Shown here piece by piece: positions 1-64,000 of a stretch of DNA of 64,000 nucleotides (positions are counted from its first letter, which is position 1; the number at the start of each line of letters is the position of its first letter). The position numbers and the translations under genes are program-made. Below the pieces are notes generated by a model, which worked only from the letters and a program-made list of their open reading frames with translations, searched no databases and was not told the origin of the DNA. This stretch comes from Patescibacteria group bacterium (lineage in GTDB: Bacteria > Patescibacteriota > Minisyncoccia > Phycocordibacterales > JAACPR01). Where the stretch lies: contig JAKLEX010000001.1 in assembly GCA_022711495.1 (NCBI GenBank), forward strand, positions 370,171 through 434,170. The letters are read 5' to 3'.

Positions 1-1182
1 TGGGTTTTGACTGAATTTAAGAAAGATTCCGGCATTGATATCTCCAAAGATCCATTGGCTTTGCAAAGACTGGACGAAGCGGCTGAAAAAGCCAAAATTG
101 AGCTTTCAAGCTCCTTGGAAAGCGAGATCAACCTACCATTTATCACCTCTGACTCAAACGGTCCAAAACATCTGTTAATTAAATTAAAGAGATCAAAACT
201 GGAGGAGCTCGCTGAAGAGTTTATTGAAAGATCCGTAGAAATCACCAGACGGGCAATGGAAGCTTCGCCTTTTAAGATGTCCGAGATTGACGAAATCGTC
301 TTAGTCGGCGGGCAGACCAGAATGCCTAAGATCCAGGAAGAGGTTAAAAAATTATTCGGCGGAAAAGAACCTAACAAATCAATAAATCCCGATGAAGTTG
401 TCGCTGTCGGCGCAGCTTTACAGGGAGGAATTTTACAGGGCGATGTCAAAGACGTTCTTTTACTTGATGTCATACCTTTATCTTTGGGCATTGAAACGAT
501 GGGCGGCGTAGCGACAAAATTAATCGAAAAGAACACCACTATTCCAGCCAGCAAATCTCAGATCTTTTCCACCGCAGCGGATAATCAAACACAAGTCGAA
601 ATCCACATCGTTCAAGGAGAAAGAGCCATGGCCGCGGATAACAAATCTTTAGGTCGGTTTATCTTGGACGGTATTCCGCCAGCACCTCGTGGCATGCCTC
701 AAATTGAAGTCACCTTTGATATTGACGTCAACGGCATTTTAAATGTCACAGCCAAAGATAAGGCCACAAATAAGGCTCAATCTATAAGGATTGAGGCTCG
801 ATCTGGCCTATCTGAATCCGACATCAAAAAGATGCAAAAAGACGCCGAGGCGCACGAAGACGAAGACAAAAAAAAGAAGGGGTTGGTTGAAGCAAAAAAT
901 TTGGCGGAACAGATGGCTTATACAGCAGAAAAAGCTCTAAAGGACAGCGGCGACAAGGTTCCTGCTGAAATAAAAACTTCCATAGAAAATAAAGTCAAGA
1001 AACTCCGAGAGGTTTCCGGTAAAGACAACTTGGAAGATATAAAAACCGCGACGACTGAACTTTCGGCGGAAATGCAGAAAATTGGCGAAGCGATCAACAA
1101 GGCGTCCAAGAACTCTTCAAAAAAATCTGACGACGATCAAAAAGGAGACGATGTCCGAGACGCGGAAGTTGATAACAAATAA
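1..1182 (+). CDS. dnaK: Molecular chaperone DnaK (Hsp70), C-terminal ~390 aa; 5' end lies outside the window
   Basis: Translation contains Hsp70 substrate-binding and lid motifs ([43 protein letters not shown]) and an acidic C-terminal tail. The ORF runs to the window edge. Confidence 0.9.
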
Positions 1183-1187
1183 ACAAC

Positions 1188-2075
1188 TTGGGAAAAGACT
1201 ATTATAAAACTTTGGGAATAGATAAAACCGCGAGTAAAGATGAAATAAAAAAGGCCTTTAGAAAACTTGCTCACAAATATCATCCGGACAAGAAAGACGG
1301 CGACGAGAAAAAATTTAAAGAAGTCAATGAGGCCTATAATATTTTATCTGACGATCAGAAGAGGGCGCAATACGATCAGTTTGGACAAACCTTTGACACG
1401 AGTGGCGGCGGTTTCAACCAAGCTGGTTTTGGCGGTTTTGATTTCTCGGCTTTCAATCGTGGATTTGGTTCGGCCGGGCAATCTTTTGAATTTGATTTAA
1501 ATGATATCCTGGGAAGCTTTTTCGGCGGACAAGGATTCGGTCGGATCAAAAAAGGGGCCGATGTCACCATAGATATAGAGATTGACTTCAAGGATTCAAT
1601 CTTTGGACTAAGCCGCGAGATCCCTATCGCTTACAGAAACTCAAATAAAAAAGAAACTATTAGAATTGTAATTCCACCAGGTATAGATAACGGCGAGATG
1701 ATTAGAGTTCGGGGGAAGGGGGAATCGGTTGAAAGCGGCCGACCGGGAGATTTATACGTCAAAATCTATGTAAAACCTCACAACACTTTGCGTAAGGAGG
1801 GAAATAATTTATTTACCGAGCTGCAAATAAAATTAACAGAGGCGCTAATCGGAACTAGCCGAGAGATTGAGACTTTGGAAAAAACAAAAAGCCTTTCAGT
1901 CAAAATACCGGCCGGAATCAAACACGGGGAAATTTTAAGATTGAGAGAATTGGGCGTACCAACCGCGAGCGGCAGGCGCGGTGATCTTTTAATAAGAGTT
2001 TCCATAAAAATGCCGGAAAAATTGTCACGAGAAGCTAGGGAAGCTATAGATGTTTTGAGAAAAGAGGGTTATTAA
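1188..2075 (+). CDS. dnaJ: DnaJ-family co-chaperone, type II (J domain plus G/F-rich region plus C-terminal substrate-binding domains, no CxxCxGxG zinc finger)
   Basis: J domain with HPD motif ([10 protein letters not shown]...KYHPDK) and a Gly/Phe-rich linker. No cysteine-repeat zinc-finger segment is visible. Sits immediately downstream of dnaK. Confidence 0.8.
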
Positions 2076-2111
2076 TTCAGTTTTATTTAAAATTCAGTTA
2101 TAATATCCTGG

Positions 2112-3146
2112 ATGACAGTTCCAATAATGGTGTTTATCGTTTCTGTGACGTTTCTGGCTTCAGCCTTCTTTATTGTCATTGCCAATGTCCGCCTAATTAA
2201 GGGTGGGCTTGATAATCTAGATTTCAGAAATGTCGTAACTCAATTGGTCGCTCTGACCGCCTGGGTAGCTATTTTAAGCAAGGCCCTGTTACCAATCAAT
2301 CCAGAAAAGATTTTCTCCGATCTTTTAATCTTCGTCACTTCCTTAATCATGGGCGGGGTCTTAATTCATAACTTGTCTAAGGAAGTTATGACCAGGAAAG
2401 AGGTCAATACTTTGATAAAAAAATTAGAAGAGAATAACGATAAGTTACGGGAACTGGATGAACAAAAAAGCGAATTTGTGTCTCTGGCTTCGCATCAATT
2501 GCGCGGTCCGCTTTCAATCATTCGTGGTTATGTCTCAATGATCATTGACGGTGATTACGGCAGCTTGTCGCCCGAGTCCATGACGATTTTAAGAAGGATC
2601 TTTCAAACTTGTACTGGCATGAATTTCCTTATAAATGACTATCTTGATGTTTCAAAATTGGATAAGGGCGAAATGGAATACGTCCTGCAAGATGTAAGAG
2701 CATCGGAACTGCTGGACGAGGTCGTAAGAAATTTCGTCGGTATCGCCAAACAGAAGAACGTCTTTTTACTTAAAAAATACGCCGGGGCCGATGACAAAAT
2801 TAGAGTAGACCAAGAAAAAACCAAACAGATAATTTCAAACGTCATAGATAATTCCCTAAAGTACACAGAGGCTGGTTCGATTACGATTGATATAAAAACT
2901 AACTCAAAAAACGTCACGATTTCTATCACCGATACCGGCATTGGTATTCCAGAAAATAAACTGGTTGATATCTTCGGTAAGTTTAATCGCACGAAAGAAG
3001 CGATTAATTTAAGCGTCGTCGGCACCGGCTTGGGCTTATATGTCGCCAAAATCATGACAGAGGCACAAAACGGAAAAATCTGGGCCAAATCTGATGGAGC
3101 TGGTACCGGAGCAACCTTCTACATACAGTTCCCGCTGGCCCGATAA
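2112..3146 (+). CDS. Membrane sensor histidine kinase (N-terminal TM segments, HisKA plus HATPase_c)
   Basis: H-box SLASHQLRGPL and the N, D/G boxes (NSLKYT, DTGIGIP, GTGLGL). Three N-terminal hydrophobic helices. No response regulator gene is adjacent. Confidence 0.8.
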   Translation: MTVPIMVFIVSVTFLASAFFIVIANVRLIKGGLDNLDFRNVVTQLVALTAWVAILSKALLPINPEKIFSDLLIFVTSLIMGGVLIHNLSKEVMTRKEVNTLIKKLEENNDKLRELDEQKSEFVSLASHQLRGPLSIIRGYVSMIIDGDYGSLSPESMTILRRIFQTCTGMNFLINDYLDVSKLDKGEMEYVLQDVRASELLDEVVRNFVGIAKQKNVFLLKKYAGADDKIRVDQEKTKQIISNVIDNSLKYTEAGSITIDIKTNSKNVTISITDTGIGIPENKLVDIFGKFNRTKEAINLSVVGTGLGLYVAKIMTEAQNGKIWAKSDGAGTGATFYIQFPLAR

Positions 3147-3196
3147 TGCCTCGACGAAAGCCGTTTGGAATTAATCTTCAGATTTGATACTCTTAT

Positions 3197-4168
3197 ATGC
3201 GTATGAAGAAAATTTTAATATCCGGAGTCAAACCCACTGGCCGACCACATATCGGCAATTATTTTGGCGCCATGAAGCAATTTGTTGATATGCAAGACGA
3301 TTACGAAAGTAGTATTTTCGTGGCCGATTTGCACGCACTTACCGGAATAGATAGCGCCCAAGAACTTAAAAGCAATATCTTGGAAGAAGCTATTGATTAC
3401 CTGGCTATCGGATTAGACCCTAAAAAAGTCACTTTATTTAAACAATCCGACGTCCCACAAGTCGCGGAACTGGCTTGGATATTTGATTGTATGACGACAA
3501 TGCCATATTTGATGAGGGCTCACGCCTTCAAAGACGCCGAGGCAAAAAATAAAGACATCAATGTCGGGGTGTTTAACTACCCAATCCTCATGGCCGCCGA
3601 CATTCTCCTTAGCGATGCCGATGTCGTTCCAGTCGGTAGTGATCAAAAGCAGCACATAGAAATTACTAGAGACATCGCCGAAAAATTTAATAGATTGTTT
3701 GGAAAAACTTTTAAACTTCCCAAAGAAATAATTTTGGAGGAGTTCGCCACAGTTATTGGCACTGACGGACAGAAAATGAGTAAGAGTTATGGCAATACCA
3801 TACCTCTTTTCGCCACAACCGAAGAAATCCAAAAAGCCGTAATGAAAATTCCAACCGATTCTAAGGGGGCTAGCGATCCTAAAGACACAGACAGCATCTT
3901 GTTCAAGATTCATAAACTCTTTTTAGATCAGAAAGAACAAGTGGAACTGAAAAAGGAATATGAGCGAGGTATCAGCTATAAAGAAGCCAAAGAGAAGTTA
4001 ATAGAGTCCGCAGAAAAATTTATCGCCCCGCTTCGGGAAAGAAGGGCTTATTGGGCAAACAAGAAAGAAGAAGTTCTAAAGATATTAAAAGACGGTGGCG
4101 AAAAAGCGAATGAGCGAGCCGAAAAGATCATGACCATGGTTAGAAAAAATGTTGGCCTGACTCTTTAA
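3197..4168 (+). CDS. trpS: Tryptophanyl-tRNA synthetase
   Basis: Class I motifs: HIGN in place of HIGH (SGVKPTGRPHIGNYFG) and KMSKS (GQKMSKSYGN). Length 323 aa is typical for TrpRS. Confidence 0.9.
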   Translation: MRMKKILISGVKPTGRPHIGNYFGAMKQFVDMQDDYESSIFVADLHALTGIDSAQELKSNILEEAIDYLAIGLDPKKVTLFKQSDVPQVAELAWIFDCMTTMPYLMRAHAFKDAEAKNKDINVGVFNYPILMAADILLSDADVVPVGSDQKQHIEITRDIAEKFNRLFGKTFKLPKEIILEEFATVIGTDGQKMSKSYGNTIPLFATTEEIQKAVMKIPTDSKGASDPKDTDSILFKIHKLFLDQKEQVELKKEYERGISYKEAKEKLIESAEKFIAPLRERRAYWANKKEEVLKILKDGGEKANERAEKIMTMVRKNVGLTL

Positions 4169-4216
4169 TTTAAACCGCATTTCAGGTAAAATTGACCGAA
4201 ATTAACATAAAACAAA

Positions 4217-5509
4217 ATGAAACGAACGTACATAGAAGAAGTGAAAAATCACATAGGAAAAGAGGTCTTGATTAAAGCTTCAGTTGACACCATTCGCGAC
4301 CAAAGCAAAATCGTTTTCCTTATTCTAAGAGATGTTTCCGGGCTAATTCAGTGCGTTGTCTTAAAAGATTGCAAAGATTTTGAATCGGCCAAAAATTTGA
4401 CTGTTGAGAGCGTCGTCGCTCTTAAGGGTCGCGTTAAAGAAGAAAAACAGGCGCCTAATGGTTTTGAAATTGAAACGCTGGAAATAGAGATCTTATCTAA
4501 AGCCGACCCGGAATTGCCAATCCCGGTTAATGTTAAAAAGGGTGGGGAAGAAACAAACCAAAATTCCCGTTTTGATTATCGTTTTATTGATTTGCGCAAA
4601 CCGGAAAAAACAAAAATCTTTAAGGTCTGGACTGAACTTGAACGTGGCCTCAGAAACTATTGGGAACAAGGCAATTACACTCAAATTTATCCTCCGGCTT
4701 TAATGAATACGGCCAGCGAAACCGGGGCCTCCGTTTTTGAAGTGCAATATTTCAAAAAGAAGGCTTTTTTGGCTCAATCTCCTCAATTTTACAAACAAAT
4801 GGCAATTTCTGCCGGATTGGATAGGGTCTTTATGGTTGGTCCTGTCTTTCGCGCTGAACCGTCTTTTACCACTCGCCACCTAACAGAATTCACTGGCTGG
4901 GACTTTGAAATCGGATTCATTGATTCTCATTATGATGTCATGGATGAAGAAGAAAAAATGATTGTTGCTGGTTTCACCCAACTGAAAGAAAAGTTTCCGG
5001 AGTTGGACATTGAAATTCCCAAAACTCCTTTTCCGAGAATCCCGTTGCTTGAAGCTAAAAAGAAGCTGAAAGCCGCCGGCGTCGTCAGCGAAAGACCGGA
5101 TGATTTGTCGCCAGAAGAAGAAAGAAAAATTTCCGAACTCGTCAAAAAAGAAACGGGTAACGATTTTGTTTTCTTGACGGACTATCCTATTTCCATCAGA
5201 CCTTTTTATCACATGCGACATGAAGATAATCCGCGGCTAACCAAATCCGCTGATCTTATTTATCGCGGAGTAGAAATTACCACTTTAGCCCAGCGAGAGC
5301 ATCGCTACGAAAAATTGCTAGAACAGGCAAAAGAAAAAAAGATGGATTTGGCGGCTCTAGAAAGTTATCTGAGCTTTTTCAAATATGGTTGCGCTCCGCA
5401 CGGTGGCGGTGGAATCGGACCTAGTCGTTTCATCTCCAAAATACTTGGCTATGAGAACGTCAGAGAAGTAACCTTCTTGCCGAGAGATGTTAACCGATTG
5501 ACTCCTTAA
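4217..5509 (+). CDS. aspS: Aspartyl-tRNA synthetase, archaeal/eukaryotic type (type 2, possibly non-discriminating)
   Basis: Class II aaRS motifs (FRAEPSFTTRHLTEFTGWDFE; GCAPHGGGGIGPSRF). The C-terminal ...FLPRDVNRLTP ending is characteristic of type-2 AspRS. N-terminal OB anticodon-binding domain. Length 430 aa. Confidence 0.7.
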   Translation: MKRTYIEEVKNHIGKEVLIKASVDTIRDQSKIVFLILRDVSGLIQCVVLKDCKDFESAKNLTVESVVALKGRVKEEKQAPNGFEIETLEIEILSKADPELPIPVNVKKGGEETNQNSRFDYRFIDLRKPEKTKIFKVWTELERGLRNYWEQGNYTQIYPPALMNTASETGASVFEVQYFKKKAFLAQSPQFYKQMAISAGLDRVFMVGPVFRAEPSFTTRHLTEFTGWDFEIGFIDSHYDVMDEEEKMIVAGFTQLKEKFPELDIEIPKTPFPRIPLLEAKKKLKAAGVVSERPDDLSPEEERKISELVKKETGNDFVFLTDYPISIRPFYHMRHEDNPRLTKSADLIYRGVEITTLAQREHRYEKLLEQAKEKKMDLAALESYLSFFKYGCAPHGGGGIGPSRFISKILGYENVREVTFLPRDVNRLTP

Positions 5510-6243
5510 TGGAAGCGTTGGATTTTAAAATAAAAACGGAGACATTTGAAGGGCCGCTAGATTTGCTTTTGAATTTGATAGAAAAAAGAAAGCTGCTAAT
5601 CAATGATATTTCCTTAGCCAAAGTTACAAATGATTATATTGGCTACCTAAAAATCCACGGAGAAATGCCGATGGGGCAAAATTCTAATTTTATTTTGATT
5701 GCCGCAACCCTGTTGTTGATCAAGTCAAAGTCTCTTTTACCAACCCTTGAATTGTCCGATGAAGAAGAACAAAGCATCGGCGATCTGGAAAAAAGGTTAA
5801 AAATTTATAAAAGACTAAAAGAGGTTGAGCCACAAATTGCCGAGATGTTCTTTAAAAATCCAAGTTTCCCACGCCGACAGGTTTTATCTCATCAGATTGT
5901 CTTCGCGCCGACGAAACAAATTAATCTCAAGAGTCTTCAAGAAACAATTTCTGGAGTGCTTGACTCACTGCCAAAATTTGAAAAAGTCGCTAAAGCCATT
6001 GTCAACAAGGTTTTGAGTCTGGAAGAAATGATCGGGCGTTTAACAGAAAGAGTTAAAAAATCGTTGAAGTTAAGCTTCAAGGAATTCTCTGGTTATCATA
6101 AAAAAAATAAAATAAATATAATTGTCAGTTTCTTGGCCATGCTGGAACTCGTAAAAGAGGGTATAATTGAAACCACTCAAAAAGAGGGCGGGGAAGATAT
6201 TGAGATTCAAACACGCGAGTTTGACACGCCAAGCTATACTTAA
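5509..6243 (+). CDS. scpA: Segregation and condensation protein A
   Basis: N-terminus FEGPLDLLLNLIEKRKLLINDISLAKVT is typical of ScpA. Immediately followed by scpB. Confidence 0.85.
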   Translation: MEALDFKIKTETFEGPLDLLLNLIEKRKLLINDISLAKVTNDYIGYLKIHGEMPMGQNSNFILIAATLLLIKSKSLLPTLELSDEEEQSIGDLEKRLKIYKRLKEVEPQIAEMFFKNPSFPRRQVLSHQIVFAPTKQINLKSLQETISGVLDSLPKFEKVAKAIVNKVLSLEEMIGRLTERVKKSLKLSFKEFSGYHKKNKINIIVSFLAMLELVKEGIIETTQKEGGEDIEIQTREFDTPSYT

Positions 6244-6837
6244 ATGGACGACGGAACAATAGAAAAACAAATAGAGAGCATTTTATTTTGGAAAGCCGAA
6301 CCGGTGTCTTTTTCTGAGCTAGCCAAAATCTTGGGGATTTCCGCGGAAAGAATAAAAAGCGCCGCGCTGAATCTGGTTGAGACGACGCGAAGTAGGGGCA
6401 TGGTTGTCATTATGGGCAATGACGAACTTTCTCTGGCGACTTCTCCAGAAACTTCGGCGTTAATAGAAAAACTGCAAAAAGAAGAGCTGACCAAGGACTT
6501 GAGTCGCGCGGCGCTGGAAACCCTTAGCGTGATTCTATACAGAGGGCCAATGCGAAGATCAGAGATTGATTATGTCCGAGGAGTAAACTCCCAGTTTATT
6601 CTACGGATTTTATTGATCCGAGGCCTAATCGGGAAAAAAGTTGATGAAAAAGACGAACGGGCGTATATCTATTTCGCATCATCAGAAACTTTAGCGCACC
6701 TGGGAATCCAAAAAATTGAAGACTTGCCTCAGTTTGAAAAAGTAAACCAAGACGTCAATGCCTTTTTGGAAAGACAGCAGGCTCTTGATAGTCAGGAAAA
6801 CAAACAAGATAATGTTTCAGAGAATCCGGCAGAATAA
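6244..6837 (+). CDS. scpB: Segregation and condensation protein B
   Basis: Winged-helix ScpB signature (SILFWKAEPVSFSELAKILG...). ATG abuts the scpA stop. Confidence 0.85.
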   Translation: MDDGTIEKQIESILFWKAEPVSFSELAKILGISAERIKSAALNLVETTRSRGMVVIMGNDELSLATSPETSALIEKLQKEELTKDLSRAALETLSVILYRGPMRRSEIDYVRGVNSQFILRILLIRGLIGKKVDEKDERAYIYFASSETLAHLGIQKIEDLPQFEKVNQDVNAFLERQQALDSQENKQDNVSENPAE

Positions 6838-7762
6838 AGAAATATTATACTCCCTGGTATTGATCGTTGTGCCGGTCGCTATTCTTTTTTTGATAACGAT
6901 TTTTGTAAAGATCAGGCCAATCAGCATTGAGCCGGCTGAAATTATTCCAGAAACAGTTAAGCCAGCGGATATTTTCGGTAACGTGGAAATAGAGGCCCGC
7001 GCCGCCATCGTCAAAGACATCAACGCCGGAGAAATTTTATTTGGCAAAAACGAAAATCTCCCGCTGGCCTTGGCGTCGTTGACTAAAGTCCTGACCGCCC
7101 TAACCTTTGAAGTCAACGCGGCTGAAGAAATCATAAATATCACGTATGACGATTTAAAAGAGGAGGGAAACAGCTTACTTTATCCCGGTGAGCGGTTTTA
7201 TAAAAAAGACCTGATAGATTTCACCTTAATTACGTCTTCAAACGACGCTTCGGCCGCATTAGCAGCGAATACGCTATCAGGATCAACTAAAGAATTATCC
7301 AGCCCCAGAGAGGCTTTTGTCGATGAAATGAATCGTCTAGCAAAACTAATAGGTATGAAAAGCTCTAATTTCTCCAACGAGACTGGTCTGGATAAAAGTC
7401 CAACTTCCGCCGGCGCTTACGGCTCCGCTTCGGATATTGCCACACTGTTTGAATATATTTTAAAAAATTATCCGGAAATTTTAGAAGCAACCGGTAAGTC
7501 TATAACTACAATTCGGTCAGTCAATGGTATCGTTCATCAGGCCACCAATACGAACGAAATCATAGACAAACTTCCAAACGCCATCGCTTCCAAGACGGGA
7601 TTCACGGATATTGCCGGGGGAAATTTGGCCGTGGTAATAGACCCGGGGCTAAATCGACCAATAATTATTGTCGTCCTAGGTTCAACCGAAGAGGGGCGGT
7701 TTGCTGATGTTGAAAAATTAGCGCAAAAAACCGAAGAATATTTAAAATTATTAAGCGACTAG
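6812..7762 (+). CDS. D-alanyl-D-alanine carboxypeptidase (serine-type, PBP5/6-like, S11)
   Basis: Signal/TM N-terminus. SxxK motif ASLTKVLTA, SxN motif TSSND and a KTG motif (SKTGFT). The ORF track starts at 6758; the more plausible start is the internal Met at 6812. Confidence 0.75.
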   Translation: MFQRIRQNKEILYSLVLIVVPVAILFLITIFVKIRPISIEPAEIIPETVKPADIFGNVEIEARAAIVKDINAGEILFGKNENLPLALASLTKVLTALTFEVNAAEEIINITYDDLKEEGNSLLYPGERFYKKDLIDFTLITSSNDASAALAANTLSGSTKELSSPREAFVDEMNRLAKLIGMKSSNFSNETGLDKSPTSAGAYGSASDIATLFEYILKNYPEILEATGKSITTIRSVNGIVHQATNTNEIIDKLPNAIASKTGFTDIAGGNLAVVIDPGLNRPIIIVVLGSTEEGRFADVEKLAQKTEEYLKLLSD

Positions 7763-7815
7763 GCAAAAATTTCATATAGTAAATTGATTAAAATAAGTGT
7801 ATACTTTTCAACGCC

Positions 7816-8886
7816 ATGATTGTTGACACCATTAAGGTTATCTTGCCCGCGGCCCTGACTTTCTTTGTCGGGATCGCCATAACTCCGACAATTACCGATT
7901 TTTTGTATAGAAATAAGATGTGGAAGAAATCGGCCGGGAAAGTTGACACGGCTGGAGTAACCGCGCCAGTTTTCAATAAATTCCATAAAGATACTGAAGG
8001 AAAAACCCCAAGAATGGGAGGTATTGTCATCTGGCTAAGTGTCTTTATCGTTCTATCGGCGGTCTGGTTATCCTCCAGATTTCTGCCGTTTCAGATTTTT
8101 GATAAGCTAGATTTTCTAAGTAGAAATCAAACCTGGATTCCGGTGGCGGCAATGCTTCTGGGCGCGATTGTTGGATTAATTGATGATTTATTTGAAATAA
8201 AAGGGTGCGGAGGAAAAATCGGCGGAATCTCTTCAACAAAAAGACTTTTAATAGTTAGTCTAATCGCTCTCGGAGTCGCTTCTTGGTTTTATTTTAAACT
8301 TGACGTAGGAGCTATCGGATTGCCGATTATCGGAGAAATATCATTGGGTTGGCTTATAATTCCCGTTTTCATTCTCATAACCATAATGATTTACTCTGGC
8401 GGCGTCATTGACGGACTTGACGGACTGTCGGGAGGAATTTTTGCCATTATGTTTTCGGCTTACGGGATAATCGCTTTTACTTCAGGGCAAGTAAATCTGG
8501 CGGCGTTTTGCGCTTCTTTGGTCGGAGGAATCTTAGCTTTTACTTGGTTTAACATACCACCAGCGAGATTTTACATGACTGAGACCGGTTCAATGTCATT
8601 AACAATCGTATTGGCCATAGTGGCTTTTATGACAGACAATATCATTGGCGGCATCGGACTATTTGTGTTATTTATAATAGCTCTTCCATTAATAGCCACG
8701 GCCGGATCTTCTTTTATTCAAATAATGTCAAAAAGATACCGCGGCGGTAAAAAGGTCTTTTTGGCGGCCCCTCTTCACTATCATTTTGAAGCTTTGGGTT
8801 GGCCGGCCTACAAAGTGGTTATGCGTTATTGGATTTTGTCTATCATTTTCGCCAGCATCGGCATAATTATTGCTGTTTTATATTAG
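7816..8886 (+). CDS. mraY: Phospho-N-acetylmuramoyl-pentapeptide transferase
   Basis: Polytopic membrane protein with MraY-typical N-terminus and the conserved DD/HHH-region context (GLIDDL..., APLHYHFE). Confidence 0.9.
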   Translation: MIVDTIKVILPAALTFFVGIAITPTITDFLYRNKMWKKSAGKVDTAGVTAPVFNKFHKDTEGKTPRMGGIVIWLSVFIVLSAVWLSSRFLPFQIFDKLDFLSRNQTWIPVAAMLLGAIVGLIDDLFEIKGCGGKIGGISSTKRLLIVSLIALGVASWFYFKLDVGAIGLPIIGEISLGWLIIPVFILITIMIYSGGVIDGLDGLSGGIFAIMFSAYGIIAFTSGQVNLAAFCASLVGGILAFTWFNIPPARFYMTETGSMSLTIVLAIVAFMTDNIIGGIGLFVLFIIALPLIATAGSSFIQIMSKRYRGGKKVFLAAPLHYHFEALGWPAYKVVMRYWILSIIFASIGIIIAVLY

Positions 8887-8910
8887 AAAAAAGGTTGTTT
8901 TTCTGAGATA

Positions 8911-10026
8911 ATGTCTCCAGTTATGTGGAAGGAAAGCCCCGTAGACAAAGTCTTGCTCATAATCATTATCTCTCTGGTCACGGCCGGAATAGTAATTTAT
9001 TTATCTGCCACTCTTGGATTGCTGGCCGGCGACAGTCAAGAATATCTCTCAAAGATATTAAATCAATTCACTTTCGGTCTGATCAGCGGCGGAATTATTT
9101 GTTATCTGACTTCAAAAGTTCCATATAAGTTTTGGAGAAATTATTCTTTTTGGATCTTCCTGTTGTCACTCCTATTGACCGCCGCGGTTTTCCTACCAAA
9201 AATCGGATTAGAGGTAGCCGGCGCAAAAAGGTGGTTAATTGCCGGACCGCTGACGTTCCAGCCCGGTGAACTTTTAAAAATAGCTTATGTTATTTATGTC
9301 GCTGCCTGGCTGTCAGCCGCCAAAGAAAAAATAAAGTCCTTTCGTCACGGGACTTTACCTTTTTTAATAATTTCCGCGCTGGCCTTTGGAATTTTGCTTT
9401 TGCAGCCAGATAACGACACCATGTTGGTAATGCTCGCGGCTGGCGGAGCGATGTATTTGGTCGCCGGCGCAAATTTGAAACACGTCATCCTTGTTCTTAT
9501 TTGCGGCGCGCTTATGACAACGGCGATAGTTTTCAATAACGATTATGTCCGAGCGCGATTGGCAACCTTTATAAATCCGGCAGGAAATCCTCTAACCTCG
9601 GGATACCAACTTCAGCAATCGCTTATAGCCATCGGTTCGGGCGGATTGGCCGGACGCGGATTCGGCAAAAGCATACAGAAGTTTGATTTTCTACCGGAGC
9701 CAACCGGTGATTCTATTTTTGCCGTCATCGGAGAAGAGTTCGGTTTCGTCGGATGCGTAACGTTAGTTTTGTTATTTATCGCTCTATTAACCATAAGCGT
9801 AAAAATAAGTCTTTCATCCAAAGAAACCTTCGGTGGACTCCTTATCCTGGGACTTGGTATACTGATAGTGAGCCAGTCTTTTATAAATATGGCTTCAATG
9901 TTGGGTATTTTCCCGCTAGCCGGCTTACCGCTTTTATTTATCAGCCACGGCGGAACAGCTTTGCTTTTCACTCTGTTTGCCAGCGGCATAATGCTTAACA
10001 TTTCGCGGTTTAAACAAACAAATTAG
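8911..10026 (+). CDS. ftsW: FtsW/RodA/SpoVE family peptidoglycan glycosyltransferase (SEDS)
   Basis: About 10 TM helices with SEDS motifs (WLIAGPLTFQPGELLKIA; GIFPLAGLPLLFISHGGTALL). Lies between mraY and murG as in the dcw cluster. Confidence 0.85.
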   Translation: MSPVMWKESPVDKVLLIIIISLVTAGIVIYLSATLGLLAGDSQEYLSKILNQFTFGLISGGIICYLTSKVPYKFWRNYSFWIFLLSLLLTAAVFLPKIGLEVAGAKRWLIAGPLTFQPGELLKIAYVIYVAAWLSAAKEKIKSFRHGTLPFLIISALAFGILLLQPDNDTMLVMLAAGGAMYLVAGANLKHVILVLICGALMTTAIVFNNDYVRARLATFINPAGNPLTSGYQLQQSLIAIGSGGLAGRGFGKSIQKFDFLPEPTGDSIFAVIGEEFGFVGCVTLVLLFIALLTISVKISLSSKETFGGLLILGLGILIVSQSFINMASMLGIFPLAGLPLLFISHGGTALLFTLFASGIMLNISRFKQTN

Positions 10027-10029
10027 CTT

Positions 10030-11151
10030 ATGAAAATCGTATTCACAGGAGGAGTAACGGGCGGACATTTCTATCCGATAATCGCCGTGGCCGAAGAAAT
10101 CCGCGAGATTTGTAAACAGAAAAAACTTATAGAGCCGACTTTATATTTTTTATCACCCGCGCCCTATAACGAAAAAATTCTTTTTGACAATAAAATTATT
10201 TACAAAAAAGTTCCAGCAGGGAAGATGCGGCTTTATCCATCAATTCTGAACTTCCTGGACATATTCGTCACCGGCATCGGTTTAATAAAAGCTCTCTGGA
10301 CAATGTTCTGGATTTATCCGGACGTCGTTTTCAGCAAGGGCGGCGGCGGAAGTTTCCCGATTGTCTGGGCGTCAAATATTCTGAAAATTCCCGTGATCGT
10401 TCACGAATCCGACAGCGCGCCAGGCCGGACTAACGTCTGGGCGGCCAAGCGAGCAAAAAAAATCGCCGTTTCCTATCCCGAAGCCGCGCAATTTTTTCAA
10501 AAAGACAAAGTCGCTTGGACCGGAAATCCAATAAGAAAAAATTTGAAGGTGGCGGTCACGGAGGGAGCAAAAGAATATCTCGATCTGGAGACCAGCGTGC
10601 CGACAATCCTGATTTTGGGTGGATCGCAAGGAGCTAAAGTTATCAATGAAGTAATCACCGACGCGCTACCAGAACTTATAAAAGAATTTCAAATAATTCA
10701 TCAAGTCGGTAAAAATTCTTTCTCTGAAATAAGTGAATTATCTAAAATCATTTTACAGAATTCTCAATACGCGCACCGTTACAAACTTTTTCCATATCTA
10801 GATGACTTGGCTTTAAAAATGTCTGCCGGAGCCGCTGACCTAATTATCAGTCGGGCCGGATCTACGATCTTTGAAATCGCCAATTGGCATAAGCCGAGTA
10901 TCTTGATCCCCATCACCGAATCGCATGATGACCACCAGCGAAAAAATGCCTATATTTACGCCCGAACCGGCGCTGGCACGGTTATAGAAGAAAGCAATCT
11001 GTCAGACAGCATCTTAATAACTGAAATTAAGAGAATTTTAGACAATAAAGACATCAAGGACTCCATGATTGCCGCCGCCAGTGATTTTGCCAAACCAGAG
11101 GCGGCTTTAACAATCGCCAAAGAACTGTTGGAACTCGGTTTAAATCATTAA
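10030..11151 (+). CDS. murG: UDP-N-acetylglucosamine--N-acetylmuramyl-(pentapeptide) pyrophosphoryl-undecaprenol N-acetylglucosamine transferase
   Basis: N-terminal GGTGGHFYP motif and overall GT28 architecture. dcw-cluster context. Confidence 0.9.
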   Translation: MKIVFTGGVTGGHFYPIIAVAEEIREICKQKKLIEPTLYFLSPAPYNEKILFDNKIIYKKVPAGKMRLYPSILNFLDIFVTGIGLIKALWTMFWIYPDVVFSKGGGGSFPIVWASNILKIPVIVHESDSAPGRTNVWAAKRAKKIAVSYPEAAQFFQKDKVAWTGNPIRKNLKVAVTEGAKEYLDLETSVPTILILGGSQGAKVINEVITDALPELIKEFQIIHQVGKNSFSEISELSKIILQNSQYAHRYKLFPYLDDLALKMSAGAADLIISRAGSTIFEIANWHKPSILIPITESHDDHQRKNAYIYARTGAGTVIEESNLSDSILITEIKRILDNKDIKDSMIAAASDFAKPEAALTIAKELLELGLNH

Positions 11152-11154
11152 AAT

Positions 11155-12519
11155 ATGTTTAATTTTTTTAAAAGAAAAGTCGTTACCAGATTTCCACCAA
11201 GTCCAACTGGCTGGTTTCATATCGGCAACGCTCGAACGGCTTTATTTAATTATCTCTTCACCAAACAAAACGGCGGCGTCGTAAAATTCAGATTGGAAGA
11301 TACTGACAAAGAGAGATCCAAACCAGAATACGCCCAAGACATTCTAGAGGGCCTTAAATGGTTGGGGATAGAAATGAATTATGACAATCCCTATCGCCAA
11401 TCGGAACATGGCTCAACCTATCAAAAATACATAGAGGCGATGTTAAAAAACGGCACCGCTTATGTCTCAAAAGAAAACGCCACGGAAATGGGCCAAAGAT
11501 CTGAAGTCATCAGGCTAAAAAATCCGGGTAAGAAAATCAAATACAAAGATTTGATTCGCGGTGATATCGAAGTTGACACAACTGAACTCGGAGATTTTAT
11601 CATCGCCAAAAGCATAACTGAGCCGTTGTATCATTTGGCAGTGGTAGTTGATGATTATGAAATGGGAGTAACTCATATTATCCGCGGAGAGGACGGAATC
11701 TATAACACCCCGCGTCAGATTCTCATCCAAGAGGCCATCGGCGCGAAAAGACCATTGTACGCTCACATGCCATTTATTCTGAACGAAGACCGTTCCAAAT
11801 TGTCTAAAAGAAATCAGGGGGAAATTGTTTCCTTAAAATATTATCGGGAAAAGGGTTATCTTCCGAGCGCCCTGGTGAATTATTTGGCGATGTGCGGCTG
11901 GAATCCCGGAACCGAGCGTGAAATCTTTTCAATGGACGATTTGATCAAGAATTTTGACATCTTAAAAGTTCAAAAATCTGGAGCAATTTTCAATACGGAG
12001 AAATTAAATTGGTTCAACCGAGAGCATCTAAAATTGTTGCCGGAATCCGAATTTATTTCAGAAATAGTTAAGAGAACAAAGAAATTCAATCCCGACAAAA
12101 ATCTGATTGAAAGGTTACGCCCGATCCTCCTAGAAAGAATAAGCAAGTTTAGCGACATAGACGCTTTGATTGAAAATCAAGAAATAGATTACTTTTTCGG
12201 CGCCCCAACCTACGAGGTAAAAAAAATAATTTGGAAAGAAACAGACATCAGTACGACAATCGCCCATCTAAATAAAGCCCTTGAAAAGGTTCAGAACCTA
12301 AAAGAATATCCGACAATTGACGAAATTAAAAACTCTATCTGGGAATACGCGACGGAGAAGGGGAGAGGGGCAGTTTTATGGCCACTTAGATATTCTCTAT
12401 CCGGCAAAGAAAAATCCCCAGATCCGTTCACTTTAATCGCCGTCTTGGGAAAAACAGAGTCTATTAAACGAATTAAAGAAGCCGTGAAGAAAATAAATGA
12501 TCTGCCGAATAAAAAGTAA
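11155..12519 (+). CDS. gltX: Glutamyl-tRNA synthetase
   Basis: Class I motifs: HIGN in place of HIGH (RFPPSPTGWFHIGNARTALFNY) and KLSKR (SKLSKRNQG). Confidence 0.9.
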   Translation: MFNFFKRKVVTRFPPSPTGWFHIGNARTALFNYLFTKQNGGVVKFRLEDTDKERSKPEYAQDILEGLKWLGIEMNYDNPYRQSEHGSTYQKYIEAMLKNGTAYVSKENATEMGQRSEVIRLKNPGKKIKYKDLIRGDIEVDTTELGDFIIAKSITEPLYHLAVVVDDYEMGVTHIIRGEDGIYNTPRQILIQEAIGAKRPLYAHMPFILNEDRSKLSKRNQGEIVSLKYYREKGYLPSALVNYLAMCGWNPGTEREIFSMDDLIKNFDILKVQKSGAIFNTEKLNWFNREHLKLLPESEFISEIVKRTKKFNPDKNLIERLRPILLERISKFSDIDALIENQEIDYFFGAPTYEVKKIIWKETDISTTIAHLNKALEKVQNLKEYPTIDEIKNSIWEYATEKGRGAVLWPLRYSLSGKEKSPDPFTLIAVLGKTESIKRIKEAVKKINDLPNKK

Positions 12520-13816
12520 AAAGAAAATTCTGGCTTTAGTACTTGTTCTCATGGGCCTGATCCCTCTTATTTCAACTGCCAACAACAGAGAAATTGATTT
12601 ATTGAACGATCAAATTGAAGACAAGAGAGAAGAACTGGAAAGATTAGACGAAGAAATCGCTAAACAAAGACAAGCCCTGCAATCAGTCAGTGGGGAAGCC
12701 ACGACCTTACAAAGTAACTTGAATCAGCTGGAGGCCACGCGAAAGAAAATTCTATCGGACATAAAATATACTGAAACAAAAATTTCGGAAATTGAACTAA
12801 CCATTGATAAGATAAATCTAGAGATAAACGAAAAAGAAAAGCTCATCCAACAAAATTCCGAAGCGCTGTCAGAGTCCATCAGAAAAATTCGGCAACTGAA
12901 GGAAATTTCTTTGGTAGAACAAGTTCTAGGCTATGAGAGTTTCTCGGATTTTTGGAACGAGTTTGAACAAACGGAAACAATACAGAAAAAACTCGGCTCA
13001 GAAGTAAACACTTTGCTTAGCTTAAAAAGCGAACTAGAAAACAAGGAACAAGAGAAATCCAACGAAAAAGAAGAGCTGTCTGAACAAAAAGTGACCTTGG
13101 CCAGCAAAAAAGTCGCGGTTGAATACACGCAGGAGGAAAAAGCGGTTTTATTAAACAAAACCAAAAATCAAGAGGCCGAATACCAAAAAATCCTAAATGA
13201 AAGTCTGGAGCGCCGAAAGGCCTTCGAGGCTGAACTCCTTGAAATTGAGTCTAAATTACAAACTCTCATAGACCCCGAAGGTTACGCCTCCGCCCGAAAC
13301 GGAATCTTGGCTTGGCCGGTCTCCGGATTTAGAATAACGCAGTATTTCGGAAACACCGCCTTCGCCAAAAGCAACCCGCAATTTTATTCGTCTGGTTTCC
13401 ACAATGGCGTAGATTTGGCTGTGCCAATCGGCACAAATGTTCGGGCCGCCGCGGCAGGGAAGATAAAGGGGTTTGGCAATACGGACGCCTTTCCGGGCTG
13501 TTATTCTTGGGGTAAATGGATCTTAGTTGAGCACGAAAGCGGTTTATCCACATTATATGCCCACTTGTCAAGTATATCCGTATCAGTAGGGCAAAAGGTT
13601 AAACAGGGGGACTTGATCGGACTAAGTGGCAGTTCTGGCATAAGCACCGGACCGCATCTTCATTTCACGACTTATATCACCCAGGGTGTTCAAATTAGAA
13701 ATTACCGAGATGTCGCGCCGAAAGCTTATGGTTGCGGAGCTTATAACGTAAGCATCCCGATGGGATCTTTAAATTCTTACGTTGATCCGATGGATTATCT
13801 ACCTGAATTGAAATAA
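12497..13816 (+). CDS. Secreted M23 family metallopeptidase with long N-terminal coiled coil (EnvC/murein hydrolase activator-like)
   Basis: Signal peptide, about 230 aa of heptad-rich coiled coil, then an M23 LytM domain (HNGVDLAVPIGT..., GSSGISTGPHLHF). Confidence 0.8.
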   Translation: MICRIKSKKKILALVLVLMGLIPLISTANNREIDLLNDQIEDKREELERLDEEIAKQRQALQSVSGEATTLQSNLNQLEATRKKILSDIKYTETKISEIELTIDKINLEINEKEKLIQQNSEALSESIRKIRQLKEISLVEQVLGYESFSDFWNEFEQTETIQKKLGSEVNTLLSLKSELENKEQEKSNEKEELSEQKVTLASKKVAVEYTQEEKAVLLNKTKNQEAEYQKILNESLERRKAFEAELLEIESKLQTLIDPEGYASARNGILAWPVSGFRITQYFGNTAFAKSNPQFYSSGFHNGVDLAVPIGTNVRAAAAGKIKGFGNTDAFPGCYSWGKWILVEHESGLSTLYAHLSSISVSVGQKVKQGDLIGLSGSSGISTGPHLHFTTYITQGVQIRNYRDVAPKAYGCGAYNVSIPMGSLNSYVDPMDYLPELK

Positions 13817-13835
13817 CGAAACAAATTAAATTTAA

Positions 13836-14912
13836 ATGGCCGAGCTATTAACTTTTTCCAGAGAAACTTATAACGAGGAGATAAAAAACTTCTTGGATAA
13901 AAATTACGCACCGCTAACGCAGTATGATTTTTACGGCAATTGGCAAAAGGCCGTCGGAAGAGATGTCTATGAATTTTCAATCAGAAATTCCGCTGGAGAA
14001 CTGGTGTTGTATTCCCAAGCCATCTCAATCCCCGCAGGACTTAAGAAAAAGTTTTTATACTGCCCATATGGACCAATCATCAGTAAAAAGATCTCCGAAA
14101 ATCCGGTTAAACTAACGGAGTTACTCAATTTTTTGAACGAGAAAATCTCGACGTTTTTGAGAGAAATCGACCATTCTTTCCTTAGACTTGACTTCACCCC
14201 CAATATTGATAATTTCGCGCAAAATAGCCCAAATTTGACCCTAAAAAGGGCCCCCAAATGGTCAGAGGGGGGATCTTTCTTCCAGCCGCGACTGGAAACC
14301 GCCCTCAACCTGTCAAAAGGCGTGGACGATCTATATTCGGAGATAGATTCAAAAAACCGCTATGCCATCAGGTTGGCCGAAAGAAAGGGGATCAAAATAG
14401 AGATTATTCTAGAAAATTTCTTAACCCATTTTGAAACTTTTTATCAGATGATTAAAGATACGGCTGACAGAAACTCTTTTAATTTGCACAGCAAAAAATA
14501 TTATCTGGAAATATTCAAAGATCTGGATAAAAGAAAAAATGGTCGATTGGTTTTGGCAAAAGTGGATGAAACAATCGCTACTTGTCTTGTTTTTGTGGAT
14601 TTTAACAAGACGACGATGTTTTTACTCGGGGCTTCTTTGACTGAATTAAATAAAAAAGTTCCAACATCTCACTTGGCTCATTGGAAAAATATAGAATTCG
14701 CCAAAAAATCCGGGTTAGAAATTTATAACTTTGGCGGAATATCTAAGGAAAAATCCCGCTCGGACAGTTTGAGCGGCGTAACTATGTTTAAACGAAGATT
14801 TGGCGGATATGAAATTAAACATTCTGATTATTACGACTTAGTTGTAGACAAAATCGGCTATAGAATATTCCTATTCAAGAAATGGCTTCGCTGGCTTAAA
14901 AATCTGATATAA
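13836..14912 (+). CDS. FemAB-family protein (probable peptidoglycan interpeptide-bridge aminoacyltransferase)
   Basis: Length and residue pattern resemble FemAB/MurM. Located right after the dcw genes and the M23 peptidase. Assigned by pattern recognition only. Confidence 0.5.
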   Translation: MAELLTFSRETYNEEIKNFLDKNYAPLTQYDFYGNWQKAVGRDVYEFSIRNSAGELVLYSQAISIPAGLKKKFLYCPYGPIISKKISENPVKLTELLNFLNEKISTFLREIDHSFLRLDFTPNIDNFAQNSPNLTLKRAPKWSEGGSFFQPRLETALNLSKGVDDLYSEIDSKNRYAIRLAERKGIKIEIILENFLTHFETFYQMIKDTADRNSFNLHSKKYYLEIFKDLDKRKNGRLVLAKVDETIATCLVFVDFNKTTMFLLGASLTELNKKVPTSHLAHWKNIEFAKKSGLEIYNFGGISKEKSRSDSLSGVTMFKRRFGGYEIKHSDYYDLVVDKIGYRIFLFKKWLRWLKNLI

Positions 14913-14923
14913 TAAGAGCATCT

Positions 14924-15166
14924 ATGAAATCATTATGTGTGGCAGGGAATTCTAGGGGTTTTATAAGGTTAATAATACTTTTAATCGTTATTTTGGTGAT
15001 AGCCAGTCTGCTTGGGTTTAGTCCACAGTATGTCTGGACTAATTATTTAGCACCAATATTTGGTTTTATTTGGCGTTTAATCGTCGCGTTTGCTGGCTTC
15101 TTGGTTAAGTTACTAAAAGCTGCGGGTGAGGCCTTTGACTATCTTCTTGATTTAATTAAAAACTAG
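14924..15166 (+). CDS. Small hypothetical membrane protein (80 aa, 2 hydrophobic helices)
   Basis: ORF with two hydrophobic segments. No recognisable family. Confidence 0.35.
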   Translation: MKSLCVAGNSRGFIRLIILLIVILVIASLLGFSPQYVWTNYLAPIFGFIWRLIVAFAGFLVKLLKAAGEAFDYLLDLIKN

Positions 15167-15223
15167 CGCCTTTCGGGCTTTCTCATATATAGTGTCGCAA
15201 AAGGTATATTGTGCGACGTTATA

Positions 15224-15736
15224 CTACCTTTTAGCTATCACCACCTCGCGGACATTATTCCAACAATTGGAAGAATGAACCCACGGATCTGTGCCATATT
15301 TATCGTACAAATATTTGGCGTAAGCCATATTACCTTCAAGAGAATAAATATCGTATCCGAGCATTACGGCTGTTCCTGCATGATATCGCTCGTTGATCTG
15401 CATCAAGCCAACATCGCTTGGATTAACCTTACCCCTTAAAACGCTGCCGTCAGCGTTGAATTGATAAAATTTTGATTCGCAATAAGCAATATCCACTAAC
15501 ACAGGAGTTTCGTTGAAATATTCTTCAGTCAATTGCTTTACTGTTTTAATAGCAGGATCAATCGTTTCGTCATAAAAATCCATATCAAAATCCGTTTGCC
15601 CAAGCCAATCGGACACTCCATTCGGCTCCGAAAGCAGGTTAATCCCCTGTCTCGTGTCTACGACAGGAGTAAGAATATTTTGGTTCAATATCAGGCTATC
15701 AGTCGTCTGACTGGTCGCGCTAGCAACTGAAGTCAT
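15224..15736 (-). CDS. Lytic transglycosylase-like (SLT domain) protein, probably secreted
   Basis: Catalytic E-S context (CESKF) plus the GLMQIN motif typical of the SLT lysozyme-like fold. The upstream in-frame sequence (KFIIQIALGLSL-) looks like a signal peptide but has no ATG, so the start is uncertain. Confidence 0.55.
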   Translation of the reverse strand: MTSVASATSQTTDSLILNQNILTPVVDTRQGINLLSEPNGVSDWLGQTDFDMDFYDETIDPAIKTVKQLTEEYFNETPVLVDIAYCESKFYQFNADGSVLRGKVNPSDVGLMQINERYHAGTAVMLGYDIYSLEGNMAYAKYLYDKYGTDPWVHSSNCWNNVREVVIAKR

Positions 15737-15966
15737 TAAAGATAACCCTAGAGCAATTTGTATAATAAATTTTTATTAATTTTAATCTGCGCGCAAGACA
15801 TCGTTACAGAAATCGCAGGTTCTGGGCAGAATCCGGTTTACTGGGCCTAGAACTAAAAAACTCAAGCATTCGCCTGAGTTACATCTCATATTCTAGCACG
15901 GGTTGCCCAAATTTGTCAAATGTTATAATCGCCTTATTTATAGCCCTATAATAGGCATATTTAAAC

Positions 15967-16332
15967 CTACTCGCAGTTTGCCGCCAGCGTATATCCGGCC
16001 CCTTCGGCGGCCTCAATCGTCGAAAAATATATCTTATTTTCATTTTTGATCCGATTGGCGCCTGAACAATGGACAAAATAGTATTTTTTACCATTCTTTG
16101 AGGCCACAATATTCCCTCCCCCTGTTGCAACTAACTCCTTCTCTGGATTTAAAATATTCGGATAAAAGTTCTTTATTATCTCAATTTCCGGCGGAGTTTT
16201 TATTCGAAGAAGGAGAAATACTCCTAAAACATCGACCATAATCAGGAATGAGGCAAAAAAGACGGTTATTTTAGCCAAAATCAAGCGGCCTGCCCGGCTC
16301 TTGATTTTTTCCTTGATTTGTTCTAAACTCAC
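15967..16332 (-). CDS. Membrane-anchored protein with C-terminal Ada-like metal-binding-type domain
   Basis: N-terminal TM helix. C-terminal YYFVHCSGANRIKNENKIYFSTIEAAEGAGYTLAANC resembles the Ada N-terminal Zn-binding domain pattern (FC..C...EN..FF....A...GFRPC..C) but with fewer Cys. Tentative. Confidence 0.45.
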   Translation of the reverse strand: MSLEQIKEKIKSRAGRLILAKITVFFASFLIMVDVLGVFLLLRIKTPPEIEIIKNFYPNILNPEKELVATGGGNIVASKNGKKYYFVHCSGANRIKNENKIYFSTIEAAEGAGYTLAANCE

Positions 16333-16382
16333 AGGACAAATTATTATCAGATGGATTTAAAATTTGATTAAAATTATTAATT

Positions 16383-16655
16383 ATGTCACACGTTAAAGCC
16401 GCCGGTTCAACCAAAAACTTACGAGACTCCAATCCCAAATATCTTGGCGTCAAACTTTATGATGGTGAAAAAGCCAATATTGGCAATATAATCGTTCGCC
16501 AGAGAGGAACCCGCGTTCTGCCTGGAAAAAATGTCAGAATGGGCAAAGATCATACTATTTACGCGATGAAAAACGGCAAAGTGAAGTTCTCACAAAAGAG
16601 ACAAACTCGTTACGATAATAAAATTGTCTCCAAGAGGGTTGCTAGTGTCGTTTAA
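16383..16655 (+). CDS. rpmA: 50S ribosomal protein L27
   Basis: [24 protein letters not shown]...QRGT... is the canonical L27 signature. Confidence 0.9.
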
Positions 16656-16673
16656 TTTTATTGTTCCCTACTT

Positions 16674-17117
16674 TTACTGGTCGGCGATAACTTTTAGGAG
16701 GATTTGTACTTTCTTTCCATAAGCTTCAATCGGAACGGAAAAATCGCCAGTTGCTCTTATGGGGTTCTCCAAATTGATCCAATCTTCACTTATATTTATT
16801 TTCAAGTCGCCAATGGCGTCGGCGATTTCTTTTAGATGCACTTGAGCAAAAAGATGACCCTTGTCATTAGCTTTGGCTTTAATGATAATTTCTCGTCCGG
16901 CGAGCTTATCTAGCAAATCGTGCGCTTTAGCATGCAAAGTTTCCGCCTTCTTGATCCTATTATCTGTTTCAGTCTTTATTTGATTAATGGCTCCCACAGT
17001 GGCGAATTTGGCCATTTTACGAGGAATCAGAAAGTTAAGAGCGTATCCTTCATTAACGTCCTTTATCTCGTTTTTTAAACCCAATTTAGGGATATTTTGT
17101 AATAAAATCACTTTCAT
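16674..17117 (-). CDS. rplI: 50S ribosomal protein L9
   Basis: MKVILLQNIPKLG...EGYALNFLIP N-domain plus a C-domain. Length 147 aa. Confidence 0.85.
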   Translation of the reverse strand: MKVILLQNIPKLGLKNEIKDVNEGYALNFLIPRKMAKFATVGAINQIKTETDNRIKKAETLHAKAHDLLDKLAGREIIIKAKANDKGHLFAQVHLKEIADAIGDLKINISEDWINLENPIRATGDFSVPIEAYGKKVQILLKVIADQ

Positions 17118-17135
17118 AAGGTAAAGTAAACTCCT

Positions 17136-18383
17136 TTATTTATTCAATAATTTAAGAGCTTCTTCTAGTTGGTAATCAGCCAATTCCACGCCCTCTGGTG
17201 CCGAATCTACGATGATTTCCGGTTCAAGACCGCCATCGGAAATAGATTTACCATCCGGAGTCAGCCACTGGGCCGTGGTAACTTTCAGAGAGGTATCTTT
17301 TGTTATTTTTATAAGTTCTTGAACCGATCCTTTACCAAAAGTATTAGTTCCGAGAACCGTGGCAACTTTGTGTTCTTTGAGAGCGCCAGCCAAAATTTCC
17401 GAAGCCGAAGCCGAGCCGCCGTCAATTAATATAATCATTTTCAGATTATCGTTGAAAATATTGTAGCCCTTGCTTCTAAAAATCTTTTCATCGTCACCGT
17501 TTTTGAACTGTTCGCGGACAACAATTTTACCTGACGGCAAAAACCAACTGGCCAGGTCAACGGCGGCGCTTAAAAAGCCACCCGGATTGCCACGCAAATC
17601 AAGAATCAATTTATTTGTTTTGGCGGAAACAAATTCGCGCAAAGCTGAACGAAATTCTGACGTGACATTAGCGGAAAAATTGTAAAGATAAATAATAAAA
17701 ACATCATCGCGTATCTCGGTTTCAAGGGTCGGAATATTAATAATCGCTCGAGTTACCTCAATCTCCAAGGCTTCCGTCTCCCCTTCTCGGATCAATGTTA
17801 ATTTAACCTTGGTTCCCTCCGGTCCGCGGATTTTATCAACGGCCTCATCCAAAGACATGGACGCTGTTGAAATGCCATCTATGCCGGCAACAATATCGCC
17901 GGATTTAATTCCGGCTCTTTCGGCCGGAGAGTTCTTCAGCGGAGAAATCACCGTAACTAGATCATCCCTAATACCAACTTCCATGCCAATTCCGGAAAAT
18001 TCTCCCTGAATGGTCGTCTCAAACTTCTCGTTTTCTTCCGGGAGCAAAAATTCCGTATAAGGATCGTTCAGGGAATTCACCATGCCCTTGATGGCGCCAA
18101 GAACTCTGTCCGAAGAAGATACCTCCTCCGTGGAAGAAGCGGAAATAAACTTCTGATCAATCAGTTCCCAAACCTCCCAAAAATCGTCCAAATCAATCTC
18201 TTCTGAAGCCAAAACTTTACCGTCAAAATAGTCTTTGACGTCTGAGAAACCCACACCCCGACCGGACCAAAATCCGCTAGAAAAAATAATAACCGCTACC
18301 GCTCCGACGGCTCCGCACACCAGAAACTTCTTGAAGAGTCTGTTCATTGAAGTAAGTATGTCAAAAAATAATTTGAGGGTCAA
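17136..18383 (-). CDS. ctpA: Carboxyl-terminal processing protease (S41 family, PDZ-containing)
   Basis: Signal/TM N-terminus and a PDZ segment. S41 catalytic region (GNPGGFL...; TFGKGSVQ) with Ser/Lys dyad context. Confidence 0.85.
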   Translation of the reverse strand: MTLKLFFDILTSMNRLFKKFLVCGAVGAVAVIIFSSGFWSGRGVGFSDVKDYFDGKVLASEEIDLDDFWEVWELIDQKFISASSTEEVSSSDRVLGAIKGMVNSLNDPYTEFLLPEENEKFETTIQGEFSGIGMEVGIRDDLVTVISPLKNSPAERAGIKSGDIVAGIDGISTASMSLDEAVDKIRGPEGTKVKLTLIREGETEALEIEVTRAIINIPTLETEIRDDVFIIYLYNFSANVTSEFRSALREFVSAKTNKLILDLRGNPGGFLSAAVDLASWFLPSGKIVVREQFKNGDDEKIFRSKGYNIFNDNLKMIILIDGGSASASEILAGALKEHKVATVLGTNTFGKGSVQELIKITKDTSLKVTTAQWLTPDGKSISDGGLEPEIIVDSAPEGVELADYQLEEALKLLNK

Positions 18384-18412
18384 ACAAAAATCATGTGGTA
18401 TAATTACCCTAA

Positions 18413-19336
18413 ATGATCTACGAATATAAACATAAAAATATCACTTGGGTGGATTTGGAAAATCCAACAACGGAAGAAATCAAAAACATTGCTGACCGTT
18501 TTGATATTGACCCGATGGTCGCCGGAGAATTGTTGATTCCGACCTTGCGATCGCGCGTTGACTATTACAAAGACTATATTTATTTGATCCTCCTCTTCCC
18601 TATTTCAAGCGCCTCTTCAATAGAAAATTCGAACGAAAAGGTTCAGGAAGTTGATTTTATTATCGGGGAAAAATTTATCATAACCACCCGTTACAGCGCC
18701 GTTGATGCCCTTCTGGAATTTTCAAAAGTATTTGAGGTTCACTCCATTCTTAACAAGGGCAACATGTCAAACCACGCCGGTTATATCTTTTATTACATGC
18801 TTCAGTTTCTTTACAAATCACTCCTCAATCGTCTGGCCAATATCAGAGACCTGTTGTCCGATATTGAAAACAAGATCTTTTCCGGAAATGAAAAAACTAT
18901 GGTCAAGGAAATATCTAAAATTGACAGATTTCTGTTAAATTATTCGGAGTGCACTTCGTTGCATAAAGACGTATTAGAGTCTTTTTCGGTAGTCGGTGAA
19001 AAGTTTTTCAAAGACGATTTTAGTTATTATCTGCACAGCATTATCGGCGAGTATCTAAAAGTTAAAAACGAGATGACCGGCATCAAGGAATATCTGGCTG
19101 AACTACGCAACACAAACGATTCTTTGCTCTCAACAAAACAAAACGAGATTATGAAAGTTTTGACGGTTATAAACTTTATTTTCTTGCCGTTAGCCTTAAT
19201 CGCCGCGTTGTTCAACATGAACACTGAGACTCTGCCGATCGTCGGAGCGCCGAATGATTTTTACATAATTCTCGGCGTCATGGCGGTTTTAACTATCTTG
19301 ATGTTTCTATATTTCAAACGAAAAAAGTGGTTATAG
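18413..19336 (+). CDS. corA: CorA-family divalent cation transporter
   Basis: Cytoplasmic N-domain plus two C-terminal TM helices. FNMN in place of the canonical GMN motif immediately after TM1. Confidence 0.75.
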   Translation: MIYEYKHKNITWVDLENPTTEEIKNIADRFDIDPMVAGELLIPTLRSRVDYYKDYIYLILLFPISSASSIENSNEKVQEVDFIIGEKFIITTRYSAVDALLEFSKVFEVHSILNKGNMSNHAGYIFYYMLQFLYKSLLNRLANIRDLLSDIENKIFSGNEKTMVKEISKIDRFLLNYSECTSLHKDVLESFSVVGEKFFKDDFSYYLHSIIGEYLKVKNEMTGIKEYLAELRNTNDSLLSTKQNEIMKVLTVINFIFLPLALIAALFNMNTETLPIVGAPNDFYIILGVMAVLTILMFLYFKRKKWL

Positions 19337-19337
19337 A

Positions 19338-20747
19338 ATGAAAATATATCTGCAAAATAATTTAACTGGTAAAAAAGAGGTTTTTAAACCGGTTCATAGA
19401 CATTTTTTTAGAAAAAATGAGGTGCGAATGTACAACTGCGGACCAACGGTTTATTCACAAAGTCATATTGGTCACGCTCGCCCTTATGTTTTTGCTGATC
19501 TATTACACAGACTATTCAGATACGCTGGTTATCTAGTAACTCAAGTCGTAAATATTACCGATGTTGGACACCTCGTCTCCGATGCTGATAGCGGAGAAGA
19601 TAAGGTAGAAAAAGCCGCTAAGGAAACCGGGCAAAAAGCCAAGGAGATTACTGAAAAATACACTTCCCTATTCTTTGATGACTTGAAGGAGTTAAACATA
19701 GATATCTCAAAAATTATTTTTCCGCGCGCCACGGAAAATATCGCCGAACAGATTCAGATGGTTCAAGAGTTAGAGAAAAAAGGTTTTACTTACAAAACTT
19801 CCGATGGAATTTATTACGATACGACAAAATTTTCCGACTATGGAAAATTGGGCAAAGTTAATATCGTCGGTCTTAAAGAAGGTGCTAGGGTAGAGATTAA
19901 CGACGAAAAGAAAAATCCTAGTGATTTTGCTCTTTGGAAATTTTCTAAACCAGGTGAAAAGCGTGAGCAAGAATGGGATTCACCATGGGGCATCGGTTTT
20001 CCGGGTTGGCATATAGAATGTTCGGCCATGTCAAAGAAATATCTGGGGCAGCCGTTTGATATTCACACCGGCGGAATTGATCACGTTCAAATTCATCACA
20101 ACAACGAGATCGCTCAATCCGAAGGGGCTTACGGTAAAGCACAGGCCAATTATTGGTTGCACTGCGGATTTATTTTAATTAATGGGCAAAAAATTTCAAA
20201 GTCACTAAACAACGCCATTTATTTGAGCGATCTGAAAAAAATAGGCATGAGTGCTTTGTCATACCGATACTGGCTTTTGACTTCGCATTATTCAACTCTG
20301 GTTAATTTTACCGAAGAGGCTTTGAGATCAGCAGATACGGCCTTTAGAAGATTAATAAGTAAATTTACTGGGGCTCAGAAAGGAAAAATCAATAGAGATT
20401 ACTTAGCTAAAATTGTAGAAAAAATCGGCGACGATTTAAATACGCCAGAAGCGATCGCAATTATTTGGAGCATGATTAAAGATGAAAACATCACGAGAGA
20501 AGACGCGTATGCAACTCTTTTGGAGGCCGACAAGATTCTTGGCCTAGATATTGAAAATACCATAAAAGGAATTCGAGAGGCGTCATTTAGACAGATTCCG
20601 AGAGAAATATTAGATTTGGGGGTAAAATATAACGAAGCAAAGCGCCGTAAAGACTACAATTCTTCTGACAAAATTAGACAAAACATCATCGATAAGGGTT
20701 ATAGAATATCTGATTATAAGGATGGGTACAGAATAGAAAAGATATAG
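19338..20747 (+). CDS. cysS: Cysteinyl-tRNA synthetase
   Basis: MYNCGPTVYSQSHIGHAR (HIGH) and KISKS (KMSKS-type). Zinc-binding Cys/His positions of CysRS are present. Confidence 0.9.
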   Translation: MKIYLQNNLTGKKEVFKPVHRHFFRKNEVRMYNCGPTVYSQSHIGHARPYVFADLLHRLFRYAGYLVTQVVNITDVGHLVSDADSGEDKVEKAAKETGQKAKEITEKYTSLFFDDLKELNIDISKIIFPRATENIAEQIQMVQELEKKGFTYKTSDGIYYDTTKFSDYGKLGKVNIVGLKEGARVEINDEKKNPSDFALWKFSKPGEKREQEWDSPWGIGFPGWHIECSAMSKKYLGQPFDIHTGGIDHVQIHHNNEIAQSEGAYGKAQANYWLHCGFILINGQKISKSLNNAIYLSDLKKIGMSALSYRYWLLTSHYSTLVNFTEEALRSADTAFRRLISKFTGAQKGKINRDYLAKIVEKIGDDLNTPEAIAIIWSMIKDENITREDAYATLLEADKILGLDIENTIKGIREASFRQIPREILDLGVKYNEAKRRKDYNSSDKIRQNIIDKGYRISDYKDGYRIEKI

Positions 20748-20839
20748 TCTATTATTAGTCGCTTTCTCCACAAAATGTTCACCTCTCCCACAGGTCTCCG
20801 AATCTTTTTTACTGTTTTTTATGATAACCTTATACTTAC

Positions 20840-22207
20840 ATGGCAACAAACAAACTAAGAATTCCTCCCCAAAGCGTTGAAAGCGAGATGGCTCTGCTGG
20901 GTTCTGTTATGTTACGTCCAGAATCAATTAATGAAGTTTTGGACATCATTCATCCGGAATCTTTTTATTCCGATCGGCACCGAAAGATTTTTGAAACGAT
21001 GATAGAACTTCTATCAAAATCAACTCCCATTGACCTGGTTTCCCTATCAAGCCGGCTCAAAGAAAAAAAAGTATTAGACCAGGTCGGCGGAAAAAGTTAT
21101 CTTTCCGAAATAATTGAATCGGTCCCCTCTTCGGCCAACATCGTCCACTACGCCAATATTGTCGCCAAAAAAGCCACGGCTCGAAATTTAATCAACGCCG
21201 CCGAAGAAATCGGGGCCATGAGTTATGACGAAATTCATGAACTTGACGTCTTGCTTGATGAAGCCGAAAAAAGAATCTTCAAGGTTACCAATAAGACCAG
21301 CAAGAAAAGTTTCATAGAACTGAAAGACACTCTCGGCGACGCCTGGGAAAGAATTGATAAGTTGCACAAAACAAAAGATTCTCTGCGAGGAGTTCCAACG
21401 GGATTTAAATGTTTGGATACAAAATTAGCCGGATTCCAAAAATCAGATTTAGTAATTTTAGCCGCCAGACCTTCAATGGGGAAAACTTCATTGGCTCTAG
21501 ATATCGCCAGACACGCGGCGGTGGAATATAAGGTCCCAACCCTGATTTTCTCTCTAGAAATGAGCGCCCAGCAATTAATTGACAGAATGTTGGCGGCTCA
21601 AGCGCAAGTTGACGCTTGGAAATTAAGAACCGGAAAATTGACCAACGAAGAGGACTTTAACCGAATTCGCGATTCTCTAGACGTCTTGTCTAACGCGCCG
21701 ATTTTTGTTGACGACAAGCCAGGAAATAACGCTCTGTCTATGCGTTCAACTGCGCGCCGCTTAAAAAGCGAAAAAGAACTTGGTCTTATAATCGTGGATT
21801 ATTTGCAGTTGATGACTCCGACTAATCTAAAAAGTTCTGAAAATATGGTTCAGCAAGTTACGGAAATATCTCGTTCATTAAAGAGCTTGGCACGAGAACT
21901 AGATATCCCTGTTATTGCCCTTTCTCAACTATCAAGAGCCGTGGAACAGCGTGGTGGCAAACCAAGACTTTCCGACTTGCGAGATTCCGGCTCAATTGAA
22001 CAGGATGCTGATGTGGTTATGTTCATCCACCGTGACGACAAGTATCATGAAAATTCCGATAAACCAAATATTGCCGAAATTTTGATAGAGAAACACCGAA
22101 ATGGCCCGACCGGCCGAGTGGAATTATATTTTGACGAGAAAAAATCAACCTTTATTGAGATTGACGCGGCCGATCACGGCCAGATGCCTGACTTGGATGA
22201 CAATTAA
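20840..22207 (+). CDS. dnaB: Replicative DNA helicase DnaB
   Basis: N-terminal DnaB domain (PPQSVESEMALLGSVML) and a RecA-like Walker A (ARPSMGKTSLAL). Length 455 aa. Confidence 0.9.
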   Translation: MATNKLRIPPQSVESEMALLGSVMLRPESINEVLDIIHPESFYSDRHRKIFETMIELLSKSTPIDLVSLSSRLKEKKVLDQVGGKSYLSEIIESVPSSANIVHYANIVAKKATARNLINAAEEIGAMSYDEIHELDVLLDEAEKRIFKVTNKTSKKSFIELKDTLGDAWERIDKLHKTKDSLRGVPTGFKCLDTKLAGFQKSDLVILAARPSMGKTSLALDIARHAAVEYKVPTLIFSLEMSAQQLIDRMLAAQAQVDAWKLRTGKLTNEEDFNRIRDSLDVLSNAPIFVDDKPGNNALSMRSTARRLKSEKELGLIIVDYLQLMTPTNLKSSENMVQQVTEISRSLKSLARELDIPVIALSQLSRAVEQRGGKPRLSDLRDSGSIEQDADVVMFIHRDDKYHENSDKPNIAEILIEKHRNGPTGRVELYFDEKKSTFIEIDAADHGQMPDLDDN

Positions 22208-22210
22208 TTT

Positions 22211-22831
22211 ATGAACATTATAGAAGATCTGATAGAGATTTTTAGAAAGTTTCCCGGCGTTGGTCCGCGACAAGCCGAAAGGTTTGTGTATTATCTGCTT
22301 AGGCAGAAAAAAGATTATCTTAAAAAGATTTCGTCGCTTCTTCCCCATCTGAATGAAAAAATACAAACCTGCCGATTATGCCAACGTTTTTATCTGTCAG
22401 AAAACGCAAAAAATGACCTTTGCGATATCTGTCTTGACGGAAACCGCGATTCTAAAATACTGATGATCGTCGGACAGGATGTTGACCTGCAAGCAATTGA
22501 ACGAAGCCGCAATTTCAATGGCAGATATTTTGTTCTTGGCGGATTGGTACCGGTTTTGGAAAAAAACGTGGAAAATAGGATCCGTTTAGCTGAACTCAAA
22601 AAAAGTCTTGAGGGGAGAAATAAAAAAGATAATCTGCAAGAAATAATACTGGCTTTAGACGCCAACCCAGAGGGAGAAAACACAACAAGCATCATCAAAA
22701 AAGAAATAGAAAAATTTACCGAGAAAAATAATATAAAAATTTCAGTACTAGGGCGCGGATTGTCCACCGGAACAGAACTGGAGTATTCCGATTCGGAGAC
22801 GATAAAAAACGCTCTTAAAAATAGATTTTAA
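22211..22831 (+). CDS. recR: Recombination protein RecR
   Basis: HhH N-terminus (FPGVGPRQAERF), C4 zinc finger (CRLCQ...CDIC) and a Toprim domain. Confidence 0.9.
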   Translation: MNIIEDLIEIFRKFPGVGPRQAERFVYYLLRQKKDYLKKISSLLPHLNEKIQTCRLCQRFYLSENAKNDLCDICLDGNRDSKILMIVGQDVDLQAIERSRNFNGRYFVLGGLVPVLEKNVENRIRLAELKKSLEGRNKKDNLQEIILALDANPEGENTTSIIKKEIEKFTEKNNIKISVLGRGLSTGTELEYSDSETIKNALKNRF

Positions 22832-22834
22832 TAC

Positions 22835-25800
22835 TCAATACCCCACATTAATCGTAGTTTTGAACGTCTGAACAACTGGACTGCCGACATAATTAGGCCC
22901 AGTGTGTTCCAGTCTAAGAATAATTTCAACTTGTCCCCTGTCGCTGCCAACCGGAGTTAGATTTCTAAAACTGGCGTATTGGACTTGAACATCTCTGGAG
23001 GTCAAACGTCTAGGTTCACCGTTCCCTTCCTGAATATACAAAACCCCACCTTCAACATAGAAAACGGTCTCAACGTCATCTTTAACAAAGGTAATCGTAG
23101 ATATACCCACCTGGGACAAAACGGTTGAGCCCCAGACAGACAAAGGATCTCTCAAAAAAGTAGTTTCGTGTTCATCTGCCAAAACAACGCTAGAAGTTCC
23201 GTCTAGTCCAAGTTTTATTGTCTTTCCGACAGAATCATATTCTCCCATTTCTTCCTGAAGAGAATATTCCGGATATACGCAAAGAACTTGGCCTTCTGGA
23301 ATCTCAACGGAATCTGAAAATTCAGCTGTACCACTAGCGTCATCAAGATCAACGGCCACGCCAAAAGGACTATCTTCGTCAAAACTTTCAACTTCAGCGG
23401 AGCTTTCTGGGCAAACAGACGAAGATGTTCCTGTCTCTAATACATAGTTCAGTTGAACATCATCAATATATTCTGGTTCTAGAGTTCCGAATTGTGTGAG
23501 AGTTATTTCTTCAATTGTGTCAGTTCCAGATTCTTTATAAAAGACAAAGGCACCATCAAGAGCAACATCAGCGTCCCCCGGATCAATTGCCGTCACGTGA
23601 CGACCGACGGTGGTGGCAATTAGGTTGCCTGTAGAAATTGAAGTTATGTCCCAGTTTATGTTATTGCCACTATCAAGACCGGTCGTCTCAATTACCAAGA
23701 CGTTAATGTTATTAGAATCCTGAACATCAACATAAGTTATGGCTCGAACACCTTGTGGGTCAATACTCCATTGTGTATCGGGAGTTGAAGATCTTAACAT
23801 CAGTAAATTAGATTCGTCAGAGCCAGACATGGTGGTGGTGCCAGCAACAGTGTATGTGCTTCCAGCGGTAAATGTCGCGGTCGTTGGTGTAGTTGTGGCT
23901 ATAATATTTAGATTTTGATAGGACCACGCCGGATTGATTGTCAGGGTATCCGAACCGCTGTATTCAACAGTAGAGCCGGTGTTCATGGTAACTGAACCAG
24001 TGACAGTTTCGGCACCGGTGAGACGTAGAGTGCCGCCGGATTGTGAAAAGCCACCATTGAACGTCGCGTTGACGCCGTTTAAGTCAACAACGCCAGTAGA
24101 AAGATTTAGGCCGTAACCGGCGAGGGCCTTTAGCCATGTGACCGTCCCGGAACCAGTCAGAGTTATGGTGGCCGATTCATTATTAAGGGTGGTCTTTGGC
24201 ATGTAGGCTCCAGCGGCAATATTTACACTTTGAGCTTCACCTCCATCAATGAGGAAACCAATTTTATAATAAGTGGTATTTACCCCATCAAATGTTGAGT
24301 TGACGACAACCGGACCTTCGGCGTTGAAAGTCGCGTCACCGGCACTAATTTTATAAAATCTCCCATTAGTTAGGGTCGTCGTGGCATTAACAATAAAGGG
24401 ATAGTTGTTCGCTAATGTTAATTGGACGTTGTTATCTTTATTAAACTCAAATTCATAAAACTCCACCGTGTCATCAGTGGTGAATGCCGCATTGGTGGCC
24501 CCGCTGATTATGACTTTCCCGTTGTTATGATCAAAAAAACCATCATCAGAAACAATGAGGCTGCCAGTGAGAGTCAGCAGATCTGATGGCGCTAAAAATG
24601 TCCCGCTTGAAATAGTGAGACTATTTAACGATTCATTGGGTGCGGTGGAATTTGTGAAAGAGCCGCCGGTAATTTCAAATGTTCCTCCGGCCCTGATCGT
24701 ACCGGAACCGCCAATAAAGGTCCCACCACTCTGCGAAAATCCGCCTGTAAAGACGGCATTTACACCATTTAGGTCAACCGTTCCATTTTGAATATATAGA
24801 CCGTAGCCTGTTGCTCCTGGCCATGTAGTAGTTCCGGAACCAGTTAGGGTTATGGTGGTTAACTCATTATTAAGCGTAGTTCTTGGCATATAGGCTCCAG
24901 CAGGCAAATTAAAACTCTGATCTACTTCCCCATCAATTAGAAAATTAACTCTATAATAAGATGTATTTACCCCATCAAATGTTGAGTTGACGACAACCGG
25001 ACCTTCGGCGTTGAAAGTCGCGTCACCGGCACTAATTTTATAAAATCTCCCATTAGTTAGGGTCGTCGTGGCATTAACAATAAAGGGATAGTTGTTCGCT
25101 AATGTTAATTGGACGTTGTTATCTTTATTAAACTCAAATTCATAAAACTCCACCGTGTCATCAGTGGTGAATGCCGCATTGGTGGCCCCGCTGATTATGA
25201 CTTTCCCGTTGTTATGATCAAAAAAACCATCATCAGAAACAATGAGGCTGCCAGTGAGAGTCAGCAGATCTGATGGCGCTAAAAATGTCCCGCTTGAAAT
25301 AGTGAGACTATTTAACGATTCATTGGGTGCGGTGGAATTTGTGAAAGAGCCGCCGGTAATTTCAAATGTTCCTCCGGCCCTGATCGTACCGGAACCGCCA
25401 ATAAAGGTCCCACCACTCTGCGAAAATCCGCCTGTAAAGACGGCATTTACACCATTTAGGTCAACCGTTCCATTTTGAATATATAGACCGTAGCCTGTTG
25501 CTCCTGGCCATGTAGTAGTTCCGGAACCAGTTAGGGTTATGGTGGTTAACTCATTATTAAGCGTAGTTCTTGGCATATAGGCTCCAGCAGGCAAATTAAA
25601 ACTCTGATCTACTTCCCCATCAATGAGGAAGTTAACGGCCGGAAAGTTTGATCTAACCCCATCAAATGTTGAGTTGACTACTATGGGACCCTCGGCCTTA
25701 ACAGTAGACATTGATCCGCTACTGTGAAATCGACCATCGGTTAATGTGGTTGTTGCTTTAACAGTGAAGAGATCTCCAGTGGCCAACACTAAATACGCCC

Positions 25801-26272
25801 CATTGGTCTTACTAAACTCAAACTCATAGAAATCTACACCGGCAGGTGGGGCATCAAAAGTCGCGCTACCACCGCTGGCGATAATTTTACCGCTATTATG
25901 GTCGAAAGCATCTTCTTCAACAATTGTAAAATTTCCGGAAATAGTCAGGGTATTCCCTGTCCCCGGAGCCGTGAACGTCCCTGTATATCCGGCCTGCATT
26001 GTCAGAGAGGCAATAGACCAGCTACCAGTAGAAGTGGCATCATTGGTACAAGACGAGGTGAAATAAACGGCATCGCTAGCACCCGGAACAGATGCGCCAC
26101 CGCTAACGCCGCAATCATTTGCCGCTGTTGACCAGTTAGCCGAATCCAAGACATCACCACCATCAGAGCCAACCCAGTAACGACTGGCCGCCTGACCAGT
26201 TTTGGCAAAAGCAAAAAGAAAAAGCGCGACCACTAGAAACTTAAATAGTTTTCTAAAGTTCATTATAAACAA
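22835..26272 (-). CDS. Large secreted repeat-containing surface protein (1145 aa; Thr/Gly/Asn-rich, likely beta-solenoid/adhesin-like)
   Basis: N-terminal signal peptide (MFIMNFRKLFKFLVVALFLFAFAKTGQAAS). About 3.5 copies of a ~229-aa repeat, two of them identical. Composition is typical of beta-helix adhesins. No LPXTG motif was seen. Confidence 0.7.
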   Translation of the reverse strand: MFIMNFRKLFKFLVVALFLFAFAKTGQAASRYWVGSDGGDVLDSANWSTAANDCGVSGGASVPGASDAVYFTSSCTNDATSTGSWSIASLTMQAGYTGTFTAPGTGNTLTISGNFTIVEEDAFDHNSGKIIASGGSATFDAPPAGVDFYEFEFSKTNGAYLVLATGDLFTVKATTTLTDGRFHSSGSMSTVKAEGPIVVNSTFDGVRSNFPAVNFLIDGEVDQSFNLPAGAYMPRTTLNNELTTITLTGSGTTTWPGATGYGLYIQNGTVDLNGVNAVFTGGFSQSGGTFIGGSGTIRAGGTFEITGGSFTNSTAPNESLNSLTISSGTFLAPSDLLTLTGSLIVSDDGFFDHNNGKVIISGATNAAFTTDDTVEFYEFEFNKDNNVQLTLANNYPFIVNATTTLTNGRFYKISAGDATFNAEGPVVVNSTFDGVNTSYYRVNFLIDGEVDQSFNLPAGAYMPRTTLNNELTTITLTGSGTTTWPGATGYGLYIQNGTVDLNGVNAVFTGGFSQSGGTFIGGSGTIRAGGTFEITGGSFTNSTAPNESLNSLTISSGTFLAPSDLLTLTGSLIVSDDGFFDHNNGKVIISGATNAAFTTDDTVEFYEFEFNKDNNVQLTLANNYPFIVNATTTLTNGRFYKISAGDATFNAEGPVVVNSTFDGVNTTYYKIGFLIDGGEAQSVNIAAGAYMPKTTLNNESATITLTGSGTVTWLKALAGYGLNLSTGVVDLNGVNATFNGGFSQSGGTLRLTGAETVTGSVTMNTGSTVEYSGSDTLTINPAWSYQNLNIIATTTPTTATFTAGSTYTVAGTTTMSGSDESNLLMLRSSTPDTQWSIDPQGVRAITYVDVQDSNNINVLVIETTGLDSGNNINWDITSISTGNLIATTVGRHVTAIDPGDADVALDGAFVFYKESGTDTIEEITLTQFGTLEPEYIDDVQLNYVLETGTSSSVCPESSAEVESFDEDSPFGVAVDLDDASGTAEFSDSVEIPEGQVLCVYPEYSLQEEMGEYDSVGKTIKLGLDGTSSVVLADEHETTFLRDPLSVWGSTVLSQVGISTITFVKDDVETVFYVEGGVLYIQEGNGEPRRLTSRDVQVQYASFRNLTPVGSDRGQVEIILRLEHTGPNYVGSPVVQTFKTTINVGY
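24278..25624. repeat. Perfect tandem duplication inside the surface-protein gene: two ~660 bp copies with 687 bp period (229 codons)
   Basis: Nucleotide stretches starting near 24283 and 24970 are identical for about 660 bp. The two identical antisense ORF-track entries 24555..24791 and 25242..25478 are offset by exactly 687 nt. Boundaries are approximate. Confidence 0.85.
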
Positions 26273-26333
26273 ATTATACCAAAATATTGGCTCGAAAAAA
26301 CCGGCATTTCGCCGGTTCTGGGGATTGGATTTA

Positions 26334-26747
26334 TTAGGAGATCTTTAAGATTTTAACCTTAGTGAAGGGCTGACGATGGCCATTTTTCTTAAAATATCGA
26401 CTTTTGGCTTTGTAGTGAATGACGGTGATTTTTTTGTCTCTACCGTTTTCAAGAATTTCAGCGGAGACGCTGTTTTTCAGGATTGGCGCACCGATCTCAA
26501 CTTTATCGCCGTCAGCGGTTAATAAAACTTCATCAAAAGAAACTTTGCCGGCTTTAACCAACTTGTCAGAGATTTTTTCAACTTTGATTATATCTCCCTC
26601 ACGAACAAAATATTGTTTAGCGCCGGTTTGAATAACGGCCGATTTATTAGGCGACGCCTCCATTGCAGATGGAGATTTTTTCGCTACCTTGACTGATTTA
26701 TTGGCTTTTGCGGTTGTTTGAGGTTTTGTTTCCATGTAGACAGACAT
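26334..26747 (-). CDS. rplU: 50S ribosomal protein L21 (with Lys-rich N-terminal extension, or a later start)
   Basis: Core IQTGAKQYFVREGDIIKVEKI...ILKNSVSAEILENGRDKKITVIHYKAKSRYFKKNGHRQPFTKVKI matches the L21 signature. The first ~30 aa are basic and low-complexity. Confidence 0.8.
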   Translation of the reverse strand: MSVYMETKPQTTAKANKSVKVAKKSPSAMEASPNKSAVIQTGAKQYFVREGDIIKVEKISDKLVKAGKVSFDEVLLTADGDKVEIGAPILKNSVSAEILENGRDKKITVIHYKAKSRYFKKNGHRQPFTKVKILKIS

Positions 26748-26809
26748 ATTACACGGAACTTTCTAGTTTAGCAAGACCCCCAAGATAGGCCCCCTTATCC
26801 ATTTTATCC

Positions 26810-27898
26810 TTATTCAATATCTGGTCCGGCAATCTCTAACGGTTCTATTTTACCGCCTCTGGCGGCAATCCGGACGACATCTTTGTCAATCTTTTTAAAT
26901 TCTTTATAAGCGCCGTTGTAAGTGTTGACCGTCGTGTCCAAGTGCCCGCCTAGTTTCTTCAAAAAACTGTCGTAACTTGTGATGTGTTTCGCTAGAGACT
27001 CAACATTTTTGCGAATCTCCTTGGCTGATTCTTCAATCTGCATAGCGCGCAATCCCTGCAGAACAGTTTGCAGATAAGCCAAAAAACTGGTCGGAGAAAC
27101 GATGATGACGTGCTTTTCTTTAAAAGCGTATTCAATCAAATCGCGAGTGGCGACTTTTGTCGTGCCAACTTTATTAACCAAGAGATCATAATAAATGGCT
27201 TCCGATGGAATAAACATGAAAGCGAAATCCATTGTGCCTTCCGTCGGTCGGATATATTTAGCCGTTTCATCAATCCGACGCTTTAAATCTTCCTTAAAGA
27301 CCTTTTCAAACTGCTCCCGGACATTAGCATCGCGAGTTTCAAGAATTTTCTGATAATTTTCCAGAGAAAATTTTGAGTCAATCGGGACAATCTTGTCTTT
27401 AACAAAAACAACCGCGTCAACATTTTCGCCGTTTTTGAATCTATATTGCATTTCATACATTCCCGGACCCAAAACATTTTTTAAAGTCTCCTCCAAAAAA
27501 TATTCGCCCAGAATTCCCCGCTGTTTCGGATTGGTCAAAGTGTCCTGTAATTGCTTAAGTTGATCGGAAAAACTTAAAACTTGTTTATTAGTTTCATCTA
27601 GTCGCGTTAATTTTTCCGTCATCTCTCGAATAATCTTTTTTGATTCTTCATTGACGTTGCCAATAGTTTTTTGCGATTCAGTAGATTGAAATTTTATTGA
27701 TTCCAGCATCTCCTTGCGGGACTCGCCCAATTTTTGATCAACCGTCCGACCCAAATCGTTCAGGTGTTGTAAGAGCAAATTAAGGCTGACTTCATTAGTA
27801 GTTTTTTTTCTATTTAAGATTATCAAAATTAAAAGAACAATAGCCGTGATACTGACAACGGCTAGAAATATTACTAAAACTAGCAAGATAGATTCCAT
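26810..27898 (-). CDS. rmuC: DNA recombination protein RmuC family
   Basis: N-terminal TM helix, long coiled coil, and a C-terminal RmuC nuclease-like region (FAFMFIPSEAIYYDLL). Confidence 0.75.
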   Translation of the reverse strand: MESILLVLVIFLAVVSITAIVLLILIILNRKKTTNEVSLNLLLQHLNDLGRTVDQKLGESRKEMLESIKFQSTESQKTIGNVNEESKKIIREMTEKLTRLDETNKQVLSFSDQLKQLQDTLTNPKQRGILGEYFLEETLKNVLGPGMYEMQYRFKNGENVDAVVFVKDKIVPIDSKFSLENYQKILETRDANVREQFEKVFKEDLKRRIDETAKYIRPTEGTMDFAFMFIPSEAIYYDLLVNKVGTTKVATRDLIEYAFKEKHVIIVSPTSFLAYLQTVLQGLRAMQIEESAKEIRKNVESLAKHITSYDSFLKKLGGHLDTTVNTYNGAYKEFKKIDKDVVRIAARGGKIEPLEIAGPDIE

Positions 27899-27943
27899 CG
27901 GGCTTTATTATAACATGGCAGATGTGCTAAAATAGCTCTTATT

Positions 27944-28396
27944 ATGACGATTCAAGAAAATATCAAAGAGGGCGTAAAAAGCGCCATGAAAGCGCGCGAC
28001 GAGATAAGATTATTGGCTTTAAGGGGCTTATCGGCAGCATTTGTCAATGAGCTAGTCGCCCTAAGGAGAAAGCCGACTGAATTATTGGCCGACCAAGAGG
28101 CCCTGACGGTTATTATGCGCGCGGCAAAACAGCGAAAGGACTCTATTGAGCAATTTGAAAAAGGCGGGCGACAAGATCTAGTTGATAAAGAAAGGGCCGA
28201 ATTAAAAGTTATTGAAGAATTTCTGCCAAAACTGATGACTGAAGAGGAAATCAAAAAATTTGTTCTGGCCAAAAAAGAAGAGCTAAAAATCACCAGCAAA
28301 GAACAACTGGGGAAATTTATGGGTGCGGTGATGGCCGGTTTGAAAGGAAAAGCCGATGGTGCTTTAGTCAAAAAGATTGTTGAAGAAGCCTTATAA
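27944..28396 (+). CDS. GatB/YqeY domain protein
   Basis: EIRLLALRGLSAAF...LVDKERAELKVIEEFLP...GKFMGAVMAGLKGKADG is the typical YqeY pattern. Confidence 0.8.
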   Translation: MTIQENIKEGVKSAMKARDEIRLLALRGLSAAFVNELVALRRKPTELLADQEALTVIMRAAKQRKDSIEQFEKGGRQDLVDKERAELKVIEEFLPKLMTEEEIKKFVLAKKEELKITSKEQLGKFMGAVMAGLKGKADGALVKKIVEEAL

Positions 28397-28401
28397 GATA
28401 G

Positions 28402-29244
28402 CTACTTCAATTTTTTCAACTCTAGACACATAAATAGTGGAAACTCCCTTCTGGCGGAATCTTCGGCTCTTGATCTTTGCCCTGGTTCGCTTTTTTTATG
28501 AGAAATCCATTCTTCTATTTTAGAAATAACCAGTGAATTTTTAGCGAAAATTTTGGAATAATCTTGGAGGGAACGATGGAATGACCAGGTCATTTTATTT
28601 TCAGAAGATCTCACCGGCGATTTCTCGTCAAATCTTCTGGCAGTCTGCCCCGGATTCATATTTATGGGAATTTCAACTTGGCTTAGATAAAGGTCAACTT
28701 TTCTGGATTGAATTTTCTTTTTGTCGTCGTAGATCCAGTCGCTGTGTTGCGGAATACGAAAGGCCGGATGATTTAAGACGATATAAATCCGACCGGTTTC
28801 TTTTAATAATCTAGATAAATTTCTGGCTACCGCCGGAAGATTCTTGATATTCTGCAAGGCCAGAATAACCGTAATAACGTCAAAGGTCTTTCCGAGCAAA
28901 ATTGTCTCGTCGCCAGCCGACGCGACGAGGTAATTAATTTGAGAGTTTTTTCTCTTAGCCAAAGCTATCAATTCCCCGCTTACGTCCACGCCAGTAAGAT
29001 TTTTAGAAAAGGTAGAAAGTTTTTCAAGGAAAAAACCTTGGCCACAACCTAGTTCCAGCAACGATTCGTCTGGTTTTAAATTAATCAGACGTAGTAAATT
29101 CGGCATGATAACTTTAGCGTGATAGGTGTCGGCCTCGCTTAAGTGTTGATCATACCAATCCGCAACGTTACCCCAGCTTGTTTTTTGGCTTGAGTTTCTA
29201 TTTCGCTCTGTTCTACCCCAGTTCTTTCTTCCTTTTTTGTCCAT
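28402..29244 (-). CDS. Class I SAM-dependent methyltransferase with basic N-terminal tail
   Basis: Motif I LELGCGQGFF and a following acidic motif (TGVDVS). Substrate unknown. Confidence 0.7.
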   Translation of the reverse strand: MDKKGRKNWGRTERNRNSSQKTSWGNVADWYDQHLSEADTYHAKVIMPNLLRLINLKPDESLLELGCGQGFFLEKLSTFSKNLTGVDVSGELIALAKRKNSQINYLVASAGDETILLGKTFDVITVILALQNIKNLPAVARNLSRLLKETGRIYIVLNHPAFRIPQHSDWIYDDKKKIQSRKVDLYLSQVEIPINMNPGQTARRFDEKSPVRSSENKMTWSFHRSLQDYSKIFAKNSLVISKIEEWISHKKSEPGQRSRAEDSARREFPLFMCLELKKLK

Positions 29245-29296
29245 AAATCAGATATTAACATAACTATAATTTTGTCGTAATATTGGAGCTACTTGT

Positions 29297-31447
29297 ATGA
29301 AAAAAGATAATTCGCTGAAAAAGTTTGATTCACCCTATAACCCACAGAGTACTGAACAAGAAATCTACAAAATGTGGGAAAAAAGCGGCTATTTTAACCC
29401 TGATAAGCTGCCTAGAAGTCATAAAGAGCCATATTGCATAATCATGCCTCCGCCTAACGCCAATGGGCGCTTACACGCCGGTCACGGCTTAGATATGACC
29501 TTGAAAGATATTGATATCCGCTTTCAGAGAATGAATGGCAAGAAAGTTCTATTCCTGCCTGGAGCGGATCACGCCGGCTTTGAAACCCAAATGGTTTTTG
29601 AGAAAAAGATCAGCAAAGAGGGTCGTTCAAGATTTCACATGTCAAATGAAGAGCTCTACAAAGAAATCTGGGACTTCACCATGGAAAATAAGAAGGTCAT
29701 GGAAGATGACATCCGCCGACTCGGAACTTCCTGTGATTGGTCTCGTAAAAAATTCACTTTGGATAAAGAGGCCGTCCAGACAGCACAAGATACTTTCATA
29801 AAAATGTATAACGATGGCCTGGTCTATCGTGGAGAAAGAATCGTTAATTGGAATCCAAAGTTTCAGACTTCCCTTTCCGATATTGAAACTGAATTTATTG
29901 AACAAACCGATCCCTTTTATTATTTCAAATACGGACCGTTTGTCATCGGAACCGTTCGTCCTGAAACTAAATTCGGCGATAAATATGTCGTCATGCATCC
30001 GGACGATAAACGCTACGCGCAATATAAACACGGACAAAAAATTGATTTGGAATGGATAAATGGACCAATAACCGCAACAATCATCAAAGATAAATCCATT
30101 GACATGGAATTCGGAACCGGCGTCATGACTATTACCCCTTGGCATTCTGGAGTTGATTTTGAAATCGCTGAAAGACACGGTTTGGATAAAGAGCAGATCA
30201 TTGATTGGGACGGTCGGCTTTTGCCAATTGCTGGTGAATTTGCCGGCATGAAGATTTTAGAAGCCAGGCCAAAAATAGTTGAAAAATTAAGACAAAAGGG
30301 TTTGCTTGAAAAGGTTGACGAAAAATACGTTCACGCCGTGGCCGTTTGCGAAAGAACTGGTGCGCCGATTGAGCCGCAAATTAAAAAACAGTGGTTCGTC
30401 AAAATGAAACCGCTAGCGGAAAAAGTCATTGAATCGGTTGAAAATAAAAACGAAATTAATATTTTGCCAGATTATCAGAAAAAGATTCTACTTCACTGGA
30501 TGCACAATACCCTTGATTGGAATATTTCACGTCAGATTGTTTGGGGCATTCCGATTCCGGCTTGGTTTAAAAATGGAGAAGCTGGCAATGGTGATGAAGT
30601 TCGAGTCGGACACAAATCACCCGGCAAAGGTTGGACTAAAGATCCGGACACTTTTGATACTTGGTTTTCATCTGGACAGTGGCCTCTTTTAACTCTGGGT
30701 TATCCAAAAAGTAGAGATTTAAAAACTTATTATCCGACAAGTTTAATGGAGACTGGAACTGATCTAGTCTTTAAATGGGTACCAAGAATGATTATGTTCG
30801 GTTTGTATTTGGCTGGTGAAATTCCTTTCAAAAACATTTACTTCCACGGCATGGTTAATGACGCCAAGAATCAAAAGATGAGCAAATCCAAAGGTAACGC
30901 CATCAGTCCAATTGAAATGATTGAGAAGTTCGGCACTGACGCCTTGCGAATGGCTCTGGTTATTGGAAATCCGCCGGGTGGCAGTGTTCCTCTTTCCGAA
31001 GCCAGAATCAAGGGTTACAAACACTTTGCCAATAAAGTTTGGAATATCGCGCGATTTGTTTTGAACAACATACAAGATTTGAAAACAAAATCGGCGCCAG
31101 AAATTGTGGCGAAGGACCAGAAATATCTTGAGGAAATTCGCGCCGTCATTAATGAGATTACCAAAAATTTTGGCGAGTTCCGCTACGATTTGGCGGCGGA
31201 TAAAATCTATCATTATATCTGGCACACTTTTGCCGATAGTATTTTGGAAGACAGTAAGAAATATTTGTCTGGTGAAGATGCTGTAGCAAAAAAATCAACG
31301 CAATGGATGCTGTACGATATTTTGGCAACTTCGCTAAAACTTCTCCATCCGTTTATGCCTTTTGTTACAGAAGAAATTTGGAAAGATATCCCCGAGGGCG
31401 CACTCAAAAAGAGCAAAATTTTGATGATTGAAAAGTGGCCGGAGTAA
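29297..31447 (+). CDS. valS: Valyl-tRNA synthetase (short form lacking the C-terminal coiled coil)
   Basis: PPPNANGRLHAGHG, GADHAGFETQMVFEKK and KMSKSKGN motifs. DTWFSSGQWPLLTLGYP matches the ValRS editing/catalytic junction. Confidence 0.9.
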   Translation: MKKDNSLKKFDSPYNPQSTEQEIYKMWEKSGYFNPDKLPRSHKEPYCIIMPPPNANGRLHAGHGLDMTLKDIDIRFQRMNGKKVLFLPGADHAGFETQMVFEKKISKEGRSRFHMSNEELYKEIWDFTMENKKVMEDDIRRLGTSCDWSRKKFTLDKEAVQTAQDTFIKMYNDGLVYRGERIVNWNPKFQTSLSDIETEFIEQTDPFYYFKYGPFVIGTVRPETKFGDKYVVMHPDDKRYAQYKHGQKIDLEWINGPITATIIKDKSIDMEFGTGVMTITPWHSGVDFEIAERHGLDKEQIIDWDGRLLPIAGEFAGMKILEARPKIVEKLRQKGLLEKVDEKYVHAVAVCERTGAPIEPQIKKQWFVKMKPLAEKVIESVENKNEINILPDYQKKILLHWMHNTLDWNISRQIVWGIPIPAWFKNGEAGNGDEVRVGHKSPGKGWTKDPDTFDTWFSSGQWPLLTLGYPKSRDLKTYYPTSLMETGTDLVFKWVPRMIMFGLYLAGEIPFKNIYFHGMVNDAKNQKMSKSKGNAISPIEMIEKFGTDALRMALVIGNPPGGSVPLSEARIKGYKHFANKVWNIARFVLNNIQDLKTKSAPEIVAKDQKYLEEIRAVINEITKNFGEFRYDLAADKIYHYIWHTFADSILEDSKKYLSGEDAVAKKSTQWMLYDILATSLKLLHPFMPFVTEEIWKDIPEGALKKSKILMIEKWPE

Positions 31448-31477
31448 CTTCGGTATTATAAATTTTCGCGTGACAAT

Positions 31478-32104
31478 TTAATCCATTGCCTCCGCTTCAA
31501 CTATCCACCTCTCTTCCCTAGCACCAAAGGTATTACAAGTTGAAATGGTTAATTTTTTAATATCGCTGTTAAATTTGATCAGCGCTTCATTCTCGTCAAC
31601 TAGACTGACTTTCGTGACTTTATAAAAATAATTGCTGCCGTTGGCAATCAGTTGGATTACATCACCTTCATCTAATTTATATAAATTATTAAAAACTTTG
31701 AGAGCAGAGCCCTGCGCGTTTAGATACAAATCAGCACTATGGCCAAAAATAAAGATATTGCCGTTTTCCACCGAACCGGAGCCAGGATAATGCACCGGGC
31801 CTTGGCTTAAATGAACATCAAGCTCCGCGACATTAAAAGTATCCGGCTGCTGAATTTTAGCGCCAATCCCCAATTTGCTGATAATAATTTCATCCGGACG
31901 AGTGTAAGTTCCAGTAAACCCGCCTTGAGAATAGTCAAACGGCTGACCGATTATTCCCGGAGCTTTATGAAAAAAATAATCGTATAAGCTTAAGCTTTTG
32001 GGCGCCAAGCCGGAGAGAGAAAAAACAACAAGAGAGACAACAAAGACAACGAGAAATATTTTTAGAAAAACCAGCTGTTTGTGATGGTTTGTGTTTTCTA
32101 TCAT
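31478..32104 (-). CDS. Sortase family transpeptidase
   Basis: N-terminal TM anchor. Conserved His (IFGHS), the catalytic Cys motif LTISTC and a downstream Arg (EERW). Confidence 0.7.
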   Translation of the reverse strand: MIENTNHHKQLVFLKIFLVVFVVSLVVFSLSGLAPKSLSLYDYFFHKAPGIIGQPFDYSQGGFTGTYTRPDEIIISKLGIGAKIQQPDTFNVAELDVHLSQGPVHYPGSGSVENGNIFIFGHSADLYLNAQGSALKVFNNLYKLDEGDVIQLIANGSNYFYKVTKVSLVDENEALIKFNSDIKKLTISTCNTFGAREERWIVEAEAMD

Positions 32105-32193
32105 GTTATTGTCGTTTATTATACACGAAGGATAAACGGCGTAATAGATTTGAACTCGACAGATTAAATTTTAGACGTTATTATAAACCAACC

Positions 32194-32277
32194 GCGCAGA
32201 TGGCAGAGTGGTCAATTGCATCAGACTGTAAATCTGACGCCCTAAGGGCTCCGGGGGTTCAAATCCCTCTCTGCGCA
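32194..32277 (+). tRNA. tRNA-Tyr (anticodon GTA), type II with long variable arm
   Basis: Folded by eye. Acceptor GCGCAGA/TCTGCGC, D arm GCAGAGTGG, anticodon stem TCAGA/TCTGA with loop CTGTAAA, T arm GGGGGTTCAAATCCCTC. No encoded CCA. Confidence 0.85.
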
Positions 32278-32300
32278 CAAGAACATACTCGGCTTGTAGC

Positions 32301-35006
32301 CTAAACGGTTAAGGTTTCCTTTTCAGTCTTTTTCTCAGAGAAATTCAGAATTTTCTTTCCTCTCTTAACATCAAAGGAAAAATCTTTATCTTTAATCACC
32401 ACGGTTACCGCATCTCCTTCAACGAGTTCCCTTTTAATAATTAACTGTGCTAGCGGATTTAGAATCTTGTCTTGAATTAAGCGACGCAATGGTCGAGCTC
32501 CATAATGCGGATCATATCCGTCTTTAGCCAAAAGCGTCAAAGTTTCTACGGAAACTTTTAGAGAAATTCCCTTGTCCTCCAGACGCCCCTTAACCTCGTC
32601 AATCTGAATCTGCGCGATCTTCTTGATTGATTCCTCGCTCAAAATATCAAAGATAATAATGTCGTCCAGACGATTCAAAAATTCCGGGCGGAAATGTTCT
32701 TTCAGGGCCTTCTGAACATTTTGCTTGGCATCGGCATATTGATCGCTATTGCTTTGTCCGGAAGAAAAGCCGATTTTTTCCATCTTATCAATATATTCGG
32801 CACCAATATTTGAAGTCAGAATAATCACGCTATTTTTGAAATTGACAGTTCGTCCCTTTGTATCGGTTAGACGACCGTTGTCCAAAACTTGCAATAAAAT
32901 ATTAAAGACTTCAGGATGAGCCTTTTCAATTTCATCAAATAGAATTACAGAATAAGGGCGGTGACGAACGGTTTCAGTCAAGGATCCAGATTCGTCGTAG
33001 CCGACATAGCCCGGAGGCGCGCCGATTAATTTAGAAACCGAATGTTTTTCCATGTATTCGGACATGTCAACACGGACCAACGCTTTTTCATCATTAAACA
33101 TAAATTCAGCCAAAGCCTTTGTAAGTTCGGTTTTTCCGACTCCGGTTGGGCCGAGAAAAATAAACGAACCGATCGGACGATTAGGATCAGCCACACCGGC
33201 ACGCGAACGACGAATCGTATCAGCGATTTTCCGCACAGCGGAATCCTGCCCGATAATTCTTTTCTGAATCTCATCTTCCATACGTGCCAATTTGGCCATT
33301 TCTTCTTCCAGCATCTTAGAAACCGGAATTCCGGTCCACTGTGAAACCACCGCGGCAATATCCTCTGCGGTAATTTCTTCTTTCAAAATTTGGCGCGAAC
33401 CCTGCAATTGGCGGAGTTTCTTTTCTTGAGATTTCAAATCTTTCTCCAGTTGCGGAATCAGGCCATAACGAATTTCCGCCGCTTTGGCCAGATCAGCGAT
33501 CGCTTCGGCCGATTCGGCATTTAACCGAGCAACTTCAAGTTTTGATTTAAATTCTTTAATGGCCGTAATAGCTTCCTTTTCGTTTTTCCACTTCAATTCA
33601 AGTTCTTTTATACCTTCTTTTAAATTGGCAACATCTTTCTCAATCTCTTTCAATCGGTCGCCGGTTTTCTTGGATTTTTTTGATTCCGTTTTAAGGGCTT
33701 CCCTTTCAATCTCTAGACGAGTAATTTTTCGCCGCGTACTTTCAAGTTCCGGCGGCATATTTTCTAAAGAAATTTTGAGAGTTGAGGAAGCTTCATCAAC
33801 CAAATCCACCGCTTTGTCCGGCAAGAAACGATCACTGATGTAACGACTAGACAATTCAACAGCCGCCACAATCGCCTCATCAGAGATTCGAACTCCGTGA
33901 TAAAGTTCGTACTTTTCCTTAAGGCCGCGCATAATGGAAATGGCATCTTCAATGGAAGGTTCAGAAACTAAAACCGGTTGGAAACGACGAGTCAGTGCCG
34001 CGTCTTTTTCAATATGCTTTTGATACTCTTTAAGAGTTGTTGCGCCGATAGCCTTTAGTTCTCCGCGAGCTAGAGCTGGTTTAAGCATGTTAGAGGCATC
34101 CAGAGAACCTTCAGAGGCTCCGGCTCCGGCTAGAGTGTGAATTTCATCAATAAACAAAATTATTCGGCCTTCTGATTGAACCGCTTCTTTGATGATTTTT
34201 TTCAATCGGTCCTCAAATTCGCCCCGGTATTTTGTTCCGGCCACCAACGCGCCCAAATCAAGCGAGACGAGTTCCTTGTCTTTTAACGACTCCGGCACAT
34301 CACCTTGAGCAATGCGACTGGCCAAGCCCTCAACAATAGCAGTTTTACCAACACCGGCTTCACCGATCAGAATTGGATTATTTTTAGTTCGACGCGACAG
34401 AATCTGAATCACCCGATTTATTTCTGTGTCCCGGCCAATTACCGGATCAAGTTTATTTTGAGCCGCTCGTTCCGTCAAACTTTGCGCGAATTTTCGTATG
34501 GCCTTAAGCGGTTTTGGACCTTTGGCTGAATCTTCTTTGCTGTTTCGCAATTCGTTTAAAATTTTTATGACTTCGCTTTTTTCAATTTTGAAAGTTTGTA
34601 AGATTTCTTTGGCATCGCTCCGAATTTCAAAAATAGCCAAAAATAGATGTTCAGTTGAAACAAAATTATCTCCGAGCGCGCCGGCAATTTTTATAGACTG
34701 TTCAATGACTTGGGCCAGTTCTTGAGATAAGAACATCTGGAACGATGGCGAAAGGGTTTCGCGCGATTCCGGCGACTCCAAAGATTCAAGTACTGTGTCG
34801 GTCATCAAAATAGAATCCACTCCGATTCTATCCAGAATTGAAACGACCATACTTTCATCCTGCATAATTAGCGCCGCCAATAGATGAATCGGATTAACGT
34901 GATTTTGACCGCGCTCAACCGCCAGTTCGTGGGCTGATTTTATGGCTTCGCGGGCCTTTAGTGTAAATTTGTTAAATGAAGGCATCATAGATACTATTCT
35001 ATACAA
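32301..35006 (-). CDS. clpB: ATP-dependent chaperone ClpB (two AAA+ modules with long coiled-coil M domain)
   Basis: Clp_N repeats, Walker A GEAGVGKT and GPTGVGKT, a long middle coiled coil and the ClpB C-terminal domain. Length 901 aa. Confidence 0.9.
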
Positions 35007-35056
35007 TAATTAACCCAACTTGTAAATACGGGAAATCTGACTTTTTTCAATAACTC

Positions 35057-35905
35057 TCATTCGGTCTCCCCGGAGTTTTCAGCCAAGCCGGAACTTATAA
35101 AAGATTTTATATCAGCGGATGGCAAGAAAGCACCGGATTTTACTAGGCCTGTATTTATGCGCGCACCGAGAATTTCCCCTTTTAAATTAAGCAAGACGCT
35201 GCCAGTCAATATCTCCGGGCCGGTTACGGAAGTATTTATGGTTTTTATCAGCGTTGATGGCTGTGAATTAGGATCGGCCGGATCAGCCGGAATTTCGGCT
35301 TTATCAAGAGAAGTGATGATTCCCGTTAAAACATAGTTGCTGCTCTGGCCGGACAGTGCAATAACTGATTGCCCAAGCTTGACGCCCTGAGAATCACCGA
35401 ACGCGGCTGGCACAAAGGTCTCGGTATTTTCTCCCTTGATTTTCAAGACGGCAAAGGGATTATTTGATTCGCGGAAGAATAATTCCAAATCTTTTTCTCC
35501 AGTTGAATAAACCCCAACATAAGTGGCGCCTTTGAATAGACCAGCGGCATCAGCCAAGATATCTCCCCCGCCGGAAATAACGATACCCATAGATACGAAA
35601 GCCTTATTGCCGCCAGACTTCGTATAAATACGAACAAGACTGTCAGAATTTTTCTGAACCGCGTCTATGGTCAAATCTTCGGCGTTAACCACGACCGTTT
35701 CCACGATTTTCTCAACCGGTTTGTCGCCATCATCAGTTTCAATCACCCTCTCCACGGTTTTCTCCACGACGCGATTAATCGTTTGAGTAATAGGCTCCGG
35801 CGCTTTCTCCAATAAAGACACTGTTGTAATGCCTGTTGCGATTGACGTAACAAAGCTTACCAACAAAGTTAACAATACGATTTGTTGCGCGTTTAAATCA
35901 TCCAT
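35057..35905 (-). CDS. Trypsin/HtrA-like fold protein lacking the catalytic triad (probable pseudoprotease), membrane-anchored
   Basis: N-terminal TM helix. The S1C-like scaffold is recognisable (…AVLKIKGEN…, …GSVLLNLKGEILGARI), but the positions of His (TNNHV), Asp (DLAVLK) and Ser (GNSGGP) are all substituted. Confidence 0.5.
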   Translation of the reverse strand: MDDLNAQQIVLLTLLVSFVTSIATGITTVSLLEKAPEPITQTINRVVEKTVERVIETDDGDKPVEKIVETVVVNAEDLTIDAVQKNSDSLVRIYTKSGGNKAFVSMGIVISGGGDILADAAGLFKGATYVGVYSTGEKDLELFFRESNNPFAVLKIKGENTETFVPAAFGDSQGVKLGQSVIALSGQSSNYVLTGIITSLDKAEIPADPADPNSQPSTLIKTINTSVTGPEILTGSVLLNLKGEILGARINTGLVKSGAFLPSADIKSFISSGLAENSGETE

Positions 35906-35959
35906 GATTAAGAGATTATAGCTTATTCAGGCAAAAAATAAAATCTTGACTAAACGGTA

Positions 35960-37150
35960 TCATCTGGCGATTTTTGAGATAAGCCCGACGACCCTGGTTA
36001 TCTCTCGTTTTGTCGTTACTCGACCCAACGTAAAGCGCAGAGACGATTTCTCGCAACCATTATTTAAAGCGGCAACCACATAAGAACCTCCCGCATCTGA
36101 CAGATTTTTGCAGGCCGTGGTTGCGGCACAAGCAACTCCAAGAGCGTCCAATTGGATCACGGCGAACTCGGCGTTCAGGCCCGGCAAACAGATGTTGATA
36201 TTATTGGGGGTTCGCTTTTCAAAACTTCCGTTTAATTTGGCTTGCGGAACTTTTTCCTGCAAAAGTCTAAGAAAATACTTTTGCAAACTCGCCAGTCGCA
36301 CCGCTTCTTTTCCTCTAATTCGTTGAGCGATCTCCAGCGCCGTCGCGAATCCCACGATTAAAGGAACGTTCTCGGTCGCCGGTCTTAATTTAAATTCATG
36401 GCTTCCGCCGTATAAAATAGATTGTATCGGGACATAGCTTTTTACCATTAAACAGCCAACGCCTTTCGGTCCGTAGATTTTTGAACCATCAAGAGTTAGC
36501 AAATCCACATTCAATTGATCGGCGTTTATTTCCAAATAATTCGGTGCCTGACTGGCATCCGTATGCAGATAAGGATAAGAATCTTTGTCGCGGCCTTGTT
36601 TCTTCTTATACTCATCAATCACCACGCCAATTTGTCTGATTGGGAAAATCGTGCCGATTTCATTGTTAATCAGCATCACCGAAATCAAAATTGTCTCCGG
36701 TCGCAGAGCTTTTTCAACATCAGAGTCTTTGATCAAACCTTCTTTTGAAACTGGCAAATAAGTAACGTCAAAACCTTCTTTTTCCAAACGTTTAAAAGAT
36801 TCTAGAACAGCAACATGTTCTATGTTGGTAGTAATAACGTGCGGTCGGAAATTTTTATCCTCCTTTCGCAAATTTTGAGCGATTTCCCTGGCCGAGCCGA
36901 TAATCGCCAAGTTATCACTTTCCGTGCCGCTACCAGTGAAGATTACTTCGGCCGGTTTAACCTGAAGAATTTGAGAGGCTTTTTTTCTGGCCAGATTTAC
37001 CGCTTTCCGCGCCAAAACACCCTCAGTATAGAGAGCCGACGGATTATGAAAAGCCGAGGCAAAAAATGGCTTCATGGCCCTAACCACCCGGCGATCAGTC
37101 GGCGTGGTTGAAGCATAATCCATAAATATCCTTTGGGTTTTTCCGAACAT
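35960..37150 (-). CDS. iscS: Cysteine desulfurase (class V aminotransferase, IscS/NifS family)
   Basis: MDYASTTP N-terminus, the PLP-lysine region (…DGSKIYGPKGVG) and a Cys-containing loop near the C-terminus. Confidence 0.85.
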   Translation of the reverse strand: MFGKTQRIFMDYASTTPTDRRVVRAMKPFFASAFHNPSALYTEGVLARKAVNLARKKASQILQVKPAEVIFTGSGTESDNLAIIGSAREIAQNLRKEDKNFRPHVITTNIEHVAVLESFKRLEKEGFDVTYLPVSKEGLIKDSDVEKALRPETILISVMLINNEIGTIFPIRQIGVVIDEYKKKQGRDKDSYPYLHTDASQAPNYLEINADQLNVDLLTLDGSKIYGPKGVGCLMVKSYVPIQSILYGGSHEFKLRPATENVPLIVGFATALEIAQRIRGKEAVRLASLQKYFLRLLQEKVPQAKLNGSFEKRTPNNINICLPGLNAEFAVIQLDALGVACAATTACKNLSDAGGSYVVAALNNGCEKSSLRFTLGRVTTKREITRVVGLISKIAR

Positions 37151-37172
37151 GGTTATATAATGTTAAATCACA

Positions 37173-37655
37173 ATGGTGAACTTTTTCAAATTGGAAATAA
37201 TCGTATATATAATATCGGTCTTATCCATAGTCTGTCTAATTTTAATCGCCTGGAATATTCGGCTGGAAATAAAAAATCGCCGACTTCTACGAGGTAAAAA
37301 CGCCAAATCGCTAGAAGACACGATAATGACTATTCAAAAAGATTTGGATAAATTCGCGGTCTTTAGAAAAGAAATAGAGGCTTATCTGACAAATATAGAA
37401 AAGCGGCTAGGAACCTGCATACGTGGAGTACAAAATATTTCTTTTAATGCTTTTCAAGGGCTGGATTCTGGCGGCCGAAGTTTCGCCTCGGCTTTTTTGG
37501 ATGAGAAAGGTGACGGAGTAATTATCTCTAGTCTACACGCCCGAGAAAGAGTTAGTATCTTTGCCAAGCAGATCAAACGATATAAATCGGAAGTGGAATT
37601 GTCAGAAGAAGAGAAAATGGCTTTGACAAAAGCAAGAGAATCATGCAGTGTTTAG
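37173..37655 (+). CDS. Hypothetical membrane-anchored protein (DUF4446-like, tentative)
   Basis: Single N-terminal TM helix followed by a ~120-aa soluble domain. The family assignment comes from memory of the pattern only. Confidence 0.35.
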   Translation: MVNFFKLEIIVYIISVLSIVCLILIAWNIRLEIKNRRLLRGKNAKSLEDTIMTIQKDLDKFAVFRKEIEAYLTNIEKRLGTCIRGVQNISFNAFQGLDSGGRSFASAFLDEKGDGVIISSLHARERVSIFAKQIKRYKSEVELSEEEKMALTKARESCSV

Positions 37656-37685
37656 TAAACAACGCGCTGGCGCTTAATTTGACCC

Positions 37686-39200
37686 ATGGAAACGAAATCA
37701 GAACAAAACTTGATAGAAAGACCTCCTGTCGTTGTCATAATGGGCCATATTGATCATGGCAAATCTACCCTATTAGACTTCATTAGAAAATCAAACATCG
37801 TAGCCAAAGAAGCTGGCGGAATCACTCAACATCTCGGCGCTTACGAAATTGAACACAAAAATTCCGACGGTGCTATTAAAAAAATCACCTTTCTGGACAC
37901 GCCCGGACACGCGGCTTTTGTCGGCGTTAGAAGTCGCGGAGCGAAAGTGGCGGATATCGCCGTTTTAATCGTTTCGGCCGAGGACGGTGTGATGCCCCAA
38001 ACATTAGAAGCTCTGGAATGTATCAAAAAAGACAATGTTCCCTATATCATTGCCATTAATAAAATCGATTCGCCAAGAGCAAGTGTAGATAAAGTCAAAA
38101 GTGATCTGATTGAAAACAACATCTATATTGAGGGCTATGGCGGAGACATTCCAGCAGTTGAAATTTCTGCCAAAACCGGAAAAAACGTTGATTATTTGCT
38201 TGATTTGATTTTGGTCGCCTCAGAAGTCGCCGGATTAAGGGCCGATCCAAAGATTGGTGCCGAGGGATTCGTCATTGAGGCGCATAAGGACAAAAACAAG
38301 GGTATTTCGGCAACTTTAGTCATCAAGAGCGGTACCTTAAATCAAGGCCAATTTATCGCTTGTCAGGAAACTTATTCTCCTGTCAGAATTTTTGAAGACC
38401 ATAACGGCAAAGCCCTGAAAACAGCAACGTTTTCCCAACCAATCAAAATCAGCGGTTGGAATGCTTTTCCGATGGTCGGAGAGATATTCAAAACTTTCAA
38501 GGACAAAAAGAGTGCTGAAAAATATTGCGAAGAAATAACGGAAAAAAATGCCGAAAAAATTAAAACCGTTGCGGTGGCAAAAACAGAAGAAGACATCTTC
38601 ACTATCCCGATTATCATCAAGGCCGACACCCACGGCTCTATTGAAGCCGTTGAGTTTGAGCTTAAAAAAATAGTCACTAAAAATTCGCGGATTGAAATTG
38701 TCTCTACCGGCACGGGTAATATAACTGAAAAGGACATTAAGGTCGCCAGCGGAAATGAAAATTCTATCGTTTTAGGATTTGGTATTGATATGGACACTCA
38801 AGCGGAAATCATGAGTCGCCGGCTTAATACTTCAGTGCAAACTTTCAAGGTAATTTACGATTTAATTGATTGGATTGAAAAAGAAATAGAAAATAAGAGA
38901 CCAAGAATTGAAGTTGATGAGGTTACCGGCAAAGCTAAGATTTTAAAAAAGTTCAACGAGAGTAAAAGTAATCAGGTACTAGGTGGACGCGTTTTACAAG
39001 GCCGAATGAAAATAAGCAATAATGTAAAAATACTTCGCCGCGGAGAAGAAATCGGCCGAGGAAAAATCAAGGAGCTGCAAAACCAAAAGGCCAAGGTTTC
39101 CGAGGTAGCTGAAGGATCAGAATTCGGTCTTTGTATTGAATCAAGAATTGAAATCGTTCCGGGCGATGAAATAGAGATTTTTGAAAAAGTTGAGAAGTAA
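37686..39200 (+). CDS. infB: Translation initiation factor IF-2 (compact form without long N-terminal domains)
   Basis: G domain begins almost at the N-terminus (VVVIMGHIDHGKSTLLD, DTPGHAAF, NKID). Followed by the beta-barrel domains. Confidence 0.9.
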   Translation: METKSEQNLIERPPVVVIMGHIDHGKSTLLDFIRKSNIVAKEAGGITQHLGAYEIEHKNSDGAIKKITFLDTPGHAAFVGVRSRGAKVADIAVLIVSAEDGVMPQTLEALECIKKDNVPYIIAINKIDSPRASVDKVKSDLIENNIYIEGYGGDIPAVEISAKTGKNVDYLLDLILVASEVAGLRADPKIGAEGFVIEAHKDKNKGISATLVIKSGTLNQGQFIACQETYSPVRIFEDHNGKALKTATFSQPIKISGWNAFPMVGEIFKTFKDKKSAEKYCEEITEKNAEKIKTVAVAKTEEDIFTIPIIIKADTHGSIEAVEFELKKIVTKNSRIEIVSTGTGNITEKDIKVASGNENSIVLGFGIDMDTQAEIMSRRLNTSVQTFKVIYDLIDWIEKEIENKRPRIEVDEVTGKAKILKKFNESKSNQVLGGRVLQGRMKISNNVKILRRGEEIGRGKIKELQNQKAKVSEVAEGSEFGLCIESRIEIVPGDEIEIFEKVEK

Positions 39201-39202
39201 AA

Positions 39203-39535
39203 ATGGTTGAGCATCCTTACAGAAAAGAAAAGATCTTAGAAATTATCAGCCGAGCAGCGGCGGAATTTATTGAAAAAGAATCAAATCGAAAATCTTTGAT
39301 CACCGTCACAAAAGTGGAGCTCTCTACTGACTTCCAAAAAGCTATAATTTTTGTTACAGTTTTCCCAGACCAGGATGAAGAAGCGGCGGTGAATTTCTTA
39401 AAAAGAAATCTGAACGAGTTCCGGGATTTCATCAAGGAAAAGACCCGTCTTCAACAAGTTCCCTGGTTTGATTTTGAGATAGATAAAGGAGAGAAAAAAC
39501 GTCAGAGAATTGAAGAGATTTCTACGGAAATCTGA
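39203..39535 (+). CDS. rbfA: Ribosome-binding factor A
   Basis: KH-like RbfA pattern (…ITVTKVELSTDFQKAIIFVTV…). Sits directly after infB. Ends in a TGA stop. Confidence 0.85.
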   Translation: MVEHPYRKEKILEIISRAAAEFIEKESNRKSLITVTKVELSTDFQKAIIFVTVFPDQDEEAAVNFLKRNLNEFRDFIKEKTRLQQVPWFDFEIDKGEKKRQRIEEISTEI

Positions 39536-39538
39536 GAT

Positions 39539-39610
39539 GGCGTGGTGGCGAAGTGGAAACGCTGCGGTCTGCAAAACCGCCATGCGCGGGTTCGATTCCC
39601 GCCCACGCCT
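39539..39610 (+). tRNA. tRNA-Cys (anticodon GCA)
   Basis: Acceptor GGCGTGG/CCACGCC, anticodon loop CTGCAAA, T arm GCGGGTTCGATTCCCGC. Begins 3 nt after the rbfA stop. Confidence 0.8.
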
Positions 39611-39661
39611 CAATAATGTTTAAACTCCCGCGCGGGAGCCGGAACATTAGAAAAAAAATAA

Positions 39662-39743
39662 GCTCGGGTGGCGGAATTGGTATACGCGCACGACTTAAAA
39701 TCGTGTCTCGCAAGGGATGCGGGTTCGACCCCCGCCCCGAGCA
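39662..39743 (+). tRNA. tRNA-Leu (anticodon TAA), type II
   Basis: Acceptor GCTCGGG/CCCGAGC, anticodon stem CACGA/TCGTG with loop CTTAAAA, long variable arm, T arm GCGGGTTCGACCCCCGC. Confidence 0.8.
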
Positions 39744-39781
39744 CAATAAAGACGAAATTATTGAGCCGTTTTTATTGAAAC

Positions 39782-39854
39782 CCGCCCATAGCTCAGTTGG
39801 TAGAGCAGTCGCCTCTTAAGCGATTGGTCGTAGGTTCGAGTCCTACTGGGCGGA
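39782..39854 (+). tRNA. tRNA-Lys (anticodon CTT)
   Basis: D arm TAGCTCAGTTGGTAGAGC, anticodon loop CTCTTAA, T arm GTAGGTTCGAGTCCTAC. Acceptor CCGCCCA/TGGGCGG gives a C1-G72 pair, so the 5' end may be off by one. Confidence 0.7.
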
Positions 39855-39919
39855 CAAAGAAAATAATGATAGGTCAGATGCGTTAACACACGGCAAGTTT
39901 ATCTCCGTCGGTTAGCCAG

Positions 39920-41209
39920 TTAGATGGAATACCTAACAACTACAATACCCGAGCCACCATTTCCGCCATTTTGTGTATACCCACCTCCTCCTCCGCCACC
40001 GCCAGTATTTGACTCACCGTTTGAAACTTCGGCTCCATCATACTGGCCACCCTGGCCACCGCCGCCCAAACCGCCATCACCATATTCAACCGTATTTGAA
40101 TCTGTACCACCGCCTCCGCCACCGCCATAATAAGTGGCTACACCGGTAATGCTAGAGGAGATTCCATCTCCACCGTCTCCTCCACCGGCATCATATAGAG
40201 CAGAGTCGCCTATTTCTCCAGCGCCTCCTCCCCCTCCGCCAGAGCCTATGCCAGGGGCGGAGTTACCACTTCCGCCATCATTTCCTTGCGCCGGAGCAAC
40301 TTCTGGAGTATTACCCAACCCACCACTGCCGCTTGAATGAGCGCCCCCGCCACCAGAACCGCCATTGCCACCATCACTATCGCCATAGCCACCACCATAC
40401 CCTCCACCCGCGGCACTGGTTGTGTCAAAAAGACTTGCACTACCGGCATTTCCTCTGGCATCTTCAACTATCGCGCCAGCTCCTCCATCACCAATTGTTA
40501 CGGAATAGTCACCGGCATCTAGAGATTCACCATCTAATTCTATGACGCCGCCACCGCCGCCACCGCCAGCAGCATGTCTTCCTCCCCCGCCACCGCCACC
40601 AACAACCAAGATATCAGCAGTTAGAGTGGTAAGAGCGGTAAATGTATCATCGGAAGTAAATGTGTGGACACAGTACGAGCCGTCTTCGGTAACAGTTCCG
40701 CCAGTAGCATAATCGGCACAGGCATCCTCCCCTCCACCCTCTTCTTCAACCAATGAAGTTGAAGTTCCAATGACAACGCCGCCTAATCCTTGTTCTTTTG
40801 AACCTGGAGCAATCAGAGCCAGCTTATTGCCAGTCTGAAGAGCTATTTCGTAATTACCACCATTTGGATTTTCTGGTAGAGCTGAAAGATAAGTTGGAAC
40901 TAGCTCAGCTGAAAGATCAACGCAATCTGGTTCTACTGTATCACCACCGGTATCGCAGATTTCTTGGAGACTGCCATCTAATCCATCCGGCCAGTCTAGT
41001 TCGTCTATATAGTATTGTTGGACAGCTTTATGAATAGCATTTAAATCACTGGCTCTTTGAGCGTTTCTGGCTTGAGCTAGTTGTCTAGAAGGATTGATGG
41101 CCACGATAACGATCGCTGCCAAAATGGCGATAATGGCGATGACCAGAAGCATTTCCAGGAGAGTGAAACCTTTTTGAGTATTTCGTTTCGATAATTGAAA
41201 GAAAGACAT
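39920..41209 (-). CDS. Type IV pilin-like protein (class III signal/N-methylation motif) with very long glycine-rich C-terminal domain
   Basis: N-terminus MSFFQLSKRNTQKGFTLLEMLLVIAIIAILAAIVIVAI is the prepilin cleavage/methylation motif plus hydrophobic alpha1 helix. A ~120-aa pilin-like head is followed by ~270 aa dominated by poly-Gly tracts (GGGGGGG…), ending …GGSGIVVVRYSI. Confidence 0.7.
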   Translation of the reverse strand: MSFFQLSKRNTQKGFTLLEMLLVIAIIAILAAIVIVAINPSRQLAQARNAQRASDLNAIHKAVQQYYIDELDWPDGLDGSLQEICDTGGDTVEPDCVDLSAELVPTYLSALPENPNGGNYEIALQTGNKLALIAPGSKEQGLGGVVIGTSTSLVEEEGGGEDACADYATGGTVTEDGSYCVHTFTSDDTFTALTTLTADILVVGGGGGGGRHAAGGGGGGGVIELDGESLDAGDYSVTIGDGGAGAIVEDARGNAGSASLFDTTSAAGGGYGGGYGDSDGGNGGSGGGGAHSSGSGGLGNTPEVAPAQGNDGGSGNSAPGIGSGGGGGGAGEIGDSALYDAGGGDGGDGISSSITGVATYYGGGGGGGTDSNTVEYGDGGLGGGGQGGQYDGAEVSNGESNTGGGGGGGGYTQNGGNGGSGIVVVRYSI

Positions 41210-41361
41210 ATAGATAACTTATTGTTATGAACCGACTTATAAAGTTTGATGTAGATATTATACTATGGGGAGAAAAAAAATAAAGTAAGTATTGTGAGTC
41301 TATTTTTGGGTTTGAATTTAGCGGTTGTTCGTGTAATATTAATAACAGGTAAATTTGTAAA

Positions 41362-41444
41362 GCGCGGGTGGCGGAATTGGCAGACGCACTTGCCTTAGGA
41401 GCAAGCGAGGTTCCCTCGTGGAGGTTCAAGTCCTCTCCCGCGCA
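41362..41444 (+). tRNA. tRNA-Leu (anticodon TAG), type II
   Basis: Acceptor GCGCGGG/CCCGCGC, anticodon stem CTTGC/GCAAG with loop CTTAGGA, variable arm CGAGGTTCCCTCGTG, T arm GGAGGTTCAAGTCCTCT. Confidence 0.8.
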
Positions 41445-41520
41445 CAAATAAACAAAGAACGTCAGCTCAAGGGCGAGCCGGCGTTTTTTGTTTTTGTGGT
41501 ATTTCTATCTGGTGCCGTAG

Positions 41521-41551
41521 TTGACAAACCGACATTATTCGTGATATAATT
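41521..41551 (+). promoter_or_regulatory. Consensus sigma70-type promoter (TTGACA, 18-nt spacer, TATAAT) upstream of the GC-rich cassette; RBS AAGGAGAAGG precedes the ATG at 41616
   Basis: Sequence gTTGACAaaccgacattattcgtgaTATAATtc read directly. Perfect -35 and -10 hexamers. Confidence 0.5.
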
Positions 41552-41615
41552 CATGCAGATTCAGAGACCCGAGCTTTAAAAGCTCAAAACAACAGTACAT
41601 TGAAAGGAGAAGGTT

Positions 41616-42707
41616 ATGAACGTCATTGGAGCTTGGATGATTGCGGGATGCATTGGAATTCTGGCGATTTTTTCGGCCCTCGTGGGCGTCGTCAAGGTTA
41701 AGGAAAATAAGCCAGTGGAACAACTGTCGCGCTGGACCTGGTTTGTCCTGTCGCGGTTGTTTGTTGGTGCCCTCGCCTATGCGGCGACCATCAATATTCT
41801 GGCAACTTTTTCCGATTCAGATCCAAACTGGGCTTGGTATTTCGGTGGGATCTTGGTCGGCCTAAGCGTTTTCGCCCTGATGATCGAATTGACGCACAAG
41901 TCTGCGCTCTTTCGATTGGCAGGTAATAAATTCGCGCTGGCCACCGATATCTTCTTTGGACGAAGGGCAACTTTCATCCGTGAAGATATGGATTGTGCCA
42001 TTCGGACTTACCGGATCTATCTCGGTGGTCTGAATGCCAAGTTCGACTGGGAGATCGTTGAAATCGTCGACGAATTCAATCGTGATGTGATCGACACGAT
42101 CTCCTCAACGGTAGAATTCGAAGACTCGCCGGGGCTACTCTCTGGTAAGTATACGCTAAGACCCGATCCGGAGAGATTGCAGTACTTCGCTGCGACGAAT
42201 GTCGATACCGCAAAAAGAGATGCTCTCCTAAAGGAGGCTTTTGGCGGCTACGTAAGAATGTACTTGAGTGATTTTCTCAAGACAAAAAAAATCGACGGGG
42301 CCATGGCCACTAAGGGCACCCTGTTCGACGAACTCCCTGAATCTGTCAAAACAGAGCTCCGACGCCAGGAAGAAAAGTACGGGGTCAAGTTAAACACCCG
42401 TATCATCGACAACATTGACTATCCGCCAGAACTGGCGAAGGTCAATGAGCAAATATCGGTGATGGCGCGGATACGAGAGATGGTTAACTTCCAGCTAGAG
42501 AGCTGGGGTAAGACCAAGGAGCAGATCGAGGGTAAGGCTGATCGGGGAAATGTCACGCCCGAAGAGCGGAAAGAAGCGGAAAGACTGGTGTTGGCGATTA
42601 CCGAACAGGTTCCGGAAAGGACACTTCGGCACATCATCGATGGGCGTCTCGACAGCAAAACGGCTGGCAAGATTATCCTGGGCATCAATAGCGGAAAGGA
42701 GGAATGA
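41616..42707 (+). CDS. Polytopic membrane protein with C-terminal SPFH/band-7-like region (tentative); GC-rich, probably horizontally acquired
   Basis: Three N-terminal hydrophobic helices. The C-terminal segment …GVKLNTRIIDNIDYPPELAKVNEQISVMARIREMV resembles the SPFH core (…GI.V..V.I.DI..P.EV..AM…). Codon composition is visibly GC-richer than the flanking genome. Confidence 0.45.
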   Translation: MNVIGAWMIAGCIGILAIFSALVGVVKVKENKPVEQLSRWTWFVLSRLFVGALAYAATINILATFSDSDPNWAWYFGGILVGLSVFALMIELTHKSALFRLAGNKFALATDIFFGRRATFIREDMDCAIRTYRIYLGGLNAKFDWEIVEIVDEFNRDVIDTISSTVEFEDSPGLLSGKYTLRPDPERLQYFAATNVDTAKRDALLKEAFGGYVRMYLSDFLKTKKIDGAMATKGTLFDELPESVKTELRRQEEKYGVKLNTRIIDNIDYPPELAKVNEQISVMARIREMVNFQLESWGKTKEQIEGKADRGNVTPEERKEAERLVLAITEQVPERTLRHIIDGRLDSKTAGKIILGINSGKEE

Positions 42708-43279
42708 TTATGGTCGAGCCTACCATTCGTAGCGTTGATAAGCGGACGATCCGTCTTTTCGTCTGGGCACCCCTCGGAGTGATCTTGGCGATAGTCGTCC
42801 TGATCACCGGCTATGTCCATCGGAGAGAAATCTCCGAGTGGATAACCGAGCTTGCTCGGGAAAAAACGGAGACGCGGCAACCTGTGGCAACACAGCCAGT
42901 CGCGCCTCAAAACCAGACGTCAGTCCCCCACCTGCGAGTCTACAACCTCGTACCGGGCGGAGACCACGTTTCGGTTCTATTCCGTGATTCCGAGAACGAT
43001 GCCCTCGCCTGGTACGGCGATGGCGGTTGTTACCAGGTTCGATACATTAAGCAAGACGGAATGACCTGGAACGCACCGGGCTGTATGCCGGGTGGTTGGA
43101 TCTGGGCAATCCCAGGAATCCATTGGCAAACGGTTTACCAATGGATTGGGGAACCGCTGGCCATACAGTTCAGGGTTCCGGCAACCAGGATAGAAAAGTC
43201 CTGGGGACGCAGGGTTGAGAAACCCTGCGCGCCAGTGACGCTTCACGTATCGCTGAAACCGATACGAGATCCGTCCTGA
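42704..43279 (+). CDS. Hypothetical membrane-anchored protein (1 TM plus Trp/Gly/Cys-rich ~140-aa domain), translationally coupled to the upstream gene
   Basis: ATGA overlap with the preceding ORF. TM helix FVWAPLGVILAIVVLITGYV. No recognisable family. GC-rich like its partner. Confidence 0.45.
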   Translation: MIMVEPTIRSVDKRTIRLFVWAPLGVILAIVVLITGYVHRREISEWITELAREKTETRQPVATQPVAPQNQTSVPHLRVYNLVPGGDHVSVLFRDSENDALAWYGDGGCYQVRYIKQDGMTWNAPGCMPGGWIWAIPGIHWQTVYQWIGEPLAIQFRVPATRIEKSWGRRVEKPCAPVTLHVSLKPIRDPS

Positions 43280-43302
43280 CAACAAAACGACAAGTAGTAA
43301 CC

Positions 43303-43338
43303 CAAAAGGCTCCGAGAGAGATTCCCGGAGCCTTTTTT
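43303..43338. terminator. Rho-independent terminator (bidirectional hairpin between the convergent cassette and pilin-array operons)
   Basis: aaaaGGCTCCGagagagattcCCGGAGCCtttttt: GC stem flanked by an A-tract and a T-tract. Confidence 0.7.
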
Positions 43339-43411
43339 ATTTTGACCCTACTTCAATCTGTGGAGAGTGAGTTATGAGACTATCAAATCTCCCGCCCTAA
43401 TTTTATCCGTC

Positions 43412-43657
43412 TTATCCGTAAATTGTATCCAGGGCCAATTTGATTATGCCGAAAACCGATACCATGATCAGCATTCCGATGAGCCCCCAGATTATGTGGC
43501 GGCGACCAGTTTCTCGAGCTTCTGGATTGCTAGCGCCCTTGATATAGTTGAAAATTCCCCACAAGAAAACAACCAGGGCTACGGCAAAAAGCAACCTTAT
43601 CAAGGGGTTAACAATAACAGAGGCGATCTTTGACAGAAAACTGTCTACTGACGACAT
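43412..43657 (-). CDS. VirB2/TrbC-like (T4SS-pilin-like) small two-helix membrane protein, paralog 1 of 6
   Basis: 81 aa. Hydrophobic helix, then …FLWGIFNYIKGASNPEARETGRRHIIWGLIGMLIMVSVFG…, the two-TM hairpin with charged loop shared by all six paralogs. Confidence 0.6.
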   Translation of the reverse strand: MSSVDSFLSKIASVIVNPLIRLLFAVALVVFLWGIFNYIKGASNPEARETGRRHIIWGLIGMLIMVSVFGIIKLALDTIYG

Positions 43658-43689
43658 AGAAGTATTTTAAGACTATTCCCAATTCTACT

Positions 43690-44028
43690 TTAGTTTGGAA
43701 TACCAGGAACATTAATTCCGCTTGTTCCGCCAGCATCAATATCCAAGGTGTCGCTTAGTAATTCAACCAATCCCCAGACAGAAACCATGACGAATAGAAC
43801 AATAATTCCGTAAATCATCACGTATCTGGCCTCCTTTCTCTTGTCATCATCCGTGGCAATAATGTATTGCAAAATTCCCCAGATGAAAACGATGACGGCG
43901 ATACCAATAACCAAAGGAATAAGAGCATCAATAATTGACTTGATCTTATCAATCACCCCTTCTATTCCGCTGGCCGCCAAAGCGACTACTGGAAACAAAG
44001 AAACCGCTAAACCTGAAATATATTTCAT
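43690..44028 (-). CDS. VirB2/TrbC-like (T4SS-pilin-like) small membrane protein, paralog 2 of 6 (with signal peptide)
   Basis: Signal peptide MKYISGLAVSLFPVVALAAS. Core …FIWGILQYIIATDDDKRKEARYVMIYGIIVLFVMVSVWGLVELL. Confidence 0.6.
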   Translation of the reverse strand: MKYISGLAVSLFPVVALAASGIEGVIDKIKSIIDALIPLVIGIAVIVFIWGILQYIIATDDDKRKEARYVMIYGIIVLFVMVSVWGLVELLSDTLDIDAGGTSGINVPGIPN

Positions 44029-44135
44029 AATTATAATCTTTAAATTTAAAAACTATTAATTAAACGATTAATAGCTATACGAGTATTATACATCAAAAGC
44101 CCAGTTAAAAACACAAGGTCCTGTGGATTTAAAAA

Positions 44136-44399
44136 CTAATAGGTAATCTGCGGAATACCGAAATTAAAGCCAAAACTATTGCTTAACATCTGGAGAATTC
44201 CCCAGACAGAAGTCATGACAAATAGCCCAATTATTCCGGCTATAATATAAGAAATGCTCTCTTTTCTCTTGTTTTCATCGTCAGAATTGAAGATATAAGC
44301 TATCAGGCCGTAAACAAAGACAAATAGAGATAGCGCGATAATGACCGTCACGATCTTGTTGCTGTAAGTTATAAGACGATTTATTAGTGTCGCGAACAT
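44136..44399 (-). CDS. VirB2/TrbC-like (T4SS-pilin-like) small membrane protein, paralog 3 of 6
   Basis: Core …FVYGLIAYIFNSDDENKRKESISYIIAGIIGLFVMTSVWGILQML. Confidence 0.6.
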   Translation of the reverse strand: MFATLINRLITYSNKIVTVIIALSLFVFVYGLIAYIFNSDDENKRKESISYIIAGIIGLFVMTSVWGILQMLSNSFGFNFGIPQITY

Positions 44400-44404
44400 G
44401 TTTA

Positions 44405-44710
44405 TTATTTTAATATTAAATTTTGTACTGATTGAGTTTGTGAGTTGGTAATATTGGCATCAGTAATACCCAGAGTTCCCTTCACCAGGGCGACCAAACC
44501 CCAAACAGAGACCATGACGAACAAAGTTATCAGCCCAAAGATTATGACCTTGGTTGAACTTTGTCGACTCTCCGCGTCTTTTGATACAACATATTTGAAA
44601 ATCCCATATATAAAAGCTAAAGTCGCAATGCTAATCAACAGACCCATCAAGCCAGATGAGCCGCCGCTACCGGAAAGAAAATTGATGATTTTACTTAATA
44701 GATTGTCCAT
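44405..44710 (-). CDS. VirB2/TrbC-like (T4SS-pilin-like) small membrane protein, paralog 4 of 6
   Basis: Core …FIYGIFKYVVSKDAESRQSSTKVIIFGLITLFVMVSVWGLVALV. Confidence 0.6.
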   Translation of the reverse strand: MDNLLSKIINFLSGSGGSSGLMGLLISIATLAFIYGIFKYVVSKDAESRQSSTKVIIFGLITLFVMVSVWGLVALVKGTLGITDANITNSQTQSVQNLILK

Positions 44711-44716
44711 GTGTTT

Positions 44717-45103
44717 TTAACTTTGGAGACCCTCAACTCCCAATTCCCCGGCGGTTTCTATGATGATATTGCTGATGGCCTGTGCGCCCAACAATACAAT
44801 CGCGCCAATAACCGTCCAGAAAAAGACGCTTTTGGCTTTTCTGATTGCCTCTTCGTTGCCCTGCGCGGTGACGAATAAGAATCCGGCGTAAATTATGGCC
44901 AAGACCACAAAGATGGCGCCAACTTTGGCGAAGACGCCTAGAATAACTCCCACTAGTTGTTGTAAGCTGCCAACTTTTGAGATCGGGTTTTGCAAACCGC
45001 TACTGCCGGCCGGGGTCTGAACACTACCATCTTGAGCGAGAACAATGCTCGGTAACAATCCCGAGACAAAAGTCGTAAGCGAATATTTTAAGTATCTGAA
45101 CAT
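44717..45103 (-). CDS. VirB2/TrbC-like (T4SS-pilin-like) membrane protein, paralog 5 of 6 (longer, with signal peptide)
   Basis: Signal peptide MFRYLKYSLTTFVSGLLPSIVLA. Core …LAIIYAGFLFVTAQGNEEAIRKAKSVFFWTVIGAIVLLGAQAISNIII matches the Gram-positive/CPR T4SS-pilin consensus as I recall it (…GGFQYITSAGD..K…A…IGLV…). The ORF track starts at 45154; I trimmed to the internal Met. Confidence 0.6.
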   Translation of the reverse strand: MFRYLKYSLTTFVSGLLPSIVLAQDGSVQTPAGSSGLQNPISKVGSLQQLVGVILGVFAKVGAIFVVLAIIYAGFLFVTAQGNEEAIRKAKSVFFWTVIGAIVLLGAQAISNIIIETAGELGVEGLQS

Positions 45104-45116
45104 GTTAATGGTTTTA

Positions 45117-45506
45117 TTATCTAATAAATTTGTTATACAGCGACACGATATCACCTTTCAAGCCAAACGCGGCGGCGATTAAATCAACAATCAAGAAACT
45201 GCCAACGGCTAGTAGAAAGCCTATTAGTATGTTTGAGAAAACCGAATGAGCCTTTGAGATTTTGCCCGAATCGCCGCCAGCCGACAGATATAAAAATCCA
45301 GCCCAAGCAAAGCCGATGGCCGATAGAACCATTCCTAATTTCAGGACATAGGCGATAACATCGCGGATCATCTGCCCTAGAGCGTAAAAGTTACATTTTT
45401 CTGGATCAGTACATGGAACAAGGCCGGCCGAGGCGATGTTCACCCAAAAAATAAACAACGCCAGGACAAATGTGGAGGCCAAAACTGTTTTTAAAAGCGA
45501 TTTCAT
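45117..45506 (-). CDS. VirB2/TrbC-like (T4SS-pilin-like) membrane protein, paralog 6 of 6 (with signal peptide and Cys pair)
   Basis: Signal peptide, then a CTDPEKC pair. Core …SAIGFAWAGFLYLSAGGDSGKISKAHSVFSNILIGFLLAVGSFLIV. Confidence 0.6.
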   Translation of the reverse strand: MKSLLKTVLASTFVLALFIFWVNIASAGLVPCTDPEKCNFYALGQMIRDVIAYVLKLGMVLSAIGFAWAGFLYLSAGGDSGKISKAHSVFSNILIGFLLAVGSFLIVDLIAAAFGLKGDIVSLYNKFIR

Positions 45507-46804
45507 TCAAATAAAGTTAATAGCTCGGCGCTGGCCCGGTCAACTGCGGCAGAAACATTCTGAAAACCAGACACCACTGATTCTATCATCTTTTTAAAGA
45601 TATTGTCAGTCTCTTCCCTATCTGGATCAAGAAAGATTTTTGATATTAGGGCCGAGCGGCGGAAAACATCCATATATGAAAGTGACGAGAAATTTTCATC
45701 AATATCTCGGCGAACCGGCGCGATTTGTAGAACGTTTGAAAGTATCTTAATGGCTTCCGGACTAGTTATCTTGACTAGGGTTGTGAAGGCATTAGAGATG
45801 TTCTGTGACCGACTTAAAATGGCGGCAAATTGCATCTTGCCGATCGTTGAATTGGCTATGCTTGACCTTGATTGAGGCAAGACGGAAACATCAAAATTTA
45901 GATTCGGATTTTTTTGTAATAATTGTCTCCTTTCATCGGCAAAACCGAAGTAAAAAGCTAAATCGCCAGCAATGAAAGCTTCCTCTGAATTTGGCATGGC
46001 CTTATTCCAAGAATAGACATCTTTTGTCGGATTGGAGAATTGGGCATAGAAATTAAGCGCCGTGTCGGCTGGCCGCAAGGTAAAACCAAACTGATCAGAA
46101 AGGGCCGAATAATATTTCTTCTTAACCGGATCGCGGAAAATCACATTATTGCCGGCCTGTTGAATCAAAGAGAGCAAAATGTCTTTGGCGGATTTGATGT
46201 TATCGTACTCGCCGAAAGCGACGGCCGAGCGGCTAATGTTACCTTTTGAATCTTTCTTGACGATCCTCGGAACCAAAGAAAGAAAATCATCCCAATATTT
46301 TGGAGAAGCGGTAATGCCTTCGTTGTTTAAAATTGTTCGATTCCAATACAAAACAAGCGGATTTATGGCAATCGGGAATCCTAAAAGTCCATCTTCGCGC
46401 AACAAGACCTCAGACGCCTCTATAAAATTATCTTTGAATTGCTTTTGGGTGTAATAGTCATAGCCGATCAAAAATAGTTTATTTTCGTGCTTCAAGAGCG
46501 TGTCATCGGTCAAAAAGACCGCGTCCGGCGCCGTATCCGACGCCAGGGCCTCTATCAATTCCTGTTCAAAAACACCCTCGTCAAATTCCTGATAGATGAT
46601 ATTGACTGAATTTTTCTCCAGAGAATTCATCTCTTCTTGAAATTGGGCGATGGCTTCCGCCGGTAAAGTTCCCCAGATTTTCACCGGCGCCGACACTTGC
46701 TGATTTTTACTTTTTTGGGCAGCAAAGACAATTACGCCGGCGACAATTATCACGACCATGACTCCCAACAAAATTATTTGAAACAAAGAAAGTTTTTTAT
46801 TCAT
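45503..46804 (-). CDS. Membrane-anchored extracellular solute-binding-fold protein (ABC-type SBP family 1-like), no cognate permease or ATPase nearby
   Basis: N-terminal TM anchor, then …VKIWGTLPAE…NSVNIIYQEF…LASDTAPDAVFLTDD… resembling sugar-type SBPs. ATGA-type overlaps with both the upstream methyltransferase and the downstream pilin paralog 6. Confidence 0.55.
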   Translation of the reverse strand: MNKKLSLFQIILLGVMVVIIVAGVIVFAAQKSKNQQVSAPVKIWGTLPAEAIAQFQEEMNSLEKNSVNIIYQEFDEGVFEQELIEALASDTAPDAVFLTDDTLLKHENKLFLIGYDYYTQKQFKDNFIEASEVLLREDGLLGFPIAINPLVLYWNRTILNNEGITASPKYWDDFLSLVPRIVKKDSKGNISRSAVAFGEYDNIKSAKDILLSLIQQAGNNVIFRDPVKKKYYSALSDQFGFTLRPADTALNFYAQFSNPTKDVYSWNKAMPNSEEAFIAGDLAFYFGFADERRQLLQKNPNLNFDVSVLPQSRSSIANSTIGKMQFAAILSRSQNISNAFTTLVKITSPEAIKILSNVLQIAPVRRDIDENFSSLSYMDVFRRSALISKIFLDPDREETDNIFKKMIESVVSGFQNVSAAVDRASAELLTLFE

Positions 46805-47331
46805 GAGGTTCTAAATATCATTCCATAATGGTGATCGCCAACTTTAATATCTCTGTCAAATTTGAATCCGGCGTTTTCAAACATCGTTCTGGCCACGTCG
46901 GGTCTTATAACCACATCGGGGCTGGGGCCGATTCCGCCGAATGAGTCCGTCCAATCTATAACCAAAATTTTTCCGCTTTTTGGATTAAGAATTCTTTTGG
47001 CTTCGGCCACGAAGGATTCTGGCTTTTCCAATTGAAACAAAGTATTGACGACAACCGCCCGATCAACGGAGAAATCTCGCAAAGTTGTTCCTTTCAATTC
47101 GTCTAAATCGCCCCAAATTATTTCAACGTTGTGTAGACCGCGGTTTTCAGCTTCGGTTTTAAGCTTATTTAACAAGTCTTTCTGGACATCAACGGAATAG
47201 ACTTTCCCACCCGGGCCAACTTTTTCCGATAATATAAAAGTATAAAAACCCGTGCCTGATCCAAGGTCGGCCACGGTCATTCCAGGATCAATATGAAATT
47301 GTTCTAGATTTGTTGCCGGATCTGAAAACAT
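46801..47331 (-). CDS. Small class I SAM-dependent methyltransferase (176 aa)
   Basis: Motif I VADLGSGTGFYT with an acidic residue after beta2 (VYSVDVQ). First gene of the pilin-array operon. Confidence 0.7.
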   Translation of the reverse strand: MFSDPATNLEQFHIDPGMTVADLGSGTGFYTFILSEKVGPGGKVYSVDVQKDLLNKLKTEAENRGLHNVEIIWGDLDELKGTTLRDFSVDRAVVVNTLFQLEKPESFVAEAKRILNPKSGKILVIDWTDSFGGIGPSPDVVIRPDVARTMFENAGFKFDRDIKVGDHHYGMIFRTS

Positions 47332-47430
47332 TGGTTCAATTATACATCAAATCCTTTCAGGCAAGTAGGGCAATTACTCACAGCGCTTATAAGTTGACGC
47401 CGATGAAACATTTGCAAGATTTAGGAACGT

Positions 47431-49914
47431 TTACAAAGTCACAAGCGAAGCAATATTATCACCGGCACGCAATTTCATGACTCTAACTCCTTGAGTCTGG
47501 CGACCGAGGATTGGTATTTCATCCACATCAACTCGGATAACCTGGCCCTTTTTGGACATAGCCACGATTTCGTCAGTGAGTTCCGTGACAACAGCGGCGG
47601 AAATGATTTTTCCGATTTTATCGGTGACTTTCGCCGTTTTTATTCCGGATCCGCCACGTTTTTGAACTTTATATTCTTCAAGCGGGGTCTGTTTGGCAAA
47701 ACCATTCTGTGAAAAGACCAAAAGATTATTATTTTTTTCTTGCTTACTGACAGTTAGAGAAACCACGACCCGGTCCTTAGGAGAAATCTTTATGCCACGA
47801 ACACCAGCCGCGCCCCTACCCATTTCTCGAATATCTGATTCTTTGAATCGAATTGACTGACCGAGATTCGTCACGACAACCACCGTATCGTCTTTGGCTA
47901 CAAAGTGTGCCGAGATCAACTTGTCATCGCCCTTAAGCTTGATAGCGATAATACCGCTGCGTCTGACATCCGCGAAACTTTCGGCGTCAACTTTTTTGGT
48001 CACGCCCTGCCCCGTCATCATCATAACGGAAAGACTTGGCATCTTCTTTAATTCTTTCGGCACGGCTAAGACGGAAGTGATCTTCTCTTCCGGAGAGATA
48101 GACAAAAAGTTCATGATAGATTTTCCTTTGGTGGCGCGCTTTCCTTCCGGTAGATCATACATTTTGATTTGATAAACCTTTCCTTTGTCAGTGAAGAATA
48201 ATAAATCGCTGTGAGTTGTCGTATATATTAGAGTGTTAACAAAATCTTCTTCTTTAGTGTCCAAATCAATGACTCCGACGCCGCCACGTCTTTGTTTACG
48301 ATATTCATCGGGATTGGTTCGTTTGATATAGCCGCCGTTCGTCATAACCAAAACGCTTTCTTCATCAGGGACAATGTCTTCCATAGAAATGTTCTTTACG
48401 CCCCCGGCAATTATTTTTGTCTGTCGCTCATCGGCGTACTTTTGCCTGATATCTGACAATTCTTTTTTAATTAAATTACGCATTTTGGCCTCGCTCTTTA
48501 GCAGGGCTTCCAGTTCGGCGATTAATTTCTCAACCTGCAACAACTCGTCTTCAATCTTCTTTCGTTCAAGACCGGCCAGTCTCTGAAGTTTCATCTCCAA
48601 TATGGCCGTGGCTTGAAGTTCGCTGAACTTAAACTTGCTCATCAAGTTGGCGTGAGCCGTAGGGGTGTCTTTGGAGGCCTTAATCAATTTTATAATTTCA
48701 TCAATATGATCAAGGGCCTTTTTTAGACCAAGCAAGATATGCTCGCGCGCTTTGGCTTTGGCCAGATCAAATTTTGTTCGACGAGTGACGACTTCAAAAC
48801 GATGCGCGATAAATTCGTCTAAAATAGACTTGAGACCGAGAGTCTGAGGCACGCCGTCAACTAGCGCCACCATGTTGTAGTGAAAGGCTTCTTCAAGTTG
48901 AGTGTGCTTGTAAATGTAGTTGAGAATACTTTGTGGATGAGCGTTTGATTTTACGTCAATGACGACCCTGATTTCGTCGGTTGATTCATCGCGCAAACCT
49001 TTTATGCCCTCAACCTTCTTCTGCGAATGCAGTTCGGCGATTTTAGCGATAAGATCGGATTTGTTAACTCTATAAGGTATAGAAGTAATAATGATCTGGC
49101 TGTTTCCGCTCTTATCCTCAACGATTTCAGCTTCTCCTCGGCAAACTACTCCGCCACGTCCAGAAGCGTATGCGGTGTAAATATCTTTTTTATCAAAAGC
49201 CAATCCGCCCGTTGGAAAATCCGGCCCCTTAACAAATTGCAACAATTCTTCAGTGCTAGCTTTCGGGTTATCAATCAAATGAACAGTGGCATCAATTATT
49301 TCGCCCAAATTATGTGGCGGAATATTCGTGGCCATACCGACCGCGATTCCCAGAGTTCCGTTCAATAAAAGATTCGGAACGTTTGAAGGTAAAACAACCG
49401 GTTCCTTTTTGGTCGCGTCAAAGTTTTGGCGAAAATTAACTGTATCTTTTTCCAAATCGCTTAGTAGCTCTTCGGAAAGTTTGCTCATCTTGGCCTCCGT
49501 ATAACGATAGGCAGCTGGCGGATCGCCGTCTATAGAACCAAAGTTACCTTGTCCGATAACCAACGGATAGCGCATGGAAAACGGCTGAGCCATTTTAACC
49601 ATGGCGTCATAAACAGCCACGTCGCCGTGCGGGTGATAGTTACCAATGACATCTCCAACTACCGTGGCCGATTTTTTAAATTTAGCGGTGGCAGTTAAAT
49701 TCATCCGGCTCATTGAAAATAGAATTCTTCGATGAACCGGCTTCAGACCATCGCGGACATCGGGAAGCGCCCGCATGGTGATAACCGACATGGCATAATC
49801 AAGATAAGACTTTTTTACTTCTTCGCTGATTGGAGAAATAATCGGCGGATTTGTTGAGCTAGCTGACGGATTAGGTTTGCTATCTTCGCTTTTCTTGTCG
49901 ATATTTTTTGCCAT
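47431..49914 (-). CDS. gyrA: DNA gyrase subunit A
   Basis: [27 protein letters not shown] with the active-site Tyr region. C-terminal beta-pinwheel repeats. Length 827 aa. Confidence 0.95.
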
Positions 49915-49987
49915 ATTTAAAAACGCTTTTATTCGCGTGTTGCGTCAATTATAGCATGATTCAGCTCCAAACTCAAATGAAAATTGG

Positions 49988-50200
49988 CTAATTAAAGATG
50001 GATTTAAAGCTTGAAAATAAGGATTTTATGGGGGTAATGACGGAGTTCTTTTCTTCAGAAAGAGAGCCCAGATCAAATGAATAAAAAGTGGCAATAAACC
50101 AGATAAGACAAAGAGCGGCCGTTATAATAAAAGCGACGGCAAAAGCAAATTGTTGCTTTTCGGAGTTGCTTTTTTGACGAATTTTTTCTAAAAACTTCAT
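49988..50200 (-). CDS. Small hypothetical membrane protein (70 aa)
   Basis: Single hydrophobic helix. No family recognised. Confidence 0.3.
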   Translation of the reverse strand: MKFLEKIRQKSNSEKQQFAFAVAFIITAALCLIWFIATFYSFDLGSLSEEKNSVITPIKSLFSSFKSIFN

Positions 50201-50208
50201 CAGATTTA

Positions 50209-50838
50209 TTATCTAAGAACAACGATCTCGCCCTCTTTTCCTTCCAAATCCTTCTTCTTGACGGTTAGTTTTTCCAACGGTTTTAAGTTTTCTTCTCCGG
50301 CCTCTTTTAAGAAACGTTTCAGGGCATCTTTTTTACCAATATCGCCGTAATGAATAGGGATAATTATTCTCGGTTCCCTTTTGACCGCCAGTTGATAAGC
50401 TTCCTCTGGTTCCAGCACTCCTTCGCCGCCGATTGGCACAAAGATAATATCCAAATCGCCGAATTCTTCTTTAATTTCCGGAGACAAGTCAGTTTCCGAC
50501 AGTGCCCCTAGAAAAGCCACGTTTATACCGTCAATCTGAAAAACGTACACGGTGTTCACCCTCTCTTCTCCTCCGTAGCGAGTTTTGGTTGGAAAACCGC
50601 GAATAAACATTTCCTTAACCTCATATTCTCCCGGACCGGTTATAGCAAAAGGAATTTGTTCGCTACGTGTTGCGTTTTCAATTCCATTAAAGTCCGGGTG
50701 GTTGGTCGTAACTAAAACAATATCGGATCCGAAACTGGTCGTGGAGTATTTTGATTTTTTGCTAGGAGGATTTATGGCGATCGTGATGTTGCCCTGAGTG
50801 ATCTTAACCAACTCCGCGCCGTCGTAATTTATAACCAT
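50209..50838 (-). CDS. MBL-fold metal-dependent hydrolase (UPF0173-like)
   Basis: MVINYDGAELVKITQGNITIAINP… matches the UPF0173 beta-lactamase-fold family. The ORF-track N-terminal extension (to 51129) is low-complexity and overlaps the divergent rpsA upstream region, so I start at the internal Met. Confidence 0.65.
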   Translation of the reverse strand: MVINYDGAELVKITQGNITIAINPPSKKSKYSTTSFGSDIVLVTTNHPDFNGIENATRSEQIPFAITGPGEYEVKEMFIRGFPTKTRYGGEERVNTVYVFQIDGINVAFLGALSETDLSPEIKEEFGDLDIIFVPIGGEGVLEPEEAYQLAVKREPRIIIPIHYGDIGKKDALKRFLKEAGEENLKPLEKLTVKKKDLEGKEGEIVVLR

Positions 50839-50995
50839 ACGCCGAGGATTATAACAGATTGGTTTACAAATTGCGAAAACGTAGTATACTCTCCCAAGTC
50901 CTTTATTATCAGCACTAGAAGTTTGTAGTAACCTCGCCGGCAATGACAGAAAGGCTTGACGCGATAGAAAATGAACCGGCGAACCTGCAAACTTT

Positions 50996-52108
50996 TTGCA
51001 TTTAATGGATACAAAAAAAATAACGAAGTTAACCAAGGAAGAAGAAAAAGCGCTTGATTTTATAGAGAAGTTACCTAATCCGCCACAGGTCGGTGGTTTA
51101 GTTGAAGGTCCAGTAATCGCTGTCGCCAAGGCGGCGGTTTATATTGATTTAAGGCCCTTCGGGACAGGAATTATCATGGGGCGAGAATACATAATCGCTC
51201 GTGATTTAATCCGAAAGATTCGGATCGGTGACATGATCACGGCAAAAGTCGCCGACACTTTAAATCCCGACGGATACATAGAGTTGTCTCTAAAAGAAGC
51301 CAAGCAGGCCTTGATTTGGGACGAGGTTGAGGAAGCCATAAAATTAAAGACAACCCTGGAACTTCCGGTTCAGGACGCCAACAAAGGAGGTCTTTTGATG
51401 TCTTGGCAAGGCATTCAAGGATTTTTACCGGCTTCGCAACTTAAACCTGAAAATTATCCGCGGGTTATGGACGGCGACAAAGTAAAGATTCTTGAAGAAT
51501 TGAAAAAGCTGGTTGGGCAAAAATTAAACGTGACTATTATCGGCGCGACACCGAATGATGGAAAATTAATCTTTTCGGAAAAAAGCGCCATCGAACCGGG
51601 AGGCGCGGGCGCAGAAAAAGTTTCAACCGAGCAATACAAACCTGGCGATATTTTGGATGGTGAAGTCACGGGCGTTGTGGACTTTGGTATCTTCGTCAAG
51701 ATTGGCAAAAATTTGGAAGGCCTGGTTCATATCTCCGAAATTGATTGGTCGTTAGTGGAGAATCCGCGTGAATACGTTACTATCGGCGAGAAAGTAAAGG
51801 TAAAAGTCATTGAGGTCAAAGATGGCAAGGTTTCTTTGTCCATAAAAGCCCTCAAAGAAAATCCTTGGGTAGCTGCCGGTAAGAAATATAAAAAGGGATT
51901 GGTGGTTAAGGGGCTGGTCATCAAGTACAACAAACACGGCGCGCTAGTTTCCATTGAAGAGGGCGTGGCTGGATTAGTCCATGTTTCAGAGTTTGAAAAT
52001 TTAACAGAGTTAAAAGACAAACTTGAATTAGGAAAGGTCTACGATTTCAAAATCACTCTATTTGAAGCTAAAGATCAGAAGATGACTCTGACTCCAAAAA
52101 TAGATTAA
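50996..52108 (+). CDS. rpsA: 30S ribosomal protein S1-like (four S1 domains)
   Basis: Four repeats of the S1 OB fold (…GDMITAKV…, …GGLLMSWQGIQGFLPASQL…, …GEVTGVVDFGIFVKI…, …GLVIKYNKHGALVSI…). Confidence 0.75.
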   Translation: MHLMDTKKITKLTKEEEKALDFIEKLPNPPQVGGLVEGPVIAVAKAAVYIDLRPFGTGIIMGREYIIARDLIRKIRIGDMITAKVADTLNPDGYIELSLKEAKQALIWDEVEEAIKLKTTLELPVQDANKGGLLMSWQGIQGFLPASQLKPENYPRVMDGDKVKILEELKKLVGQKLNVTIIGATPNDGKLIFSEKSAIEPGGAGAEKVSTEQYKPGDILDGEVTGVVDFGIFVKIGKNLEGLVHISEIDWSLVENPREYVTIGEKVKVKVIEVKDGKVSLSIKALKENPWVAAGKKYKKGLVVKGLVIKYNKHGALVSIEEGVAGLVHVSEFENLTELKDKLELGKVYDFKITLFEAKDQKMTLTPKID

Positions 52109-52111
52109 GTA

Positions 52112-52699
52112 TTAGTTAAATTTATTCATCGCCAAAAGATAACCGTCGGTGACTATAGTCTCAATAGAATCGACGGTTTTCTTTTTTATTTTTTTAAGAA
52201 TCTCTTGCTCCTTGCTTGAAAATTTACCGAGAACATGCGCAACCACGGCTTTTTCACCGCTCGGTTTTTTGATTTTCCCCATTCCGGTTGTCGGCGAAAT
52301 ACCGATCTTTATTCTCGGAAAAGCCTCGGTTTTGACGGCCCTGATGACCGATTCCACTCCCCGATGTCCGCCGCTGCTTTTATTGAAAACAATTTTTGAC
52401 GAGCCTACTCCCATATCAAGCTCGTCGTGAATCACGACCATATCCAGAGCTTTTTTCTTATTATTTATAAATTTCTTGAGGGCTAGACCAGAATTGTTCA
52501 TGTAAGTATCTGGCAAGATAAGCAGAACTTTTTCTCTGCCGATCTTCCCTTCTGAAAGACTGGCACAGACTTTCTTGTCATAAACAAAATCATCAAACTT
52601 AAATTTTTTAATTAAACTTCTGACAATGTCTCGCCCGATATTGTGACGAGTCTCTTCGTATCTTTCGCTAGGGTTTCCTAGACCAATAACAAATTTCAT
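52112..52699 (-). CDS. pth: Peptidyl-tRNA hydrolase
   Basis: MKFVIGLGNPSERYEETRHNIG… is the canonical Pth N-terminus. The ORF track extends 12 codons further upstream. Confidence 0.85.
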   Translation of the reverse strand: MKFVIGLGNPSERYEETRHNIGRDIVRSLIKKFKFDDFVYDKKVCASLSEGKIGREKVLLILPDTYMNNSGLALKKFINNKKKALDMVVIHDELDMGVGSSKIVFNKSSGGHRGVESVIRAVKTEAFPRIKIGISPTTGMGKIKKPSGEKAVVAHVLGKFSSKEQEILKKIKKKTVDSIETIVTDGYLLAMNKFN

Positions 52700-52726
52700 G
52701 AAAACGATTATAAATTTTGAAATAAC

Positions 52727-53332
52727 TTGTGTCAAACGGTTTTATGGATTAAAATGACCAGCAAACAGATGAGCGACGATCCTAAAATCAAAACCAAAGC
52801 CTCCGGAATAAAAGATTTTATCAGCTTTATTGTCATAACGGCCATCGTGGTTTTACCGATCCGCATATTTGTGGCCCAACCTTTCGTAGTCAGCGGCTCA
52901 TCCATGTCCCCAACTTTTGAGAATGGCGAGTACCTCATCGTGGATCAACTCTCTTATAATTTTTCCGAACCGGCGCGCGGAGACGTCATAATTTTCAGAT
53001 ACCCGATTAACCCTGAAAAATTTTTCATCAAACGAATAATCGGTCTGCCGGGCGATACCGTGAAAATAGATGGAAATGAAGTTCTTATTAAAAACGCGGC
53101 AAATCCAGAAGGAATTAGCCTGGATCAATCCTTCGTGGTTTTTTCTCAAGAAACTTCACTGGAGATCACGCTGGCGGACGATAATTATTTCGTCATGGGA
53201 GATAATCGAGCGGCCAGTCTTGATTCACGGTCCTGGGGACCGTTGAAAAGAGATTTAATCGTCGGCAGGGCTTTTATCAGATTGTGGCCATTTAATAAAA
53301 TTGATTATTTGCCGGGTGGATTTTTATATTAA
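52727..53332 (+). CDS. lepB: Signal peptidase I
   Basis: SPase I boxes: VSGSSMSPTF (catalytic Ser), RGDVIIFRYP, and FIKRIIGLPGD with the catalytic Lys region. An alternative start lies at 52754. Confidence 0.85.
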   Translation: MCQTVLWIKMTSKQMSDDPKIKTKASGIKDFISFIVITAIVVLPIRIFVAQPFVVSGSSMSPTFENGEYLIVDQLSYNFSEPARGDVIIFRYPINPEKFFIKRIIGLPGDTVKIDGNEVLIKNAANPEGISLDQSFVVFSQETSLEITLADDNYFVMGDNRAASLDSRSWGPLKRDLIVGRAFIRLWPFNKIDYLPGGFLY

Positions 53333-53336
53333 AAAC

Positions 53337-54518
53337 ATGAAAAGCAGAAAAAATAAAACGCAAAAACGAGCAAAAAAGATACTGGAAGCGGAGGTGGTGG
53401 CTAGATATTTTGGCTTCGTCAGAGAAGCGCCGGGGGCCGTAACAAAAGAAGATGTCAGATCCGTCGACGGAAATTGTAGGGAAAAAAACTATCTTGATGA
53501 CAACCTCTTCTCTGCCGAGGAAATCTTGGCTCAGGTAAGAAAATATCGTGATGACGAGAAAGAAACAATAGAGCCAAAATTACTTTATTTCACCGGCTCA
53601 GTCACGGGCCCACATCGCAAACACAGAAAATCTGGCAATAACGAAATAATCAATTTGCACATGATTAATGTCTCCGAAAGTATCGCCGAAGCGACATTGA
53701 TTAAAACCGCGCAAGCGATTTTGGCCGATGCCGGCATCAAAAAAATTCTAGTGAAAATAAACGATGTCGGCGATAAAGACTCTCAGGGCGCCTTTATCCG
53801 CGAAGCCACGAGTTATTACAGAAAAAACAGCGATGAGTTAAACACGCATTGCCGACAACTTTTCAAAGAAAGTCTGTATTCATTAATGAGTCGCGGAAAA
53901 AATCAATGTCTGGAACTTCATAAATCCGCGCCGAAACCGATGGATTATCTTGACGAAGACGCTAGAAAAAAATTCGGTGAGACCTTGGAGTTTCTGGAAA
54001 CCCTGGATATATTTTACGAAATAGATCCGATGCTAATCGGCGATCCAAATTATTCCACACACACAGTTTTTGAAATCATCAATCAAGAAGACGGTAGCGT
54101 TGTGGCCGCTGGATCAAGATACGATTCTCTGGCCAGAAAATACGGGCTAAAGAAAGATATCCCGTCTGTCGGCATGGTTATATATCTGCCAAAACCTAAA
54201 ATGTCGTCAGAAAAAATACTCAAAAAAGTTGATAAGGCACGGTTTTTCTTTTTGCAGATAAGTTATGAGGCCAAATTGAAATGTCTTTCAATCATAGACG
54301 AATTGCGACATGCTCATTTGCCCGTTCTGCATAAAATTTACCGAGACAAACTGTCTGTTCAGATTGCCGCGGCCAAAAAGACCAATGTTGATTATCTGAT
54401 CATCATGGGACAAAAAGAGGCTCTGGATGATGAGTTGATTTTAAGAGATAAAGAAAACCGCTCACAGCAGATTGTCAGGCGAGCCGATTTGATTGGCCGG
54501 CTGAAAAAACTTAAATAA
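53337..54518 (+). CDS. hisS: Histidyl-tRNA synthetase-like class II aaRS (divergent N-terminal or motif-2 region) with C-terminal class II anticodon-binding domain
   Basis: Motif-3-like FEIINQEDGSVVAAGSRYDSLARKYG (compare GGRYDGL) and an anticodon-binding domain (…DYLIIMGQKEALDDELILRDKE…). The N-terminal third does not match the canonical HisRS motif 1/2 well. Confidence 0.6.
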   Translation: MKSRKNKTQKRAKKILEAEVVARYFGFVREAPGAVTKEDVRSVDGNCREKNYLDDNLFSAEEILAQVRKYRDDEKETIEPKLLYFTGSVTGPHRKHRKSGNNEIINLHMINVSESIAEATLIKTAQAILADAGIKKILVKINDVGDKDSQGAFIREATSYYRKNSDELNTHCRQLFKESLYSLMSRGKNQCLELHKSAPKPMDYLDEDARKKFGETLEFLETLDIFYEIDPMLIGDPNYSTHTVFEIINQEDGSVVAAGSRYDSLARKYGLKKDIPSVGMVIYLPKPKMSSEKILKKVDKARFFFLQISYEAKLKCLSIIDELRHAHLPVLHKIYRDKLSVQIAAAKKTNVDYLIIMGQKEALDDELILRDKENRSQQIVRRADLIGRLKKLK

Positions 54519-54572
54519 AATCCACGGCGTGTATTGCCACTTTTAAGGCTCTGTGGTAGTCTTATTCCCACT

Positions 54573-54818
54573 ATGGCGACCAACGTAGAACTGCAAAAAG
54601 GTAAAAATGAAAGCAATTTAAACCTGCTTAAAAGATTCGGACGAAAAGTCCAAGAAGCTGGCGTCCTCCAATATAAGAGAAGCATCCGCTACGCCGAGAG
54701 AGAACAATCGCCTTACACCAGAAAGAAAAAGAGATTAAGCTCAATCAAGAGAAAGGTTGAGGTAGAAAAATTGATCAAGCTCGGAAAAATCACTCCTCGC
54801 GTCAAAGGCCGACGATAA
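54573..54818 (+). CDS. rpsU: 30S ribosomal protein S21
   Basis: …LKRFGRKVQEAGVLQYKRSIRYAEREQSPYTRKKKR… is the S21 pattern. The ORF-track start at 54534 is probably too early. Confidence 0.65.
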   Translation: MATNVELQKGKNESNLNLLKRFGRKVQEAGVLQYKRSIRYAEREQSPYTRKKKRLSSIKRKVEVEKLIKLGKITPRVKGRR

Positions 54819-55205
54819 ATGTTCCAGATTAAGAAACTTTTCAAGAAACCGCTCCCAAAGCCCTTTTCTCACTATAGAAAAATCGCTGAAGCAATATTGG
54901 GCAAAGCTTTTGAGCTATCTCTGGTCTTTATTTCGAAAAAAGAGTCAAAAAAACTTAATAAAAAATTTCGTCACAAAAATAAAGTAGCGAACGTTTTGAG
55001 TTTCCAATTAGGCAAAAATTACGGGGAGATTTTTATAACTATTGAGCGTGCGGAAGACGAAGCAAAAAAGTTTGAAATGAGCACGGCGGTTTACATTGAC
55101 TATTTACTGATCCACGGAGCTTTACATCTTCTGGGACTGGATCATGGAAAAAAAATGGAAAGAGCCGAAAACAAGTTTTTGACGACTTATTCACATACAA
55201 AATAA
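54819..55205 (+). CDS. ybeY: rRNA maturation endoribonuclease YbeY
   Basis: HGALHLLGLDH metal-binding motif. Length 128 aa. Confidence 0.85.
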   Translation: MFQIKKLFKKPLPKPFSHYRKIAEAILGKAFELSLVFISKKESKKLNKKFRHKNKVANVLSFQLGKNYGEIFITIERAEDEAKKFEMSTAVYIDYLLIHGALHLLGLDHGKKMERAENKFLTTYSHTK

Positions 55206-55245
55206 ACGATTTTGGAGTATAATACAGGAACTACATTAATATTTT

Positions 55246-56469
55246 ATGAGCAGAAAGAGCATCGTTGGATTAGATATTGGTACATATCAAGTAAAGGTCG
55301 TGGTGGCCGAACAAAATGACGATGCTCATTCGTTGCCAAAAATAATTGGGGTCGGTCACGCCGAATCTAAGGGACTTCGTCACGGTTACATTATCAATCA
55401 GACTGACGCCATTCGCAGTATCAGAAAAGCTATCAGACAAGCGGAAAAATCCAGCAATGTAAAAATAGAAAGGGCCTACGTTTCTATCGGCGGAATTGGA
55501 CTTTCCAGTTACGTGTCCGAAGGATCGGTGATGATCTCACGTGCTGATAATGAAATAACTGAGCTTGATTTGGAAAAAGTCGGGCGAAATAGTCAGGACA
55601 ATATTCCTAAGAATGTTATTCAGAATAAGCGCATAATTCATCAAATTCCGATTGAATACAAAATTGACGGCAAGGCTATTCTTGGGAAAAACCCAGTCGG
55701 ATTAAAGGCCGTTAAACTTGAAGTGAAGACTTTGTTTATCACCTCTTTGATTCATCATTTTCAGGAAATAATTCAGACGGTGGGAAATGCCGGAATAGAA
55801 ATAAGTGATGTTATGGCCGCACCATTAGCCGCCGGGTTAGTAACACTATCAAAGGCAGAAAAGATCGCCGGCTGTGTTTTGGCGAACATCGGTTCGGAAA
55901 CCGTGTCTATTATCGTTTATGAGGATGATTTGCCGATATCTATGGAAGTTTTCCCTATCGGTTCCAACGATATCACCAACGACATCGCCCTCGGATTAAA
56001 AATTTCTCTTGAAGACGCCGAAAAAATCAAAAAAGAACATAATGACAGTTTCGCTTATCCGGATCTGCCGAAGAAAAAATTACAGGAAATAATCTCCGCC
56101 AGATTTTCTGACATCTTTGAATTGATTGACGCACATTTAAAAAAGAATGGTAAAAGCGGTTTACTACCAGCAGGCATTGTCATCACTGGTGGCGGCGCCG
56201 GCATAGTCAATATCGCCGATTTGGCCAAAATCACCATGAAGCTCCCCTCAAAGGTGGCGGATCTTAAAGAAGACAACGAAGATTTTAAAAAAATTGTTGG
56301 CAATCAGAACATCAAAGTAAAAGATGCAACCTGGTCAGTGGCTTACGGCTTGTGCGTTTTCGGACTTTATGCTGACAACGAAGGCAGTATTGGCAATGTC
56401 GGCGGCATAAAATTAATCAAAAAGATCATACAAAAAATTAGCCAATGGTTTAGGAAGTTTTTGCCATAG
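55246..56469 (+). CDS. ftsA: Cell division protein FtsA
   Basis: Actin-fold N-terminus IVGLDIGTYQVKVVVAE and overall FtsA domain order. Directly upstream of ftsZ. Confidence 0.85.
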   Translation: MSRKSIVGLDIGTYQVKVVVAEQNDDAHSLPKIIGVGHAESKGLRHGYIINQTDAIRSIRKAIRQAEKSSNVKIERAYVSIGGIGLSSYVSEGSVMISRADNEITELDLEKVGRNSQDNIPKNVIQNKRIIHQIPIEYKIDGKAILGKNPVGLKAVKLEVKTLFITSLIHHFQEIIQTVGNAGIEISDVMAAPLAAGLVTLSKAEKIAGCVLANIGSETVSIIVYEDDLPISMEVFPIGSNDITNDIALGLKISLEDAEKIKKEHNDSFAYPDLPKKKLQEIISARFSDIFELIDAHLKKNGKSGLLPAGIVITGGGAGIVNIADLAKITMKLPSKVADLKEDNEDFKKIVGNQNIKVKDATWSVAYGLCVFGLYADNEGSIGNVGGIKLIKKIIQKISQWFRKFLP

Positions 56470-56600
56470 ATTCGGCTGCCACTTGCTACTGCTTTCTGGA
56501 CTTGCCTGTTTTGGACTTTAAGTCTAATATGTAGGGCACTTATTGTATTGAGGAAATAAGGGGAATTATTAGGTATTTTATTGATTAATATATTAGAAAT

Positions 56601-57719
56601 ATGCCGCAAGTTAAACCAGAAATTGAGACTATCGCCCGAATTAAAGTTATCGGAGTTGGGGGCTCGGGAAAGAACGCCATTGAGCACATGTATAACTCAA
56701 AGATCCGGGGAGTTGAGTTCGTTGTCGTAAACACCGACGCTCAAGACCTGCACAGTTCTCAGGCCAAGAAAAAAATTCACATTGGCAAAAACTTAACCAA
56801 AGGATTGGGAACGGGAATGAATCCAGAGTTGGGTCGTCGCGCCGTAGAAGAAACCAAAGAAGAGGTTCAGGAAACGCTTAAAAACTCTGACATGATTTTC
56901 ATCACCGGAGGTTTGGGTGGTGGAACTTGTTCTGGAGCCAGTCCGGTTATCGCTCAAATGGCCAAAGAATCCGGCGCCTTGACTGTCGCCGTCGTAACTA
57001 AACCTTTCTTCTTTGAAGGACGACAAAGAATGAGAATCGCCGAAGATTCCCTGGAGGAATTAAGAAAAGAAGTTGACGCGATTATCGTCATTCCAAACGA
57101 TCGCCTTCTAAGCAACATCTCCAAAGAGACAACGATTTACAACGCGTTCGCCATGTGCGACGACGTTCTCAAACAATCGGTTGAGGGCATCTCTGATTTG
57201 ATCACAACTCCGGGCTTGATTAATACAGACTTTGCCGATATCAAGGCAATCTTGAAAGACGCCGGTTCGGCTCTTATGGGCATTGGTATCGCTAGCGGAG
57301 AAAAGCGCGCGGAAGAAGCGGCTAAAATGGCCATCAATTCCCCTCTATTGGACATCTCCATCAATGGCGCTCGAGGAATTCTATTCTCTATCGCCGGTGG
57401 CGAAGACTTGACCATGTTTGAAGTTCAAGAAGCGGCTAAAATAATCACCGAATCAATGGATCCGGACGCGAAAGTCATTTTCGGTACAGTTAAAGACGAT
57501 AAACTAAAGAAGGGTGATATCAAGATAACGATCATTGCTTCTGGTTTTCCGGAGAATTCTCCAAAAAAATCTTTATTTGGCGGAAGTAAAGAAGAATCAA
57601 GAAAAGAACCAAAAATCGCTGAGGTTGATTCAGACAAAGAAAAGAAAAGTAAGAAAGAAGACGATGACGATGAGTGGGGCGCGATTCCGGCTTTCTTGAG
57701 AAGAAGTAAAGTTAAGTAG
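56601..57719 (+). CDS. ftsZ: Cell division protein FtsZ
   Basis: IKVIGVGGSGKNAIEHM, the GGGTGSG-type loop (GGLGGGTCSGASP), a T7 loop and a C-terminal acidic tail with the conserved terminal peptide. Confidence 0.95.
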   Translation: MPQVKPEIETIARIKVIGVGGSGKNAIEHMYNSKIRGVEFVVVNTDAQDLHSSQAKKKIHIGKNLTKGLGTGMNPELGRRAVEETKEEVQETLKNSDMIFITGGLGGGTCSGASPVIAQMAKESGALTVAVVTKPFFFEGRQRMRIAEDSLEELRKEVDAIIVIPNDRLLSNISKETTIYNAFAMCDDVLKQSVEGISDLITTPGLINTDFADIKAILKDAGSALMGIGIASGEKRAEEAAKMAINSPLLDISINGARGILFSIAGGEDLTMFEVQEAAKIITESMDPDAKVIFGTVKDDKLKKGDIKITIIASGFPENSPKKSLFGGSKEESRKEPKIAEVDSDKEKKSKKEDDDDEWGAIPAFLRRSKVK

Positions 57720-57733
57720 AACACGGGAAAGAC

Positions 57734-58657
57734 ATGTATGATTTAATTATCCTCGGCGGCGGACCGGCAGGAACAGCAGCTGCCGTTTATGCCGCGCGGA
57801 AACAATTAAAAACCGCGCTAATTACCAAAAGTTTTGGTGGCCAAAGCATTAATTCTCTTCAAATTGAAAACTGGATCGGTGAAATTAAAATCAGCGGACT
57901 GGAGCTGGCAAAGAAATTTGAGAAACACATTGAATCGTGCGCTGGAAAAACTTTGGAGATTAAAAAGAGTGAAGAAGTAAAAGATCTCAAAAAGTCAGCC
58001 GATGGGTTTGAGGTTAAAACGCAGAAACACAGCTATTCAACAAAAACTATTTTGATCGCTTCCGGAGCTAATCGCAGGAAGTTGCCGGCGAAAAACGCCG
58101 ACAAATTTGAAAATCTGGGGCTAACTTATTGTGCTACTTGCGACGGTCCATTATTTAAAAATCAAGTTGTAGCCGTTGTCGGAGGCGGCAATTCGGCGGT
58201 TGAGACAGCGATGCAGCTTCTTTCCTACACACAGAAAGTGTATCTATTTCACCGAGAAAAAGTTTTGAAAGCCGACCCGATTTCCGTGGAAGCCATAAAA
58301 CATGACCCTAAACTAGAAATTATTCATCGTTCTGAAGTCACAGAAGTTTTGGGTGACAAAATGGTCAGCGGAATTAAAATCAAAAATCTAGACGATAATT
58401 CTGAAAAAGAAATCGCAGTAAACGGGATCTTTGTTGAGATTGGATCAGTGCCGGCAATAGACTTCGCTGGAAATTTAATAAAATTAGCGGCTGAAAATAC
58501 CATAGAAATTGATCCTTGGACACAACAGACTTCCGTACCGGGAATTTGGGCGGCCGGAGACGTAACTAACGCCAAATATCACCAAAACAACATCGCCGCC
58601 GGTGATGCCATAAAAGCGATTGAGGACATTTTTAATTACGTTAAGAAAAAGCAGTAA
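57734..58657 (+). CDS. trxB: Thioredoxin-disulfide reductase
   Basis: FAD motif YDLIILGGGPAGTAAAVYAAR. Redox-active CATCDGPLF. Confidence 0.9.
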   Translation: MYDLIILGGGPAGTAAAVYAARKQLKTALITKSFGGQSINSLQIENWIGEIKISGLELAKKFEKHIESCAGKTLEIKKSEEVKDLKKSADGFEVKTQKHSYSTKTILIASGANRRKLPAKNADKFENLGLTYCATCDGPLFKNQVVAVVGGGNSAVETAMQLLSYTQKVYLFHREKVLKADPISVEAIKHDPKLEIIHRSEVTEVLGDKMVSGIKIKNLDDNSEKEIAVNGIFVEIGSVPAIDFAGNLIKLAAENTIEIDPWTQQTSVPGIWAAGDVTNAKYHQNNIAAGDAIKAIEDIFNYVKKKQ

Positions 58658-58660
58658 AGA

Positions 58661-59311
58661 CTACTTGGCGTTTAAAATTTTATTAATTCTAGCAACAGCC
58701 AAGGGCTGATTCATTCTGCCGTGTCCAACCGGATAATGCGTCGGATATACACGATATTTGGAGGAACCGATCTCTAAAATTTCAAAATTGTTTTTATGCT
58801 GACCAACTGAAATTGATTTTCCTAGAATAATTGAACTTACTTGGTTGCCAAAAGTAACGATGTGTTTAGGTCTAATGACGGCGATTTCCTCTTTCATAAG
58901 AGATAAATATTCTTTAAAAATCTGATCCTTCAGCGGACGCGCGTCAATTTGCGTACACTTGGCTAGATTCGTGACGTAGATTTTACGATCAGCCAAATAA
59001 CAATAAAGATTTTCCGAAAATTCCGGCGTCCACTGTCTTGGCGACGCGGATTGGATCAAACCAAGCAGCTTTTTTGGTATTAGTCCCAGTTCAAAAAACA
59101 GCGCCCAAATGTTTTTAGTTCCAAGCCACGGAGCTCGAATTCCTCGCCAACTTTTAACTGACGAAACGTTCCGGCCGGTTGGGTTCATAAAAATGAACAT
59201 TATTTTTGGTCGTTTTATACAGCCAGCGCCATAAATAGAACAAAGAGAGCTGTGGCCGTGGATTTTGTGAAGCCGATCAAATTTTTTGTTTAATTTAGTT
59301 ATCTGCATCAA
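58661..59311 (-). CDS. Uracil-DNA glycosylase superfamily-like protein (divergent motifs)
   Basis: UDG-fold landmarks: …IMFIFMNPTGRN… (motif A region), …VTNLAKC… and a C-terminal …THYPVGHG… (motif B-like HPS). Family not assignable by eye. Confidence 0.5.
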   Translation of the reverse strand: MMQITKLNKKFDRLHKIHGHSSLCSIYGAGCIKRPKIMFIFMNPTGRNVSSVKSWRGIRAPWLGTKNIWALFFELGLIPKKLLGLIQSASPRQWTPEFSENLYCYLADRKIYVTNLAKCTQIDARPLKDQIFKEYLSLMKEEIAVIRPKHIVTFGNQVSSIILGKSISVGQHKNNFEILEIGSSKYRVYPTHYPVGHGRMNQPLAVARINKILNAK

Positions 59312-59588
59312 AAAAATCTTTTAACGAAATCACTTGGATTCCCTTTTCTTCTATTTCTTTTTTAGACCAAAAAACTGATAGATCATCAATTTTCCACTTT
59401 CCGACAAAACCGACCGTCTTTTTCATCTCACGACCGGTATATTTTTTAGTTTTCGGATCCCATTCTTTTAAGATAAGCATGTCCCCTTCCTCTATCTCAA
59501 AATCATTTAGACGCAATTCAAATGTCTTATCGCCATTTAAAATCTTTTCAAAATATTCCGGCCAAGTTTTCTTTTCAATAATTCGCAT
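59295..59588 (-). CDS. ASCH/DUF3850-like small protein
   Basis: MRIIEKKTWPEYFEKILNGDKTFELRLNDFEIEEGDMLILKEW… resembles ASCH-type beta-barrel proteins. The ORF track starts 20 codons earlier. Confidence 0.45.
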   Translation of the reverse strand: MRIIEKKTWPEYFEKILNGDKTFELRLNDFEIEEGDMLILKEWDPKTKKYTGREMKKTVGFVGKWKIDDLSVFWSKKEIEEKGIQVISLKDFFDADN

Positions 59589-59644
59589 GCGGAAATTATA
59601 GCAAGAAAAAACCCGAGCCGTTTTGCGGTTCGGGTTATACATAA

Positions 59645-60658
59645 TCATGCCTCCCTTTCCACCCTGGTTCTATACTGCTGGGTATTTGTCAGGATCTCGG
59701 CGGTCGTATCGGCATAACGAAGCAGAATTTGAGCGGCTTCGCGAAATATCTGTTCCATGGCTGTCGTAGCCGGTCTTTTGTGCTTTTGGAAGTAACGATA
59801 TATCGTCGGGGTCAGCTGGAAATCCTCGAGTTTCATAACGAGAGCGCGAACTCGAGGAACCAAAGCCCGGAACGATTTATCATCATCGGAGGCTTTTTTC
59901 TCCCGCGGCGGTTTCTTCCCCCTCAACGACAGCCGCAAGAATTTCCCCTCGGAAATTAACCGGCGGAGCATCTCGTTGAGAACAACCGGGCTTGTCCCCT
60001 GCGCCCTCTCTTTCTCAATCTGCTGGAAAAGTTTCAACTGCTCGACCTCGGTCTTAAGCGTTGATAAACGCAAGGCCGCGGAAAAACTGATCCGATCCCT
60101 TTCAGGAGTCGGCGGATCAAGTTTCGCCAAAATGTCTGGGTGAAGTCTGGCCAGAGAAGTATAGTTGAGAACCCAACTTATCTTCTTGCCCACCGCCACG
60201 GCAATTTGATCGGCGGACATTAAGTTGGCCCGCAGAGCAATAACTGCTTTGATCTTTTCCTGGTGAGTGTGGTCAATCCGATTGAAGTTGGATATCAAAG
60301 ACAGCAGATGTTGCTGATTGAAGTCCTTTACCTGACAGATGATTATACGAATCGTCTTCAGGCCAGCCTGTTTAATGGCTCGCCAGCGCCTTTCACCGTC
60401 AATGAGTTCGTACTTCGCCCCATTGAGAGACTGCTGGAACTTTATGACCAAAACCGGCTGGGCTTGACCATTAGTTTTAATGCTTCCGGCCAAAGCCGTA
60501 AGTTCGTCCGGATCAAAATACATCCGCGGCTGATCCTTGAGCGGCGTAATTTCATCAACCGGCACCGTTAAAACCCGATTCTCCTCAACAACGAACCCGG
60601 CGTCAATCAACTGTTTCCGCGTCGCTTCCGACTTGTCCATCTGATTGCTATTTTTCAC
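59645..60658 (-). CDS. ParB/Srx-like nuclease-domain protein (337 aa) on a GC-richer islet
   Basis: ParB N-terminal-type motif …YELIDGERRWRAIKQAGLKTIRIII…, an HTH-like middle and an uncharacterised basic C-terminal domain. Visibly higher GC than neighbours. Confidence 0.55.
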   Translation of the reverse strand: MKNSNQMDKSEATRKQLIDAGFVVEENRVLTVPVDEITPLKDQPRMYFDPDELTALAGSIKTNGQAQPVLVIKFQQSLNGAKYELIDGERRWRAIKQAGLKTIRIIICQVKDFNQQHLLSLISNFNRIDHTHQEKIKAVIALRANLMSADQIAVAVGKKISWVLNYTSLARLHPDILAKLDPPTPERDRISFSAALRLSTLKTEVEQLKLFQQIEKERAQGTSPVVLNEMLRRLISEGKFLRLSLRGKKPPREKKASDDDKSFRALVPRVRALVMKLEDFQLTPTIYRYFQKHKRPATTAMEQIFREAAQILLRYADTTAEILTNTQQYRTRVEREA

Positions 60659-60775
60659 CTTAATTCTCCTCTTTGTTTTTCAAGAACTTCCTGCGCTATA
60701 AATTACACTTTTAATCGGAAAAAGCAACCAAGAAAAAACACCATCGCCGCGATGGTGTTTGCAACATAAGACTGT

Positions 60776-61189
60776 TCAAATCGTTTTGACTACCGCTGCC
60801 CTGGCAGTTTTGGCGGCCGTGGCGGTTTCCCTTGCCGCATCCAGATCCGCTTGAGCGCGGGCCATCAGATAAGCAGAGATAAGTTCGCGATGAGCCCAGA
60901 TAGTATCCTCAAACGCCCGGAGAAAGTGGCAGGGACAATTAATGACAGTTTGCTTGCCATCAACAGTTCCCCAGGAAACATACCCATCGGAATGGCAGAT
61001 GTATTTGTCGGGATTGACTGCCCGTTTCCTTTCCAGGTCGTCAAGCTCTCCCGGTTCCATATCCGGGCTGTCGTCGTAGTAATGAATTCTTCCGCACTGC
61101 TGACAATCAACCACCAAACTGCCCGATTCAGGAACCAATTCCTTGATCGTATCCGACGGTTGCCTTTTTGAAAAGACCTTCATCCTCAT
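60776..61189 (-). CDS. Hypothetical Cys-rich protein (putative zinc ribbon: CQQCG…CHSDG…CPCH), Ala-rich C-terminal helix
   Basis: ORF on the same GC-rich islet as the ParB-like gene. Cys and His spacing suggests metal binding. No family recognised. Confidence 0.4.
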   Translation of the reverse strand: MRMKVFSKRQPSDTIKELVPESGSLVVDCQQCGRIHYYDDSPDMEPGELDDLERKRAVNPDKYICHSDGYVSWGTVDGKQTVINCPCHFLRAFEDTIWAHRELISAYLMARAQADLDAARETATAAKTARAAVVKTI

Positions 61190-61255
61190 CTCCTTTGGTT
61201 AGAGTTTCACTGAAAGATCCTGCTAGGTTCTTATTATCAAATAAGAGTGGTGGTG

Positions 61256-62299
61256 TCAAATAAGTTTTTTAAGTTTTAAAAGCGGAATTTTTACAAGTTT
61301 AGACACTCCTTCTCTGACAACTATCGGTAATACGATCTTATCACCAACGAGCTTCTTGTCCTTTAGAACTGCTTTCCAATCAGCTTTATATTTATCAGTA
61401 AAACCTATTCCGAGTATTCCATAAAGATTCAATAGATTTTCCCGAACGTAAGGCTTTGTCAATTTAAGTCGTTCCGCAATTTCTAATTCCTTCACCATAC
61501 CGATCAAGACGGCTCTGCCGTGACTAATTTTGTATTTGAGTTCAATGGCATGGCCGATCGTATGACCGAAATTTAATACTTGCCTTACTCCTTTATCTTT
61601 TTCGTCTTTGGATACATAAAAATACTTAGCCTTGATAGATTTTTTAATAATTTTATGTAATTTTTTACTTCTACTTAAAGTAGAGACAGACTCTTTTCTC
61701 AAGAGAGATAGGATTGATTTGTCCTTTATCAAACCCACCTTAATGATTTCACCTAGTCCACCGATTATCTGTTCTAAACCATTAGAATTAATGGCCTCCC
61801 CATCAATAATAGTGGCAATGGCTGGGTAAAATGAACCAATCTGATTCTTTGCATTTTCAAAGTCAATTCCTGTTTTCCCGCCATGCGAACTGTCTACTTG
61901 AGCGAGAAGCGTAGTTGGAACATTTATGTATTTAATTCCTCGAAGATAAATTGACGCGGCAAAGCCAGCAGAATCTCCTACGGTACCACCGCCGACGGCG
62001 ATCACAAGAGCCTGTCTGTCCAAGCCTAAGTGTAAAAATTTTTTCAGTAACTTTTCTATTGATCGCCAACTCTTGGCCTTTTCTCCATCGGGAATAATGA
62101 TCACGGGCATATTTTTAAAGAAACGATCAAAAATATCCCTCAACCTTAATTGAACATTTGCCGAAGTTATAAGAACTACCTTAGACGGACCGTCTTTTTC
62201 AATTAATTTATTTATCGCCTTGAGGTTGTATAAAACACCATGATTCCTTTTTGGAACTTTTGATTTGGTCATATTTCGACTACTCAACTTTACTCCCAT
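61256..62299 (-). CDS. 3-dehydroquinate synthase family protein (DHQS-like sugar-phosphate cyclase; true substrate uncertain)
   Basis: Gly-rich NAD loop VGGGTVGDSAGFAAS, and …DSSHGGKTGIDF… and …NFGHTIGHAIE… metal-binding His motifs typical of the DHQS superfamily. No other shikimate genes in the window. Confidence 0.6.
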   Translation of the reverse strand: MGVKLSSRNMTKSKVPKRNHGVLYNLKAINKLIEKDGPSKVVLITSANVQLRLRDIFDRFFKNMPVIIIPDGEKAKSWRSIEKLLKKFLHLGLDRQALVIAVGGGTVGDSAGFAASIYLRGIKYINVPTTLLAQVDSSHGGKTGIDFENAKNQIGSFYPAIATIIDGEAINSNGLEQIIGGLGEIIKVGLIKDKSILSLLRKESVSTLSRSKKLHKIIKKSIKAKYFYVSKDEKDKGVRQVLNFGHTIGHAIELKYKISHGRAVLIGMVKELEIAERLKLTKPYVRENLLNLYGILGIGFTDKYKADWKAVLKDKKLVGDKIVLPIVVREGVSKLVKIPLLKLKKLI

Positions 62300-62488
62300 T
62301 TTGATTTTAAGTCGATATTTTTTCAGAACCCCAAGAAAGGCCTTACGACGAGGACTTTATTATAGAAAATAATTAAAAAGTAATTTTATCGATCTTTGTG
62401 AGCCTAATCGAGATGGGGCCCTAACTCACTAAGCCCCGTAATAACATTATGAGACTGCTAATGAAAACGATTCGACCCTTCTCTAGCA

Positions 62489-62935
62489 CTAGAAAAAAAC
62501 ACTCACAATAATAGCGATTACCGCCAACAGCAAGGTTCTGAAATTCTGTATTCTTTCTCTTTTTCTATCTAAAGTTCTATCTATAATTTCAATATATTTA
62601 GAAGCTTCTTGTATGCTTTTTGATATGGCAGGTTGGAATTGAAAGTAACTAGCAATATCTTGTGGATTATTTTCTAATCCTTCAAATAGATCATCTGGTG
62701 TTTCAAGCTTTTTAACAATTGCATAAAAATTTTTGGATACCTCTTCATAACGATTCTCTAAAATAGATAAGTGTTTAGAAAAAATAGGAAATTTTATTCT
62801 ATACTTCTGAACATCAATAAGTAACTCTTTGAGATTTTTGGAGACAGGAAAAAGTTCATCTTTTACAGCATCCAACATCCTTTTCGCACCTTCTGAGAGA
62901 GGTATTTTTCTTTGTTGATTTCTACTATTGTCCAT
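62489..62935 (-). CDS. Hypothetical tail-anchored protein (helical; C-terminal TM helix)
   Basis: Likely start MDNSRNQQ. C-terminal LLLAVIAIIVSVFF anchor. No family recognised. Confidence 0.35.
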   Translation of the reverse strand: MDNSRNQQRKIPLSEGAKRMLDAVKDELFPVSKNLKELLIDVQKYRIKFPIFSKHLSILENRYEEVSKNFYAIVKKLETPDDLFEGLENNPQDIASYFQFQPAISKSIQEASKYIEIIDRTLDRKRERIQNFRTLLLAVIAIIVSVFF

Positions 62936-62969
62936 AATACTTTTCGAGTGCTCGAACGGCGCTCGACAC

Positions 62970-62989
62970 TGTGACCCTACGCGGAATCG
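62970..62989. repeat. 20-nt direct repeat of the tRNA-Glu 3' end (tgtgaccctacgcggaatcg), second copy at 63159..63178; att-like scar
   Basis: Exact 20-nt match read from the sequence. The downstream copy is the last 18 nt of tRNA-Glu plus 2 flanking nt. Confidence 0.6.
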
Positions 62990-63127
62990 GTCACAGGTTC
63001 TCAATAATTATAGTCGCTCGGTCTATTAAATCAAAGTCGCCCTCGCTCCTTAATTATTGGACCCGCGACCCCGCCTCACTCGCTTCGCTCGTTCCGGCTT
63101 TCGATCCCGCTGGACCCACACAAAAAA

Positions 63128-63156
63128 CACCGCAGACAAGCTGCGGCATTTTTGTG
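63128..63156. terminator. Bidirectional Rho-independent terminator, immediately 3' of tRNA-Glu on the minus strand
   Basis: aaaaaacaCCGCAGacaagCTGCGGcattttt: hairpin with an A-tract on one side and a T-tract on the other. Confidence 0.65.
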
Positions 63157-63160
63157 CGTG

Positions 63161-63232
63161 TGACCCTACGCGGAATCGAACCGCGCTTCCAAGCTTGAAA
63201 AGCTTGTGTCCTAACCGATAGACGATAGGGCC
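63161..63232 (-). tRNA. tRNA-Glu (anticodon TTC)
   Basis: Reverse complement folds as acceptor GGCCCTA/TAGGGTC (one G-U pair), anticodon stem CAAGC/GCTTG with loop TTTTCAA, T arm GCGCGGTTCGATTCCGCG. Confidence 0.75.
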
Positions 63233-63294
63233 GAGGTTTCAAAAATATATCAAGATTTTCAGAAAAAGGCAAAAATGCTATTGTTTAAAGTTAC

Positions 63295-63383
63295 GGAGAG
63301 GTGGCAGAGTGGTTGAATGCACCGGTTTCGAAAACCGGCAAGTCCAAAAGGCTTCGGGAGTTCGAATCTCCCCCTCTCCGCCA
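63295..63383 (+). tRNA. tRNA-Ser (anticodon CGA), type II, CCA encoded
   Basis: Acceptor GGAGAGG/CCTCTCC, D arm GCAGAGTGG, anticodon stem CCGGT/ACCGG with loop TTCGAAA, long variable arm, T arm GGGAGTTCGAATCTCCC, terminal GCCA. Confidence 0.8.
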
Positions 63384-63466
63384 AAATTGACACAAACTAG
63401 CTCAAGAGATAGGATTCCGAATGGAATAAGTAGTTTCAACAACGATTCAAACAAAAGGAGGAAGCC

Positions 63467-63940
63467 ATGTCTCGCGCTGATATTCACGATTGGTTTCGCG
63501 CTAAAATGAAAGAGCACCGCTTTTTCGTCGGTTTCTGGATTGCTCTCTTCGCCTTGGGCATTATCGCGCTTATCGCGAATTTGTCCGTCGCGCTTGAGCT
63601 CCAGGCGATCTCGGAAATTGAAAGCTGGTCTCCCAAGACTGTTCAGATGTATTGTAACGCTCTTCTGTGGATCACGCTGATATCGTTGGTTTATCATGCC
63701 AAATATCGCGACAAGTATCGTGGGCCGGCGGCGGCGATTGATACGGCCTTTTTTGCCGTGATGTTGCTGGGCACGTTCATTGAAGTCCCGGGGCTTAGCT
63801 CAATCAATACCCTGTTATGCGTGGCCATTTCTGCCGGTTTAATCTGCTGTGGCTACCGCAAACTGCTGGAAGTTCGCGGGTCAAGACGAAAGTTCTCGGA
63901 TCCGTGGCCGCAAAACGGATTTGATGACAACGGTCTATGA
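63467..63940 (+). CDS. Hypothetical polytopic membrane protein (157 aa), GC-rich, immediately downstream of tRNA-Ser
   Basis: RBS AAAAGGAGGAAG before the ATG. Four hydrophobic helices. Composition visibly GC-richer than the core genome. Confidence 0.4.
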   Translation: MSRADIHDWFRAKMKEHRFFVGFWIALFALGIIALIANLSVALELQAISEIESWSPKTVQMYCNALLWITLISLVYHAKYRDKYRGPAAAIDTAFFAVMLLGTFIEVPGLSSINTLLCVAISAGLICCGYRKLLEVRGSRRKFSDPWPQNGFDDNGL

Positions 63941-64000
63941 TTTGGATCCGCCGCCACTTCTTCCCATCGCCCAAAGGAGCAATCCGTCCTTTGGGTGATT

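Follow-up and report, generated by a model that had tools for sequence, protein, structure and literature searches.

Do the two GC-rich genes that follow a tRNA-Leu(tag) gene in this genome form a recently acquired genomic island, or do they belong to the inherited gene order of the lineage? The earlier note on this DNA had read them as a cassette inserted at the tRNA gene after horizontal acquisition from a donor of higher GC content, and had recognised an SPFH-like protein among their products. SPFH proteins are ubiquitous membrane organisers, and the CPR bacteria (Patescibacteria) have tiny genomes. Comparison with relatives points to a resident locus: The cassette is probably an ancestral, vertically maintained and position-fixed two-gene operon of Paceibacteria (CPR/Patescibacteria) located at a hypervariable, GC-biased site.

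The window, i.e. the whole stretch of 64,000 nucleotides that was analysed, contains the cassette between a tRNA quartet and a convergent array of T4SS-pilin-like genes, with only genes A and B between them. Its features are:

41362..41445, plus strand: tRNA-Leu(tag), found with ARAGORN; conserved landmark upstream of the slot
41521..41550, plus strand: sigma-70 promoter TTGACA-18-TATAAT with extended -10 TG; 12/12 consensus match
41604..41609, plus strand: Shine-Dalgarno sequence AAGGAG, 6 nt before the ATG of gene A at 41616; read from the sequence
41616..42707, plus strand: gene A, ORF of 363 aa; three N-terminal TM helices, predicted SPFH (Band 7) alpha/beta domain, coiled-coil helices
42698..42702, plus strand: Shine-Dalgarno sequence GGAGG of gene B within the 3' end of A; likewise read from the sequence
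42704..43279, plus strand: gene B, ORF of 191 aa (189 aa from ATG 42710); one TM helix, Pro/Thr/Gln-rich linker, Trp-rich beta-sandwich domain
43304..43343, plus strand: intrinsic terminator: inverted repeat (GC-rich stem of 11 bp) plus U-run; separates the cassette from the convergent pilin array

The tRNA gene, the consensus promoter, the AAGGAG sequence, the two coupled ORFs and the terminator had all been described in the earlier note and were all recovered in place. tRNA-Leu(tag) closes the conserved quartet Cys, Leu(taa), Lys, Leu(tag), which is also found behind RbfA in 23 related loci. The promoter is one of two perfect sites in 64 kb, where 0.03 were expected. Both hexamers, the 18-nt spacing and the TG are identical in seven of the eight close-clade loci, and AAGGAG or GGAG is conserved upstream of the A homologues. 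The terminator RNA folds with -18.9 kcal/mol (z = -3.9), a value that none of 200 shuffled sequences attained. The proposed ATGA overlap between A and B holds in part. An ATG at 42704 indeed overlaps the end of A in ATGA and the coupling is tight, but the 189-aa form of B that starts at 42710 is the more likely product, because GGAGG lies 7 nt from ATG 42710 and only 1 nt from ATG 42704. The start at 42710, which is used by some gene callers (P0002), is located 2 nt past the stop codon of A, i.e. it provides tight coupling without strict overlap.

Protein A is a divergent SPFH protein (stomatin/prohibitin/flotillin/HflK-C) with a three-TM anchor, as judged from its family profile and predicted fold. 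Searched alone against Pfam, A matched no family at E <= 1, and Band_7 (PF01145) was not among its matches; A and B together yielded nothing significant in Pfam, NCBIfam, PADLOC and PHROGs. A match to phrog_19615 (E 3e-4) was discarded because it spans TM helices only. Nine of the 13 members of the A family match Pfam Band_7 (best E 1.4e-8), as do 12 of 18 further genes in the slot, with those of L021, L034, L018 and L026 above Pfam's cutoff. Against PDB sequences, the A-family profile finds prohibitin-2 with E 3.6e-6 over ~200 residues, prohibitin with E 0.009 and, more weakly, stomatin chains (E 0.07-1.2). The SPFH-type NCBIfam models (HflK, HflC, prohibitin, slipin, flotillin) are matched by none of the 13 A-family members. 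The AlphaFold model of A (pLDDT 79.7) begins with three hydrophobic N-terminal (TM) helices at residues 2-26, 37-65 and 72-97, followed by strands (98-183), helices (185-255), a further strand (257-268) and helices at 271-296 and 315-328. The model thus has the N-terminal membrane anchor and the SPFH alpha/beta fold followed by coiled-coil helices. In a Foldseek search of this model against the PDB, the top 25 matches are all SPFH cage proteins with E values down to 4.6e-9: PHB1/2 4.6e-9, HflK/C 8e-8, and stomatin and flotillin also match strongly. Profile, Band_7 matches and Foldseek agree with the earlier description of a 3-TM protein with an SPFH/band-7 core. Positive-inside charge counts, modest for A and ambiguous for B, suggest that the SPFH domain of A is cytoplasmic. 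By analogy to the HflK/C, prohibitin, stomatin and flotillin cages, A would oligomerise into a membrane-attached ring or cage that encloses a membrane microdomain.

Protein B is a single-pass membrane protein with a beta-sandwich domain and ten Trp residues (5%) that belongs to no recognisable family and is not NfeD. Neither B nor any of the eight B-family members matches NfeD (PF01957) at E <= 1, and B lacks the C-terminal five-stranded OB-fold beta-barrel of NfeD. No match to B was found among PDB sequences at E <= 10, and a BFVD structure search returned nothing at E <= 0.001. B is obligately paired and co-inherited with A: A B homologue follows A in all seven independent loci, the two genes are -4 to +28 nt apart (8 loci), and their GC3 values correlate with rho 0.80. 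B occupies the position that NfeD has in classical SPFH operons, as a new non-NfeD partner family, which bears out the earlier suggestion of a 1-TM, Trp-rich obligate partner of unknown family. By analogy, B might be a stoichiometric partner or client of A, recruited via its domain or the TM helix. Similarity of the partner gene to B can be recognised in the eight loci of the close clade only, and hhalign comparisons of the B family with the other slot partners gave probabilities of at most 21%. An apparent partner cluster (L020/L024/L025/L047/L074) showed no significant ectodomain similarity once the TM segment was removed. A jackhmmer link from the B family to the gene upstream in L060 proved to be a TM-helix artefact, with E 0.32 once L060 was left out of the profile. 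By eye, clade-2 partners have a short W-T-x-I motif in common that extends across different SPFH 'types'.

Among known systems, the prohibitin and HflK-HflC proteins (SPFH3/SPFH4) are the best sequence-profile and structural match to A, and they have the same succession of N-terminal anchor, SPFH alpha/beta domain and coiled-coil helices. SPFH3/SPFH4 have no NfeD partner (Hinderhofer et al., 2009; PMC2636767), nor does the A-B pair. However, the anchor of A consists of three TM helices rather than one, and its coiled-coil/C-terminal region (helices 271-296 and 315-328) is much shorter. In contrast to HflK/HflC, a paralogous second SPFH gene is absent and a non-SPFH single-pass partner is found instead; furthermore, the SPFH domain of A is predicted to be cytoplasmic, whereas that of HflK/C faces the periplasm. 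The operon layout with an SPFH gene and a gene for a small membrane protein resembles the stomatin/flotillin-NfeD operons (SPFH1, SPFH2, SPFH5; PH1511-PH1510, YbbK-YbbJ, YuaG-YuaF), whose partners, like B, have TM segment(s) at the N-terminus and a soluble all-beta domain at the C-terminus. SPFH and NfeD partners co-evolve and move together (PMC2636767), and A and B likewise co-evolve, but B carries neither the NfeD sequence signature nor a ClpP-type protease domain.

The composition of the cassette deviates from its background as the earlier note had seen by eye, with GC, GC3 and CAI off by 3 to 5 sd. GC amounts to 0.51 for the cassette, 0.51 for ORF A and 0.56 for ORF B, compared to 0.42 for the window. 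GC3 is 0.60 in A and 0.62 in B versus 0.425 +/- 0.058 for the window ORFs (z = +3.3 and +3.6). With the window's own genes as reference, the CAI values of A and B (0.65 and 0.62 versus 0.738 +/- 0.022) are the lowest among 59 ORFs. G-ending codons are increased as much as C-ending ones (G3 0.31 versus 0.197 +/- 0.023), GC1 and GC2 are also shifted, and Arg replaces Lys, with R/(R+K) of 0.50 in A and 0.71 in B versus 0.31. Ribosomal protein S1, IF-2, ClpB and GyrA have ordinary GC3 values of 0.40-0.45. One T4SS-pilin gene (44717..45103) also has a raised GC3 of 0.54. The GC excess is essentially limited to coding sequences: Leader (0.40) and trailer (0.43) are not significantly raised over intergenic DNA (0.346 +/- 0.072), and the non-coding DNA thus lends no independent support to a regional effect of GC-biased gene conversion (gBGC).

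Like tRNA-linked genomic islands, the cassette combines a position beside a tRNA gene, atypical GC and codon usage and a self-contained promoter and terminator. In addition, word-indexed searches of A and B in 5.8 billion proteins returned only the proteins themselves. All this would fit a recent island from a higher-GC donor that integrated at tRNA-Leu(tag) and brought its own promoter. The relatives, however, make this highly improbable. Homologues of both genes follow the same tRNA-Leu(tag) directly in the closest relatives L077, L079, L081/82 and L085, and the site is also occupied by homologues in L083. In L077, L079 and L085, the upstream order is that of the window (ClpB to RbfA, the four tRNA genes, the pair); L077 also matches it downstream as far as GyrA, and in L081/L082 RbfA precedes the pair. 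In about 20 more distant Paceibacteria, the slot contains an SPFH gene next to one for a small membrane partner, which brings the total to ~26 lineages. Among database proteins, homologues were recovered only by exhaustive phmmer search; one hit, P0011, was a spurious repetitive protein. In the loci of 70 relatives, tblastn of A and B found nothing, and homology was visible with profiles only. An empty site was not found in the relatives, i.e. the close relatives lacking the cassette that the earlier note had asked for did not appear. The direct repeats of the tRNA-Leu 3' end that it had also proposed were searched for and are absent: Even with three mismatches allowed, the window contains the 20-nt tRNA 3' end only once, and 41300-43700 contains no such repeat. 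No integrase or mobility gene is present between the tRNA gene and the pilin array, and A and B have no mobility domain. Neither pattern scans of metagenomes and viral contigs nor a tblastn search of phages retrieved relatives of the cassette. Related genomes have the promoter together with the cassette, and the GC3 excess is found in 24-25 of 26 lineages. In contrast to tRNA-linked islands, this locus therefore has no att repeat, no integrase, no empty counterpart in relatives and always the same kind of gene pair. Same-position orthologues in related genomes, the observation that the earlier note itself had set against its proposal, are what the relatives carry, and neither insertion at the tRNA nor acquisition from a higher-GC donor can be upheld. 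A horizontal component in a weaker sense, namely replacement of cassette alleles through recombination inside the clade, is possible.

Divergence is the second peculiarity of the locus. In nearly all related lineages, no other unit of the neighbourhood diverges as fast or is as GC-enriched as the A-B pair. Between the window and L077, its closest relative, flanking proteins are 63-91% identical compared to 35% for A and 29% for B; between L083 and L085, the values are 52-94% for the flanks versus 42% for A and 41% for B. GC3 exceeds that of the host for A in 24 and for B in 25 of 26 lineages, on average by 0.14 and 0.20 (Wilcoxon p ~1e-7). G3 and C3 are both raised across lineages, and the excess is greatest in AT-rich genomes and disappears in GC-rich ones. 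For bacteria, GC3 has been linked to recombination in the literature (PMC4450053). The locus is probably a hypervariable and recombination-prone site at which gBGC and/or allele turnover would render the cassette richer in GC and far more divergent than its flanks. The contigs of five of the 13 cassette-bearing assemblies show 100% identity over 12-21 kb.

The divergence may stem from exchange or from evolution in situ. Recurrent replacement would mean that the slot is ancestral but that homologous recombination at its conserved borders (tRNA genes, pilin array) repeatedly brought in divergent SPFH-partner alleles of other Paceibacteria, so that both divergence and GC anomaly would mark imported alleles. 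This reading, which partly coincides with that of an ancestral operon, is possible, though not probable. It draws on species pairs that are as close by IF-2 as the window and L077 although BLASTP fails to align the SPFH genes in their slots. These pairs are L021-L034 (normalised IF-2 bits 0.84, E 2.5 for SPFH; both are bona fide Band_7 genes), L025-L074 (0.78, E 35) and L039-L018 (0.78, E 34). Moreover, SPFH types group across distant species (L039 with L067; L058 with L026; L018, L029, L055 and L059), cassette GC3 tracks host GC3 only partly (slope 0.44-0.60), and A and B are alike in composition. Vertical descent, on the other hand, predicts that A identity scales with IF-2 identity, and within the window's subclade it does (L077-L079 41%, window-L077 35%, 26-31% to L085); among all alignable pairs, the Spearman coefficient is 0.63. 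A pool of alleles from these hosts, whose mean GC3 is ~0.35, would also leave the mean cassette GC3 of ~0.5 unexplained. A close donor allele for the window's cassette was not found among 15 billion proteins, and the W-T-x-I motif that clade-2 partners have in common across SPFH 'types' hints at divergence in situ. Another source of the GC3 excess, instead of recombination or foreign origin, would be selection linked to translation or expression if the operon is very highly expressed. The perfect extended -10 promoter and strong Shine-Dalgarno sequence conserved in the close clade, the limitation of the excess to coding sequences, its gradient from AT-rich to GC-rich genomes and the high GC3 of the pilin gene are compatible with such selection, which is nonetheless unlikely: The cassette has the lowest CAI of all window ORFs, S1, IF-2, ClpB and GyrA do not exhibit the excess, and the concerted rise in G3 and C3 along with the shifts in GC1, GC2 and amino-acid content, with Arg for Lys, does not look like simple codon optimisation.

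The extreme divergence from the flanks, the discordance of SPFH types between species and the position in a variable region beside tRNA genes, where other genes are gained and lost, would also fit a module for anti-phage defence or surface interaction that is subject to arms-race selection, for instance a membrane sensor, an abortive-infection effector or a determinant of phage or host contact. The Pro/Thr-rich stalk and beta-sandwich domain of B would fit an exposed ectodomain, but the membrane orientation of B is ambiguous by positive-inside counts. Such a function is distinctly unlikely, since occupation of the slot is universal in the clade, unlike the patchy distribution of typical defence genes, and nuclease, protease, NTPase or toxin domains are absent. 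In PADLOC-DB 2.0, protein A retrieved only ZorC with a non-significant E of 0.047, and none of the 13 A-family and eight B-family members had a match at E <= 0.01. A literature search found no SPFH-based defence system. A broader proposal, rather doubtful at present, is that the slot is a clade-wide hypervariable locus of episymbiotic CPR bacteria: The SPFH cage and its partner would be an envelope determinant (host contact, phage receptor or phage exclusion) under diversifying selection, renewed by recombination or allele exchange and kept permanently GC-rich by the footprint of gBGC.

Strict positional conservation, extreme sequence turnover and a lineage-independent GC excess coincide at one locus, which makes it a clean test case for whether recent horizontal transfer or steady-state processes (recombination/gBGC or selection) are behind compositional "islands". 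It also warns that a GC deviation beside a tRNA gene is insufficient evidence for a genomic island. If the slot were indeed a hypervariable envelope locus, it would represent an SPFH-based counterpart to antigenic-variation or O-antigen-type loci and would provide CPR genomes with a natural recombination marker. All sampled Paceibacteria retain one SPFH operon at this fixed locus, and its persistence in such tiny genomes argues for an important role in the cell envelope.

Gene A and its small membrane partner, gene B, form a tightly coupled two-gene operon with strong expression signals. All elements described in the earlier note (tRNA, promoter, AAGGAG, two ORFs and terminator) were found in the window:

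41362..41445, tRNA-Leu(tag)
41521..41550, promoter TTGACA-18-TATAAT with TG extension, perfect match
6 nt 5' of the ORF A ATG, AAGGAG
41616..42707 (+), ORF A, 363 aa
42704..43279 (+), ORF B, 191 aa as called from the first ATG
43304..43343, terminator, hairpin and U-run, -18.9 kcal/mol, z -3.9

Only two perfect TTGACA/TATAAT sites were observed in the 64 kb, against an expectation of 0.03, and this promoter is one of them. The other one, TTGACA-N17-TATAAT at 52707..52735 (-), immediately precedes the gene for peptidyl-tRNA hydrolase (52112..52699, -). In seven of the eight loci of the close clade, i.e. the nearest relatives with a recognisable B-like partner, TTGACA-18-TATAAT and TG are kept; the remaining leader has diverged. 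B has two in-frame ATGs (42704 and 42710), and gene callers are split between 191 and 189 aa. Since GGAGG is properly spaced at 7 nt from the ATG at 42710 and only 1 nt from that at 42704, B probably starts at 42710, 2 nt past the A stop codon, yielding the 189-aa form P0002. The coupling of both genes proposed before is upheld, but the ATGA overlap is probably not real.

A is a divergent SPFH protein. Alone, it matches neither Pfam, NCBIfam, PADLOC or PHROGs entries nor the curated SPFH subfamily models, and word-indexed searches of 5.8 billion proteins with A and B each retrieved only the query itself (Candidatus Paceibacterota MAG). An exhaustive phmmer search detected eight full-length A homologues (28-35% identity). 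The assignment is based on this family and on structure prediction: Nine of 13 A-family members match Pfam Band_7 (best E 1.4e-8), and, among the PDB sequences, the family profile matches human prohibitin-2 over ~200 residues (E 3.6e-6). The AlphaFold model, calculated with the family alignment as input (mean pLDDT 79.7), comprises three N-terminal helices, an α/β domain and coiled-coil helices. Its best 25 Foldseek matches in the PDB are all SPFH cage proteins (E down to 4.6e-9), with prohibitin, HflK/C, stomatin, flotillin, erlin and vault among the SPFH proteins matched. Hence, the SPFH resemblance first seen by eye was borne out, and A combines an SPFH fold with a membrane anchor of three helices. 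By positive-inside counts, N-out/C-in is the favoured topology of A, which would place the SPFH domain in the cytoplasm.

B is an obligate single-pass partner that co-varies with A. When the genes directly following each A homologue were collected, a B homologue was present in all seven independent loci having downstream DNA, with invariant positions P-G, W, R, G and G-W. No match was found for B alone in Pfam, NCBIfam, PADLOC or PHROGs, or for the B family in Pfam, the PDB sequences or PADLOC. In the B model (pLDDT 74), a long TM helix is joined by a disordered linker rich in Pro, Thr and Gln to a β-rich domain predicted with confidence (residues 77-183); the membrane orientation of B is ambiguous by positive-inside counts. 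The earlier remark that B is not an obvious NfeD proved correct: B lacks the NfeD sequence signature, and its predicted fold differs from that of NfeD C-domains, which are defined by a five-stranded OB-barrel (PMC4208085), so that B is not an NfeD. B is a novel partner family of an SPFH operon. Outside the close clade, homology of the partners to B is not demonstrable.

When species-representative genomes were scanned with RbfA, a neighbour of the cassette, 70 Paceibacteria loci were obtained. In 23 of them, IF-2 and RbfA are followed by the tRNA quartet Cys(gca), Leu(taa), Lys(ctt), Leu(tag), and about 20 of these 23 continue with a convergent T4SS-pilin-like array, then SBP, methyltransferase and GyrA. 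Essentially all such loci carry a + strand gene pair in the slot between tRNA-Leu(tag) and the pilin array. The product of the first gene has ~330-470 aa and usually two to three TM segments near its N terminus; that of the second is a small membrane protein. The two genes often overlap. Profile searches identified the first slot genes of L006, L016, L022, L024, L025 and L074 as A homologues, 12 of the 18 remaining ones match Band_7, and the homologues from the exhaustive search occupy the same location. In the relative L077 (GCA_964402215.1), the gene order from ClpB to GyrA is exactly that of the window; its GyrA gene, 13819..16318 (-), is broken up into ORFs of 653 and 170 aa, either by a frameshift or by an assembly error. 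The array in the window, 43412..45506 (-), comprises five or six T4SS-pilin-like genes for small proteins with two TM segments (PF18895, TrbC/VirB2-like); these genes are convergent with the cassette and kept in relatives. In L083 and L085, the SPFH pair and the pilin array are held apart by housekeeping genes spanning ~6 kb, among them iPGM, enolase, MscL and VanY. There, the pair still adjoins tRNA-Leu(tag), and therefore its linkage to the tRNA is tighter than that to the pilin genes. The searchable literature yielded no account of an SPFH system in CPR bacteria.

The earlier note had proposed that the cassette was acquired horizontally from a higher-GC donor and inserted at tRNA-Leu. This proposal is not supported, since orthologues stand at the same position in relatives, an outcome that the note itself had named as refuting; in the close relatives compared, the slot proved to be occupied. 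Neither a second copy of the tRNA-Leu 3' end, sought as a flanking repeat, nor an integrase was found, and no relatives were detected on phage or viral contigs. Because the pair occupies the same place across relatives, without tRNA repeat or integrase and with its promoter kept, the slot is ancestral and always occupied, and the cassette did not arise by insertion next to a tRNA with a vacant site. The real lineage-specific insertion in this tRNA neighbourhood is the gene at 39920..41209 (-), flanked by tRNA-Lys(ctt) and tRNA-Leu(tag). Its product of 429 aa is type IV pilin-like (N_methyl prepilin motif and Gly_rich_2). The gene is missing at that position in L077, whose two tRNAs adjoin; its GC of 0.505 is due to Gly codons, and its GC3 is only 0.33. 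In the quartet region (window 39539..41445; L006-L074), insertions of 0.2-3.3 kb separate different tRNA pairs in different lineages. This means, the tRNA cluster is an insertion hotspot. GC3-rich genes at 59645..61189 (-) and 62936..63940 qualify better than the cassette as candidate foreign DNA: They encode a ParB_N-domain protein (0.59) and unknown proteins of 136 aa (0.54) and 157 aa (0.595), the latter adjoining tRNA-Glu and tRNA-Ser, with an intergenic stretch of high GC close by (62936-63159, GC 0.53).

The unusual composition itself was confirmed by computation. GC is 0.51 in A and 0.56 in B vs 0.42 in the window, GC3 0.60 and 0.62 vs 0.425 ± 0.058, and CAI 0.65 and 0.62 vs 0.738 ± 0.022, the lowest of 59 ORFs. 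G3, C3, GC1 and GC2 are all raised, and Arg is used in place of Lys, with R/(R+K) at 0.50 in A and 0.71 in B vs 0.31 ± 0.09. GC3 exceeds the local background for the SPFH gene in 24 and for the partner in 25 of 26 lineages (mean excess +0.14 and +0.20; Wilcoxon p ~1e-7). The excess is greatest in AT-rich genomes (L077, 0.46/0.42 vs 0.22; L055, 0.60/0.63 vs 0.29) and vanishes in GC-rich ones. Cassette GC3 tracks host GC3 only partly (slopes 0.60 and 0.44), and A and B GC3 are correlated (ρ 0.80). The GC excess is a steady-state property of the gene pair and not the trace of a single recent import. Simple codon optimisation is a poor explanation, because S1 and IF-2, presumably highly expressed, have ordinary GC3. 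GC-biased gene conversion at a recombination-prone locus may be a plausible cause, since recombination is associated with GC3 in bacteria (Lassalle et al. 2015, PMC4450053). Noncoding leader and trailer are not significantly GC-enriched, and the within-species contigs compared (five of 13 carrying the cassette) are identical. One pilin-array gene, 44717..45103, is also GC3-raised (0.54).

Between L077 and the window, flanking proteins are 63-91% identical, A only 35% (E 6e-56) and B 29% (E 7e-14; BLASTP). A second independent pair, L083 and L085, yielded 42% for A and 41% for B vs 52-94% for the flanks. In the window's subclade, A identity follows IF-2 identity (L077-L079 41%, window-L077 35%, 26-31% to L085), which supports vertical descent of the window's cassette with a very fast clock. 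Over all alignable pairs, the Spearman coefficient is 0.63. However, several species pairs equally close have slot SPFH genes that BLASTP cannot align (L021-L034, L025-L074, L039-L018). For L021-L034, IF-2 normalised bits are 0.84 and the SPFH E is 2.5, with both genes matching Band_7 above the Pfam cutoff; in L021/L034 and L025/L074, IF-2 values are 0.78-0.84 and every slot SPFH gene matches Band_7. Furthermore, distant species share SPFH types (L039 with L067, L058 with L026, and the group L018/L029/L055/L059). This discordance points either to alleles being replaced between lineages or to rates that differ extremely.

By analogy with the solved assemblies HflK/C-FtsH, prohibitin, stomatin and flotillin, A would oligomerise into a membrane-attached ring or cage enclosing a microdomain, with its SPFH domain on the cytoplasmic side as the charge counts predict. 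B might be a partner or client of A, resembling NfeD in function but not in structure, if SPFH-NfeD operons (PMC2636767) are taken as a guide. A defence or surface-interaction module would be compatible with the hypervariability of the pair, but neither family matches a PADLOC defence model, and the universal presence of the pair in the clade speaks against such a role. Taken together, the cassette is an SPFH operon whose partner gene belongs to a novel family, and it stands at a Paceibacteria locus that is fixed in position yet hyperdivergent and persistently GC-enriched.

Follow-up and report, generated by a model that had tools for sequence, protein, structure and literature searches.

A conserved Paceibacteria operon encodes a membrane-anchored solute-binding-fold protein and six diverged VirB2-like pilin paralogs

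RESULTS

An eight-gene operon on the minus strand

We analyzed a 64-kb stretch of DNA (the window), in which eight co-directional genes occupy positions 43412 to 47331 of the minus strand. The first gene encodes a small class I SAM-dependent methyltransferase (MT; 176 aa, 46801 to 47331). It is followed by a membrane-anchored solute-binding-fold protein (SBP; 433 aa, 45503 to 46804) and by six small proteins, which we call A (129 aa, 45117 to 45506), B (128 aa, 44717 to 45103), C (101 aa, 44405 to 44710), D (87 aa, 44136 to 44399), E (112 aa, 43690 to 44028), and F (81 aa, 43412 to 43657). The length of B is counted from an ATG, the start also taken by other gene callers; its longest open reading frame begins with a GTG at 45154. 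An earlier, sequence-only reading of this DNA had described eight packed minus-strand reading frames with ATGA overlaps at the first two junctions. All eight were present at these coordinates, and both overlaps could be read directly: MT and SBP share 4 nt (cctcATGAat, 46804 to 46801), and SBP and A meet in tgaATGAaa (45506 to 45503). The loops that it had quoted were also present, in E (DDDKRKEAR), D (DDENKRKES), B (GNEEAIRKAK), and A (GGDSGKISKAH).

The description of a tight operon with a bidirectional terminator at its end was borne out by these overlaps and by a hairpin at 43304 to 43336, a predicted intrinsic terminator lying between F and a convergent plus-strand open reading frame and common to the convergent genes. 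Its GC-rich 14-bp stem (arms 43304 to 43317 and 43323 to 43336, 93% complementary) encloses a 5-nt loop and is flanked by an A-run and, on the opposite side, a T-run, and the surrounding 136 nt fold with −40 kcal/mol (z = −2.85); the hairpin was absent from the list of a consensus terminator scanner. The region downstream is the variable tRNA/pilin hotspot that had been proposed. On this downstream side, at a distance of 2 kb, is a type IV pilin-like gene (N_methyl) that was seen only in this genome, outside the conserved block.

The operon's two main intergenic gaps each contain an identical 12-mer, TTGATGTATAAT, before MT (47339 to 47350, ending 8 nt before the MT ATG) and before E (44085 to 44096, within a 107-nt gap at 44029 to 44135). 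These are its only two exact copies in the window, both on the minus strand, and we regard them as candidate promoters P1 and P2. The motif is barely above chance (two exact copies versus 0.41 matches expected with one mismatch allowed; at least two matches in 5 of 100 shuffles). The gap before E is itself conserved: at least 60 nt precede the penultimate pilin gene in 50 of the 54 related arrays, and the median length there is 102 nt, compared with 10 nt for the other intra-array gaps. RNA structure in the 107 nt was not significant (z = −0.6), and a comparison of this gap with Rfam gave no match.

Six diverged members of the T4SS pilin family

Each of the six small proteins has two strongly hydrophobic helices, preceded in A, B, and E, and not in C, D, and F, by an N-terminal signal-peptide-like segment. 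A profile search matched all six to PF18895 (T4SS_pilin): B (27.8 bits), D (28.8 bits), E (36.1 bits), and F (33.1 bits) were above the gathering score of 26.6 bits, and A (16 bits) and C (21.4 bits) were below it. The TrbC model reached B at a subthreshold 17 bits, and NF045849 (“pilin-like conjugal transfer protein”) matched five of the six paralogs (E values of 1e-6 to 1e-10; 4e-7 for C and 7.5e-10 for F). The scores are modest, at 16 to 36 bits on short hydrophobic proteins. All listed orthologs of A carried PF18895 and about 20% of them also carried PF04956 (TrbC), and all but two of the listed homologs of E carried PF18895, the named ones being of the Paceibacteria type. Proteins A to F thus belong to the PF18895 T4SS_pilin/VirB2-like family, in agreement with the VirB2/TrbC/T4SS pilin assignment of the sequence-only reading. 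A review describes pilus formation by PF18895 proteins only as “potential,” and no member is known to build one.

The paralogs are diverged, with identities of 23 to 44% inside the array (31% between B and A, 35 to 44% between C and either D or E). Two cysteines in the exposed loop of A (C32 and C38) were invariant across 33 orthologs, and F, the most conserved paralog, had the top score per residue against its own orthologs (0.99 bit per residue). AlphaFold2 modeled E (pLDDT 77) as a helical hairpin (helices 22 to 57 and 61 to 94), for which a fold search returned nothing significant. The sole sequence match in the PDB to a real pilin was pKM101 TraM (8cw4, E = 0.046).

Small hydrophobic secreted proteins encoded in a row, with an N_methyl pilin-like gene 2 kb downstream, could also be read as Flp/Tad pilins, type IV (PilA-like) pilins, or a competence pseudopilus. 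However, the six proteins gave no Flp, N_methyl, or ComGC-type matches at E ≤ 1, which also tells against the DNA-uptake apparatus suggested earlier. The G/FxxxE prepilin motif is absent, each protein has two transmembrane (TM) helices and not one, and the neighboring N_methyl gene, as noted above, lies outside the conserved block and was seen in this genome only; we therefore hold such an assignment to be exceedingly improbable.

Fixed order of the array in related genomes

Of the related loci, 62 extend for 3 kb or more downstream of SBP; in all of these, SBP was followed by four to eight pilin genes, at a median spacing of 2.5 nt to the first of them, and the SBP-pilin junction was never broken. 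The arrays share the fixed order A-B-(E-like)n-E-F. Among 53 arrays, A was at position 1 in 45, B at position 2 in 52, E at the penultimate position in 42, and F last in 50; the best matches of C and D were spread over the middle positions of other arrays, and variation in copy number was confined to these middle copies. Because six proteins match PF18895 and the gene order is kept in dozens of distant genomes, the arrangement is not due to chance. The operon, which comes from an ultra-small Paceibacteria/CPR bacterium, is genuine and strongly conserved.

MT matched the Pfam family Methyltransf_31 (1.4e-17), and its nearest solved structure was 3dh0, an uncharacterized SAM methyltransferase (6e-25). 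It lies directly upstream of SBP in 69 related loci and is missing from about 10 that retain SBP and the pilins; it is thus accessory, and the earlier idea of it as a modifier is not supported.

The sequence-only reading had also considered a phase-variable filament. As proposed for the VirB2 proteins of Bartonella and Anaplasma, interchangeable paralogs might be expressed alternately against host or phage recognition, forming an antigenic or phase-variable repertoire to which the low identity within the array and the host-range versatility suggested by the literature would be suited. However, the paralogs show strong positional orthology even between genomes with SBPs of only about 40% identity, and they fall into two distinct subfamilies that have features of their own, among them the invariant Cys pair of A. 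Moreover, the variation from four to eight copies between genomes, a further point for a repertoire, involves only the middle copies, and no simple-sequence repeats, invertible segments, or long recombination-type DNA repeats were found. The paralogs are ancient positional orthologs, and a variable repertoire is very unlikely.

The solute-binding-fold protein and its fusions

SBP consists of an N-terminal TM helix (approximately residues 7 to 32) and a two-lobe MalE-like sugar-SBP fold. It matched SBP_bac_1 in Pfam (4.9e-11) and 4r9f among PDB profiles (5e-17), and the best Foldseek hits of its AlphaFold2 model (pLDDT 90.5) were the sugar SBPs 4rjz, 4qsd, 4r9g, and MalE (E of about 1e-23, TM scores of 0.6 to 0.76). 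In the TM helix, F27 is invariant and F8, Q9, and V24 are conserved at 90% or more. The family comprises 1,785 clusters of 50% identity at E ≤ 1e-30 and occurs in at least 587 species-level genomes.

In-frame fusions of SBP to pilin A, joined by a hydrophilic linker, occur in three lineages (L070, P0323/L087, and P0291/L088), and the separate A gene is absent from the array in L087 and, by gene count, also in L070. In relatives, pilin domains are further fused to a giant, adhesin-like protein of 2,170 aa (He_PIG/Big_9/cadherin/PKD) as well as to other N-terminal domains, in keeping with exposure at the surface, and tandem pilin domains are found within one polypeptide (three in L006, two in L077). 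The three independent SBP::A fusions lend indirect support to the earlier suggestion that SBP serves as a tip or adaptor.

SBP, a complete two-lobe MalE-like protein annotated in its sources as an ABC substrate-binding protein, might instead be an ordinary receptor for an ABC sugar importer encoded elsewhere, with MT as a housekeeping enzyme and only a neighborhood, perhaps a transcript, in common with the pilins. The gyrA...infB neighborhood as a whole is syntenic in relatives, so that linkage alone is weak evidence, and MT is dispensable. We nevertheless consider this incidental co-location unlikely: no ABC permease or ATPase genes were found in the window or within 8 to 10 kb in four Pfam-annotated related contexts, the SBP-pilin junction stays intact despite insertions between gyrA and MT in relatives, residues of the TM helix are conserved, and in-frame SBP::A fusions have arisen three times independently, with loss of the separate A in L087 and, by gene count, in L070.

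The fusions also bear on whether the array forms a filament. The PF18895 hairpins might be membrane modules that anchor or organize extracellular domains (SBP, Ig/cadherin adhesins) without pilus extrusion, within a membrane complex that may be a novel device for SBP-dependent uptake or sensing. Consistent with this, large surface proteins and the TM-anchored SBP end in a C-terminal pilin domain in the fusions, pilin domains occur in tandem, and the fold search gave no specific likeness to solved pilins. The SBP::A fusion, in which SBP keeps its N-terminal anchor, would have three TM segments and so is easier to reconcile with a complex embedded in the membrane than with an extruded filament. 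Furthermore, VirB4, VirB6, and VirD4 were not found in the window, nor was T4SS machinery within about 10 kb of the arrays in relatives or a VirB4-sized Walker-A open reading frame within 10 kb of the arrays of matched relatives, so the link to a T4SS is drawn from homology and from another Patescibacteria class. Four related genomes were matched to a published table, which gives VirB4 for three of them and lists one, Greene1014_15, without it. On the other side stand the homology to T4SS pilin families, the homologous array of Southlakia, which is essential and lies inside a T4SS cluster, and the four to eight copies with a conserved E-F core pair, which resemble major and minor subunits; a structure without a filament is, in our judgment, rather unlikely.

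DISCUSSION

We lean toward reading the locus as the Paceibacteria version of the VirB2-like pilin array, one that probably supplies differentiated subunits of a T4SS-related structure at the cell surface, topped by a head that binds carbohydrate. The chromosomal operon encodes six ancient PF18895 paralogs, which on this reading are functionally differentiated. Each would enter the cytoplasmic membrane as a helical hairpin, keeping its positively charged loop on the inner side and its two ends on the outer side, after signal-peptide cleavage in the case of A, B, and E. A VirB4/VirB6-type T4SS-like machine, encoded elsewhere in the genome, may then build from them a heteromeric envelope-spanning or extracellular structure, such as a filament or stalk. 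E and F, with a promoter of their own, would be the conserved core (major) subunits, and A and B would be specialized minor subunits whose exposed N termini carry or dock extracellular “heads.” The head in this genome would be the co-translated, membrane-anchored MalE-like protein, working with pilin A and most likely binding a carbohydrate that the host cell carries or releases. The methyltransferase would merely travel with the operon as an accessory gene.

A run of six paralogs had been thought unusual and the whole system undescribed. Tandem arrays of diverged VirB2-like pilins are in fact known in Patescibacteria, with 441 arrays of 2 to 11 genes in 383 assemblies (PMC12102498; PMC12857230; PMC10633639), and with a six-gene array in Southlakia; the claim of novelty is therefore only partly right and seems to apply to the Paceibacteria form with SBP. 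In the literature searched, we found no report of a fixed SBP-array partnership that is sometimes a fusion. What seems new is an array apart from T4SS machinery and always directly after SBP; the fixed order, the positional orthologs, the gap with a promoter motif before E-F, and the SBP::A and adhesin-like fusions seem new as well.

The nearest known system is the essential array of “Ca. Southlakia epibionticum” ML1, six PF18895 genes (SEML1_0014-0019) adjoining VirB6-/PrgI-like genes (Wang et al. 2023, PMC10633639; Quinonero-Coronel et al. 2025, PMC12102498). Both arrays consist of six tandem divergent PF18895 paralogs, some with PF04956, of about 80 to 140 aa and about 25 to 40% within-array identity, in a monoderm CPR host. 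The Southlakia array (Saccharimonadia) sits inside a T4SS cluster beside VirB6-, PrgI-, and VirB4-like genes, with no SBP listed, whereas the window array (Paceibacteria) is detached from T4SS genes, headed by SBP (sometimes fused to A), and fixed in order.

The VirB2/TrbC/TraA pilins (PF04956; T-pilus, F-pilus, pKM101 TraM) likewise have a signal peptide, two hydrophobic helices, and a short charged loop, and the HMM likeness of the window proteins to them is weak (TrbC at 15 to 17 bits, below threshold; TraM 8cw4 at E = 0.046). Classical Gram-negative T4SSs encode a single pilin per system as part of the T4SS operon and operate in diderm envelopes together with VirB5, VirB7, VirB9, and VirB10; their pilus is proven, whereas a pilus made of the window proteins is putative. 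The “Mbov_0395 family” of Mycoplasma ICEs (NF045849) was the best NCBIfam match for five of the six paralogs, at 27 to 38 bits, all below the family cutoff of 40 bits. It too comprises small two-TM proteins of wall-less or monoderm bacteria in T4SS-type transfer, but as a single gene on a mobile element and not as a chromosomal multiparalog array.

SBP shares its fold and SBP_bac_1 with MalE-like importer SBPs (Atu4361, CpMnBP1, and MalE) at only about 16% identity, and unlike them it has a TM anchor with conserved residues, lacks permease and ATPase genes next to it, is invariably linked to a pilin array, and is occasionally fused to a pilin domain. SBPs also serve T4SSs or conjugation as sensors and not only as importers, as in ChvE-VirA of Agrobacterium and PrgZ of pCF10, with roles in signaling or pheromone import. 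In these cases, too, an SBP-fold protein works for a type IV secretion or conjugation system, but neither ChvE nor PrgZ is known to be co-transcribed with or fused to pilin subunits. Lastly, the T4SSs of Bartonella and Anaplasma phagocytophilum, also from host-dependent bacteria, contain several diverged tandem VirB2 genes. Those paralogs have been read as antigenic variants, whereas those of the window are positional orthologs that stay stable and have features particular to their type, which suggests that they differ in structural role.

Operon layout and surroundings

The eight densely packed minus-strand genes at positions 43412 to 47331 were present as the sequence-only reading had described them. 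According to the ORF calls, all on the minus strand, they encode a small SAM methyltransferase (MT; 176 aa, 46801-47331), a transmembrane (TM)-anchored, MalE-like solute-binding-fold protein (SBP; 433 aa, 45503-46804), and six small pilin-like paralogs, which we call A (129 aa, 45117-45506), B (128 aa, 44717-45103), C (101 aa, 44405-44710), D (87 aa, 44136-44399), E (112 aa, 43690-44028), and F (81 aa, 43412-43657). For B, the longest ORF begins at a GTG at 45154; we took the ATG start of other gene callers, which yields a normal signal peptide. The ATGA start/stop overlaps at the first two junctions could be read in the sequence, and the loop peptides quoted earlier were found in the small proteins. 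The proposed bidirectional terminator was also there: F and the convergent plus-strand ORF ending at 43279 are separated by a GC-rich hairpin with arms at 43304-43317 and 43323-43336. Bordered by an A-run and a T-run, this hairpin can act as a terminator in both directions. We called this terminator by folding and direct reading and not with the consensus promoter/terminator scanner, which missed the hairpin and called no more elements in the real sequence than in shuffled controls. An Rfam search of the window returned only tRNAs, besides a subthreshold match to a gammaproteobacterial rimP leader over the terminator (43281-43367, minus strand; 27.9 bits versus a gathering score of 47, E = 0.31), which is almost certainly due to chance.

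The window is otherwise an ordinary Patescibacteria chromosome, carrying dnaK/dnaJ, many aminoacyl-tRNA synthetases, ftsW, murG, dnaB, clpB, gyrA, ftsA/ftsZ, infB, and parB. Contigs identical to it occur in public metagenomes, and an identical E protein is assigned by NCBI to a Candidatus Paceibacterota MAG. Downstream of the operon, two overlapping plus-strand ORFs of 363 and 191 aa (41616-43279), convergent on it and without a Pfam family, have a GC content of 0.48 to 0.49 versus about 0.41 elsewhere; they are common only to the closest relative (locus L007), plus one weak match, and a PHROGs search of them gave nothing useful. This slot, with the array on one side and rbfA/infB on the other, is filled by unrelated genes without Pfam families in other genomes and is thus a variable hotspot. 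Farther along, tRNA genes (39539-39855 and 41362-41445) flank a gene for a 429-aa type IV pilin-like protein (39920-41209, minus strand) with an N_methyl motif, a Gly_rich_2 match, and a strong match to the phage family phrog_2295 (2.8e-58). None of the 83 related loci examined has this gene, which is thus apparently a recent insertion at the tRNA cluster. Elsewhere in the window, a 1,145-aa ORF (22835-26272, minus strand) matched no Pfam or PHROG family and showed only a subthreshold FliW stretch; it may encode a large surface protein specific to the lineage.

Family and architecture of the six small proteins

The HMM check upheld the proposed membership of the small proteins in PF18895 (T4SS_pilin), with E, F, D, and B above the gathering score of 26.6 bits (36.1, 33.1, 28.8, and 27.8 bits, respectively) and C and A below it (21.4 and 16.0 bits). 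In a search with an alignment of A-type orthologs, all 120 A orthologs among the matches listed carried a precomputed PF18895 assignment, and PF04956 was also present on about one-fifth of them. Among the matches listed for E, PF18895 was on all but two of 57 homologs, the named ones being of the Paceibacteria type. For the window proteins, the TrbC/VirB2 model PF04956, also suggested earlier, stayed below its gathering score of 27.9 bits (B, 17.1 bits; E, 15.3 bits); some pilin orthologs in other genomes carry it. The best NCBIfam match for five of the six was NF045849, the Mycoplasma ICE "pilin-like conjugal transfer protein," with all five below the cutoff. That the array encodes Flp or type IV pilins is exceedingly improbable: when the Flp/Fap models named in the reading were checked, no Flp or N_methyl family matched any of the six at an E value of ≤1, and we rejected an Flp/Tad or type IV (N_methyl) identity on this ground and because each protein has two TM helices, not one.

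Alignment and hydropathy bore out the shared architecture of two helices, an optional signal peptide, and a short charged loop. In addition to the two strongly hydrophobic helices of all six, A, B, and E have a signal-peptide-like N-terminal segment, and A-type proteins carry two invariant cysteines just past the signal-peptide cleavage site. The AlphaFold2 model of E (pLDDT 77) shows a signal helix and then a helical hairpin (helices at 22-57 and 61-94, joined by a loop of 3 residues). A fold search with this model against the PDB gave no match below an E value of 1 and was uninformative for a bare helical hairpin, and the E profile matched only the pKM101 TraM pilin among PDB sequences (E = 0.046).

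The solute-binding-fold protein and the methyltransferase

The solute-binding fold claimed for the 433-aa protein was corroborated by a match to SBP_bac_1 (PF01547; 43.6 bits, cutoff 26) and by an AlphaFold2 model (pLDDT 90.5) in which an N-terminal TM helix is followed by a complete two-lobe fold. Its nearest structures are the sugar-binding proteins Atu4361, CpMnBP1, Lmo0181, and MalE (Foldseek E of about 1e-23, TM scores of 0.6 to 0.76, about 16% identity), and its PDB profile matches are likewise sugar SBPs. Many aromatic and polar residues of the SBP are invariant, among them W44, Y71, W171, Y264, W266, N155, Q216, and E291; D94, N202, N267, and N299-N303 also count among its invariant residues. 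In the TM helix, F27 is invariant and F8, Q9, and V24 are at least 90% conserved, which would be unexpected of a passive SBP anchor. We rejected a type IV prepilin signal at the SBP N terminus, since both the Gly at -1 and the Glu at +5 are missing.

MT is a minimal class I SAM methyltransferase (Methyltransf_31, 64 bits; Methyltransf_11/25, 49 bits), whose best solved relative is an uncharacterized structural-genomics protein (3dh0, 6e-25).

Conservation of the SBP-pilin operon

Next, we looked into how the operon is conserved across genomes. A profile search gave an SBP family of 1,785 clusters at 50% identity (E ≤ 1e-30), with relatives in at least 587 species-level genomes. For the comparison, we called ORFs in 80 fetched loci and three from metagenomes and searched them with an HMM of the six window pilins; 426 of the 428 matches were on the SBP strand. 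Wherever at least 3 kb of downstream sequence was available, in 62 loci, four to eight pilin genes come directly after the SBP without exception (four in 5 loci, five in 15, six in 25, seven in 16, and eight in 1), and the spacing from the SBP to the first pilin is short (median, 2.5 nt; ≤25 nt in 69 of 78 loci). MT lies directly upstream of the SBP in 69 loci (median spacing, 3 nt) and is absent from about 10 loci that keep all else, mostly a group with seven to eight pilins. Insertions were found between gyrA and MT but never between MT and the SBP. Since the SBP and the array are constant and MT is sometimes missing, the core module is the SBP plus the pilin array, with MT as an accessory first gene. 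The loci without MT, mostly with seven to eight pilin genes, include L037, L045, L046, L060, L067, L069, and L078 and may form a distinct operon subclade.

Fusions of pilins to other domains

Three separate lineages encode in-frame SBP-pilin fusions, in which the linker to the A-type pilin domain is hydrophilic and lacks a signal peptide (560 aa, L070 9992-11674; 586 aa, protein P0323, L087 5931-7691; 579 aa, protein P0291, L088 155-1894). The P0323 locus reads gyrA, MT, SBP::A, and four pilins, so the separate A gene has been lost. The topology of the fusions is consistent, in that the SBP C terminus and the mature pilin N terminus both lie outside the membrane. Other A/B-type pilins are extended as well: a 2,170-aa adhesin-like protein with He_PIG, Big_9, cadherin, PKD, and fn3 domains ends in a C-terminal B-type pilin domain (L055 9747-16259), and A-type pilins with N-terminal extensions measure 468 aa (L084 11329-12735) and 284 aa (L055 8105-8959). 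Together with the conserved TM residues of the SBP, these fusions are the best evidence that the SBP physically works with pilin A and that the N termini of A/B-type subunits serve as surface-exposed carriers.

The SBP might instead be an incidental neighbor that belongs to an importer elsewhere. Neither the window nor the four annotated contexts from relatives contain a BPD_transp or ABC_tran gene. Both the fusions and the SBP-pilin junction, which is never broken, speak against an incidental SBP, and we regard this explanation as quite unlikely.

Array order and paralog differentiation

In a best-hit analysis against 53 other arrays, the counterpart of A came first in 45 and that of B second in 52, whereas E had its counterpart next to last in 42 and F at the very end in 50; the best matches of C and D were spread across the middle positions. 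When every pilin was typed against the window set, the dominant order was A-B-(E-like)n-E-F. Pairwise local identity across the six window paralogs is 23 to 44%. They fall into two subfamilies, one of A and B (31% identity between the two, 23 to 27% to the other paralogs) and one of C to F (33 to 44% identical), with F the most conserved paralog. Paralogs of the variable middle array are occasionally fused, with three pilin domains in tandem in one ORF (L006 10123-11178) or two (L077 12562-13293).

A phase-variable filament had also been proposed. A search for repeats and tandem repeats found no simple repeats and no invertible segments, and the sole DNA similarity between paralogs longer than about 30 nt is an 81-nt stretch of D and E (73% identical). 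Nothing points to phase variation, and an antigenic or phase-variable repertoire is very improbable.

The gap before the penultimate gene is at least 60 nt in 50 of 54 arrays (median, 102 nt; other intra-array gaps, median 10 nt), and it usually holds a TATAAT-like hexamer 30 to 65 nt ahead of the start codon. In the 64-kb window, the 12-mer TTGATGTATAAT has exactly two exact copies, both on the minus strand: one (47339-47350) ends 8 nt before the MT ATG and the other (44085-44096) lies 56 nt before the E ATG. We infer two promoters, with E-F as a core pair that would be expressed separately or more strongly. The shorter TGTATAAT also occurs at 32118-32125 (minus strand), 13 nt upstream of an ORF starting at 32104, and at 15759-15766 (plus strand); TTGATGTATAAT and TGTATAAT may be this organism's extended -10 promoters with very short leaders. 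A riboswitch or attenuator in the gap upstream of E was dropped because the fold of this gap was not significant.

Relation to the T4SS machinery

VirB4 occurs in 2,417 of 3,035 Patescibacteria assemblies. The patescibacterial T4SS was essential in the one species tested, yet it comes without a coupling protein and a relaxase, both of which conjugation requires (PMC10633639), and its role in Patescibacteria has been called "completely unknown" (PMC11665869). That species, Ca. Southlakia epibionticum, has six sequence-divergent VirB2-like pilins within the essential T4SS cluster (Wang et al. 2023, PMC10633639; 2025 review, PMC12857230); in its supplementary table, SEML1_0014-0019 are PF18895 genes scored as essential beside VirB6-like and PrgI-like genes (PMC10633639).

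The 64-kb window holds no VirB4, VirB6, VirD4, PrgI, or ABC permease/ATPase, and a Pfam scan of 30 other ORFs of the window for VirB4, VirB6, VirD4, PrgI, or ABC-transporter parts returned housekeeping genes only. VirB4/VirB6 were likewise absent within 8 to 10 kb of the arrays in relatives. Table S1 of PMC12102498 lists VirB4 for three of four matched relatives (Parcubacteria C7867-006, Taylorbacteria RIFCSPLOWO2_12_FULL_43_20, and Athens0714_16) and not for Greene1014_15, whose array contig of only 5.4 kb carries the SBP and the array and nothing else. About 10 kb of flank was covered in the three VirB4-listed genomes. Apart from IF-2, no Walker-A ORF of VirB4 size was found up to 10 kb from their arrays, which indicates that the array is detached from virB4 in Paceibacteria. 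Large Walker-A ORFs lie within 10 kb upstream of the array in related loci L022 (2-1888, plus strand; 628 aa) and L034 (1965-4337, plus strand; 790 aa), and these could be helicases or T4SS-type ATPases.

The proteins could also act without forming a filament, as a complex or an anchor system in the membrane that possibly serves uptake or sensing by way of the SBP, and the fusion proteins with three TM segments would fit such an arrangement. Both the T4SS homology and the Southlakia context count against it, so we judge it unlikely. A transporter of 12 TM segments (six times two) is weakened by copy numbers of four to eight and by the pilin homology, and we retain it only as part of an alternative reading.

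Proposed function

We lean toward reading the locus as the version that Paceibacteria have of the patescibacterial VirB2-like pilin array, encoding differentiated subunits for an envelope or surface structure related to the T4SS. E and F would form its core, A and B would be specialized subunits carrying heads, and the SBP-fold protein, putatively carbohydrate-binding, would be the partner of A. Going further, and only tentatively, the Paceibacteria T4SS-related structure may be a heteromer of differentiated VirB2-like subunits in which A bears the MalE-like, putative carbohydrate-binding head, noncovalently or fused. The SBP fold would then have been co-opted as the tip of a secretion-system filament or stalk, there to bind a receptor or capture cargo. 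If so, T4SS adhesins or devices for nutrient capture would include a new kind, and there would be a first concrete clue to the host-surface task of the essential patescibacterial T4SS.

In Paceibacteria, the largest class, the pilin paralogs are a stable set in a fixed order: two specialized subunits, middle copies that vary, and a core pair that is conserved and has its own promoter-like element. This set is genetically tied, sometimes by fusion, to a sugar-binding-fold protein. This opens hypotheses on host-glycan recognition or capture by a T4SS-related structure and on major versus minor subunit roles, and the SBP domain offers a soluble, expressible handle for ligand screening in uncultivable organisms. 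These results overturn nothing, but they offer a concrete and testable way into what the essential patescibacterial T4SS does; if the SBP link were incidental, the locus would be just another instance of a published feature.

Comparison with published VirB2 arrays

The pilin array itself is a published feature. The sequence-only reading had regarded six diverged pilin paralogs as an undescribed oddity, a view that does not stand, since tandem arrays have already been published (PMC12102498, PMC10633639, PMC12857230). In particular, 441 "VirB2 arrays" of 2 to 11 tandem pilin genes were reported from 383 Patescibacteria assemblies, the paralogs of one array averaging 25% identity (Quinonero-Coronel et al. 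2025, PMC12102498). These are defined as 2 to 11 pilin genes, in tandem or with one non-pilin gene between them, that encode highly divergent paralogs (PMC12102498), and the window array, with six tandem genes at 23 to 44% pairwise local identity, is a VirB2 array in this sense. An SBP partner for pilin arrays is unmentioned in PMC12102498, PMC10633639, and PMC12857230, and a full-text literature search returned none. We found no published description of the detached, SBP-headed, ordered Paceibacteria operon and its positional orthology, nor of the gap with its candidate internal promoter or the SBP::pilin and adhesin::pilin fusions. The two forms differ in partner and in place: the Southlakia cluster has no solute-binding protein and its array sits inside the T4SS cluster, whereas the Paceibacteria array is headed by the SBP and lies away from virB4.

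Follow-up and report, generated by a model that had tools for sequence, protein, structure and literature searches.

We examined two co-directional genes on the minus strand of the window, the 64,000-nucleotide stretch of DNA that was analysed. The larger gene, ParBL (59645..60658, minus strand), is an orphan ParB-family gene as judged by profile and structure matches; it encodes 337 aa from a GTG start with AGAGGAG upstream. The smaller gene, CysR (60776..61183, minus strand), was taken from the ORF list, is preceded by AAAGGAG and encodes a Cys-rich ORFan of 135 aa, or 137 aa when read from 61189. Gene callers use the second ATG, at 61183, and the 135-aa gene recurs in independent assemblies. 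Both ORFs are present as an earlier, sequence-only reading of this DNA had described them. They lie in a variable block that extends from trxB to tRNA-Glu (58661..63004), delimited by comparison with fetched loci of the nearest relatives. The block also holds a UDG family-4-like gene (PF03167), a DUF3850/ASCH gene, a DHQS/aroB-like gene and a 129-aa ORF. Profile matches confirm the flanks proposed earlier, UDG-like and ASCH-like genes on one side of the pair and a DHQS-like gene on the other.

The pair was also said to stand out in composition from AT-rich neighbours, and this was borne out. Maximum-likelihood two-boundary segmentation of 58661-63004 placed a GC-rich segment at 59611..61165, with 49.8% GC versus 36.3% in the flanking block (chi-square p 5e-18), and the same patch is visible in a sliding GC profile. 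On the scale of the window (42.1% GC), 59605-61255 reaches 49.1%, the 97th percentile among same-size windows; the tetranucleotide deviation of the islet is moderate (92nd percentile, z 1.6). GC3 is 0.589 in ParBL (z = +4.1) and 0.543 in CysR (z = +3.0), compared with an average of 0.41 over the 54 other ORFs of the window. Together these measures support a compositionally foreign islet. A syntenically conserved small gene adjoining tRNA-Ser likewise has elevated GC, both here and in the related locus L008; thus GC alone does not prove recent transfer.

In the nearest available relatives (L008 and L009, FtsZ 88-90% identical), FtsA-FtsZ-TrxB is kept and other genes occupy the position of the block. 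L008 (FtsZ 90%) carries FtsA-FtsZ-TrxB, a protein-kinase-like gene and then tRNA-Glu and tRNA-Ser, and L009 differs again. The fetched loci of these two relatives contain none of the variable-block genes, showing that the islet genes are not syntenic core genes. Within the species, 12 of 12 contigs are 100% identical, and every contig with an identical DHQS or CysR gene also carries the islet. Because all twelve are identical, they yield no presence/absence polymorphism and no dN/dS. Near the far edge of the block, 62970..62989 is an exact 20-nt copy (direct repeat family D2) of the 3' end of tRNA-Glu (63159-63178), the tRNA itself being detected at 63160-63232 on the minus strand. Judged by its sequence, this duplicate resembles an att-like scar edging the variable block. 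A search of 58.6-64 kb turned up no integrase, and no att or TIR repeats, integrase or transposase flank the 1.55-kb islet. Rfam, at gathering and E-value thresholds, returned the two tRNAs only and no structured RNA in the GC-rich patch.

The larger protein had been singled out for a ParB N-terminal-type motif, IDGERRWRA, and labelled a nuclease-domain protein. ParBL passes the cut-offs of PF02195 (ParB_N; E 1.9e-21, 76.4 bits, cut-off 26.3) and TIGR00180 (90.1 bits, cut-off 58.45), which substantiates the motif. It matches phrog_4715 with E 8e-31 and solved ParB, Noc, Spo0J and KorB structures in the PDB with profile E-values of 5e-32 to 1e-17. A Foldseek search with the AF2 model (pLDDT 80) returned 7bnr, 7nfu, 6sdk, 6t1f and 8qa9, the top matches being Noc, KorB and CTP- or CDP-bound ParB. 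The model superposes on the N-terminal and HTH domains of C. crescentus ParB, Noc and KorB over 205-234 columns, with TM scores (by target) of 0.67-0.74. ParBL genuinely belongs to the ParB-CTPase family: it has the complete clamp architecture of CTPase, HTH and C-terminal domains and a fold nearest to ParB, Noc and KorB, and the nuclease label is not supported.

Residue-level alignment to M. xanthus ParB (7bnk) places the N-terminal ParB-CTPase domain at residues 29-124 (60287..60574, minus strand). Box I (DQPRMYFD...SIKTNGQAQPVLV) and Box II (IDGERRWRA) are intact and correspond residue for residue to those of 7bnk. Box III reads SNFNR versus the canonical ENLQR: Ser123 replaces Glu, and the Asn and Arg are kept. 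The Box III Glu has been implicated in CTP hydrolysis, and its replacement by Ser suggests that nucleotide hydrolysis may be slow or altered in ParBL. The Box I, Box II and Box III positions of ParBL are invariant across the subfamily alignment A1. A central helical HTH DNA-binding domain follows at residues ~132-237 (59948..60265, minus strand), assigned by structural alignment and by PF17762, which matches slightly below its cut-off (E 7e-4, 20.1 bits against 22.6). The remainder (59651..59947, minus strand) consists, according to AF2 secondary structure with pLDDT 67-80, of a basic linker (residues 238-255, LRLSLRGKKPPREKK) and a domain of three helices (256-279, 282-293 and 295-336) that presumably mediates dimerisation. 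The sequence-only reading took this part for an unrelated basic C-terminal domain. Instead, the linker and three-helix domain are conserved across a large ParB-like family with roughly 1,200 representatives: the C-terminal region is alignable throughout the 11-sequence family A2, and most of the best 150 hits in a search of 1.84 billion representatives align to about position 290-310 of the 312-position profile.

Among ~5.8 billion proteins, only four (P0002, P0003, P0004 and P0193) are close full-length homologues of ParBL, with 41-54% identity, giving a subfamily of five members including ParBL. At all four loci with context (the window, L006, L007 and L176), the gene stands alone among housekeeping genes, each time at a different position. 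The housekeeping genes are CPR-like in the window and in L007, and the neighbours are less diagnostic at the other two loci. Subfamily genes are GC-richer than their neighbours there as well (0.46 versus 0.35 in L006, 0.51 versus 0.38 in L007 and 0.53 versus 0.38-0.41 in L176). The upstream companion is different at each locus or missing, and the gene has a promoter-like site and a terminator each time. Members of the sister clade are located in integrase and DUF5131 arrays. Matches in annotated phages and plasmids show at most 40% identity to ParBL, and none spans 80% of the protein. A comparison of vertical with horizontal descent turned on one doubtful shared aaRS, 24% identical and possibly paralogous.

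An earlier proposal, that the pair is the remnant of an integrated plasmid or phage, stands in part. The variable tRNA-adjacent region, the 20-nt duplicate and the integrase-bearing sister clade favor it, and the lack of an integrase or repeats flanking the islet counts against it. A mobile-element origin, which we infer, therefore draws on composition and context. In the extreme form of this proposal the islet would be an inert relic of a plasmid or phage that has been lost, decaying and with both genes non-functional. The missing integrase and other element genes, the tiny size of the patch (1.55 kb), the ORFan status of CysR and the att-like tRNA scar close by would all fit such a fragment. 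However, ParBL is full length with invariant nucleotide-binding motifs, its three domains are conserved over five lineages at the 41-54% identity given above, and a Shine-Dalgarno sequence, promoter-like site and terminator are kept in each copy. Full length, invariant motifs and kept expression signals form a pattern that points to purifying selection, and we consider simple decay unlikely.

We searched for the other components of a partition system. That ParBL has no ParA partner had been noted before and holds more widely: tblastn with a B. subtilis Soj query recovered Soj in unrelated Firmicutes control loci and gave no match across the 64-kb window and the flanks L001-L007. The LG-R/K-GL ParA-binding motif is absent from the N-termini of ParBL (VKNSNQMDKSEATRKQLIDAGFVVEE), P0002 and P0004, and that of P0003 has LGGLG alone, with the basic residue missing. 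A look for parS-like repeats near the gene, proposed at the outset, returned nothing beyond chance. The canonical parS pattern gave a single 3-mismatch match in the window versus 1.7 expected by chance, no 16-bp near-palindrome is repeated in the window or common to the ParBL loci, and the inverted repeats gave no candidate site. In both the window and L007, AT-rich palindromes cover the promoter-like sites, and those of one locus are unrelated to those of the other. We rejected a ParABS partition system on these findings: no ParA in 64 kb, no LG-R/K-GL motif and no canonical parS beyond chance.

ParBL might still be the working segregation ParB of its host, acting with a distant ParA or without one, for example by loading SMC at parS, its odd composition being incidental. 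Its complete clamp architecture with Box I and Box II intact, its TIGR00180 score over the cut-off and the chromosomal housekeeping neighbourhoods of its homologues agree with such a role, and the ParA search covered 64 kb of a contig of at least 550 kb, along with the flanks L001-L007. Yet neither a ParA in 64 kb, nor the ParA-binding motif, nor parS-like sites in the window were found. Furthermore, five members in 5.8 billion proteins are far too rare for a core function, and the gene changes position from genome to genome and is GC-richer than its host every time. We therefore hold a host segregation role to be quite unlikely.

For CysR, the CxxC…C…CxC pattern reported earlier is C27xxC30 ... 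C63-H ... C83-P-C85-H in the 135-aa numbering, followed by an Ala-rich C-terminal helix; by this pattern the protein is possibly zinc-binding. An AF2 single-sequence model (pLDDT 54) is interpretable solely at the C-terminal helix. Searches of Pfam, PHROGs, PADLOC and NCBIfam assigned it to no family, the best echoes being insignificant (IS66, E 0.06; DUF5319), and a search of 5.8 billion proteins returned CysR from its own species only. Likewise, tblastn against phages gave nothing under E 0.5, and tblastn with a Cys-motif scan of all fetched loci gave nothing, including beside the other four subfamily members.

The signals around the two genes separate them. A strong intrinsic terminator, found by the terminator scan and as inverted repeat I25, lies between CysR and ParBL (60736..60760, minus strand), with an 11-bp stem (AAACACCATCG/CGATGGTGTTT) and a T-run. 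Upstream of CysR is a promoter-like site, TTGACA-17 nt-TAATAA (61231..61259, minus strand), seen by eye and not called by a consensus scan; it overlaps the DHQS stop codon and a palindrome with 7-bp arms, TCTTATTTGATAATAAGA. Going by its letters, this site could function as a promoter. Directly past the ParBL stop codon, a hairpin (AACCCGAACCGCAAAACGGCTCGGGTT) and T-run were seen by eye (59605..59636, minus strand), at the position of the GC step. The consensus scan did not call the hairpin, its stem being imperfect; it is probably the intrinsic terminator of ParBL, and a hairpin and T-run also follow the gene in L006, L007, L176 and L177. The sequence-only reading had suggested that the two genes may belong together as one module. 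That idea is not supported, since a promoter-like site, a Shine-Dalgarno sequence and a terminator accompany each gene separately and CysR has no homologues anywhere. CysR is an independent, species-restricted ORFan that shares the foreign composition and is not a conserved partner of ParBL; nothing ties the two functionally.

The same evidence bears on the idea, raised at the start, that ParBL and CysR work as a pair, either in defence against phages or as an addiction (toxin-antitoxin-like) module. Several defence systems do contain ParB_N domains, the pair sits in a variable, island-like region, and PADLOC gave weak echoes of PD-Lambda-5_A (E 0.004) and MTase_II (E 0.019). However, these echoes are insignificant and confined to the shared ParB_N domain; the PADLOC-DB 2.0 scan of both proteins and four neighbours contained nothing significant, and CysR had no match. 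Pfam, PHROGs and NCBIfam revealed no effector domain of the nuclease, toxin or NTPase kind, and no toxin-like partner turned up. A strong terminator separates the genes, each with a promoter-like site, and CysR, lacking homologues, is missing from the other ParBL loci. Because ParBL and CysR do not co-occur, the defence module is largely refuted, and we regard it as extremely improbable.

Alternatively, ParBL could serve as the targeting or NTPase subunit in a cluster for DNA or RNA modification, formed with the UDG-like, DUF3850/ASCH, CysR and DHQS-like genes, all of which lie within one variable block. Analogues would be DndB, DpdB, ParB-methyltransferase fusions and ParB-dependent phage T-dioxygenases; two papers (PMC10164549, PMC13229309) describe ParB-like partners of DNA-modifying enzymes. 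PHROG family 15982 (453 positions) is matched twice, at 33-148 by the N-terminal domain of ParBL (E 3e-11) and at 379-428 by the ASCH neighbour (E 0.025), a hint of phage fusions of ParB_N and ASCH. Yet the ASCH match is not significant, the neighbours are AT-rich (0.34-0.40 GC), opposite to ParBL in composition, and a terminator lies between ParBL and the ASCH gene. Downstream of the subfamily gene there is instead MraZ in L007 and RNase H in L176, and the L006 contig ends right past the ParBL terminator. A modification cluster is thus very unlikely.

We favor, with some confidence, the explanation that ParBL is a horizontally acquired orphan ParB in a Paceibacteria (CPR) genome, a self-contained cassette encoding, by analogy, an NTP-gated clamp. 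The cassette (promoter-like site, Shine-Dalgarno sequence and terminator) would have been gained horizontally, landing in the tRNA-adjacent variable region, and is most likely what survives of a mobile element. If it works as Noc, KorB, VirB and BisD do, a ParBL dimer would recognise a specific DNA site through its HTH. Box I and Box II would then take up CTP or a different NTP, the N-terminal gate would close, and the dimer would slide or spread on DNA. So clamped, it might serve as a regulator or DNA-organising factor and not as a ParA-coupled centromere protein. Such NTP-dependent clamping and a regulatory role are what its relatives lead us to expect. As a compositionally foreign cassette, the gene adds a small point in favor of gene transfer into symbiont genomes of reduced size. 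It also lends itself to studies of how a ParB works when ParA is missing and Ser stands in for the Box III Glu.

A bolder reading, which we think rather improbable, is that the subfamily marks unrecognised CPR-associated mobile DNA, or is a repeatedly captured single-gene cassette kept for a ParA-independent function. If so, a GC-rich orphan ParB clamp would land at differing sites of Paceibacteria-like genomes, with variable upstream cargo; among the hosts, the genome of the window is the one assigned to Paceibacteria. The retained function could be, for example, to silence or organise foreign DNA, or to load SMC where parAB has been lost.

Compared with known systems, ParBL shares with canonical ParB/Spo0J Box I and Box II, the HTH fold and ~30% identity to the M. 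xanthus, H. pylori and Thermus proteins. It differs in the lack of a detected ParA, ParA-binding peptide or parS, in the Box III Ser for Glu, and in a C-terminal domain of unrelated sequence. Noc likewise is a ParB without ParA function; it gives the best NCBIfam match (TIGR04285, E 7e-27) and superposes (7nfu) over 234 columns with TM 0.71 by target. However, no soj/spo0j lies near ParBL, an N-terminal membrane-targeting amphipathic helix is not evident and the C-terminal domain differs. Noc identity was rejected on the score, 94.3 bits versus the 315-bit equivalog cut-off, and on the missing soj-spo0j neighbourhood. KorB (RK2), VirB (Shigella) and BisD (ICEclc) are CTP-dependent ParB-like transcription regulators on mobile elements, and ParBL shares with them the ParB-CTPase and HTH domains, its fold matching KorB 8qa9 with TM 0.70 by target. 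In contrast, ParBL resembles KorB only weakly in sequence (E 2e-4), no KorA-like partner or operator was found and the context of ParBL is chromosomal.

The closest counterparts are orphan ParBs. These proteins have the ParB-CTPase fold, are encoded outside parAB and form an emerging class of DNA clamps gated by nucleotides; most have no known function. A survey describes them as having the canonical domain order, no ParA motif and a divergent Box III, and as often linked to mobile elements, with ATP-binding and GTP-binding members among them (bioRxiv 10.1101/2025.10.10.680097, Kaljevic et al.). ParBL agrees with these proteins in its three-domain order, absence of a ParA neighbour and of LG-R/K-GL, divergent Box III and association with horizontally moving DNA. 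It is a new example of this already described class and reveals no new system. The ParBL subfamily differs from other orphan ParBs in being a tiny clade, seen here only as GC-rich single-gene cassettes. It adds to the class a clean and very rare clade, whose gene is a compositionally foreign cassette with a different position in each of four AT-rich genomes.

By its FtsZ relatives, the host is placed in Paceibacteria, near Taylorbacteria, Zambryskiibacteria and similar MAGs, with a CPR-type genome and a window GC content of 42.1%. ParBL, the ParB-family gene (59645-60658, minus strand, 337 aa), and CysR, the co-directional cysteine-rich ORF (60776-61189, minus strand; 137 aa, or 135 aa from the second ATG), had been read as a GC-rich islet, and GC content, segmentation and GC3 all agree that this segment is atypical. 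The interval 59605-61255 has 49.1% GC, the 97th percentile among windows of the same size. When the surrounding block is segmented by two-boundary likelihood, a GC-rich segment emerges at 59611-61165 (0.498 vs 0.363 outside; chi-square p 5e-18). GC3 is 0.589 for ParBL (z = +4.1) and 0.543 for CysR (z = +3.0), against a mean of 0.415 (SD 0.043) for 54 other ORFs; the tetranucleotide deviation of the islet is moderate (z 1.6). Same-species contigs from independent assemblies are all 100% identical and show zero presence/absence polymorphism; all carry the islet, which is therefore not an assembly artefact.

Other segments of the window also deviate in composition. A type IV pilin-like protein (39920-41209, minus strand), with an N_methyl motif, a Gly-rich domain and internal repeats of roughly 120 nt, has 50.5% GC yet a GC3 of only 0.33; unlike the ParBL islet, it owes its high GC to its amino-acid makeup (Gly/Pro codons) and not to foreign origin. 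Immediately 3' of tRNA-Leu(tag) (41362-41445), two GC-rich ORFs of 363 and 191 aa (41616-43279, plus strand; GC 0.51-0.56, GC3 0.60 and 0.615), neither with a Pfam family, have tetranucleotide deviations that correlate with that of the islet (r about 0.6-0.67) and may form a second foreign islet; a duplicate of the tRNA 3' end was looked for beside this tRNA and not found. In tetranucleotide usage, a secreted-looking ORF of 1,145 aa (22835-26272, minus strand) is among the most deviant parts of the window (z about 3-3.5), with ordinary GC3. Directly after tRNA-Ser lies a GC-rich membrane-like ORF of 157 aa (63467-63940, plus strand; GC3 0.595), whose GC no Rfam family accounts for. Its syntenic homologue in L008, a locus of one of the nearest relatives (14219-14681), is also GC-richer than its own genome (0.42 vs 0.34), so elevated GC need not signal recent transfer in this lineage.

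We compared the gene order with that of the nearest species-level relatives, which retain FtsA-FtsZ-TrxB. The L008 gene order runs from TrxB through two small minus-strand ORFs and a protein-kinase/APH-like gene (12200-14004; Pkinase E 9e-10) to the abutting tRNA-Glu/tRNA-Ser, and the genes beyond are the same as here; L009, the other such locus, has entirely different genes after TrxB. Thus the whole block 58661-63004 is a variable region, and the contents of L008 support the slot between trxB and tRNA-Glu as a cargo hot spot. With neither ordinary composition nor syntenic core status found, the foreign-islet reading stands. The flanking genes were correctly named: a divergent family-4-like UDG (58661-59311, minus strand; below NCBIfam cut-offs), a DUF3850/ASCH ORF (59295-59648, minus strand) and a DHQS/aroB-like gene (61256-62299, minus strand; 288.9 bits vs a 305-bit cut-off), with no other shikimate-pathway gene found within about 5 kb. 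In the loci fetched from the nearest relatives, the UDG-like and DHQS/aroB-like genes are absent; they are therefore accessory too. With a 129-aa ORF these genes make the block a compositional mosaic, in which ParBL and CysR are GC-rich and the other four genes do not exceed host GC. An exact copy of the final 20 nt of tRNA-Glu (63159-63178) lies at 62970-62989, 190 bp downstream of the tRNA, and pairs with its own flank as a hairpin (CTGTGACC...GGTCACAG). The copy resembles an att-type scar of the kind left by tRNA-targeted integration, at an integration hot spot; no integrase remains in the block, and no repeats flank the 1.55-kb islet.

ParBL clears both Pfam ParB_N (E 1.9e-21) and, at 90 bits (cut-off 58), the NCBIfam ParB/RepB/Spo0J domain model, with HTH_ParB near threshold. 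Among solved structures, a profile of ParBL and ten relatives matched chains of ParB, Spo0J, Noc and KorB (5e-32 to 1e-17). The AlphaFold2 model (mean pLDDT 80) has an α/β N-terminal domain, a helical middle domain and a C-terminal part with a poorly ordered basic linker and three long helices; Foldseek matched the first two domains to M. xanthus ParB-CTPγS, Noc, B. subtilis ParB-CDP, C. crescentus ParB and KorB. In residue-level alignment with M. xanthus ParB, both Box I (DQPRxYFD...SI...G..QP) and Box II (GERRWRA) are intact, and Box III is SNFNR rather than ENLQR, so that the Glu implicated in hydrolysis is replaced by a Ser invariant in the subfamily. ParBL is thus a full clamp-type ParB, more than a ParB/Srx domain, and the "nuclease" label first proposed is unsupported. 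Nor is its C-terminal part the unrelated basic domain first described: it aligns across the 11-sequence family; the family profile has 1,186 matches at E ≤ 1e-30 (1.84 billion representatives), and among the best 150 most follow it nearly to the end. Phage ParB-like proteins of comparable length are present in BFVD.

The top PHROG families for ParBL are ParB-like partition proteins. We consider a true segregation ParB a less likely reading. As first noted, ParBL lacks a ParA partner: a Soj query, validated by strong matches in Firmicutes control loci, found none in the window or flanks. The ParA-binding peptide LG-R/K-GL is absent from the ParBL N-terminus, canonical parS is not enriched, and the window and the subfamily loci hold no repeated or shared palindromes. 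Assignment as Noc fails on score (94 bits vs a cut-off of 315).

A defence or addiction pair with CysR had also been suggested. CysR has its own AAAGGAG ribosome-binding site and a promoter-like TTGACA-17-TAATAA overlapping the DHQS stop codon, and a strong terminator (11-bp stem) separates it from ParBL. A zinc site would fit its CxxC...CH...CPCH pattern; the zinc-ribbon label finds no family match in the searched sets, and the single-sequence AF2 model is unreliable except for a C-terminal helix. No homologue occurs outside its own species among about 5.8 billion proteins, nor in the fetched ParB-related loci. CysR is no conserved partner of ParBL, leaving the pair reading unsupported and less likely.

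Among the same 5.8 billion proteins ParBL has only four close full-length homologues (P0002, 54% identity; P0003, 52%; P0193, 46%; P0004, 41%). Where context is available, the gene stands alone among unrelated genes, in a different position each time and always with GC above its neighbours: between AspRS and MraZ in L007 (0.51 vs about 0.38); in L006 after HisG/HisI/Ham1/aldo-keto reductase and two unknown ORFs, before a contig end (0.46 vs about 0.35); and in L176 between an unrelated GC-rich secreted ORF and RNase H (0.53 vs 0.38-0.41). The upstream companion varies (CysR here, a 144-aa ORF in L006, a 257-aa ORF in L176, none in L007). A DNA-modification cluster formed with the neighbours is a less likely reading. 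The ParBL N-terminal domain matches positions 33-148 (E 3e-11) of phrog_15982 (453 positions, unknown function), and the adjoining ASCH protein matches 379-428 (E 0.025), a hint of fused ParB_N-ASCH proteins in some phages; that the two genes adjoin here may be coincidence. As listed, the ASCH ORF begins with an ATG overlapping the ParBL stop codon (ATGA), but its Pfam match sets in only at residue 24 and its first 20 codons contain the hairpin of the ParBL terminator. Translation probably starts at the ATG at 59588, 8 nt beyond a TATAAT, on what would be a near-leaderless transcript. Every ParBL copy comes with a promoter-like site and a Shine-Dalgarno sequence of its own, and a hairpin and T-run follow the gene; an inert relic is a less likely account of the islet. 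Some more distant relatives (about 31-34% identity) sit alongside DUF5131, AlpA and tyrosine integrases where small co-directional genes form arrays; others are orphans in chromosomal contexts. Annotated phages and plasmids gave no match above about 40% identity and none covering 80% of the protein. ParBL is probably accessory and foreign. Its recurrence as a GC-rich single-gene cassette, each time elsewhere in an AT-rich genome and in at least two of them beside CPR-like housekeeping genes, is only mildly unusual.

Together, the results are best explained if ParBL is an orphan ParB-CTPase clamp gained by horizontal transfer. From its analogy to Noc, KorB, VirB and BisD, we infer that it most likely binds a specific DNA site and that nucleotide-gated N-terminal closure most likely lets it slide on DNA, where the clamped protein would act as a regulator or organiser; the Box III Ser suggests slow or altered hydrolysis. 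Orphan ParBs are widespread, often on mobile elements, without the ParA motif and often with divergent Box III (bioRxiv 10.1101/2025.10.10.680097), and ParBL adds to this already described class rather than representing a novel kind.
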